32,000 bases of DNA from Candidatus Hermodarchaeota archaeon (GTDB taxonomy: Archaea > Asgardarchaeota > Heimdallarchaeia > Hodarchaeales > Hodarchaeaceae). The stretch is from assembly GCA_048886185.1 (NCBI GenBank), contig JBHLKY010000028.1, positions 16,431 through 48,430 of the forward strand, read 5' to 3'. Below the pieces are notes generated by a model, which did not search any database, was not told the origin of the DNA, and saw only the letters and a list, made by a program, of their open reading frames with translations. The translations under genes and the position numbers were made by a program. Positions 1-32,000 of this stretch are shown piece after piece; positions within the stretch are counted from its first letter, which is position 1; the number at the start of each line of letters is the position of its first letter.

Positions 1-1
1 A

Positions 2-466
2 GGATTAGACGCAGTTAGTTCGTTTCTTGTTCCATATTCAGAGACCATTATCTCTGGCCTTCTTACATTAGGAATTTCACAAATAAAAGAATTCTACATC
101 AAAGATAATCCTATAGTATTCATTGATGAAGAAGATCCTAGAAATCCAAAGTATTTGGATATCTTGACTGTCCCTAGGGAATGGTTTGAGGAAAAACCTC
201 CTGAATCCTATTTTGGAGATGAATATTTTAGTTTTCTGACGAATGAGAACCTAATTAAAGTGGGATTTCGGCTAAAATCCTTAGATGGGAAAGGTAATAA
301 TTTCTTCAAATTAATTGTGTCCTCCACTGCATTAGAAAATGCTCAGATTTATAAAAAGGCAACAAAAATTCTTGGAAACTTTTCTGGTTATGTCTTTTCA
401 ACCGCAATAGGAAATATGAAGGTGTGTCCCCCTGCCCTTAAAGCTGTTGATGATCTTTTTATGTGA
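2..466 (+). CDS. hypothetical protein, 5'-partial (begins before the window)
   Basis: Frame +2 is open from nt 2 (GLDAVSSFLVPYSETIISGLL...) into the track ORF 155-466, so the TTG at 155 is probably internal. No family recognised. Confidence 0.7.
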   Translation, partial: GLDAVSSFLVPYSETIISGLLTLGISQIKEFYIKDNPIVFIDEEDPRNPKYLDILTVPREWFEEKPPESYFGDEYFSFLTNENLIKVGFRLKSLDGKGNNFFKLIVSSTALENAQIYKKATKILGNFSGYVFSTAIGNMKVCPPALKAVDDLFM

Positions 467-482
467 AATAGTTGATATACTA

Positions 483-491
483 TTTTTTTTT
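483..491 (+). terminator. oligo-T tract, candidate archaeal intrinsic terminator
   Basis: Run of 9 T, 16 nt after the stop at 466, between convergent genes. Confidence 0.4.
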
Positions 492-513
492 AACATCAAA
501 TTCAAATGAATCT

Positions 514-1881
514 TTAATTTATATCTCCGTATAGTTTTGAAATCTTTTCTCGCCAGACTGGAAATCCATCAGGATTTTTCGGATAATTCTCATATAATTC
601 TCGAGCTCTATCCATTCTTTTTAAAACGCCCCTGAATTTAAGAAGAGTTCTCAGGATTCTTTTACCACGATAAGCGCGCTGAAGAGTTTTAAAAAAACCT
701 CCAGATATTTCCCCAGTTGCATTTCCATATAATAAATCTCCTCCTTCTACGACTCTATTGTGAAAAACAGTATTTATTATCGAACTTGGTAAATGAATGA
801 TAAAATCTTTCATGATCGCTAATGGTGCATTCACAGGAGCAATAGTAGTCATGAATTCAACACTATAGTCCCAAAGATTTTTCATAGAAACATCATCATT
901 CTCTAAGGCTGAAGTGATTACCTTTCCAGCCGTTGCAGCAGCGTTAACAGAGATTCCTATTCCTCCACCATCTGTGGGTTTCACTTGGGTTCCTGAATCA
1001 CCAACAAGAAGAAATCCATTCCATACAAGATTATCCTGAGGACGACGAAGAGGAACTCTCCAAGCACCAGCATGAATTAACTTTGAGTTACGATAAAATG
1101 CCTTTTCTCTCTCCAGATATTGATTAAACTGAGTATGAGCGTTCAACTTATGTATTCTCATCACCCCTAGCCCTGCGTTCATTGAGGACTCTCCTCGTGG
1201 GAACTCCCAAAGATATCCACCTGGGCATAAATCTTGATCAAAAGATATTCGAATGAATTCTGGTGATTCAATTTCGGTTTGTACATCACGAACTTCACGA
1301 TAACAGTTACAAACATCCTTAGGGGCTAGTTCACGATCCATAAATGTTTTTTCAGGATCAAGTTTTTTCCGAAGTACCGCACCAACACCTGATGCATCAA
1401 CTACAACCTTTGCTGACATTTCGTGAATATTTTTATCTTCTCCCCTGTATTTAATGCCAACTACCTGATCTTGATTAATAATTGGTTCCTGTACATAAGA
1501 AGAGTCGTGAAGTTCTGCTCCAAAATCGATAGCATTGTTTAAAATTCTCATTCCAAGTTTAAATCGGTCAATGATTATCCCTGTTCCTCCTTTCTCTACC
1601 AATTCAAATTTGACTTCTCTATCTGGGGAAATTAACCAAGCACCTTTGATTTTTTGTCTGATTTCATCTCCTTTTGGAGGTTCTATTTTCGTAATCTTTT
1701 GAATGCGTTTAAAGTGTTCCCCACTTGTAGCATCACCGCATATTTTCACCCCAATCTTTTCTTTAGGTTGCCTATCGAGGAGTGCTACTTTTAATCCCTT
1801 ATTTGCTAATGTGGCTGCTGTTACTGAGCCTCCGGTGCCAGCTCCAACTACAATAACGTCATATATTACCATTAATTCCAC
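514..1881 (-). CDS. geranylgeranyl reductase family FAD-dependent oxidoreductase
   Basis: N-terminal YDVIVVGAGTGG dinucleotide-binding motif, ICGD, GYLWEFP and LVGDSG...PTDGGGI motifs. Alternative ATG start at 1872. Confidence 0.88.
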   Translation of the reverse strand: MELMVIYDVIVVGAGTGGSVTAATLANKGLKVALLDRQPKEKIGVKICGDATSGEHFKRIQKITKIEPPKGDEIRQKIKGAWLISPDREVKFELVEKGGTGIIIDRFKLGMRILNNAIDFGAELHDSSYVQEPIINQDQVVGIKYRGEDKNIHEMSAKVVVDASGVGAVLRKKLDPEKTFMDRELAPKDVCNCYREVRDVQTEIESPEFIRISFDQDLCPGGYLWEFPRGESSMNAGLGVMRIHKLNAHTQFNQYLEREKAFYRNSKLIHAGAWRVPLRRPQDNLVWNGFLLVGDSGTQVKPTDGGGIGISVNAAATAGKVITSALENDDVSMKNLWDYSVEFMTTIAPVNAPLAIMKDFIIHLPSSIINTVFHNRVVEGGDLLYGNATGEISGGFFKTLQRAYRGKRILRTLLKFRGVLKRMDRARELYENYPKNPDGFPVWREKISKLYGDIN

Positions 1882-1988
1882 CCAGAATTCACATTGATTT
1901 GATTCCAGATAAGTTCGTAATATAATAAGTATTTTGAGGAAATACTAATCTATTTTCTGATACGATTCTTTGGTAGGTAGAATTATTT

Positions 1989-3110
1989 TTATCCAAAAAG
2001 ACTGCCTAAGTCAGCTATCATTTTAGATTGAGTTTGTTTACGTTGTTGCAGCTGTTCTTTAAGATAATCTATACTATCAACAGTATTTGGATCCTGATTG
2101 TTAAGAATTGCAAGATACATGGAGATATAATCACCAAAATATGTAGCGGAGAACAATTGGCTCAATAAATTTTTACCTCTACCTCGAATTTCAATTATTT
2201 CAGCTTTTTTCTCTATTAACTCTTTTGTTATTTCGAATCGTAAGGTAATATTTGGATGTTCTGTTGGGAAACGAAAAGCAATGACAATAAATGGATTATT
2301 ATCAGCCCAAGATTCCCAACCTACGATATGATTATGGTTAAATTCGGGTAATTCTTCCGCCATGGCTAATATTTTTGCATTCTCATTTAGTTGACACTTC
2401 ATCCGATTAGCTATGCAGCCAAATGGAGACCAAATCACAGGAATGCGTTGATATAAACTTTGTGCAATTTGTTTCGCCTGATTTTCAGCAATTGGTTTCT
2501 CGAAATGAAATTCCTGTCTCATTTGACGGAATAATGAGATTGTTTCATCAATAGCAGGTTGATCATAAGGAATAATATTCATTGTTGTTAGGATCTTCAA
2601 TAGAGGAAAAAATAATAGTGGAAATGATGCTCTTGGTTGAAAACCAGAGGGAATTGGAAAGAAAGGAAGGGTTTTTTTTCTCAAAAATTCCTCAAGAATT
2701 CCTCCTGATCCAATTCCTACTATTTTAGCAGACTTCTGAAGTGCAGCTATCAAACATGATATAGTTTCTTCTGTATTTCCTGAATATGAAATAAGAATAA
2801 TCAATGTGTTTTTTGAGACAAAAGCAGGGAGATCATAACTTCGTTGGATAATGATTGGGATTGGTGATATCTTTTCTAGGTAAGTTCGGAGATAATCTCC
2901 ACTTACTGCAGATCCTCCCATTCCACAAATTACTATTTGAGAAACAGGTTCATTATATGAAATTGTATATTGACTCACGGAAATTTGTGCTGGAACCTTG
3001 AATGATTGTTGGAGTAATTCTTCAACTAACTCCGCCCATTTATAAACTATCTGGAACATGCCTTGGGAATCTAATTCAGAAATTTTGCCTAAATTATCTA
3101 GATGAATCAT
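1989..3110 (-). CDS. bifunctional phosphoglucose/phosphomannose isomerase (SIS fold)
   Basis: GMGGSAVSGD, SYSGNTEETI, KCQLNENAK and ELPEFNHNHIVGW motifs. Confidence 0.9.
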   Translation of the reverse strand: MIHLDNLGKISELDSQGMFQIVYKWAELVEELLQQSFKVPAQISVSQYTISYNEPVSQIVICGMGGSAVSGDYLRTYLEKISPIPIIIQRSYDLPAFVSKNTLIILISYSGNTEETISCLIAALQKSAKIVGIGSGGILEEFLRKKTLPFFPIPSGFQPRASFPLLFFPLLKILTTMNIIPYDQPAIDETISLFRQMRQEFHFEKPIAENQAKQIAQSLYQRIPVIWSPFGCIANRMKCQLNENAKILAMAEELPEFNHNHIVGWESWADNNPFIVIAFRFPTEHPNITLRFEITKELIEKKAEIIEIRGRGKNLLSQLFSATYFGDYISMYLAILNNQDPNTVDSIDYLKEQLQQRKQTQSKMIADLGSLFG

Positions 3111-3351
3111 TATCAGATCACTACCTTATCATTATAAATTCTCTAATTTTTTGGTATAAGCACTTTGAAACATTTCTTAAATAATAAATAAACATTCTAC
3201 AATCCTTTTCACGATAATATCCTCATGTTAGCAAGCTATTTCTTCAATACTTTAAATGGTCTTTTCAGAATTTGATGAAATCAATGTGACAACACACTCA
3301 AAGCAACGATCTCTCATGCTTAAAGAGTCAAATAACACTTAATTCTCTCAG

Positions 3352-3831
3352 ATGGCGATGAATATGGAAACTATATTCCTTCAAATATTACAATTTCTAG
3401 GTGATATAGGATATTATGCCCGAACAGAGGCAGAGAAAGAAATATTACAAGGTCTAGTTGATAAAGGATATGTACAGATCAAACATGGAACCAAGAGTAT
3501 CTTTCAGATTACTTCTGATGGTGAGCGACATTTTAACCGTGAAATGAATCCCAATACAACAATTGGTGATCAAGAATTTCTTGCCTGCCTTAAAAAAGCA
3601 TACGAAGATCTTGCCAATCCAATGAAACCTCTCGTGAGAATACCAGACATCAGACGAAAATTAAGTGAGAAAAGGATTCCTGACAGCTTGTTTAATCAAA
3701 AGATGTTGTCTCTACACGATCAAGGAATTCTTACTTTACAGACAGCACTATCAAAGTCACACGCGGTCCACGGTGGAATTGAATCAAACTCTGGAACAGG
3801 TGTGTTCTATTTTATGATGCTTGAGGCGTAA
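3352..3831 (+). CDS. two-domain winged-helix-like protein, RcaD-like C-terminus
   Basis: N-terminal wHTH-like segment (EILQGLVDKGYVQIK...FQITSDG) and a second wHTH-like segment (LVRIPDIRRKL...FNQKMLSLHDQGILTL...GGI...GVFYF). Six nt upstream of the ATPase gene. Family likeness is from recall. Confidence 0.6.
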   Translation: MAMNMETIFLQILQFLGDIGYYARTEAEKEILQGLVDKGYVQIKHGTKSIFQITSDGERHFNREMNPNTTIGDQEFLACLKKAYEDLANPMKPLVRIPDIRRKLSEKRIPDSLFNQKMLSLHDQGILTLQTALSKSHAVHGGIESNSGTGVFYFMMLEA

Positions 3832-3837
3832 ATAACG

Positions 3838-5205
3838 ATGACTATTGCGACATCCTTGGTTGTAGAGAATCCTTTTCATAATTTCACTGCACGCTCGGAT
3901 ATTCCAGAGCTTTTCAATCTAAATCGTCCGAATAAAGAAGCTCTGAAACAAGTAATCCGGTTTTTAGAAATTGTGAGAAGAAAAAAACGTGAATCAGTTG
4001 TTCTCCCGATTATTGCTGAAGCTGGCTATGGAAAAACACATTTTTATTGGGTTTTACGGGAATCAATCACAGATGCTTACGTGGTGTATATCCCAGTTCC
4101 TACTAATCCGAACCGTGTGTACTCACATTTTTACTTTGAAACAATCAAAGCTGGGGGCGCTCCTCTTCTAGAATACGTTGCAGATGCTTTAACCCAAAAA
4201 TATCGAAAGGTAGAACATGCAGCCATTAATTTCCCAGGTATGGGGAACATTGTAATTAATGGATTTTTTGCATTAAAAGATCCCGCTCAATCTAAGCTGG
4301 CTCTTAAGTGGTTGACTGGGTTTGATATTGACGATGATACCGCTAACTTTAAACGAACGATCATGGATGATGAAGAACTAGCATTAGCAGCATTAAAGGT
4401 TTTATTGAAGGTTATTGACAAACCTATCATTTTTTTCGTTGACGAACTTGAATCGCTGTTTATTTCGCTTGGTCCTGAGGCTGAACTGCAGTTTCTTGAA
4501 ACCCTGAAAAAAATGCATAATGAAGCTTCTAATTTTGTCATATGCTTGGCTTGTCTTACCACTCTGTGGGATACAATTCTTGATCTTTCAAGTACAGCAG
4601 TCCAGAGTCGTATTGAACCTCCTGTTGTCTTGAAACGCTTTTCAAAGAAAGATATCCAAGAATATTGTGCACAAATGTTACAAAACTTCCACCAAAAGTT
4701 TGAAATCATTCTACCAGCTGAAGATGCTTTATGGCCCCTTAATAAAGCTGATATTGAATCATCCTATGCCTATTCTCATGGTAATCCAAGAGAAGCAATT
4801 AAATGGTTGGCAGGTTGTATTGAGGAACGAAAAAATCCTTTACTAAAAGACCTGGAGAAAAATCAAAATCATTTAACAAAATTAAGTAAGCAAATTAAGA
4901 CAATTATAAATAATATGAAACAATATAGCGTTGGTATCCTACAAAAGAATAATGGTGCGTTCATCTCATTTTCTGGATCCGAAAAGAGAGTACTGGTTGC
5001 CCTTCCTCCTCTAAATGGTATAGATAATGTTTTTCATCAGTCTTATTGGAGTAATCTTAACAAGAATATTACTAGCGAGGATCACAATGAAATCATCTTC
5101 ATTGGGAGTATTCCTGAAAATATATTGGACAAAAACTTAGAAATTAAGATTTTCCCTGAATCAGAACTACAAAAACAATTTCAAGATTATTTAAAAGAAA
5201 TCTAA
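3838..5205 (+). CDS. AAA+-like P-loop ATPase (RcaG-like) with C-terminal alpha/beta domain
   Basis: Walker A variant AEAGYGKT, Walker B IIFFVDELE, lid motif HGNPREAI. Confidence 0.8.
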   Translation: MTIATSLVVENPFHNFTARSDIPELFNLNRPNKEALKQVIRFLEIVRRKKRESVVLPIIAEAGYGKTHFYWVLRESITDAYVVYIPVPTNPNRVYSHFYFETIKAGGAPLLEYVADALTQKYRKVEHAAINFPGMGNIVINGFFALKDPAQSKLALKWLTGFDIDDDTANFKRTIMDDEELALAALKVLLKVIDKPIIFFVDELESLFISLGPEAELQFLETLKKMHNEASNFVICLACLTTLWDTILDLSSTAVQSRIEPPVVLKRFSKKDIQEYCAQMLQNFHQKFEIILPAEDALWPLNKADIESSYAYSHGNPREAIKWLAGCIEERKNPLLKDLEKNQNHLTKLSKQIKTIINNMKQYSVGILQKNNGAFISFSGSEKRVLVALPPLNGIDNVFHQSYWSNLNKNITSEDHNEIIFIGSIPENILDKNLEIKIFPESELQKQFQDYLKEI

Positions 5206-5348
5206 TCTACAATGTAGACTTCCAATTTTATCTCTATCACTCCTTAACAGCCTTTTTATTATTAAAGTTTTTTGCCTAAAAACGATTTAATGGACTCTCT
5301 AAAATCGAGTCCTATAACTATTTCCTGTTTTAGAATGGAGAAATCTCA

Positions 5349-6452
5349 TTGAGTAAATCGTTTCAGGACCCACTCGTCATAAACAAACTAAAATCACAGA
5401 TTCACAAACTAGCGGCCGAATTCGGTGATCAACAGATTAGAATTTGTCATGTTTGTGGCACACATGAGTATACAATTTCTCATTGGGGTATTAGATCACT
5501 TTTGCCAACAAATATTGAAGTCATTGCAGGCCCAGGTTGTCCTGTATGTGTTTGTCCTAATGAGGATATCGAACAGAGTATTTGGCTCGCTAAGAAAGGC
5601 TATACTTTGACTACTTTTGGAGATATGGCACGAGTGCCTAGTAATCAGGGGTCTCTTCTCAAGGCACGTGCAGAAGGGGCTGATATTCGAGTTGTTTATA
5701 GTTTTCTTGATACTATTAAAATAGCAAAGAATAATCCTCATAATGATGTTGTCTTTTTTTCTATAGGTTTCGAAACTACGGCTCCAACTGTTGCCATTGA
5801 AATAATAAACAAGAGAATCCCTTCGAATCTTTTCATTTTAAGCTCTCATAGACTTGTTCCTCCCGCAATGAGAATTTTGCTTGAGCAACCAGATATCTCC
5901 CTGGATGGTTTTATTGCACCAGGACATGTTTCTGCAATAACTGGTTATGGTATTTATGAGTCTATTAGCAATGAACATCAAATTCCAATTGTAGTAGCAG
6001 GTTTTGAACCTGCAGATGTTATGTTTGGTGTTCTTGCAATTCTTCAGCAGTTATCTCACTCCCGTTCAGCAACAGAAAACATCTATTCGCGTGTTGTCAC
6101 ACGAGAAGGAAATAAAACTGCATTAAAAGCAATGCAAGAAGCTTACTCTGTTATTGATGCAAAGTGGCGAGGGATAGGAATGATTCCATTATCAGGATTG
6201 GAAATTAAGGAAAAATTCTCAGAACTCAATATCCGGATGAGAGAAGAGATTCATGTTAGTGATGGAATGGATATTCCTAAAGGCTGTAAATGTGCTGAGG
6301 TTATGTTAGGAAAGATATACCCAGAAAGCTGTCCATTATTCAATAAGAAATGTACTCCTGAAGATCCAATTGGTCCCTGTATGGTGGGTAATGAGGGAAC
6401 ATGCTCCATTCACGCAAAATATGGAGGACACATTAAATTCCAAGAAGAATAA
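5349..6452 (+). CDS. hypD: hydrogenase maturation protein HypD
   Basis: VCGTH, GPGCPVCV, GFETTAP and PGHVS motifs plus C-terminal Cys cluster (CKC...CPLF...CTP...GPCMV...EGTC). TTG start with upstream GGAG. Confidence 0.97.
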   Translation: MSKSFQDPLVINKLKSQIHKLAAEFGDQQIRICHVCGTHEYTISHWGIRSLLPTNIEVIAGPGCPVCVCPNEDIEQSIWLAKKGYTLTTFGDMARVPSNQGSLLKARAEGADIRVVYSFLDTIKIAKNNPHNDVVFFSIGFETTAPTVAIEIINKRIPSNLFILSSHRLVPPAMRILLEQPDISLDGFIAPGHVSAITGYGIYESISNEHQIPIVVAGFEPADVMFGVLAILQQLSHSRSATENIYSRVVTREGNKTALKAMQEAYSVIDAKWRGIGMIPLSGLEIKEKFSELNIRMREEIHVSDGMDIPKGCKCAEVMLGKIYPESCPLFNKKCTPEDPIGPCMVGNEGTCSIHAKYGGHIKFQEE

Positions 6453-6474
6453 ATGGAATTACAAACCATTCTAA

Positions 6475-8121
6475 TTAATCATGTAGATAGAATTTCATTA
6501 ATTGTCCTTCGTAGGGGCGAAGGACTAAGTATTTCCCTGTTTTTATTGATAAATTTAGATCATAACTGGAAAAAATTACTAGACAAGTAGGATAGGGATT
6601 CATTATCCTTACAGCCTTCTTGTGAAAGTTCAGAAAAACCAGAATTCCCTCTTGATCCACCTTTCGTTTATAAACAAGAACTTTTGTATTCTTTAGGGGA
6701 TCAAGCTCTAAAATACCTTCCCTAAGCGATTCTTCAGACTTTCTAAGATGTATTATGCTTTTAAAAAATGATAGCATTGATTTCTCATCATTTTCTTGCG
6801 CTAAAACGTTTATTGAAGATGAAGCTATTGATATAGGTAACCAAGGTTTAATGCTAGGATTAGAGGAAAAACCAGCATTTTTACTTGATGGAGTCCACTG
6901 CATTGGAGTACGACATCCATCTCGCCCGAAAAATTTTCCAATGGGAATTCCCATTACTTTAAGGGAAGCGATAGGATCTTTTAATGATTTTTTAGGAATC
7001 TTCACCTGCTGCATTCCTATTTCCTCCCCGTAATAAATGAAAGGAGTACCTCGTAATGTCAACAAAAGTAATGACATCAATCTTGCTTTCTTTTCATTAT
7101 TGCCATACCGTGAAATCATACGTTTTTCATCGTGATTTGAAAATACATAACAAGGCCAATAGGGCTCTTTTAATATTTTTTCCGTTTCCTGTATTGTTTC
7201 ATTAAATTTACGTGATGAAAAACGCTGTTTCATGAATTTAAAATTAAAAACTAAGTTTAAACCATCATTATTGTTACCATACAAAGGATAAATTATGGAT
7301 GGGCCTCCCATCCATGCCTCACCTACAAGTATCCTGTTGGGTGTATACGAATCTATTACTTTTCTGATTCTCAAACACATTTCGATCGTTTCGGGAAGAA
7401 ATGAGGTGTATTGTGGTTTCTGAAATAGATACGCTGTGGAATTATATGATGGAAGAAGTCGCCAACTATGTGGATTATTCCGAAAGTACTTATCTTCGAA
7501 AAGGACATGAATTATATCAAGACGAAAGCCATCTACTCCCTTATCTAACCAAAATTGCATGGAGTTTAACATTTCCTCCTGAACTTCAGGATTTCGCCAA
7601 TTCAGATCAGGCTGACACGGCAGGAATTGATGTAAGTAGAATTGTTTTGTTTGATCATCCCATTCCCATGCTGATCCTCCAATGATAGATCTCCAATTAT
7701 TCGGAGGTTTTTTACCATTTTTTCCTTTTCCTTCTATCCAGATATACCAATCGCGTTTGGGATTTGTTCTACTAGCTCTGGACTCTAGAAACCACTGATG
7801 TTCATCTGATGTATGATTTAAAACCATATCTAAGATTATTTTAATGCCTAGGGAATGTACATTTTTTAGTAATTCCTCAAAATCCTGCATTGAGCCATAT
7901 TCAGGATTTATTGACCGATAGTCTGAAATATCATATCCATAATCTTTTTGAGGTGACGGAAAAAAAGGTGAAAGCCAAATTGCGTCGATTCCAAGCTTCT
8001 GTAAATATTCTAGTTTATTAATTATTCCTTGGAGATCTCCGATCCCATTGTTGGTGCTATCAGCAAACGATCGAGGATATATATGGTAAAAGACAGCCTT
8101 ATGCCACCATTTCAATTCCAT
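6475..8121 (-). CDS. GH13 alpha-glucosidase / oligo-1,6-glucosidase
   Basis: YHIYPRSFADS, DYGYDISDY, DMVLNHTS, catalytic GFRLD, GEAW and SNHD, DGCRTPMQW. Confidence 0.93.
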   Translation of the reverse strand: MELKWWHKAVFYHIYPRSFADSTNNGIGDLQGIINKLEYLQKLGIDAIWLSPFFPSPQKDYGYDISDYRSINPEYGSMQDFEELLKNVHSLGIKIILDMVLNHTSDEHQWFLESRASRTNPKRDWYIWIEGKGKNGKKPPNNWRSIIGGSAWEWDDQTKQFYLHQFLPCQPDLNWRNPEVQEEMLNSMQFWLDKGVDGFRLDIIHVLFEDKYFRNNPHSWRLLPSYNSTAYLFQKPQYTSFLPETIEMCLRIRKVIDSYTPNRILVGEAWMGGPSIIYPLYGNNNDGLNLVFNFKFMKQRFSSRKFNETIQETEKILKEPYWPCYVFSNHDEKRMISRYGNNEKKARLMSLLLLTLRGTPFIYYGEEIGMQQVKIPKKSLKDPIASLKVMGIPIGKFFGRDGCRTPMQWTPSSKNAGFSSNPSIKPWLPISIASSSINVLAQENDEKSMLSFFKSIIHLRKSEESLREGILELDPLKNTKVLVYKRKVDQEGILVFLNFHKKAVRIMNPYPTCLVIFSSYDLNLSIKTGKYLVLRPYEGQLMKFYLHD

Positions 8122-8173
8122 TACGCTAACATCTCTACATAGTGATCCATAATTAAAATCGCAATAAAATCCC

Positions 8174-9022
8174 TTATTTTCTGCTAAACTCGCTTAGATT
8201 CATTTTATTGGAAAACTGACGCACCTTTCGCATGATAAAAGGACGTTTAATTCTCACTTGAAGCTTATGAAGATTTTTTCCAGCAATTCCTAACATAAGC
8301 ATATAGGAGGAAAAAACTTTATTCAAATCGAATATAGATCTCGGGCCTAGTTCCATTGTGACAATTCCTGAAAAGGATATTTCGTGTAAGAATTTTTTAA
8401 CAGGATCTAGTGGTATATCTCCTTCCGTTAACAACGGAAAATGCATATCTTCCTCCCGTGTTCCTCCTGAGATGTGAATATACCCTGTGGAACTTCGAAG
8501 ATAATTTAAACATGAATCAGGAAGATCTAAGTATTGATCACTGTTTGTTATCCATGAATGTGGAATATCAAAACACATCCCCAATTTACTGCCAACATTA
8601 GCCTGAGTAGTTTCAAGAAACTCTTGAAATTCTTCCCACGACTGGTAAGGCATGTTTTCGAGTAAGGGAAATGGCAATTTTTCTAATCTGTCATAGAATT
8701 TTTCTAGAGAACCACCTGCATCAGTTGGAGGATGAACCACTACTCCTATTGTATTCAATTCTCGTCTGTAATCAAGAACATTCTTAACAAATTGATCAGC
8801 AGAATACTCGGTTGTAGAGAGATCGATACCATAATCTTCGATATATGGTGCATGAATAACTGTTTGGGGAGCTTTCAATACGCGAGTAACATTTTCAATG
8901 TCATCAAAGACTGTTAGGTCAAATTCAATGTGCTGTAATCGAATAGTAGACGCAATTTCTACCCACATTGATGGAAGAATGTCTCCAACCCGTTGAATTG
9001 ATAATCCAGTTGTAAAAGTCAT
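8174..9022 (-). CDS. xylose-isomerase-like / AP endonuclease 2 TIM-barrel protein
   Basis: Metal-ligand pattern HAP, VVHP, LENMP, FDIPH, HISG, HFPL, MEL. Confidence 0.75.
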   Translation of the reverse strand: MTFTTGLSIQRVGDILPSMWVEIASTIRLQHIEFDLTVFDDIENVTRVLKAPQTVIHAPYIEDYGIDLSTTEYSADQFVKNVLDYRRELNTIGVVVHPPTDAGGSLEKFYDRLEKLPFPLLENMPYQSWEEFQEFLETTQANVGSKLGMCFDIPHSWITNSDQYLDLPDSCLNYLRSSTGYIHISGGTREEDMHFPLLTEGDIPLDPVKKFLHEISFSGIVTMELGPRSIFDLNKVFSSYMLMLGIAGKNLHKLQVRIKRPFIMRKVRQFSNKMNLSEFSRK

Positions 9023-9057
9023 ATCTTCACCTAGTATTGTTTAGTTGCTTTCGACCA

Positions 9058-10371
9058 CTACATGAAACTATGATCAGGAAAGTGAGGCTCCCAATCATCC
9101 TGAATTGTTCCACTGGCATACACCGTCATTTTTAAGTCTTCTAGAAGGTTCTTCTTAGCGTCTTGAATATCTTCAGGAGTAATTTTCATTATTTCCTCTT
9201 GAAATTCTCTTAAAAAGAGTGGATGACGGAATTTAACGAATTTCTGGGAAAGATCAATACCATAATTAGTAGGATCTTCGATTTCGGAGAGATATGCTCC
9301 CCAGGTTTCTTCCTTCAATACAGAAGTAATTTCCGAGGTGATCTCAAGGTCATGAAGGTGAGCTAGTAGGTCTATGACCTTTTGAAAAACATTTTCTATT
9401 TCATTAGGGGGAGTGATGAAAAAAATACTACTTATAGAGACGTCATTGAGCGCCTCAAAGCTGTAACGACAAACACTGGCTATTCCTTTACTGGTGATTT
9501 CACGATATAATAAAGAGGTTCGTGAATTCCCAATATAAGTGTTTAGCAACAATAAAGGTATAAAATTTGTCGATTGGACGCCTGGAGCTGTCCAAGTCAG
9601 AGTCACATAAGAAAGGGGTTTAGAAAAATCCTTTTTATGAAAAGAAATATCATTAAGAGTGTTTCTATGAGATATGTAGTTAATTTGGGGTGGATAAATG
9701 GGATTTATTTTTGGTTGAAGAATCGGATCGTTGAAAAGAGAAATTAAATACTGTTTTTCCACTTCAAGATCGAAACCTCCCACAAGAGTAACAATTGCAT
9801 TATCGAGTGAGTAATATCTAGAAACATAATCAATCATCATTTCATAAGTAATTGACCCAACAGAATCATGTGTTCCAAGAATATTGTGCTCTAGCGGTGT
9901 CCCTTTGAAGTGCTTTTTTCGGGCTTCATAGTTGGTATCGAATTCTGGCATATCTGCATATAGTTGAATCTCTTGCAATATAACCTGTTTTTCAGATTCA
10001 AATTCTTCTCTATTAATGACCTTATTAACTAATAAATCCTTCCAAATTTCAGCAGCTTGGTGTAAATTTCGTGTAGGTATCTTAGCATAATATAATGTAT
10101 GGTCATATGTGGTATAGGCGTTTAAATCGGCACCTAATCGGGTGAATGCTTCATTGATCTGTTTTGAGGTTCTATTTGGAGTACCTTTAAAGAACATATG
10201 CTCTAAGAAGTGGCTAATGCCATCATTTGATCCAGGGCCAAATCCACTTTCGTACATACTTCCAGCGTGAAACCCCACTGCAAATAGAGTTGTTTTACCC
10301 CCTGGAATAGAAATTAATTGGATTTTCAGATTATTATCCATCGTAACTATTTCTGATTGTTCAACACTCAT
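9058..10371 (-). CDS. M16 (pitrilysin family, M16B-type) zinc peptidase, catalytic subunit
   Basis: Inverted zinc motif HFLEH (GISHFLEHMFFKGT), NAYTTYDHTLYY, downstream Glu in EKQVILQEI. Confidence 0.93.
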   Translation of the reverse strand: MSVEQSEIVTMDNNLKIQLISIPGGKTTLFAVGFHAGSMYESGFGPGSNDGISHFLEHMFFKGTPNRTSKQINEAFTRLGADLNAYTTYDHTLYYAKIPTRNLHQAAEIWKDLLVNKVINREEFESEKQVILQEIQLYADMPEFDTNYEARKKHFKGTPLEHNILGTHDSVGSITYEMMIDYVSRYYSLDNAIVTLVGGFDLEVEKQYLISLFNDPILQPKINPIYPPQINYISHRNTLNDISFHKKDFSKPLSYVTLTWTAPGVQSTNFIPLLLLNTYIGNSRTSLLYREITSKGIASVCRYSFEALNDVSISSIFFITPPNEIENVFQKVIDLLAHLHDLEITSEITSVLKEETWGAYLSEIEDPTNYGIDLSQKFVKFRHPLFLREFQEEIMKITPEDIQDAKKNLLEDLKMTVYASGTIQDDWEPHFPDHSFM

Positions 10372-10381
10372 TTAAAATTCC

Positions 10382-11635
10382 TCAATTCACGCTATAAGTA
10401 TTACTTTGCCAATGCTGCCGAATTTTTACAGGATTAATATCACCTGCAACGGCTAAACTAAAATTATCTGCATTAAGAAGGGTGTTCTTCCACCAGGAAT
10501 GGATATTTTCTTTTGTAACACCTTGAATCTCATCATAACCAGATTCGATGTCTGGAGAGAGACCATGAACTTTTCTGTTAATGATTCTAGAAGCTGTTAA
10601 ACGGGAATCATCAAACGCTAGATCAAGTTGTCCTAAAATAAAATCACGTGTGGTGTTATATTCTTCTTGTGATATTCTTTGTTTTCCCATATCAATGAGT
10701 ATTTCTACTAATGAGTCAATTGCTTCTTCTACTCGTTCTGGAGAGGTTTCCATATAACATCGAATAATAATTGTGTTTGCAAGGAGTTTTAAAGTCGCTC
10801 CAGTGATGTACCCAAAAGCTTTTTGATCACGTAAAACTGAAAACATTCTAGATCCAAAAGATTCTCCTAGAAGAGCACTTGAAAATCTAGCTACTCCAAT
10901 TAAAGCTGGGTTAACTTCTGTTATAACATTAAGACATAGATAAACACTACCCTCTTCTTTAACTGGGGTAGCAATTATCTGATTGGGTGAAACATCCCTT
11001 GGAGGAAAAGAATAGGGATTTTGAACATTGCTTTTTAAGCTAGTGAAAAATCTAGAATATTTCTGATTGATTTGTTCACCGAGAGAGTCTGAAATTGCTC
11101 CAACCGCAAATCCCCAAGGTGATACTAGCAATTTTTCATGAGCTGTCTGAAGATTGTCTCTCGTAAGCTGGTCTAAAGATTCTGGTGTTCCAATCTGAGA
11201 GCGACCTAAAGGATGGTTCTCTCCAAAGGCCGCTTTATCCGCGTCAAAGATCATCATTCTTCTTATAGGATTTGAATTAACCTGATGGAAAATTTGGATC
11301 AGGTTTTGCTTTTCTATTAAAACATGATCTTTTTCTAGGGTTGGGTGTAATATCATTTCAAAAAGAAGATCAAGGGTTCTTATAGCATATTTTGGTTGAA
11401 TTTGGGCTCCAATCACAGAAAAATCTTTTTCAGTTGTTGAAAATAACGACCCACCTGTCCCATCAATTAATCTAGCAATTTCAATCTCATTATGTTGTTC
11501 TGTGCCGCGTGCCATAGTTTGTAATAAAACTTGGGTAGTACCTGCTAAGGAATCATGAGCTGCACCATGGTTGGTTACTATTCCTAAGCATACATTGCGT
11601 AGGTTAGGATAAGAACGAATTACTTGTGGGAACAT
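10382..11635 (-). CDS. M16 peptidase, non-catalytic partner subunit
   Basis: M16 fold motifs (RGT, HPLGR...GT.ESL, SRMFSVLRDQKAFGY) with HxxEH replaced by QVLLQ. Ten nt from the catalytic gene. Confidence 0.88.
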   Translation of the reverse strand: MFPQVIRSYPNLRNVCLGIVTNHGAAHDSLAGTTQVLLQTMARGTEQHNEIEIARLIDGTGGSLFSTTEKDFSVIGAQIQPKYAIRTLDLLFEMILHPTLEKDHVLIEKQNLIQIFHQVNSNPIRRMMIFDADKAAFGENHPLGRSQIGTPESLDQLTRDNLQTAHEKLLVSPWGFAVGAISDSLGEQINQKYSRFFTSLKSNVQNPYSFPPRDVSPNQIIATPVKEEGSVYLCLNVITEVNPALIGVARFSSALLGESFGSRMFSVLRDQKAFGYITGATLKLLANTIIIRCYMETSPERVEEAIDSLVEILIDMGKQRISQEEYNTTRDFILGQLDLAFDDSRLTASRIINRKVHGLSPDIESGYDEIQGVTKENIHSWWKNTLLNADNFSLAVAGDINPVKIRQHWQSNTYSVN

Positions 11636-11700
11636 TGTATAAACTCCATAAAGGGGTAACTCAAGTTATATTGAAATATAAAGCTAGTTTATAGTTATAA

Positions 11701-13248
11701 TCATTGAGGAAGGTGTAAGCTTGAAGCACGGTCTGGAGCAAGTTTTGCTCGTCCTTTTTTCCACCACCAAAGGAAAGCAAGTCCTATAGCCCCAATGAAA
11801 AGAAGTAGCTGAGCTCCCATAACTATCCACAACAAATTAAATGATTGGTCAAGTTGTGGGTTAATAGTAGCTAATTGCCTAGCGAGAGTAACCTGAAGGT
11901 TAACACCAAATAAGAAATCGAAAGCTGGCATTGCTCCTCCACCAATCGTACCTGCCAAAGCAGCGACTTTACTAAAACGATGACTAGCTACGGAGAGCTC
12001 TGGAAGATTAAGTTTAAGTAGAACTGTTTCTACCTCGTTTTTGACTAATATCGATCCATTTAAAGGAGTTGCTCGGAAACCTGCTGTAACTAATGGAGTA
12101 ATAAAGAATGTCAAGACCTTTGGAAGGTTTTGAGGTCGTGGGTCAACGAATTGGGAAGTAGGTTGAACCAAACATCCACTCAACAAGGGTTCAATTATTA
12201 ATCGTTTGATACTCTCAGTTACTTCAAACTTTCCTCGTGTTTCCTTTTCTTTCTCGCCAGATAGGAAATGAGACTTATCTGCTGCAATCTTTTTTGCTAT
12301 TCTAGAAAGAGTGATTGTAAGTGGATATGTTTTTCGTGAATTCATACGAGCATAATAATGAGCATGAGTATGAAATGTTTCAGTAGGAATACTACTGAGC
12401 TCTTCTTCGGGTTCTTCTTTTTGGGCCTTTTCTTCAATAGAAGCTTTTCTTTTCTTGTGGTTTTCAAAAGTATCGGTTTTTATAATTGGAGCTAGGTTTG
12501 GTGTTGGTGGAGCTGGTTTAGCTGCAAGTGGGGGTGGTGGAACAGGCTGAGAAGCTGGAGGGGCAGATCTTGTAGCAGCATGAGAAGGTGAGGGTGGGGC
12601 ACCACCAGGAAGACCAGTATCAGCTCGCTTGATTCCTTTGGGAGCTGGCTGAGCAAATGGGGGAGTGGGAATTTGGGCTGCTTCTGCTGGTGCAATTTCA
12701 TCTCTAGTTATTGCCATAAAATCTTTAAGTTCAGGAGATGCTTTCTCTCTCCGTTTTTCTGATGAAATCTCCTCTAAAGCCCCCTCAAGGATATCATCGA
12801 GAAGAGCTTCATCAGCAAATGCCTCATCTTTACTTTCATATAAAACCTCAGCGATTTCTTTCTCATCTTTCGATGTGTGAATATCTTCAAGTTTTCTTGA
12901 TAATATGGCTGCGTTCTTCGAATAGATTCTCTCTGTTGATAATGCTAAGCCTGTTAGAATTGGTTGAACAGCGATATCTTGAGCCAATGTTTCCCAGATA
13001 GATTCTGCAAGAAGTAATATTTCTAATAGAACATACTTTCCAGCCTCTGTGCCATCTGTTAAAATTGTGGAAATTCTGTTAAGAAATTCAGTAGAAGCCT
13101 CTGGAAAGAATGTCTCCAACGAGGAAGCAAGATATTGATGGAATTCTTTGTTTTGTAGATAAATTGATTCATCTGGGAGGACTAGAAGAAATTTAGGGAC
13201 TAAATCCAGCCAGTTTGAAGCAGATTTCAGCGAGAATGGGAAATACAT
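11701..13248 (-). CDS. Pro-rich protein with C-terminal membrane anchor(s), unknown function
   Basis: Acidic helical N-terminus, Pro/Ala-rich linker (PPSPS...PVPPPPLAAKPAPPTP), beta-rich domain, then two hydrophobic segments ending WWWKKGR. Confidence 0.8.
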   Translation of the reverse strand: MYFPFSLKSASNWLDLVPKFLLVLPDESIYLQNKEFHQYLASSLETFFPEASTEFLNRISTILTDGTEAGKYVLLEILLLAESIWETLAQDIAVQPILTGLALSTERIYSKNAAILSRKLEDIHTSKDEKEIAEVLYESKDEAFADEALLDDILEGALEEISSEKRREKASPELKDFMAITRDEIAPAEAAQIPTPPFAQPAPKGIKRADTGLPGGAPPSPSHAATRSAPPASQPVPPPPLAAKPAPPTPNLAPIIKTDTFENHKKRKASIEEKAQKEEPEEELSSIPTETFHTHAHYYARMNSRKTYPLTITLSRIAKKIAADKSHFLSGEKEKETRGKFEVTESIKRLIIEPLLSGCLVQPTSQFVDPRPQNLPKVLTFFITPLVTAGFRATPLNGSILVKNEVETVLLKLNLPELSVASHRFSKVAALAGTIGGGAMPAFDFLFGVNLQVTLARQLATINPQLDQSFNLLWIVMGAQLLLFIGAIGLAFLWWWKKGRAKLAPDRASSLHLPQ

Positions 13249-13400
13249 AGTTTTACCTCAATTTAAGACAAATTAATAGTAGGTTCTTAAAGCATTTTAG
13301 ATTAGAATTATAATCATTATCAACAGCAAGAATGAAAAAAGAAACAATCAGAATGAGAAATCCTTCATGTTCTAAGACGAAAATTCTCTATCATAAAGAA

Positions 13401-13784
13401 TCATTGCTGGGTTGCTTTCTCCTTCCGTAGTTTGATGATCTCATCTTGAATTTCTTTAATTAATTGATCATACGGACAGAGAAGGCATAAATCAATGTTT
13501 CTGATTTCTTCAGGATTATTAACATTAAAAAGAGAACCCTCATCAACTAATGTAGCTAACCCTTGAGGTACGTAGACAATACCCTCCTGAATAAGTCTAA
13601 ATATCTCTCTTAGCATATTTTCTTTTTCCTTAAGTGTACGAATCTCAAGAAGGTTGAGTATAAATTGTAGGTTTTGTTTTTCTGTGTCTTTAAATGATAG
13701 CAACAGTAAAGCACGATCTGTTAACTGTTTTCTTTCTTCCTCTGTTATTTGAATTTCTTTCAACATATTTTTCTTTGATATCAT
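13401..13784 (-). CDS. hypothetical protein, paralog of 14364-14828, possibly wHTH-like
   Basis: 60/96 identical residues in an ungapped manual alignment with the 154-aa ORF. Confidence 0.8.
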   Translation of the reverse strand: MISKKNMLKEIQITEEERKQLTDRALLLLSFKDTEKQNLQFILNLLEIRTLKEKENMLREIFRLIQEGIVYVPQGLATLVDEGSLFNVNNPEEIRNIDLCLLCPYDQLIKEIQDEIIKLRKEKATQQ

Positions 13785-13906
13785 TGAAATTCAGACCTTC
13801 CTAACTAGGTAATATAGGTTTCAAAGATGATTCTTGAAGTAGGTTATTTTTGAATAATGATTAAGGAACAGATAGATTACATGTTTCAAATTAAGTTTTC
13901 ACTTTC

Positions 13907-14338
13907 TCAGACTTGGTTTTTGATAGGTAAGTAATATTTTAATAACTGTTTAAGTAAAGAATCCTTTTTCAGTCCCAAGAATGGAACCAACTCTCGTTCA
14001 ATTTGGGATAGGACATCAGATGTTGAACAAAAATCTGGAAGGTGTAATTTTTGTCTGATGGAATTTATTTCACAAAAGATTTCATATAATTGGACAAACT
14101 TGTTAACATGAAAATTGAAGGTTTTCCGGACATCTTCAAGATTATTGAAAAGTTTCACAAGATCTTCAATGGAAGTGTGAGGAGGTAGATCTAACGCTGA
14201 TTGCATATGCTTTATACAACGCCAAGTGGCAATCAGATCATGTTCAGAGGATCCACTAGCTATTTTTAGATAATCTTTAAGCTCTTGATATTCCTTTTGT
14301 CCTTTAAGATCCTCTAATATGAGATTTTCATAAGTCAT
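13907..14338 (-). CDS. hypothetical helical protein with internal repeat
   Basis: 143-aa ORF with ATG start. Two similar segments: IKHMQSALDLPPHTSIEDLV and INSIRQKLHLPDFCSTSDVL. Confidence 0.7.
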   Translation of the reverse strand: MTYENLILEDLKGQKEYQELKDYLKIASGSSEHDLIATWRCIKHMQSALDLPPHTSIEDLVKLFNNLEDVRKTFNFHVNKFVQLYEIFCEINSIRQKLHLPDFCSTSDVLSQIERELVPFLGLKKDSLLKQLLKYYLPIKNQV

Positions 14339-14363
14339 AATTTTTCACTCTTTTATTGACATA

Positions 14364-14828
14364 TCAGATACTATTAATTGGTTTTTTAATTTGTATCTGA
14401 GATAATTCGTTCTGAAATTCTTTGATCAATTCCTCAAAAGGACGAAGAAGGCATAAATCAATATTGTCAGCTTCAAAAGGACTGTGAATGTCAAGACACG
14501 AACCATAGTCTATCAATTGGGGAAGTCCTCGGGGAACATAGATAATCCCTTCACGGATCAACCGATAAATTTCTTGTAAAATATTCCTCTTCTCCTCTAA
14601 TGTACGAATCCCAAGAACATTGAGTACATATCTTAAATTTTGAGTAGAAGTATCTTTAAATGATAATAGTAACAAAGCCCGATCCGCTAAACGATTAGCT
14701 ATAAGATCATCCCTTAATTCTTCCCTAATTTTCACGGATTCTTGGATAGGATTATTCAGTAGGGCTTCATGAGCCTTATCGTTCCTATTTGGTTCTTGTT
14801 TTCTGATATAAGTAAAATCTGAGTACAA
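14364..14828 (-). CDS. hypothetical protein, paralog of 13401-13784
   Basis: TTG start preceded by GGAGG (14838-14842). Shares DRALLLLSFKDT, RLI.EGI.YVP.GL and NIDLCLL with its paralog. Confidence 0.82.
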   Translation of the reverse strand: MYSDFTYIRKQEPNRNDKAHEALLNNPIQESVKIREELRDDLIANRLADRALLLLSFKDTSTQNLRYVLNVLGIRTLEEKRNILQEIYRLIREGIIYVPRGLPQLIDYGSCLDIHSPFEADNIDLCLLRPFEELIKEFQNELSQIQIKKPINSI

Positions 14829-14830
14829 AT

Positions 14831-15100
14831 TTAGAAACCTCCAGTAAGAGCATAACGAGAACTATCAGCTGGGTCTTGAATCATTTGCAGCTTTTCATGC
14901 GAGAAATACTCAATCAAGTCAAGAAAATACGAGAGAAGCTGTTTAATTTCTGAGTCAGAAAGATTGTCTTTATTCTTCATTTGGAGAATGCAAATCCTAT
15001 TGTGAACTTCTAATGAGGAAAAAAGATTAGTGGACATGAATAATAACTGAAAAATCCGATCTAACGATTTTTTGATGCCAAATTGGTCTGTAACTTGCAC
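14831..15100 (-). CDS. hypothetical protein (89 aa)
   Basis: GTG-start ORF ending 2 nt before the next gene. Its 3' end carries that gene's SD, which suggests translational coupling. Confidence 0.55.
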   Translation of the reverse strand: MQVTDQFGIKKSLDRIFQLLFMSTNLFSSLEVHNRICILQMKNKDNLSDSEIKQLLSYFLDLIEYFSHEKLQMIQDPADSSRYALTGGF

Positions 15101-15665
15101 TCTTATCTACGTCCGTGTAATTTTTGATAAATTCGCTTTGAGTGCCTTTCAAAACCGGACTTTGATATAATGGGAAGATATTCGAATCTGACAAAATTCG
15201 TTGGAATGTGTCTACAAATGTGCAAATATCATATGGTAAGATATACAATATTACGACAAAAAACACCTGGGAGTATCTAAAAGGTAAATTTCCCCCCATT
15301 GCTATAGAAGTGTGCGATTGTTATGATGGATGACCAAAAACCAAAGCACTTGACGCTTGAAGAGAATTAATAATATGTTATATAATATACCTAAGGTACT
15401 TTGAGGGATTTAGAGGGCCATTAAAAGGCCACGTATTACCCAGGGAGGATTATCATCCTGAGTCGATTCAAACAATACTAGGTACAATGTACAAAAGGAC
15501 TACTCTAGGGTTAAGTTCGTAAATTTCCTCTAATATAAGGATATTTATTGGTCATTTTGATGAGTTTTCTTCGTATACCCAATGGAAAGGTTTTCATTCT
15601 TGTTCTCGACTAGCATTGTGGGAGAACAGATTTCCTAATTGGAATTGTGGCCCTGATTTTAATGC

Positions 15666-15818
15666 TCAATCTACTATGCAACCAGCTGGTCCAGCTGAAA
15701 CGGCTGTTCCTAAAGACGATGCAGCTAGGTATAGCAATATTAGGAATAACCAAGGAAGCATTTTTAATAGCATTAGTTCTACATCAATTCTTTTCTCGCG
15801 ATTTCTAACTTTTCTCAT
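15666..15818 (-). CDS. small signal-peptide-like precursor P1 (50 aa), not in ORF track
   Basis: Manual translation MRKVRNREKRIDVELMLLKMLPWLFLILLYLAASSLGTAVSAGPAGCIVD. Homologous to P2 (24639-24800). Upstream AAGAAAAGGTG. Divergent from regulator R1. Confidence 0.8.
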   Translation of the reverse strand: MRKVRNREKRIDVELMLLKMLPWLFLILLYLAASSLGTAVSAGPAGCIVD

Positions 15819-15959
15819 TGTTTTTTACACACCTTTTCTTTTTTTTCGGTTTCATTATTCAGTTCTGTGCATTAAGAGTTTTCATCAAACTTTAATTCAC
15901 ATTCGAATATATTGTCTAGACAGGTTTTTAAATGATACTACCCTTCTTTTCGGCATCAA
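15819..15959. promoter_or_regulatory. divergent promoter region P1/R1
   Basis: TATA-like TTAAATG at 15928-15934, 25 nt before the R1 ATG. On the minus strand, ACTGAATAATGA (15852-15863) and AAGAAAAGG (15832-15840), both shared with the P2/R2 region. Confidence 0.6.
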
Positions 15960-17399
15960 ATGCCTCTCCCCCAACAAAATGCTTTACTGCTGGATAATTT
16001 CCGACAAAAACCGGAAGAATATAAAATAGAGGAATTTGTACTTGATTTTCTCAATATTTGGATGTACATCCATGAAAAAGCGGAGAATTATTCACTAGAA
16101 GATACAATGGATTTTACACAAGATCTATTAGAGTCTTATACTACTCCTTTTTTCAATAAATATAGAGATGATGAAGCAATAGAATTTAATGAAAGCTGGT
16201 TCAAATCTTTTAGCTCAATTATCCTAAAGTGGAGAAATAGGGGGAGTTACTTATTCCCTCTTAAATTAGTAACATATGAGATATGTTACCATACCAAACA
16301 ACTTTTTGAATTCTTCCTGCAAAAATTATTAACAAAAGAGATCAAGGGAGAAAAAGAGGCCCTCTTCGAATTTCTTTTTCCAATCCTGACTAATTTTACG
16401 GTTCCTTTAGATGACCTTTACATATCCCTTTTAAAAGCATTTCAAGGATTAGAAAGGCATAATCCTGCCTTTTATAGGCAACCGACTCAAAATGACTTCG
16501 CAAAACGTCTGGATATATCCCCTAGGACTGTATTACGGCGAATGAATATCATTCGCTTATTACAAATGGTTCATGCTCTTCATTTCTTAGATATGGGAAA
16601 GCTCGGTTATGAAACTACTTTTTTTGTACACAAGAACCCTTTCCCTGACCACTACACTAAATATCTACTCTTCTCGACTGATTTAACAATAGGGAATTTT
16701 AGTATTGTACAGATTCCTTACAACAAGTCGAAAGAAGTATATTTACTCCAAGAAAATTTAGATATTATCATTTCTCAACCAATGCAAACCAGAATTTCTT
16801 CCTGGAACCTAACAGGTTTGTCTCAAGGAGAAGATACCTGGCGTAATCCTCCCCCTTTCTTACACGGAGACTTAGATATTTCATTAATTTCTCCAAGTCC
16901 TGATTTTAGTTTCTCTCTTAAACCCTCTTTTGATCCTTTTCGTCCACTAACTCCTGCAGACACTAAAATTCTTGACTTTCTTTCAATTGAGGGAAGCTTT
17001 ACTAGTATTAAACAACTTAGTAATACTATTAAAGTATCGCCACCAGAAATTTCTAAGCGACTTCAGGAATACGGGAAGGAGAAGTTATTAGTCAAGATGA
17101 ATCAATACTATAATATTGGATTAGATTTGACTATTTTTTTCTTTGTTTCTACAAATGATAGTAAGATTCCTTGGGTTCAACATTTCTTGAGCTTCCCAAA
17201 ATGTGATATCTTTTATCAAGAAGAAGAATCACCTAACTATTATTTTGGTTATCTAAAGATGCCCAAAGATTGGATTAAAGATTTTGCTCGTAAAATTGAT
17301 CTAATTAAAAGAGATTATGATACAAAAATATATTATAAAATCGCTAGTTCTGTCGACTATGTTAAATGGGGGATAACCTTGCATGAAACTTATTTTTAA
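15960..17399 (+). CDS. R1: tandem Lrp/AsnC-like wHTH transcriptional regulator with N-terminal helical domain
   Basis: HTH1 TQNDFAKRLDISPRTVLRRM followed by LDMGKLGY linker. HTH2 LTPADTKILDFL...IKQLSNTIKVSPPEISKRL followed by NIGLD and a RAM-like domain. Confidence 0.85.
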   Translation: MPLPQQNALLLDNFRQKPEEYKIEEFVLDFLNIWMYIHEKAENYSLEDTMDFTQDLLESYTTPFFNKYRDDEAIEFNESWFKSFSSIILKWRNRGSYLFPLKLVTYEICYHTKQLFEFFLQKLLTKEIKGEKEALFEFLFPILTNFTVPLDDLYISLLKAFQGLERHNPAFYRQPTQNDFAKRLDISPRTVLRRMNIIRLLQMVHALHFLDMGKLGYETTFFVHKNPFPDHYTKYLLFSTDLTIGNFSIVQIPYNKSKEVYLLQENLDIIISQPMQTRISSWNLTGLSQGEDTWRNPPPFLHGDLDISLISPSPDFSFSLKPSFDPFRPLTPADTKILDFLSIEGSFTSIKQLSNTIKVSPPEISKRLQEYGKEKLLVKMNQYYNIGLDLTIFFFVSTNDSKIPWVQHFLSFPKCDIFYQEEESPNYYFGYLKMPKDWIKDFARKIDLIKRDYDTKIYYKIASSVDYVKWGITLHETYF

Positions 17400-17758
17400 C
17401 TATATCTTCTAATTCTAAACAGAGTGCATAAGTTTGAGATGAGATAGTAATTAATCATCGCTATAAATACACTGTTACATCGAAATAATATTTTTAGTCC
17501 TCTTGAATGAAAAATTCACGATTTCAGTATTACATTAAGACTCCCCACGTAACATCTCCCCTTATAAAGACCAAAAATAGTTCTTCTTTTTCATTATTAT
17601 TAGAAGAAGGCACAGAAACTATTAATTTAAGACCATAAATTCTTATTTGGTAAATTAATCACCCTTTAAGTGAAAGAATTGTCACAATCCCCGTCTTGGT
17701 ATAACCAAACTGTAAAAAAAGAAAGATTTCACCGAATTAATTACTGAAGGAACATTCT

Positions 17759-18556
17759 ATGCAATCAAACGTTCAGCAAATCACAAATGAAATCAATTCA
17801 CAGTTGAAAAAGGTTAAATATAAAATTGTCGTCCTATCTGGAAAAGGAGGAGTGGGAAAATCGACTGTTGCAGCCAATCTAGCATTAGCGTTTGCAGAAA
17901 AATTTCCAGGTAAAGTTGGGGTGGTTGATTTAGATTTTTCAGGTCCAAACATCCCCAAGATCCTCGGTGTTGAGAATAAAAGGATGGAAACACGTAAAGA
18001 TAAAAAATTTCTCCCGATAACAGGTCCATTGAGTCTCAAGATTGTTTCAATGGCATTTTTCTTAGATTCCCCCTCCACTCCAGTGGTGTGGCGTGGGCCT
18101 ATTAAAATGAAAGCGATTCGACAATTCTTAACTGATTTTCTGTGGGGAGACTTAGAAATTTTGATTTTTGATATGCCCCCAGGGACGGGGGATGAGGCTA
18201 TTTCAATAATGCAGTTGATACCTGATATGGATGGTGTCGTGATTGTTACCACTCCACAGGAAGTCAGTCTCCTTGACACAGGTAAATCATTAGTGATGTC
18301 TCGAAAAATGGATCGTCCAGTCATTGGTGTGATAGAAAACATGTCTACTTTCATCTGTCCCTCGTGTGGGTCAATGCATACCTTGTTTGGAGAAGGGGGT
18401 GGCTCAAAAATGGCTAAGGAATTTGGTACGGAGCTTCTAGGGCAAGTACCTCTTGACCCTAAAATTAGAGTGGACGAAGATCGAGGACTGACCCAAGCTT
18501 TTGAGTATTTTAAGCCGATAGCTGATAGAATTCTGAAAAAAATCATCAAGTCTTAG
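17759..18556 (+). CDS. mrp: Mrp/NBP35 (ApbC) family Fe-S cluster carrier ATPase
   Basis: SGKGGVGKST, WRGP, DMPPGTGD, VTTPQ and ENMS..CPSC motifs. Confidence 0.95.
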   Translation: MQSNVQQITNEINSQLKKVKYKIVVLSGKGGVGKSTVAANLALAFAEKFPGKVGVVDLDFSGPNIPKILGVENKRMETRKDKKFLPITGPLSLKIVSMAFFLDSPSTPVVWRGPIKMKAIRQFLTDFLWGDLEILIFDMPPGTGDEAISIMQLIPDMDGVVIVTTPQEVSLLDTGKSLVMSRKMDRPVIGVIENMSTFICPSCGSMHTLFGEGGGSKMAKEFGTELLGQVPLDPKIRVDEDRGLTQAFEYFKPIADRILKKIIKS

Positions 18557-18898
18557 AAAAAAATTCTTATTTTTTTAATAAAAATTCCTTTTCTAAGGTG
18601 TCCAGAATTGATTCATTGAACTTCAATTTAAATTCCTGAATCGCTTTTTCATTGGTTTCATATCTTAATTGATTAAACCTCTCTTCAATCGTCCCTTTAT
18701 ATTGCAAAACAAAAGAAGAATTAATAACACAATTTTTCAGTGTTTATATTGGTTCAAATTTTTTATAAGAATTTTGAAAATGTAAGAAAAAACATTGAAT
18801 TTAGAAATTACTTTCTTTATACCAGCCTTTCCTTAAAAATTGGGCAAAAATCTTTTATTGATGTAACGAGAATTTAATTTACTCGTCTTAATTTATGT

Positions 18899-20281
18899 TT
18901 GGTGATAATTATGGCTCAATCTCAAATGTTTTCCGCAAACCGATTTCAAAAACTTGCTTATTCCATAGCTACTTTTGGTAATTCATTGGTGGGAGCAGTT
19001 ATTACTGTTTTTACATTCTTTTTTTATAAAAACGTGGTCTATAGTGATTTAATCGAAGCAAATGAATTAATAATCCTCACTTTACTTGGAACTGCCTTAG
19101 CTATTGGATGGTGGGTTGAAGCTTTAATGAATCCTGTCGCAGGGTGGCTTTCTGATAAATTAATTTCTTCACGTTTTGGAAGGCGAAAACCATGGTTATT
19201 ATTAGGTTCCCCAGTAATGGCACTTAGTTTTGTGGCTATCTTCTTGATTCCTGCCCCAGCGACTGAAATATATTTTCCAATAATCTGGTTAGCAATTTTC
19301 AACGCCATTTTTCGAGGTGCTGTAGCGGCAACTGTGTGTGTCTATTTATCCATTATTCCTGAGATTTGTCCAACTCCAGAAGAACGAACAAGTATTTCAA
19401 CCTATAGACAAGGCTTTTATCTTGTAGGATACATCCTTGGGGCACTATTAGGAGCTTTGCTTCAAATTGAAGAACTAGTAGTAATTGTTGTTGTGTTTTT
19501 AGCCAGTCTTATGCTAATTGGTTTCTATATCACCGCTTTTGGAGTAAAAGAGCCCGAAGAAGTTCCAGAAATACCCACATTTGGGATTGTTGATGCTTTG
19601 AGAGTCACATTCCAAAATAAGCCTTTTCTTCCCTATCTAGGGTATACTATTTTCGCAACAGGCTTTCAATCCATGTTAATAGCAGCATTACCTGACTTTG
19701 GGCTTCATATTATATTTAAAGGAGACGAAGATCAAATTATTTCCTCATTTATACCTGGAGCTTTCGTTATCACTGGAATAATAGCTATTTATCCAGCTAT
19801 GTTATGGATTAATAAACTTGGTAAAAAGAAAGCTGCATCCTACGGAATGTTGGCTGCGATTATTATTACAATGTTATTAGCCACAGTAGGAATAATTCCA
19901 GGTATTGAACTCGTCCAGACTTTAGCAATAGTACTCATCCTAGGTATCCCTGCAGCCCCTCTTTTGATCCTCCCTGATTCCATTATTTCTGATCTAACTG
20001 ACTATGACGAAATGGTAACAGGAACTCGACGAGAAGCCATGCACTTTGCATCACAGGGCCTTCTGACCCGCTTTGCAGGTGGTCTGTCCATTCAGCTAAT
20101 GGGGATTATATTGGGAGTCTTTGGTGCAACCTATAATGCAGGTGAACAATTTAATGGAACACTGGGGCTATTATTGATAGGACCTGTAGCTTCATTTATT
20201 CTTTTGATAGGGCTTTTGATATTCCAAATGTACCCTGAACACGAGGTCATAGAAGCAACTTCAAAAAGAACTCAAGCATGA
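18899..20281 (+). CDS. MFS transporter, GPH (MelB-like) family
   Basis: About 12 hydrophobic segments, NPVAGWLSDK...RFGRRKPW, EERTSISTYR, DYDEMVTGTRREAMH. Alternative ATG at 18911. Confidence 0.9.
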   Translation: MVIIMAQSQMFSANRFQKLAYSIATFGNSLVGAVITVFTFFFYKNVVYSDLIEANELIILTLLGTALAIGWWVEALMNPVAGWLSDKLISSRFGRRKPWLLLGSPVMALSFVAIFLIPAPATEIYFPIIWLAIFNAIFRGAVAATVCVYLSIIPEICPTPEERTSISTYRQGFYLVGYILGALLGALLQIEELVVIVVVFLASLMLIGFYITAFGVKEPEEVPEIPTFGIVDALRVTFQNKPFLPYLGYTIFATGFQSMLIAALPDFGLHIIFKGDEDQIISSFIPGAFVITGIIAIYPAMLWINKLGKKKAASYGMLAAIIITMLLATVGIIPGIELVQTLAIVLILGIPAAPLLILPDSIISDLTDYDEMVTGTRREAMHFASQGLLTRFAGGLSIQLMGIILGVFGATYNAGEQFNGTLGLLLIGPVASFILLIGLLIFQMYPEHEVIEATSKRTQA

Positions 20282-20336
20282 GTTCATATCGGCTTCTTCT
20301 CTTCCCTTTTTTCATTTAAGATGTTCTTACTGGAAA

Positions 20337-21482
20337 TCAGTAAGGATTCCAGTCTTTAATCTTTGGATATTCTTCTTTCTCTCCAAATTCATAGCTATCA
20401 TATAATTGACCCCATTCAGTTTCTTGAAATTTCTTAATTTTTCGTTTACCAATGAATCTATACCACAACCAGTCGTGATAGATACTTGATCCTGCGATTA
20501 AAAGTCTAAAGATTGGAGTGTGGAAAAACAACCAATGAAAGGGTTTTAATGGCCGATAACGATAAGTAGTATTTCTTAAGCGTTGATCCCATTTCACAAC
20601 AAGACTTCGTTTTACCCGAAAATTAAGATTTATGTCCCGGACTTCCTGGGAATCCATTCCAATAATTTCAATTTGATCAACATCGCCAAAACCAAGACCT
20701 TGATCATGAGCCATTCGGATGTAACCAATACTCAAGGGATCAAAACCCATTATCTTAGCTGAGAGAGCATCAATGGCAACTTGGTCTTCACTTGCGAGAA
20801 GAAGATTGGTATAAACCGGTTCCATTACTCGTGGGCCAGCTCCATTTCCCGCAACAGTGCCATCCATCACTGCTAGTAACCCTGGGTGGATTTCTTTTTG
20901 AATCTTTAGTAAATCGACTAAAATCCCATCAATTATTCGATGGGAATGGTGCCGGTATTTAGGTATCAGTCCCCCAAAGGCGTTTTTAATTGCTCCAGTT
21001 GTGACTGTGTGCCCGTGGACCTTTAATGTTGGTAAATGGATAATATTACTGTTCATGAAGATTTCAGGGATAATTATATTATCCTTGAATAATTCTCTCA
21101 TCCAGGGGACATCAATTTTGGGATCATATTGAATCCATTTTTCATTGGTGAGAGGACGAAACGGGGTGTTGAATTTCCTAAGCACCTGTAGGAGTTTGTT
21201 CTGGAAAAATCCGTTCCATGGGTTTGTTACAACAGTTTGGTTTTCTGTGGGGATTATATCATTACTATTGGCCCCATCGTCAATTAATTTATTCAGTACT
21301 CCATCTAGTTGCCATGGTGGTGTGGAACAAGCTGGATAAAATTTTGTCCAAGATAAATTAATTTTTATTATTGTTTTTAATTCTTTTTTAACTATTGATT
21401 GGTAATCTATAAGATCTAGAAGTTTAGAATAATCCTCTATGATATTCTGGGGTGTTGTTTCGATAACTGCGACTTTTGACAA
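20337..21482 (-). CDS. DUF362 family protein (putative Fe-S binding)
   Basis: KINLSW...PACST, LPTLKVHGHTVTTGAIKNAFG, GNGAGP and DQVAIDA motifs. Confidence 0.8.
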   Translation of the reverse strand: MSKVAVIETTPQNIIEDYSKLLDLIDYQSIVKKELKTIIKINLSWTKFYPACSTPPWQLDGVLNKLIDDGANSNDIIPTENQTVVTNPWNGFFQNKLLQVLRKFNTPFRPLTNEKWIQYDPKIDVPWMRELFKDNIIIPEIFMNSNIIHLPTLKVHGHTVTTGAIKNAFGGLIPKYRHHSHRIIDGILVDLLKIQKEIHPGLLAVMDGTVAGNGAGPRVMEPVYTNLLLASEDQVAIDALSAKIMGFDPLSIGYIRMAHDQGLGFGDVDQIEIIGMDSQEVRDINLNFRVKRSLVVKWDQRLRNTTYRYRPLKPFHWLFFHTPIFRLLIAGSSIYHDWLWYRFIGKRKIKKFQETEWGQLYDSYEFGEKEEYPKIKDWNPY

Positions 21483-21899
21483 ATAATCACACCAAAAATA
21501 TATTTTCAGATGTACTTAAAGAGTTTTCATCTTTGAAAAAATACATTTCGAGCTTTAAGGATGATAATAATAGAATAAATCAATGCCTTTATTGATAGAA
21601 CATCTATCAATTACTCCTAGGGGTAATCCTAACCCTTTTAATCTTTCTCTTATCTTGATAGTTAATTTACTCGCCTTTTTTAGTAAATGTAACCCGTTTT
21701 TGGCTTATTCATTTTGAATCTTGAGAAATCTTGTTTCAATTTCCTTCTTAATCCAAGTATTATAAAACAGATATAAAAAATCTTTATGTCGATATGTTTT
21801 CTGTAATAATTAATTAAGTAGAGTTAAGTTTTATAATTGTACTTTATTATTTAAGAATATCTTTGAGATTGTTATAATCAGTTTAGAAGAAGGATAGAA

Positions 21900-22955
21900 T
21901 TGAGAAAAATTCATTTTAACAGCATTAGAAGAGAATCCAAATTTCTCAATCCCCTGAAAGGTTTTCAAGAGGATATTCACCATATTGAACATCGTCAAGA
22001 TCCATTGACAGGAACTCAAAGCATTATTGGAAAAGAATTAGAAGATAAGGCGAAAATGTTTTTTGGTGAAACAGATCAAAATCTGATCAAAAAAATAGCC
22101 CAAGAAAGTCAAGTTAATTGCTTTATGTGTCCAAACAAAGTAAGAGAGGTCACTCCTAAGTATTCACCAGAGGTTCTATCCGAAGGAAGGATCACTATTG
22201 GCGAAGCTACCCTTTTTCCTAATCTTTTTCCGCTTTCCGAATATCATGCGGTGTGTGCTCTCTCCCAAACTCACTATTTGAAATTAAGTGATTTTACTCC
22301 AAAAATACTTACTGACGGAATTCTAGCTTGTTTGGAATTTATTAAACGTATATTTTCAATTAAACACTCAATTACTTATATGACAATAAATTGTAACTAT
22401 TTATTCCCCGCTGGTGCCAGTGCTGTTCATCCACATATTCAAGTTTTAGGTGGAGATGTTTCATATACATTCCTGAATAAAATGCTTCAGGGCTCTCATC
22501 AGTATTACAAGGAAAACCACTCAAATTATTGGAAAGATCTGATTGAGTTGGAAAAAGACTCTGATGAACGATACATTGGAAGAACTGGGGATGTTGAATG
22601 GATCACTTCTTTTTCTCCATTAGGGAGTAACGAAGTTCAAGGAATTGTCTTATCAAAAAGTAATTTTCTCCAATTGTCTCAAGCAGATATTTTATCTCTT
22701 GGTGAAGGAATCTCAAAAGTTCTTTCTTTCTATGAAGAAAACGGTTGTTCCACATTTAATTTCACTATCTTTTCAGACTCCCTTGACAAAGAAGCAGAAT
22801 GGTTCTGGGTTAATGTACGCATTATTTCTCGATCGAATGTTTACAATAATTATCGTACTGATGATTATTTTTTACAGAAGCTTTTAGGAAATGAAATTCT
22901 CATTAAATCCCCTGAAGCTCTTGCAAAACAATTACGCGCCAAATTTTACAAATAA
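21900..22955 (+). CDS. galactose-1-phosphate uridylyltransferase-like (GalT/HIT family)
   Basis: R.DPLTG, CFMCP, FPNLFP and catalytic HPHIQ (HxHxQ). Confidence 0.85.
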   Translation: MRKIHFNSIRRESKFLNPLKGFQEDIHHIEHRQDPLTGTQSIIGKELEDKAKMFFGETDQNLIKKIAQESQVNCFMCPNKVREVTPKYSPEVLSEGRITIGEATLFPNLFPLSEYHAVCALSQTHYLKLSDFTPKILTDGILACLEFIKRIFSIKHSITYMTINCNYLFPAGASAVHPHIQVLGGDVSYTFLNKMLQGSHQYYKENHSNYWKDLIELEKDSDERYIGRTGDVEWITSFSPLGSNEVQGIVLSKSNFLQLSQADILSLGEGISKVLSFYEENGCSTFNFTIFSDSLDKEAEWFWVNVRIISRSNVYNNYRTDDYFLQKLLGNEILIKSPEALAKQLRAKFYK

Positions 22956-23066
22956 AGTTATTTTATCTGTGTTTCCTTTGGTATCAAATCCCACGCTGAC
23001 TGTTTGATTTTCTGTTGGAATAATGCTTTCTGGGTCTAATCCATCATGCACTAAATTCTTTATGTA

Positions 23067-24503
23067 TTAAAAGTAGGTATCAGAAAGGGTTAAACTCCAT
23101 TTAGGAATATCAGGAGGATCAATAGTATAATAGAACTTTACATCCTGGAAATCCTTCTTTAATTTGCGCACTTTGCGGGCAAAATCTTTGAACCACTTAG
23201 GGGGAAGCTTAACGTGACCAAAGAAGAGAGTTTGTTTCTTATCAATGTCATAGAACAGATCTACTTTTGGGAACGTAAGAAAATGGTCAATCCAACATAT
23301 TTCGTGTTCAGTTGGGCTGGTGACACAGAAAGAAATAGAATAATCAAGTCCAATATTGAAATATTGATGAATTTTAGTTATTAGATTATGTTTTTGATAC
23401 TCATCTAGGCGCTCACTGACCTTTGGAAGAGACACTTTAACGGTCTCACTAAGCTGTTTCTTGTTCTTTAGAGACCCTGTTGTGGTGATAAACTCAAGAA
23501 TTTTAATATCTGCTGGTGTGAGTCTACGAAAAGTATCCAGACTAGGTCTTAATGAGACATCCATAGCTGGAGAAGGAGAAAGTATCTTTACATGTGGTTC
23601 ACAATAAAGAAAAGCAGGTGCAATCTTCCAACCATCTTTGCCTATAGCTAATCCCGACAAGTTCCAATTCTGGATCCGTCTATTAAGCTGATGAAAAATT
23701 GTAGGCTCGAGGGTGTCCTGAATTTGGAGGTAAACTTTACTCTTATTTATAGGGATTTGAAAAAGGCTGAATTGACTGATTGACAGATCGACTGATGTGT
23801 GACAGAAAGGCTTTAATTGATCAGGAATGGGATTAAAGTGGGAAAGGAGAAAGGTTTCGTACCCTAGCTGGGCCATATCTAGAAAATGCATGGCAATAGG
23901 GATCTGCAAAAAGTTTATCACTTGCATACGTCGAGTGATCGTACGTACTGACACATCAACAGTTTGTGCATACCTAGCTATATTCGCTCCCTTAAAGAGA
24001 TCCTTACTTATGGTATGTAACGACTGAAGAGACTTAAGAATCATCAGATCAGTCTCGGTCAAAGGGATAGCAACATTAATGAGTTTCGGAAAGAGAAGAT
24101 TGAAGAGATTTTCGATAGTGCCACTAATCTCCTTTGTGAGGATCTTTTGGATAAAGAATTCGAGAAGATTTTCATCGTGGTTGATGACTTCATAGGTAAT
24201 TAGTCGTAGGGGGAACATTATCCGCCCTTTCCCAACCCAATTAATGACAATTGATGATAAGGACTTAATCCATGCATCATACTTCTCAACATATGGGAGG
24301 GAGCCATATTTTTCGAAAAAAGGAAGTGTCACCAACGGGAGAACTTTCTTTGAATAGTTTTTTATGTCAGCTATCGTCAGTTTCGATGCATCTTGATGAA
24401 TAAGTTTCCAAATGTCTAGAAAATCTAGTACGAATTCGTCAATTTGGTAGGTCAACTGGTTTTGTCGGATTTCCTCAACGGATAGGGTATCAGTACCTAG
24501 CAT
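23067..24503 (-). CDS. R2: tandem Lrp/AsnC-like wHTH regulator, paralog of R1
   Basis: Colinear with R1 along its full length (e.g. EFVLDFL.IW..IH, LDM..LGYET, LTPAD.KIL.F, KDFARK, W..TL..TYF). 22/48 identities in an N-terminal block. Confidence 0.85.
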   Translation of the reverse strand: MLGTDTLSVEEIRQNQLTYQIDEFVLDFLDIWKLIHQDASKLTIADIKNYSKKVLPLVTLPFFEKYGSLPYVEKYDAWIKSLSSIVINWVGKGRIMFPLRLITYEVINHDENLLEFFIQKILTKEISGTIENLFNLLFPKLINVAIPLTETDLMILKSLQSLHTISKDLFKGANIARYAQTVDVSVRTITRRMQVINFLQIPIAMHFLDMAQLGYETFLLSHFNPIPDQLKPFCHTSVDLSISQFSLFQIPINKSKVYLQIQDTLEPTIFHQLNRRIQNWNLSGLAIGKDGWKIAPAFLYCEPHVKILSPSPAMDVSLRPSLDTFRRLTPADIKILEFITTTGSLKNKKQLSETVKVSLPKVSERLDEYQKHNLITKIHQYFNIGLDYSISFCVTSPTEHEICWIDHFLTFPKVDLFYDIDKKQTLFFGHVKLPPKWFKDFARKVRKLKKDFQDVKFYYTIDPPDIPKWSLTLSDTYF

Positions 24504-24638
24504 ACCCCTAACTGCAGTACAAAGACATTTAAGTCTTTCTAAGCCTGATTAAGTTTTGAAGTATTTCTAGAGAAACTCTCCGGATATACTCATCAATAAA
24601 ACTGAACAACGACATAAAATAAGAAAAGGCGAAAAAAT
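24504..24638. promoter_or_regulatory. divergent promoter region R2/P2
   Basis: Minus-strand TTAAATG (24526-24532) 22 nt before the R2 ATG, inside the palindrome AAAGAC-N6-GTCTTT. Plus-strand ACTGAACAACGA (24601-24612) and AAGAAAAGG (24621-24629). Confidence 0.6.
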
Positions 24639-24800
24639 ATGAATAGAACTATAAGAATCCGAAAAAAAGAAATTGATGTTGAATTAACACTATGGAGGCT
24701 ACTTCCATTCTTCTTCGCATTATTATTGATCATTGTATCTGCAACGATCATAGGTGTAAGTGGTTCTGCCCCTGGAGCTGCCCCACCAGCATACGAATAA
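24639..24800 (+). CDS. small signal-peptide-like precursor P2 (53 aa), not in ORF track
   Basis: Manual translation MNRTIRIRKKEIDVELTLWRLLPFFFALLLIIVSATIIGVSGSAPGAAPPAYE. Shares IDVELxL..LP with P1. Divergent from R2. Confidence 0.8.
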   Translation: MNRTIRIRKKEIDVELTLWRLLPFFFALLLIIVSATIIGVSGSAPGAAPPAYE

Positions 24801-24882
24801 GAATCAGGAAGAAAAATCCCCCCTAAGAGAAATTAGTTACCTAAGAAAATAAACGGCTTACTAGTCACAAAACACTCTCTAA

Positions 24883-24915
24883 AGGTAAAAATGGGGAAAT
24901 CCCAATATTTTACCT
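24883..24915 (+). other. imperfect stem-loop downstream of P2
   Basis: AGGTAAAA-ATGGGG-AAAT-CCCAATA-TTTTACCT, with a perfect 8-bp outer stem. Confidence 0.35.
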
Positions 24916-25389
24916 AATCCTTACTCTTTAATTCAGATTTCAATTCATTAAAAGCGAACAAAGAGTACCTGAAAAGAAATTCACAAAAAAGTAAGCTAGA
25001 ACGAAATCCTCTGACTAGGTTATTTACAACGAATCCCTGAGAAGAGGAAAATTTCTTTGTGATATATGACAATGTATACCCCTGGGTAACATCCCCCTTT
25101 ATAATGGCCCCACCTACCAATCAAAAAAACATGAATTTCTCAAAGTTTTACCTAAATGCAGTGGAGGGGTGAAAGGGGAGTTACATTAATGGTGTTCAAA
25201 AGAAAAGGAAGATAAGGAAAAATCTCACTCATAGTTTGATCGACATGTGTCAAGTTTTCAATTAGAAAACGATGAGTGCAAAGAAAACGATACATTAATC
25301 AAACTATCTATCCACCCCATAATTAAGTAAAATTTGATCAGTAATCTGGCAGTGAGAAAGATAATTGGTAATTCATATGATTTTAAGGA

Positions 25390-25410
25390 TTAAGTACTTA
25401 CTGTACTTAA
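25390..25410. repeat. perfect 8-bp inverted repeat, operator-like
   Basis: TTAAGTAC-TTACT-GTACTTAA in a non-coding stretch. Confidence 0.4.
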
Positions 25411-25686
25411 GTAAAAAGGTAAGATGCTATCTTTAATAATTGTTGAGAGTATCTATTTGTTTAGGAACTTCTCAAAGACCAGTGTGACAAGGAGTAGGAC
25501 TTGAAAGAACTGAAATGCAATTTTACGAAGCATTAGAAGGATCTTGTGAAAATTTTTATAATAATTCTAGGGATATGGCTTGAAAAAATCCGACAAAACT
25601 TGAAAATAAAAAGTATCGTGGAACAAGACCAACTATATGAAGAGAAAAGCGGATCCAAGAGTGATGAGGATGATTAATACTCGGAA

Positions 25687-27249
25687 TTACATAAAATTAT
25701 TGGTATAGTTCGAATCATTAATACAATTGAGAGTCGTGGCGATTATATCCCTCTTTAAATTCTCATATTTTCTTTGTATTAGATCTAGAAATGTTGGTAT
25801 CCCAATTTCACTAATTAATTGTCTTAAATCAAGTTGTTGTAAGATTTCCTTGGTAATTGGTCTTTTACTATTCCAATAGATGAAAGATTGATAGAATTCT
25901 TGTGTGATAGGATGGTCTAATAAAGTATGGAGTATGGCAGCTTCCTCAAATGATGTTACTGGAATGAAGTAGCATGTATCGTCAAATACGATAGGTTTCC
26001 CGTCAAAAGATTCTATCAATCTAAATTTCAGCTCCTTATAAAACCCAGAAATAGCAACCTTCCAAGGGGAAAAGGTATAAGTCCCAACACCAAAGATAGA
26101 GTATGAAGGGCGATCATGATAGATACTACTGACTCGGTTGTTTAGTAAATATGCATAGTTTTCGAGATAGTGCCATGTTAAAGGGCATTTTTGCCGAATA
26201 GTTGAAGTATCTTCCCCAATAACCTTTTGAGTTACAACCATCCATCGTGTAATGTTTTTAACTCGATTATTAGCTAAATCCGAGCTTTTAAGCATGGGAT
26301 AAATGAGATCCTCTTCAATCGAAACGATTTCTCCAAATCCATTTATGAACTGATTTTCTTTCTGTCTTAATTCCATTACTTTTACACAATCATGTTTGAT
26401 ACCTGAGCGCCATGTGTAAATACAAACTCCCAGTAAATGTTTCCACTTTTTATAGAATGGAATATTTCCTATTATTCTTCCGTTAATATAACCAATTTCT
26501 TGAATGGGTCTTTTTAAATTTAAGTTCTGATAAACTAGACAGCTATAATTATAGGAATCTGGTTTTAAGCTGCATATGAATAAACAAGCATCAACTGAGG
26601 CACCAAAATGCTCTTTAGCATCAATAAGATAGATGGCTGAAGATAATATTGGCATCTTCTCTTTGAAAGCGTACATCAATACTTTTCGTGCAACAGCAAC
26701 CTTACAAAGCATCGCAAGAGTACTCGAATGTCCATTCAAAGTTTTTAAAAGCTCAATTATCATCCATTCTGATATATCAAAATTGCTTTTACCTGTTTTT
26801 GCATCCATACCTTGGTACCCATAGATATTGTGTTTCTCTGGAACATTAGTTCCCCCCAAGGTACCAATTTCTGAGGAAGTAATCCAAGGAGGATTCCCAA
26901 GTACTAATATTGGTTTTATAAGTTCTCCAATCTTTTGTGACCAATCGATGTTAAAAAAGTCTGCCTGCTGGAGAATGACTCTTTCAGATGCATTTATTTG
27001 TGATAGTTTTTCCGATAAGTCGTTTAAATATTTATTATTGATATCAAATCCAAAAATCCTTGCATCCTGAAATGTATCGATACATGCGAGGATAAATGAA
27101 CCAGTTCCACAAGTTGGTTCAATGATTGAACTGGGAATAACTCCTAGCTGATTTAAATGGTTAACAATTTCCTCTGCTAATATGATTGGTGTTTGAAAAT
27201 CACCTAATTCTTTAATTTTTTGATTTTTTTGTTTTTTCACATCTATCAT
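25687..27249 (-). CDS. N6-adenine DNA methyltransferase (gamma class, type II-like)
   Basis: Motif X GDFQTP, motif I IIEPTCGTGSF, motif IV GNPPW, and a C-terminal TRD-like region. Confidence 0.9.
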   Translation of the reverse strand: MIDVKKQKNQKIKELGDFQTPIILAEEIVNHLNQLGVIPSSIIEPTCGTGSFILACIDTFQDARIFGFDINNKYLNDLSEKLSQINASERVILQQADFFNIDWSQKIGELIKPILVLGNPPWITSSEIGTLGGTNVPEKHNIYGYQGMDAKTGKSNFDISEWMIIELLKTLNGHSSTLAMLCKVAVARKVLMYAFKEKMPILSSAIYLIDAKEHFGASVDACLFICSLKPDSYNYSCLVYQNLNLKRPIQEIGYINGRIIGNIPFYKKWKHLLGVCIYTWRSGIKHDCVKVMELRQKENQFINGFGEIVSIEEDLIYPMLKSSDLANNRVKNITRWMVVTQKVIGEDTSTIRQKCPLTWHYLENYAYLLNNRVSSIYHDRPSYSIFGVGTYTFSPWKVAISGFYKELKFRLIESFDGKPIVFDDTCYFIPVTSFEEAAILHTLLDHPITQEFYQSFIYWNSKRPITKEILQQLDLRQLISEIGIPTFLDLIQRKYENLKRDIIATTLNCINDSNYTNNFM

Positions 27250-27536
27250 CTGAAAGAGATCATTAACCTAATCCTTCTAACAGGAAATTCTTCCTATTAA
27301 TAGTTCATTTAAAATATCTTAATATAAAGTTGTTAAATGACACATATTTACTTCTTTCTTTTTCATGGTTAATCATTTTTTTAAGCAAGATACTAGAAGA
27401 ATTAGTTGTATTAACATGATTAAAATAGATGTAATTTGAAGAAGAAAACAAATAGTAAATTGAACCTCGTGATTTTTCCCTACCTTTTTATTTCATACAA
27501 TAGATTGCAATTAAGCACAGAATAAAAGAGTTCAGT

Positions 27537-28481
27537 CTAAGATACATGTTTTTCTATGGTTTTTAATATTTCATCTACAATTTTGTTTTTATTTCCACGA
27601 ACCTGAATTCTTAAATGATTAGTTAAGACTTTCAATTCTTTTAGTGTCAATTTTGATAAATTATTTCTATTTTGTTCGTGAGTTTTGAATCGAATTTCTT
27701 CCAGAATCCCAGGGATCTTATCTATTGTACGATAGAACGAAAACCAATGCGGAAGGGTTCTACTCATCCATCTTTCATGAAATTCACCATAATAATCAGA
27801 TATTTCAATTTCACTAGGTTTTTGATTCTCTTTAATCGCTTTTTTGATACTATTTCGAATTTTTTGCATATTAGATATATGGTTATTGATTTTATCACCA
27901 GTGAGAACTGGTCCATGTCCTGGAATTATCTTAACGGGATTTAATGCCTTTATTCTCTCTAAACCATTAAACCAAAGCTCTGGATTACATGTCTGATCAC
28001 CACCAAAAGGTGGAAAAAGGTTCTCAAAAATCAAATCCCCAGAAAAAACGATCTTCTCTTCAGGAAAATGTATAAATATCGAATCAACGGTATGTCCTCC
28101 AGTATGGGTTATTTTTACTTCGAAATTCTTATCCTGAATTAAATACTCTTCTTCGATCAAAATAGCATTCTTAAATCGTCCCTTATCAATTGGAATATAA
28201 TCTGAGATTATGATATCAACATCCTCAAACGCCTGTCTTCCATTGATATGATCTCCATGATAATGAGTTAATACTAGATATTTTATTGGGAGATTGTAAT
28301 ATTTCTCAAGCATTTTACGGAACATTTTCCCACCACTTAAATTACCAGTTGAATCAATCGCTATCGTGTAATTCTCCACAGCAATTCCTCCTGCATTGCC
28401 ATGTGGTCTCTCTCCCATTATCATTGTTGTATGGTCTGAAATCCTAATGAAATTACCTATTCCCAATATAAATTCCTCCAA
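27537..28481 (-). CDS. MBL-fold metallo-hydrolase with C-terminal SAP/HeH-like domain
   Basis: THYHGDH, GGHT, SGDL, PGHG. C-terminal NLSKLTLKELKVLTNHLRIQVRGNKNKIVDEIL. True start may be the TTG at 28466, which follows GGAGG. Confidence 0.88.
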   Translation of the reverse strand: MEEFILGIGNFIRISDHTTMIMGERPHGNAGGIAVENYTIAIDSTGNLSGGKMFRKMLEKYYNLPIKYLVLTHYHGDHINGRQAFEDVDIIISDYIPIDKGRFKNAILIEEEYLIQDKNFEVKITHTGGHTVDSIFIHFPEEKIVFSGDLIFENLFPPFGGDQTCNPELWFNGLERIKALNPVKIIPGHGPVLTGDKINNHISNMQKIRNSIKKAIKENQKPSEIEISDYYGEFHERWMSRTLPHWFSFYRTIDKIPGILEEIRFKTHEQNRNNLSKLTLKELKVLTNHLRIQVRGNKNKIVDEILKTIEKHVS

Positions 28482-28935
28482 TCATGTATTATATAATTAT
28501 AAGTTGTTAAAATTTAAAATAATTTTTTCACTAAAAAAAATTTCTATAAAGGCAATTTTTTAGCCAATTATTTATAAAATACAATAAGAAGAGGATCATT
28601 TTTTAGGTTTAATACTGATTACCTGTTGTATCCAAACATAATTGTTTTAAAGGTATTGAATCTATATTCGATTTGTGTGGTCAGATGATTCATCTTTAGA
28701 AAAGCTGAAAAATTGTTTAGTCACCTCTTTCCAATCTACTCTTCCTTCTATTGACTCTTCTAAATGACGACTACTATCTCAAAATGGAAATCAAAATTGT
28801 AAATACAAAGAAAGCTATTATTCTAGTAGAGTCATTCGACTCCCAGTATCAAGGAGTAAATGAAAAAGATAACTAAAAAAATGCAAGGAAAGATACCCTA
28901 GCTCTATGTCATTATTTATGATTTTTACCTGTTAA

Positions 28936-29862
28936 TTAACTAATAAACATTGAATCCTCTTCTTCTTGCTGCACTTCCTGTTGTATTTGTTTATACCAAA
29001 ATCGTGTTAATCTATTGATCATTCCTGTATGGTAAGGCCCTCCTTCAATCCATGACTTGCGGGATTTTCCAGGATGATCGGGATACTCTTGCTTCAAAAC
29101 TAGTTTTGTAGAGATGTTTTGATCCCTGTATTGTCTTAATTTATTCAGATAAGCTTCCATCCACTTTCTAATCCGAATTAAATAATCTTTTTCAACTATT
29201 GGACCGCGAGCAGGGATTATCTTATTAATCTCTAACTTTTCCCATTTTCGATACAGTTCTACACCAGAGATTGGCCACATAAAAGGGGGTGAAACGCTCT
29301 GAATGGCATTTCCTGAGAACAAAACTTTATCTGAGGAGTAATAGATTGAAATTGCCCCTGCTAATGTTGTTTCTAGTTCTAAACGCTTACCATTTGAACC
29401 TAACAACTTACTCTTTGAAAATCCAATTGTGGGAACAAAAATCTTATTTTTTCTAAGACTTTCATGGATCTTGTTATCTTCAGGGACTTGTCGCATTATC
29501 CATTCCTTATAGGAAACATCAATTCCTTTCTTTAGATTTGTCCGAATCCCTGATTTAGTTGTTGATGAGCTCACTACAGTGACATCCTTAAATGCCTCCA
29601 TTCCCCATATCAAGTCCCATGATTTACTTGTTAAAATTAAATGGGAAGTTTTTTTTTCAGTCTGTTGCTCCATGTCCTTTCGGAATTTCAAGGCAATATC
29701 TGTATGGGGTCCACAATTTACAAAAATTAATTCTTCGGGAAGGATAATGCAACTGATATTAGAGTATAAATAAGGTCTTATTAGCTTATTCATTTCCTCT
29801 GTTCGCATTGCAGTCATTATAATGTTTGGTGTAACTTCTAAGTAGTTTAATTCTGCTGTCAT
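28936..29862 (-). CDS. MBL-fold protein lacking metal-binding residues
   Basis: MBL topology, but TSKSWDL, SGNA and PARG replace HxHxDH, GD and PGHG. Confidence 0.75.
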   Translation of the reverse strand: MTAELNYLEVTPNIIMTAMRTEEMNKLIRPYLYSNISCIILPEELIFVNCGPHTDIALKFRKDMEQQTEKKTSHLILTSKSWDLIWGMEAFKDVTVVSSSTTKSGIRTNLKKGIDVSYKEWIMRQVPEDNKIHESLRKNKIFVPTIGFSKSKLLGSNGKRLELETTLAGAISIYYSSDKVLFSGNAIQSVSPPFMWPISGVELYRKWEKLEINKIIPARGPIVEKDYLIRIRKWMEAYLNKLRQYRDQNISTKLVLKQEYPDHPGKSRKSWIEGGPYHTGMINRLTRFWYKQIQQEVQQEEEDSMFIS

Positions 29863-30000
29863 TAAATTACCCCTGAAATAAGTGGCTCCTGGACTTTACT
29901 TAATTTTTTGGGTGCATTTGTGGATTTTAAACTTTTTTTTCCTTAAAGAAGGATTATTCTTGTTTTGTCTCTAGAGTTTTATCGGCTATCTATTTGCGAC

Positions 30001-30156
30001 AAGATTGAAGTCAGAGAACATATAACGTCTTCTGAACTAGATTATGCCGATGCTTGTACGTATTAAGCAACCAACGTGTTGAATGTGAATAAGATTGCTT
30101 CCTTTGATACTGATTTTGATAGAATTCCCGTGATTAGTCGTTTAACTTCAATATGA
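30001..30156 (+). pseudogene. VapC/PIN-domain toxin 3' remnant
   Basis: Frame +1 reads KIEVREHITSSELDYADACTY*ATNVLNVNKIASFDTDFDRIPVISRLTSI*. In-frame TAA at 30064-30066. N-terminal PIN motif not found. Confidence 0.7.
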
Positions 30157-30448
30157 GATCAATTGTACAATCTTAAATAACATGTACTCTTACTTCATTC
30201 TAATGTTGTCCAACAGTAATTATAATTCTAGCTTTCATGAAATTTTTTATTGCGTAATATCTGAATTTGTCCTTTAACGTTGGATAATGGAATAAACATT
30301 CCGAACAAATGTTAAAATGAATATCGAACTTCAGTTTTCAAAAAGAAGACACTTTTTTCATCTTAAAAAATTGTGCAATTATTGAATTAAAAATTCTGCT
30401 GAATTTTGCGAGTAAAAAAAGCTCAAAGAACTTAAAATACTATGGTTT

Positions 30449-30538
30449 ATGACAATTCGACTAAATTTCTAAAATATGCCTGAAGAGAAAATTGTTGAAG
30501 GGATGAAGAGATTATCAAAGTTATTATAGGAAGAATTT
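30449..30538 (+). pseudogene. 3' remnant of a class I PLP-dependent aminotransferase (MocR/LysN-like)
   Basis: Reads MTIRLNF*NMPEEKIVEGMKRLSKLL*EEF, matching the typical RLNFS..PEEKI.EG.KRL C-terminus. Stops at 30470 and 30527. Confidence 0.65.
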
Positions 30539-30667
30539 AATTATGTTAATGATATAATTAACATTTAATCAACAAAAAAGTACGTATTCAGTTTTCTCCG
30601 GAATATTTTTATGTTAGAACTAAAAGCAGATATAATTAAACCTTCTTAAAAACATAATAATTGGGCG

Positions 30668-32000
30668 ATGAAAACGCAAAACACGAAAGTGGACACAGAA
30701 AAGGTTTTGTTGGAAAGAGCGAGGGATGAGGAGAAAGATTACAACTGGATAGAAGCTGCAAATAAATATCAACTAGCAGTAAATTATTTTTTAGACAGGA
30801 AATTGGAAGAAAAGGCTGCAGAGGCTCTTAAAAAACAAGCATACGTATATTCGCAAGCAGCTATAACTACTAACACAACAAAGGATTATTTGAGATTCAA
30901 TAAATCTGCAATTAGAATCTATAAAAAAGCTGCAAAACTTTTCAATAAGAATAATAATGAACCTGAGGGCTTAGAGTGCAAGGCTGAAGCGCTTTTCGTC
31001 AGTGGTTTCATCGAGAATTCTGTTACAGGTGTGATAGAAGCATTTAATAAATCATATACCCTCTTTATTAAATCTAAAGATCAGTATTTAAAGAAAAACG
31101 ATCAGGAGAGTGTTGCAAGAACATTCATACGAGCATCAATAGCTTCTTTTTTTCTAGTATTCTCATCTAGCGAAAAAGAGGTTATTGAGGAGTTTTGCCA
31201 AAAAGGAAGAGAGATGGCGGAAAAAGCTTGGGAAATTTCAAGAAAGATTGGAGATCATCAACTTATTAGCGAATCATTATTTGCAGAAGCTGAGTTGGCT
31301 ATATTTGAAGCGTATATTAATCCCATTAAAAGGAGTAAAGAATGGGAAGACTATATTAAAAAACTTCTATTAAAGGCTGATGAAAGTTTAAAGATCCTTG
31401 TAGAGTGTACTGATTCGAAGATCCTTGGAATAGCACAGTTTGCTGCTGGTTTTGGATATAATTTGATTGGACATCAGTTTATCGAAGATGAAAAAGGGCA
31501 AGATGAATATGCTGATAAAGGAATAAAACTACTTGAAAATTCGCTACAGAATGCTAGGAAATCTAGAGATAATTTTCAAATAATAATTACTTTAGTTTAC
31601 TTAAATTGGTGGAATCTCTTTTGGGGGAGATTTAAGGATCTCCAGACAAGAATTTTTGATAATATCAATGAGCTTGTAGAATATGGAAAAAAATATTCAG
31701 GTTTTTGCATGTACTATAGTTTCTATGCAAACTTCCTTCCATCATTTATCTATGCGAACTTTGCTCAAAGGAGTTTCTTCACCACAAAACAAAGAATTAT
31801 GTTTGCAGAGAATTCGATTCATTCTTCTAAAGAATGTTTGAAAGCTTATTCATCAACAGCAGCTTCTGCTGGGGCTTATCAAATGCTAACGTGGTCTTAT
31901 TCTCAACTTACCACTCTCACTACAATCAAAGATAAACAAGAGGAATATGCTCAAGAGATGCTCCGTTATGCACGATCTGCTGAAAAGATAGCTGAAAAGT
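30668..32000 (+). CDS. large alpha-helical (TPR/SNAP-like) repeat protein, 3'-partial
   Basis: ATG at 30668 and frame open to the window end (MKTQNTKVDTEKVLLERARDEEKDYNWIEAANKYQLAV...). Amphipathic helices with A/Y/L patterns. Missing from the track because it has no stop codon in the window. Confidence 0.85.
   Translation, partial: MKTQNTKVDTEKVLLERARDEEKDYNWIEAANKYQLAVNYFLDRKLEEKAAEALKKQAYVYSQAAITTNTTKDYLRFNKSAIRIYKKAAKLFNKNNNEPEGLECKAEALFVSGFIENSVTGVIEAFNKSYTLFIKSKDQYLKKNDQESVARTFIRASIASFFLVFSSSEKEVIEEFCQKGREMAEKAWEISRKIGDHQLISESLFAEAELAIFEAYINPIKRSKEWEDYIKKLLLKADESLKILVECTDSKILGIAQFAAGFGYNLIGHQFIEDEKGQDEYADKGIKLLENSLQNARKSRDNFQIIITLVYLNWWNLFWGRFKDLQTRIFDNINELVEYGKKYSGFCMYYSFYANFLPSFIYANFAQRSFFTTKQRIMFAENSIHSSKECLKAYSSTAASAGAYQMLTWSYSQLTTLTTIKDKQEEYAQEMLRYARSAEKIAEK

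Follow-up and report, generated by a model that had tools for sequence, protein, structure and literature searches.

Divergent micro-ORFs and tandem Lrp/AsnC regulators in Hodarchaeales: a possible peptide-signalling module

Gene content of the locus

A summary of the features is given in Table 1. The window (the whole stretch of DNA analysed, 32,000 nt) stems from a member of the Hodarchaeales (Asgard), archaea which are commonly ranked nearest to eukaryotes. It contains two cassettes, each consisting of a short ORF (sORF) located head-to-head with one of two paralogous regulators of ~480 aa, R1 and R2; a third cassette lies elsewhere in the host genome. This arrangement had been described by the first-pass annotation with exact coordinates, including the spacers of 141 and 135 bp. 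R1 and R2 share 44% identity along the entire protein.

Table 1. Features of the two cassettes (positions within the window).
Feature	Position	Strand	Description and evidence
Three small genes (154, 143, 127 aa; families F0, F6, F0)	13401..14828	-	gene-order comparison; co-directional with X1
X1	14831..15100	-	89 aa, GTG start; co-directional with and downstream of sORF1; conserved in orthologues and other cassettes
sORF1	15666..15818	-	50 aa; ORF call, 7 orthologues, family alignment A2, profile E 1.8e-19
R1/sORF1 divergent control region	15819..15959	.	141 bp; 7 orthologous spacers aligned
Box TTCGAATAT in 141-bp spacer	15902-15910		conserved block
Palindrome GTCTAGAC in 141-bp spacer	15914-15921		conserved block
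R1	15960..17399	+	479 aa; AF2 model, NirDL match, Pfam HTH_24
R2	23067..24503	-	478 aa; R1 paralogue, same architecture
R2/sORF2 divergent control region	24504..24638	.	135 bp
Inverted repeat AAAGAC-N6-GTCTTT around TATA-like TTTAAG	24521-24538		in 135-bp spacer
Box CCGGAGAGTTTCTCTAGA in 135-bp spacer	24566-24583	-	
sORF2	24639..24800	+	53 aa; ORF call, family alignment, profile E 1.7e-14

A third linked component, gene X (~100 aa), is usually found 3' of the sORF. For X a soluble protein with a simple alpha-beta fold is predicted; X1 shows no Pfam match. Comparing XA with XB by hhalign yielded a probability of 68% (E 5e-5). In subfamily B, X begins 7-54 bp after the sORF, and both are closely packed with the gene of a longin-like protein into an operon headed by the sORF. 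R1-type cassettes exhibit a gap of 300-570 bp with a separate promoter within, and X1 has its own TTCGAATAT box at 15178-15186 (minus strand) and a TATA-like TTATATCAA. The three small genes next to X1 are conserved with R1-type cassettes and have no Pfam family; they probably form a regulated operon. Minimal R2-type cassettes consist of regulator and sORF alone, and no remnant of X was found 3' of sORF2 (24791-25720). The genes downstream thus differ by subfamily while the sORF is constant. A pair of M16 peptidases accompanies R1 orthologues only, and the neighbourhood comparison revealed no dedicated exporter, protease or importer linked to the cassettes.

Architecture of the regulators

The structure of R1 was predicted using AF2 (pLDDT 89.8). 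It consists of an N-terminal helical domain (residues ~1-150) followed by a tandem Lrp/AsnC unit (~152-479) in which wHTH and RAM occur twice within a single chain. Among the structural matches NirDL ranks first (E 5e-8; Z 12.7 over residues 152-479), at an identity of only 12-13%. Single Lrp regulators align to each half of the unit with Z 6-7, and the structural matches include PDB entries with Leu, Phe, Gln and Ile as ligands. Pfam HTH_24 is matched by R1 with 22.6 bits (cut-off 21.9) and by R2 with 24.5 bits; the regulator profile recovers R2 at E 5.6e-174. The fold agrees with the earlier description of both proteins as tandem Lrp regulators.

The modelled unit shares wHTH and RAM (beta-alpha-beta-beta-alpha-beta) with the Lrp/AsnC (feast/famine) regulators and with NirDL/AhbAB, and its single-chain duplication resembles the NirDL pseudo-dimer. 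In contrast to both groups, the regulators possess an additional N-terminal domain of 150 aa, for which the structure comparison returned no fold match, and show no Pfam RAM (AsnC_trans_reg) sequence match. Moreover the partner gene encodes a micro-peptide and does not belong to amino-acid metabolism. Judging from the model, a novel N-terminal domain joined to a covalently fused Lrp/AsnC pseudo-dimer can be regarded as the established architecture.

The sORF products form one family

sORF1 codes for a basic n-region of 20 aa with IDVEL, an LP motif, a hydrophobic segment, a small-residue site (S-L-G-T-A) and a tail of 11 aa (VSAGPAGCIVD). sORF2 is built on the same plan and ends in the tail SAPGAAPPAYE. 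Common to both are the basic N-terminus, IDVEL, LP, the hydrophobic stretch and VS[A/G]; their G/A/P-rich tails close with an acidic residue (D or E). In BLASTP the alignment is limited to the first 18 residues (E 3e-5). A 44-member alignment places both in one family, as the features listed in the first-pass annotation had implied, with the consensus K.R.R ... L.K.LP ... S.G.A then P..GP..P.

In their predicted n-h-c layout the precursors correspond to Sec signal peptides, followed by a Pro/Gly-rich tail of 9-15 aa. The n-region is unusual in its length, basic character and conservation; the h-region comprises 12-13 residues and the c-region carries small residues at -3 and -1. Overall the uncharged stretch spans 17-24 residues. 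At its putative cytoplasmic end the helix is marked by conserved D.E and by a Pro that hardly ever varies. In several members (e.g. GMA/PP, GIA/PP) the residue predicted for +1 is a Pro. Since Pro at +1 blocks bacterial signal peptidase I, any cleavage of these members would have to occur at another site. In distant relatives the position of the sORF is occupied by a signal-peptide protein of 75-81 aa. Its signal peptide is ordinary with a short n-region (6-12 aa) and is followed by 45-50 aa.

Pairing is specific and reciprocal

A divergent sORF is found beside ~53 of 64 unique regulator copies in 21 genus-mates (spacing 60-250 bp), some of these copies being as little as 20-25% identical to R1. 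Conversely, the sORF profile has exactly three matches in the host genome, each adjoining a regulator, and 59 matches in the genus, 52 of which adjoin a profile-detected regulator. As a background, 1839 ORFs of at least 300 aa in the host genome were considered. Six have a divergent ORF with sORF features; three of these are the cassettes, leaving a rate of ~0.2% (3/1839). Regulator and sORF form an old association that is specific and reciprocal. Its frequency far exceeds the background, so that chance cannot account for it, as had been argued from the two cassettes in the window.

The family is small and confined to the Hodarchaeales lineage. Within the genus, copy number expands to as many as 12 regulators and 7 sORFs per genome. 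The two specificity classes suggested initially have to be replaced by several regulator/sORF subfamilies; the host has three cassettes and one relative up to 12 copies of the regulator.

Selection on the sORFs and variation of the tails

Seven orthologues of sORF1 yielded a dN/dS of 0.22 (bootstrap 0.13-0.36), with 0.17 for the n-region, 0.15 for the h/c region and 0.74 for the tail. The sORFs are real genes under purifying selection. The n-region and hydrophobic segment (pN 0.07-0.09) are more conserved than the regulator (0.135). Orthologous tails differ at 3 positions within a conserved GP...[IL][IV]D frame, while the tails of cassettes within one genome are all different. The proposed pattern of conserved leader and variable tail is therefore found between orthologues as well as between paralogues. 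A co-variation of tail and regulator beyond shared ancestry was not separable from phylogeny in the present data. The dS of the sORF (0.65) is about half that of its neighbours (1.38 and 1.21). Moreover two species share 100% identical sORF DNA though their regulators differ at 24 residues. The latter suggests constraint at the nucleotide level.

Shared control regions

From the sORF1 side to the R1 side, the 141-bp spacer contains an SD-like AAGGTGTG, the box TTCGAATAT, the palindrome GTCTAGAC and a TATA-like TTTTTAAAT. All four blocks are invariant in 7 orthologous R1-type spacers, which show a mean column identity of 88%. A related box CGGAnAnnTTnTCTAGA is found repeatedly in subfamily A spacers. 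sORF2 is preceded by an SD-like AAGGCG, and an SD-like AAGG(T/C)G is located upstream of both sORFs. The spacer box is conserved and operator-like. This box and the linked gene X are new with respect to the first-pass annotation.

Co-folding of R1 with the precursor

Co-folding of R1 with the whole precursor resulted in a median score of 0.42 (runs 0.33-0.56), the best control reaching 0.22. Of 80 solved complexes 58 attained this mark, and of 110 mismatched pairs 2 did so; at scores ≤ 0.60 it was attained by only 7 of the 80 solved complexes and by both mismatches (rough counts, since own alignments were used). Between runs, 53% or more of the contacts coincide, and the partner pLDDT is 53 or higher; an interface was not reported for this co-fold. 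The prediction lends weak support to a putative binding of R1 to the precursor.

Peptide signalling and its rivals

The best single reading, to which we assign a probability of roughly 40%, is a Hodarchaeales-specific regulatory module working as a peptide-signalling system. The regulator would bind the conserved box in the shared spacer and control its own gene, the sORF and, if present, the X operon. The precursor would insert into the membrane, where a cut by signal peptidase may free or expose the tail outside the cell. The tail would then be a variable, cassette-specific signal reporting to the cognate regulator, most simply after re-import via Opp/Dpp-type peptide permeases. The outcome may be autoinduction or a kin-specific loop like Rgg/SHP or PlcR/PapR, with an Lrp-fold receptor instead.

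The RRNPP(A) pairs of Bacillota and phages (Rgg/SHP, PlcR/PapR, PrgX/PrgQ, AimR/AimP) resemble the cassettes in several respects: a cytoplasmic regulator adjoins, often divergently, a precursor of 20-60 aa composed of an export signal and a short variable C-terminal peptide; many paralogous pairs with distinct peptides occur per genome; and the regulated operon is often headed by the peptide gene. In contrast, their receptor is of the TPR type while here tandem Lrp/AsnC is combined with the novel N-domain, the cassettes belong to an Asgard archaeon, the precursors have a long n-region of high conservation, and processing, export, import and regulator binding of the peptide are putative.

Signalling is favoured by the pairing, the selection on the sORFs, the signal-peptide-like plan, the variable tails, the copy expansion, the regulator fold, the box, the co-fold and the feasibility of import. 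With regard to the latter, the host genome encodes ~20 SBP_bac_5 peptide-binding proteins, and cultured Hodarchaeales express peptide transporters (10.1101/2025.02.26.640444). The reading is weakened by the Pro at +1, by the lack of a linked exporter, protease or importer and by the ligands of RAM domains. The known ligands of Lrp RAM domains are amino acids and further small molecules; a RAM domain that binds an oligopeptide is not known to us. Furthermore, conservation beyond that of the regulator is unusual for a leader that serves export only and is then discarded. The signalling interpretation put forward at first is partly supported: the selected sORFs, the reciprocal link, the tandem Lrp fold and the leader/tail pattern stand, while the co-fold adds weak support.

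Two rivals remain live owing to the conserved n-region and helix, the linked X and the longer protein in distant relatives. The sORF product might reside in the membrane (N-in, C-out, tail-anchored-like) as a partner or anti-regulator, which we consider rather unlikely. Its n-region, with conserved basic and acidic residues and lying in the cytoplasm, would bind the regulator, perhaps via the orphan N-terminal domain as docking site, and tether or release it; the external tail would serve as sensor or cleavage handle. The uncharged stretch suffices to span a membrane, the leader beats the regulator and by far the tail in conservation, and sORF and regulator copies occur at ~1:1. The D.E and Pro at the helix end and the co-fold score point in the same direction, but the co-fold lacks a reported interface and the small-x-small site directly after the h-region resembles a cleavage site. 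Likewise the short n-region and long external part in distant relatives suggest that the ancestral functional part was extracellular. Anti-sigma factors and MgrB with PhoQ offer a parallel, as a single-pass micro-protein gene lies beside the regulator it would control at ~1:1 copies; however, no homology exists and the regulator here is soluble and Lrp-type with weakly supported binding. In a variant, signal peptidase and intramembrane cleavage at the LP-containing helix would free the n-region into the cytoplasm as ligand. By analogy to pheromones derived from signal peptides and to peptides processed by intramembrane proteases (enterococcal cAD1/cCF10, Eep-processed SHP), the hydrophobic leader, being conserved and containing a helix-breaking Pro, might serve as the source of a signal once cleaved within the membrane.

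With a similarly low probability, the sORF is regulated cargo only, i.e. a secreted or surface peptide (e.g. bacteriocin-like or adhesive) with X as accessory or immunity gene, whereby the regulator senses a metabolite via RAM and receives no feedback from the peptide. Divergent regulator-target pairs are the commonest layout for local regulators, and amino acids are the normal Lrp/AsnC ligands. The tight sORF-X-longin-like operon of subfamily B fits a structural role equally well and recalls class II bacteriocins, in which a small leader-peptide gene is tightly followed by a ~100-aa immunity gene and conserved leaders, variable mature parts and multi-copy diversification are typical. Yet double-glycine leader and transporter gene are missing, and the mature part here would have only 9-15 aa. 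An unmodified Pro/Gly peptide of 9-11 aa is unlikely as toxin or structural element. Moreover X matches no known immunity protein, R2-type cassettes keep the pair without X or other cargo, and the sORF stays the same while the downstream genes change.

It is very improbable that the sORF is a cis-acting arrest peptide (cf. SecM, MifM, VemP) whose Pro-rich end stalls ribosomes and in this way controls the X operon at the level of translation or transcription, the peptide itself being functionless. The low dS, the identical sORF DNA and the PPP runs adjoining the stop codon shortly before X in subfamily B would fit, but subfamily A tails have no polyproline, the R1-type gap contains a separate promoter and nothing follows in R2-type cassettes. 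Judging from tunnel length, the hydrophobic segment of a 50-codon ORF would still be inside the ribosome at termination, precluding pulling-force sensing, and the strong amino-acid conservation of n- and h-regions is left unexplained.

Least probable of all, R1 and R2 are enzymes related to the tandem Lrp-fold sirohaem decarboxylase NirDL/AhbAB with a sORF pairing unconnected with transcription, given that the top structural match stands against its low identity, wHTH matches reaching or exceeding the Pfam cut-off, conserved palindromic boxes in the spacers, a neighbourhood devoid of haem or d1 biosynthesis genes and a number of up to 12 paralogues per genome that would be odd for this decarboxylase.

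In the literature searched, no archaeal counterpart of such a regulator/micro-peptide circuit was found, as the first-pass annotation had presumed. If the peptide-signalling reading is true, the cassettes would represent a peptide circuit of a kind hitherto undescribed for archaea, from a lineage often placed near eukaryotes.

A paired module of regulator and micro-peptide gene

The tandem-Lrp regulators R1 and R2 and the short genes sORF1 and sORF2 for putative exported-peptide precursors represent a module that is real, strongly supported and undescribed. Coordinates and spacers of both pairs, as called in the first-pass annotation, were reproduced exactly in the ORF listing (see table). R1 and R2 are 44% identical from end to end. 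BLASTP aligns sORF1 and sORF2 over the first 18 residues only, and the common plan proposed for them (basic N-terminus, LP, hydrophobic helix, short divergent tail with acidic end) is seen in both. Moreover, the DNA upstream of both sORFs has an SD-like AAGG(T/C)G element in common. The source MAG comprises 4.84 Mb and is 96% complete, with the window on its contig C28. No RNA data are listed for the locus, which is found only in sediment metagenome DNA runs.

Features of the cassettes and their surroundings. Positions without locus name refer to the window.
Feature	Position	Strand	Description	Source
M16 peptidase pair	9058-11635	-	437 and 417 aa, insulinase/pitrilysin type	
Second TTCGAATAT	15178-15186		before TATA-like element of X1	
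Island with GGCCTTTTAATGGCC	15416-15430 and flanks	-	~40 nt	
sORF1	15666-15818	-	50 aa	ORF listing
R1	15960-17399	+	479 aa; 141-bp spacer to sORF1	ORF listing
Genes between the cassettes	17759-22955		four proteins, see text	
R2	23067-24503	-	478 aa	ORF listing
R2 copy of box CGGAnAnnTTnTCTAGA	24566-24583			
sORF2	24639-24800	+	53 aa; 135-bp spacer to R2	ORF listing
Region 3' of sORF2	24801-25686		~890 bp; longest ORF ≤68 aa	
520-aa protein	25687-27249	-	converges on sORF2 region	
sORF copies, two species	L014:1187-1339; L015:1184-1336			
Longin-like protein	L003:241-678	-	145 aa; G000 contig C4	
Boxes CGGAGAAATTCTCTAG, CGGAAATATTCTCTAG	G000:C4:31333-31387		tandem, starts 39 bp apart	
Pro-rich ORF	L101:4681-4800	+	39 aa	

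A third regulator paralogue is located on contig C4 of the same genome. It is 25% identical to R1 and has its own divergent sORF of 50 aa at a distance of 148 bp. In the following, R1-type and R2-type cassettes are referred to as subfamily A and the C4 type as subfamily B.

All regulator copies of the genus were fetched and surveyed by a scripted scan, whereby a divergent sORF was found beside ~53 of 64 unique regulators. Those without are mainly located in tandem regulator arrays, at contig ends or beside masked sequence. In the reverse direction, a profile built from 44 sORFs gave exactly three matches in this genome, each beside one of the three regulators. Across the genus it matched 59 places, 52 of which are divergent from a regulator at a distance of at most a few hundred bases according to a comparison of coordinates. 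As background, a divergent ORF with basic N-terminal region, hydrophobic stretch and short Pro-containing tail was found for 6 of the 1839 large ORFs of the genome, three of these being the cassettes. The third cassette, both surveys and this background rate bear out the earlier view that the pairing is not due to chance. A chance ORF is rejected by the background rate together with the dN/dS of the sORF (see below).

All of the 21 genus-mates encode the regulator family (1-12 copies each), and it extends to the sister family within this order. The rest of the class yields only matches local to the HTH or full-length relatives that are very distant. A profile search against 1.84 billion representatives retrieved only 133 proteins at E ≤1e-10, which makes the regulator family small and lineage-restricted. 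A single-protein search for related loci retrieved close orthologues only. Only Hodarchaeales and heimdallarchaeial kin carry the module; called sORF homologues include Candidatus Hodarchaeum mangrovi.

Three loci (L032, G020:C234; L033, G001:C14; L034, G005:C14) contain tandem arrays of three to five regulator paralogues, several without an sORF of their own. These are interleaved with proteins of 403-477 aa that carry repeated W..E..FL...M....L...LGR motifs, Myb/SANT-like by eye. In another heimdallarchaeial family (G028, locus L101), a Pro-rich, acidic 39-aa ORF without hydrophobic segment is divergent from a distant 494-aa regulator relative and may be due to chance.

Fold of the regulator

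The AlphaFold2 model of R1 was built from a 43-sequence alignment and reaches a pLDDT of 89.8. NirDL, a fused protein with tandem Lrp fold, is matched by residues 152-479 (Foldseek E 5e-8; VIA Z 12.7, 269 residues aligned), and each half of this tandem unit matches ordinary Lrp/AsnC regulators with Z 6-7. The RAM (beta-alpha-beta-beta-alpha-beta) domain is recognised by fold only (AsnC, LrpA, FL11 etc., Z 6-7 over residues 330-479), and R1 and R2 have no sequence match to Pfam AsnC_trans_reg. A winged helix-turn-helix is found as Pfam HTH_24 with 22.6 bits in R1 and 24.5 bits in R2 (cut-off 21.9); the match to the HTH_AsnC type is below threshold, and the fold aligns with the winged helix-turn-helix domains of Lrp proteins. 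Taken together, the AlphaFold2 fold, the NirDL match, the Lrp/AsnC match of each half and the Pfam domain confirm the tandem-Lrp assignment made at first pass. The N-terminal residues 1-150 fold into a mainly helical domain that includes a small sheet; the search with the whole model gave no match for it reaching Z 5. By its modelled fold, the regulator belongs to the Lrp/AsnC superfamily; its architecture, an orphan domain joined to a covalent Lrp pseudo-dimer, is new.

Selection on the sORF and its sequence plan

Selection on the sORF, on which the first-pass proposal could have failed, is purifying. Over six to seven R1-type orthologues, whose regulators are 73-76% identical, dN/dS is 0.22 (bootstrap 0.13-0.36). 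The basic N-terminal region (n-region) has 0.17, the hydrophobic segment with the c-region 0.15 and the last ten codons 0.74. In the tail (9-15 aa at the C-terminus across the family), R1-type orthologues retain GP and a terminal [IL][IV]D, and the three residues in between vary among nearly all species. At synonymous sites the sORF has diverged by 0.65, roughly half the values for the regulator (1.38) and for the linked gene X (1.21). In two species the sORF DNA is 100% identical, with regulators differing at 24 residues. For sORF1 and these copies, this points to an additional constraint at the nucleotide level, the cause of which is unexplained.

The alignment of 44 members consists of a basic n-region of ~20 aa with K.R.R (plus D.EL in subfamily A), a nearly universal [LIV]P, a hydrophobic core of 12-13 residues, a polar c-region S.G.A and the tail of 9-15 aa. 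Tails follow ..GP...hh[DE] in subfamily A, both for R1 and R2 types, and start with a conserved DP running into PPP in subfamily B. By sequence, most members resemble a Sec signal peptide in their n-h-c layout, small residues being found at -3/-1. The family departs from this plan by an unusually long and conserved n-region and, in a few members, by Pro at the predicted +1 position.

Other assignments of the sORF were rejected. Archaeal class III (pilin-like) signals have a short basic n-region whose final [KR]-[GA] borders on the hydrophobic segment; the junction in the sORF is K-[ML]-[LIV]-P with no G/A at -1. A PGF-CTERM/archaeosortase signal has the wrong polarity, the basic end of the sORF being N-terminal. 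For a type I toxin there is no antisense arrangement, and the sORF is always paired with a 480-aa regulator.

Gene X and neighbouring genes

Most cassettes include a third gene, X (~90-130 aa), which is co-directional with the sORF and located 3' of it. In subfamily B, the distance from the sORF stop to the start of X is 7-54 bp. In R1-type cassettes it is located 300-570 bp downstream with its own promoter. The two groups of X are probably homologous (hhalign probability 68%, E 5e-5). The model of X (pLDDT 79.8) is alpha-beta-beta-alpha-beta-beta, with no match in PDB at E ≤0.001 and, for the copy by sORF1 (X1), no usable match in the ESM Atlas. An X-like gene follows the small ORF in distant relatives, too. 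R2-type cassettes, including the one in the window, are without X, and no remnant of it was found 3' of sORF2. The irreducible unit therefore consists of regulator and sORF. Neither sORF nor X has a Pfam family or a functional name in any source searched.

In subfamily B, X precedes the gene of a 145-aa protein with sub-threshold matches to Longin/Fuz_longin (E 5e-4 and 9e-3) and homologues in L049, L051 and L087. An Asgard archaeon would thus encode a longin-like protein in one operon with a membrane micro-peptide, whose gene comes first.

The genes between both cassettes encode a Mrp/NBP35-type P-loop ATPase, an MFS_2 sugar-type transporter, a DUF362 protein and a 351-aa protein without clear family; they show no sign of membership in the module. 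The M16 peptidase pair is located downstream on the sORF1 strand. It was rejected as general processing enzyme, being kept with R1 orthologues (G010) and absent from other cassettes. The region 3' of sORF2 has no Rfam match and is followed by the 520-aa protein with weak matches to N6 DNA methylase and Methyltransf_25.

Control DNA

Seven orthologous R1 spacers share 88% column identity. Invariant blocks are the SD-like element before the sORF, TTCGAATAT and GTCTAGAC, which immediately precede a TATA-like TTTTTAAAT, as well as the R1 leader. The related box CGGAnAnnTTnTCTAGA is general in subfamily A spacers, and TTCGAATAT occurs a second time before X1. It is plausible from these sequences that the boxes are operators, and their conserved palindromic form hints at DNA binding by the regulator. 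A genome-wide scan gave 28 strict matches, with two inspected places uninformative; the box is hence too degenerate to define a regulon.

Two tandem operator-like boxes on contig C4 have no large ORF nearby, and a similar doubled box is found in L033. Six species retain the GGCCTTTTAATGGCC island, the rest of the 565 bp that separate sORF1 from X1 being unconserved. The island has no Rfam match; a terminator, a small RNA or a binding site would each be conceivable. Neither the two spacers nor the two downstream regions gave any Rfam match above noise.

Putative function of the module

The genomic logic is most similar to a cognate peptide-regulator circuit of the Rgg/SHP or PlcR/PapR type. Similar traits are the strictly co-inherited pair and a putatively exported precursor with conserved leader and variable short C-terminus, as well as tails that are distinct within each genome, an expanded copy number and a peptide gene often heading a variable cargo operon. 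As a possible counterpart to the adjacent pro-peptide gene of RRNPP(A) systems, a small gene with signal-like leader and variable C-terminal tail is located beside the regulator, the signal role of the tail being putative. In line with the receptor proposed at first pass, Pfam finds no TPR family in R1 or R2 and the fold search gives tandem Lrp/AsnC instead. Being without TPR domain, the regulator is therefore not a member of RRNPP(A) but at most an analogue.

A signalling function is plausible from these sequence features. We estimate a probability of roughly 40% that the tail acts as a signal sensed by the cognate regulator in a signalling loop. Import of peptides would be feasible by ~20 Opp/Dpp-type binding proteins in the genome, and cultured Hodarchaeales are peptide specialists (10.1101/2025.02.26.640444). 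Co-folding of R1 with the whole precursor gave weak support with a median of 0.42 versus 0.22 for the best control, and no interface is reported. Co-folds used their own alignments, so the calibration holds only roughly: 58 of 80 solved complexes attained this mark, as did 2 of 110 mismatched pairs, with only 7 of those 80 and both mismatches at ≤0.60 (agreement of runs ≥53% of contacts, partner pLDDT ≥53).

Against a simple pheromone stands the leader, which is more conserved than the regulator (pN 0.07-0.09 versus 0.135), and no processing or transport genes are linked to the cassettes. Also against it, Lrp RAM domains are not known to bind oligopeptides. It is unlikely, though worth keeping in mind, that the sORF product serves as a membrane-resident partner or supplies a cytoplasmic ligand derived from its signal peptide. 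In distant relatives, including Heimdallarchaeota LC_3 (GCA_001940645.1), the position beside the regulator holds an ORF of 44-81 aa. Several of them combine a short n-region of ordinary type with a hydrophobic segment and another 45-50 residues, pointing to an extracellular location of the functional part in the ancestor. We likewise doubt that the sORF is plain regulated cargo of a regulator that senses a metabolite. An arrest peptide is highly improbable. Hardly credible are R1 and R2 as enzymes: NirDL/AhbAB sirohaem decarboxylase has the same tandem or heterodimeric Lrp-like fold at 12-13% identity, and the neighbours (micro-peptide, X, Mrp/NBP35, MFS, DUF362) include no haem or haem d1 biosynthesis genes.

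Known candidates for archaeal quorum sensing are acyl-homoserine-lactone-like compounds and diketopiperazines. In agreement with the first-pass annotation, which knew of no archaeal equivalent, the literature search returned no account of a comparable module and none of archaeal peptide signalling. The signalling loop might then, as a tentative reading with the odds against it, be the first peptide-based cell-to-cell communication in Archaea. Secreted short unmodified Pro/Gly-rich peptides would each have a cognate single-chain Lrp-fold receptor, with up to a dozen orthogonal, pherotype-like channels per genome that control operons including those for longin-like proteins. Two Hodarchaeales strains are in culture with transcriptomes and proteomes (10.1101/2025.02.26.640444), and the question is therefore directly testable.

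Even on conservative readings, the module contributes a micro-protein family that lacked annotation and is clearly under purifying selection, a new regulator architecture and a third protein family, X, linked to both. If true, the signalling loop would add an Lrp-fold class of receptors unrelated to the bacterial TPR receptors, in the Hodarchaeales, a lineage central to models of eukaryogenesis that invoke syntrophy and cell-cell interaction.

Follow-up and report, generated by a model that had tools for sequence, protein, structure and literature searches.

A gene of 50 codons, here called P1, lies on the minus strand of the window, i.e. the whole stretch of 32,000 nucleotides that was analysed (Table 1). 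It is transcribed divergently from the gene of a 479-aa regulator, and 141 bp separate the two. Within this common intergenic region are a perfect 10-bp palindrome, TGTCTAGACA, which may act as an operator, and an adjoining TATA-like sequence, TTTTTAAATG, which may represent a TATA or promoter element and is located approximately 30 nt before the regulator ATG. A second cassette of the same kind is found further along the window, where a paralogous small gene, P2, adjoins a 478-aa regulator with 45% identity to the first. The spacer of this second cassette contains a TCTAGA core as well as AGAC...GTCT half-sites around TTTAA. The third cassette is on another contig (G000:C4, about 225.7-227.4 kb) and encodes a small protein with a Pro/Thr-rich tail. 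A six-frame HMM census of the genome detected exactly three such small genes, one beside each of three regulator paralogs.

Table 1. Features of the P1 cassette, of the second cassette and of their surroundings in the window.
Feature	Position	Strand	Evidence or remarks
P1 coding sequence, 50 codons and TGA stop (15666-15668)	15666..15818	-	ORF list, conserved frame, dN/dS, public gene calls
P1 basic head, residues 1-19, predicted cytoplasmic; R5, R7 and K19 invariant or nearly so	15762..15818	-	Alignments, pooled dN/dS 0.08
P1 hydrophobic core, residues 20-33, starting M-L-P, Pro22 invariant	15720..15761	-	Run lengths in family, dN/dS 0.09
P1 S/T-rich junction S-S-L-G-T-A, residues 34-39, with candidate signal-peptidase site after A39	15702..15719	-	Offset profile, (-3,-1) counts
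P1 short tail VSAGPAGCIVD, residues 40-50, predicted extracytoplasmic	15669..15701	-	Ortholog pattern, tail length, dN/dS about 0.5
Octapeptide GPAGCIVD of the original prediction	15669-15692	-	
Candidate cut after G37, leaving a 13-mer	+15 from Pro22		Fits 44/56 members
Candidate cut after A39, leaving the 11-mer VSAGPAGCIVD	+17 from Pro22		Fits 49/56 members
Candidate cut after A42 (original prediction), leaving the 8-mer GPAGCIVD	+20 from Pro22		Fits 26/56 members
AGGTG, Shine-Dalgarno-like, 11 nt 5' of P1 ATG	15830..15834	-	Identical in seven orthologs
Divergent intergenic region, 141 bp, common to P1 and regulator	15819..15959		Column conservation 0.80-0.92, seven orthologs
Perfect 10-bp palindrome TGTCTAGACA	15913-15922		Conserved in seven orthologs
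TATA-like TTTTTAAATG adjoining palindrome	15925-15934		Conserved in seven orthologs
137-aa ORF overlapping P1, spurious	15616..16029	+	Broken in six orthologs, not called on public contig, no Pfam hit
Partner regulator, 479 aa: N-terminal helical domain (1-145) and two Lrp/AsnC-type modules (winged helix and RAM)	15960..17399	+	AlphaFold2, Foldseek, Pfam
Regulator N-terminal domain as folded alone, residues 1-150	15960-16409		
P2, small gene of second cassette, 53 aa, tail ending APPAYE	24639..24800	+	Paralogous to P1
Second-cassette regulator, 478 aa	23067..24503	-	
Two adjacent M16 peptidase genes	9058-11635	-	About 4 kb from P1
Four co-oriented orphan genes (127, 143, 154 and 89 aa)	13401-15100	-	No Pfam hits
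90-aa ORF	15027-15299		Not called
520-aa protein, weak N6-adenine DNA methyltransferase matches	25687-27249	-	About 900 bp past P2

Several other genes surround the two cassettes. Four co-oriented orphan genes downstream of P1 are called on public contigs, and those of 154 and 89 aa are conserved in a relative. The 350-400 bp immediately downstream of P1 are poorly conserved. Two M16 (insulinase/pitrilysin-type) peptidase genes are located farther along the same strand. M16-family peptidases cleave short peptides; no link with the cassette is indicated here, since M16 genes are absent at the other cassette of the window. The 520-aa protein encoded past P2 carries an NPPW motif.

The original prediction had placed an archaeal precursor protein at this locus, and the minus-strand frame of 50 residues, with the strings quoted from it, is present in the ORF list, as is the overlapping 137-aa ORF on the plus strand. 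The gene did prove archaeal, and in the tblastn search with P1 that had been proposed as a check the frame was open, and of comparable length, in 19 of the 21 genomes of the genus (E <= 1e-4). A profile of the family matched a P1-like gene in 19 of 20 genus genomes. The same profile yielded no credible match in 280 other genomes of the phylum, where the best match (E 1.5e-4) was situated within a long unrelated frame. As judged by these searches, the P1 family is restricted to one Hodarchaeales-type Asgard genus.

Among six orthologs of P1, pairwise dN/dS values of 0.07-0.34 were obtained in the P1 frame only, and variable columns fell 16/9/30 by codon position, with the third position dominating. 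The ATG and the stop position are identical across seven orthologs, and GGTG or GGTGA occurs in many paralogs at the place where AGGTG precedes P1. Paralogs with only 27-50% protein identity hold the same length and plan. A structural-plan filter, drawn up after the family had been seen, was applied to ORFs of 45-56 aa; of 4276 in this genome it passed exactly the three family members, and of 3432 in the reversed genome it passed none.

Public gene calls include 34 clusters of P1-type small proteins of 49-68 aa, and PGAP and Prodigal call the 50-aa gene in many assemblies. Several of these entries are PGAP 'hypothetical protein' records whose locus tags adjoin those of the regulator, and P1 is annotated in all databases as 'hypothetical' only. 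A public contig encoding an identical protein has a gene call for the 50-aa frame but none for the 137-aa ORF. The latter frame is open in this genome alone and reaches no more than 71 aa in all six orthologs. The expectation that it would hide P1 from automated annotation was therefore mistaken. Frame conservation, dN/dS, the AGGTG element, the broken rival ORF and the public calls together establish that P1 is a genuine gene under purifying selection and one that annotation has not missed. A Pfam search with P1 returned no family, and the best score in an ESM Atlas feature search (0.79) was under the useful range. Also, no longer proteins bearing the P1 leader were found, which is weak evidence.

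The anatomy of the small-protein family was derived from 56 distinct sequences, in which positions were counted from an invariant proline (P22 in P1). The plan common to the members consists of a basic head with K-x-x-P, a hydrophobic core, a Ser/Thr-rich stretch running to G-x-A/G, and a Gly/Pro-rich tail. Residues 1-19 of P1 include eight Lys or Arg against three Asp or Glu. The n-region had originally been given as ten residues; the quoted strings are present in the protein, but ten residues (IDVELMLLKM) before the h-region had been skipped, so the basic head is 19 residues long and not 10. Position -3 from the proline is Lys in 52 of the 56 members and Arg in the other four. Phe at +3 and Leu at both +6 and +7 hardly vary. 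In 48 members, 13-14 residues make up the strictly hydrophobic run when x-x-P is included. Ser, Thr or Ala then occupies +11 to +13 and a hydrophobic residue +14, followed by Gly at +15 (35/56) and Ala or Gly at +17 (49/56).

The distal part of the family combines constrained length with variable sequence. Twenty-six to 30 residues follow the invariant proline in 53 of the 56 members; 33 members end in Asp and four in Glu. Tails measure 7-15 residues across the family, usually with Asp at the end. Orthologous tails follow the pattern G-P-x-[GS]-x-[IL]-[IV]-D, examples being GPASTIID, GPIGSLVD, GPNGSLID, GPNGALID, GPAGAIID and GPHGAIID. The tails of co-resident paralogs, unlike those of orthologs, are unrelated to one another. 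Distant subfamilies have Pro/Thr-rich tails, yet a G-[IVLM]-[AST]-D-P junction at unchanged distance, and the G-x-A junction is kept at a fixed distance even in subfamilies without K-x-x-P.

The signal-peptide-like build that had been recognized in P1 holds for the family as a whole: the positive head corresponds to the n-region of a class I signal peptide, and the core of 13-14 residues falls within the h-region range of roughly 7-15. Signal peptidase I favours small residues at positions -3 and -1. By a simple (-3,-1) rule counted over the 56 members, which is not a trained predictor, small uncharged residues at these positions and the absence of Pro at +1 are found after A39 in 49. A cut there would also leave a canonical six-residue c-region, and S-L-G-T-A/V (cut between A and V) is on these counts most likely the best family-wide cleavage-type site. 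The genome encodes an archaeal signal peptidase I, matched by TIGR02228 with 78 bits (cut-off 51.85). In the oligopeptide-binding proteins (SBP_bac_5) of this genome, the h-regions measure 13-18 residues and end in VSA, VQA, INA, AVA, VTA or VGA, and the core and junction of P1 look like these local Sec signal peptides, although its head is two to six times longer than theirs. Compared with Sec class I signal peptides in general, P1 shares the positive n-region, the h-region length, a polar c-region, small residues at -3 and -1 and no Pro at +1. It differs from them in an n-region of 19 residues with invariant positions, in a 'mature' part of only 8-13 residues, and in a leader that is more conserved than its cargo.

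The candidate C-terminal peptides of P1 are VSAGPAGCIVD, TAVSAGPAGCIVD and GPAGCIVD. The last of these was the product originally predicted, from a cut after A42. A-V-S-A does stand directly before this octapeptide, and the tail is, as had been stated, too short to fold. The exact cut fared less well, with the (-3,-1) rule satisfied in 26 of the 56 members as compared with 49 after A39. Since the A39 site fits more members and gives the canonical c-region, the octapeptide is one option and not the favoured one; GPAGCIVD is an unlikely candidate for the product of P1. The Cys-bearing character of the predicted peptide did not extend beyond this copy of the family, the only one with Cys47, and cyclic or disulfide forms are therefore not a family feature.

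Four other classes of export signal were considered and rejected. A class III (type IV pilin/archaellin) signal would require G or A directly behind the invariant Lys, where all 56 members have L, M, F or I. The conserved arginines do not form a Tat signal, as they read R-x-R, lie 12-14 residues before the core, and the boundary itself reads L-L-K-x-L-P. A lipoprotein signal is contradicted by Cys47, which follows P-A-G and is replaced by S, T or A in orthologs. Double-glycine leaders have no hydrophobic core and were ruled out on that ground.

The partner of P1 was modelled with AlphaFold2 at a pLDDT of 91.4. The model consists of an N-terminal domain followed by two modules, each with a winged helix and a beta-alpha-beta-beta-alpha-beta domain. 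The best Foldseek match was the fused tandem Lrp-like protein NirDL (4ch7; E 6e-8), and the next were many Lrp/AsnC regulators (probability 1.0, E 5e-3 to 4e-2), several of which have been solved with bound amino acids. Identity to solved Lrp/AsnC members is 13-19%. Pfam HTH_24 scored 22.6 bits against a cut-off of 21.9, and HTH_AsnC remained below its cut-off. According to the model, the regulator possesses both the winged helix-turn-helix and the RAM domain expected of an Lrp/AsnC protein, and the predicted RAM modules have the ligand-binding fold of these regulators. The two winged-helix and RAM modules are shared with Lrp/AsnC and NirDL/AhbAB proteins; the extra 145-residue N-terminal domain is not. 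When folded alone, this domain was helical with one beta-hairpin (pLDDT 92). Searches with it returned only E > 1 in Foldseek against the PDB, a best Z of 4.8 in VIA-align and TM <= 0.40 in the ESM Atlas, which is not proof of a new fold. AimR appeared among the VIA-align rows at Z 3.3, amid unrelated rows.

Homologs of the regulator were detected in all 21 genus genomes. In 19 other genomes of the class, two weak matches were obtained (best E 1e-4), both in one genome of the same order. A library of 1.84 billion representatives contained 99 clusters of the regulator family at E <= 1e-3. Across the genus, a P1-like gene is transcribed divergently at 140-320 bp from approximately 27 of the 35 main-family regulator copies, and more distant cassettes likewise retain a small divergent gene built on this plan. 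The three most distant regulator homologs examined have no nearby small gene of the P1 plan, one homolog being located at a contig end. In relatives, tandem arrays of three to four regulator paralogs were observed (G001:C14:65-76 kb, G005:C14:1-6 kb and G020:C234:5-14 kb), and five tandem-array regulators are without a small gene of their own. Because only one member per array adjoins a small gene, the other members may be 'orphan' regulators.

The distance matrices of the small proteins and of the regulators are correlated (Spearman r = 0.65), a value that none of 5000 permutations reached, and the nearest neighbours of the two proteins agree in 14 of 24 pairs. Judged from these comparisons, P1 is tightly linked to its regulator and co-diverges with it, and the pattern is consistent with duplication of the small gene and the regulator as a unit. 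Domain-wise partial correlations between regulator domains and parts of P1 were flat (<= 0.34), with no domain prominent. A complex prediction for the regulator and P1 gave a score of 0.13, where the mark is 0.32, and counts neither for nor against an interaction. The gene content of the cassettes includes no dedicated exporter or importer and no immunity genes. The genome contains 33 SBP_bac_5 matches, none of them linked to a cassette, and has peptide uptake capacity by virtue of these. At least six SBP_bac_5 genes form a tandem array at G000:C2:75-88 kb, and the matches together suggest that the repertoire for taking up peptides is large.

Selection is distributed unevenly along the small protein. 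Pooled dN/dS (ω) was 0.08 for the head, 0.09 for the core, 0.51 for the junction and 0.48 for the tail, so that the leader is the most constrained segment and the tail and junction the least. Values above 1 were looked for in the tail and were not seen, so diversifying selection is not demonstrated; the tail evolves faster than the leader, but not neutrally. A conserved leader followed by a variable product is the pattern of several bacterial pheromone precursors. This pattern fits a pheromone precursor and a membrane helix with an unimportant stub equally well. An unimportant tail is hard to square with its constrained length and terminal Asp, and to judge by the alignments the tail looks functional rather than filler. 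A leader more constrained than its cargo is seldom seen in signal peptides that are simply discarded, and suggests that it has a role of its own. The alternative set out in the original prediction, with either the tail or the leader as the functional product, remains the right question.

The explanation that best accommodates these features, held tentatively and at somewhat less than even odds, is that P1 is a Sec-inserted pre-peptide that is cut at the conserved junction and releases a cassette-specific peptide functionally linked to the tandem-Lrp regulator. We infer the membrane topology of P1, its cleavage and the site of it, the release and the signalling role. The basic head would remain in the cytoplasm while the core of 13-14 residues is inserted via the Sec pathway in an N-in, C-out orientation. 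Signal peptidase I would then cut the small-x-small junction, family-wide most probably after A39. This would release a short Gly/Pro-rich peptide with a terminal Asp, either an 11-mer or, if the cut fell after A42, an 8-mer. The peptide, different in each paralogous cassette, could serve as a cassette-specific extracellular signal, which the neighbouring regulator would sense directly or indirectly and thereby control the cassette. A divergent regulator-target pair requires no signalling loop. The further proposal that the cassettes constitute archaeal peptide cell-cell signalling, with an exported and cut precursor whose C-terminal autoinducer is read by the tandem-Lrp regulator, is rather unlikely as a complete scheme.

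The RRNPP(A) cassettes of Bacillota and their phages (Phr-Rap, PapR-PlcR, NprX-NprR, AimP-AimR) are functionally nearest to the P1 cassette. In these systems, a pre-peptide of 40-60 aa begins with a secretion signal and ends in a short peptide whose sequence differs from paralog to paralog. Its gene adjoins that of a cytoplasmic helix-turn-helix receptor, as P1-like genes adjoin most main-family regulator copies and all three regulator paralogs of this genome, and the cassettes multiply within genomes. In contrast to the TPR receptors of RRNPP(A), the partner of P1 is a tandem Lrp/AsnC protein with an unmatched N-domain, and its AlphaFold2 model matches NirDL and Lrp/AsnC folds and no TPR-type domain. 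Also, the genes of the P1 cassette are divergent whereas those of RRNPP(A) are co-directional, the P1 leader is long and highly conserved, and the host is an Asgard archaeon. Surveys of RRNPPA systems in the literature deal with Gram-positive bacteria and the viruses that infect them (PMC12700828). The P1 cassette could, by analogy, work like an RRNPP(A) system but is no member of that group, as it lacks the TPR fold and its host is outside the known range. Literature searches found nothing on the P1 family, no archaeal counterpart of peptide pheromone systems, and no small-peptide partner of an Lrp-type protein in archaea. To our knowledge, peptide pheromone systems have been described only in bacteria and their phages.

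Nearly as likely as a processed pre-peptide is an uncleaved single-pass membrane microprotein, again with the N-terminus inside and the C-terminus outside, in which the conserved head and helix would be functional and the short tail an exposed stub. Such a protein might be a target of the divergent regulator, e.g. a small membrane-protein modulator, or its head might tether the regulator at the membrane. The strongest purifying selection rests on exactly these parts (ω 0.08-0.09 against about 0.5 in the tail), R5, R7, K19 and P22 are invariant, and the nearly fixed Phe at +3 and Leu at +6 and +7 are what helix packing would predict. The strictly hydrophobic run of only 13-14 residues speaks against a membrane anchor, but the uncharged M20-V49 span could make a helix of about 22 residues when the S/T/A-rich junction is included, which is long enough for stable anchoring. 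Among Lrp-type regulators, the divergent regulator-target pair is the commonest arrangement, and P1 and its partner fit it. Less easily reconciled with an uncleaved protein are the G-x-A junction, kept at its fixed distance even where K-x-x-P has been lost, and the constrained length and terminal Asp of the tail, which an idle stub would not need. Small membrane modulators and tethered anti-sigma factors resemble P1 in its predicted form, being proteins that span the membrane once, have the N-terminus and a short head in the cytoplasm, and are linked genetically with a transcription factor. Unlike anti-sigma factors, P1 has a head of only 19 residues, no recognizable anti-sigma domain and no linked protease.

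It is improbable that the leader itself is the product. In that case an intramembrane protease would, after the signal-peptidase cut, cleave near the invariant proline, and the basic N-terminal fragment would act on the regulator, by analogy with the fragments produced by eukaryotic signal peptide peptidase and with the enterococcal pheromones cut from lipoprotein signal peptides. Such a route would account for the strongly conserved head and for a helix-breaking proline at the start of the core, and a fragment already in the cytoplasm would need no re-import to meet a cytoplasmic regulator. No intramembrane protease is linked to the cassette, however, and the constrained tail would be left unexplained.

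Very little probability attaches to P1 being a membrane-active antimicrobial or toxin-like peptide controlled by its neighbour. Its size of about 50 aa, cationic head and hydrophobic helix are reminiscent of cationic leaderless bacteriocins and small hydrophobic toxins, but P1 is a core gene under purifying selection in nearly every genus genome, immunity and export genes are absent from the cassette, and the partner is a 480-aa DNA-binding protein, not one of antitoxin size. That the ORF is untranslated, its conservation being due to a regulatory region or an RNA, can be practically dismissed: the sequencing runs containing the locus are DNA runs of sediment metagenomes, which may be its source sample, with no RNA run listed, but the dominance of third-position variation, the low dN/dS in this frame only, the conserved ATG, stop position and AGGTG, the retention of length and plan by divergent paralogs, and the lack of Rfam (gathering and permissive thresholds) and tRNA matches at the locus all oppose it.

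P1 is a lineage-restricted variant of the theme of a small secreted or membrane pre-peptide with an adjacent regulator, and its host lineage is of interest for eukaryote origins. If P1 stays in the membrane, it would nonetheless be a conserved microprotein, and one associated with a regulator of new architecture. If signalling by a released peptide proves true, the tandem-Lrp regulator would represent a class of receptor with no relationship to the TPR receptors of bacteria, and one that occurs in the order of archaea placed nearest to the eukaryotes. The candidates can be synthesised; one genome supplies three peptides with as many regulators, and the genus as a whole supplies dozens. The P1 cassette provides actual peptides and regulators with which peptide signalling in Asgard archaea can be tested, and these cassettes could thus serve to examine secreted-peptide communication in this group with an Lrp-type protein as the sensor.
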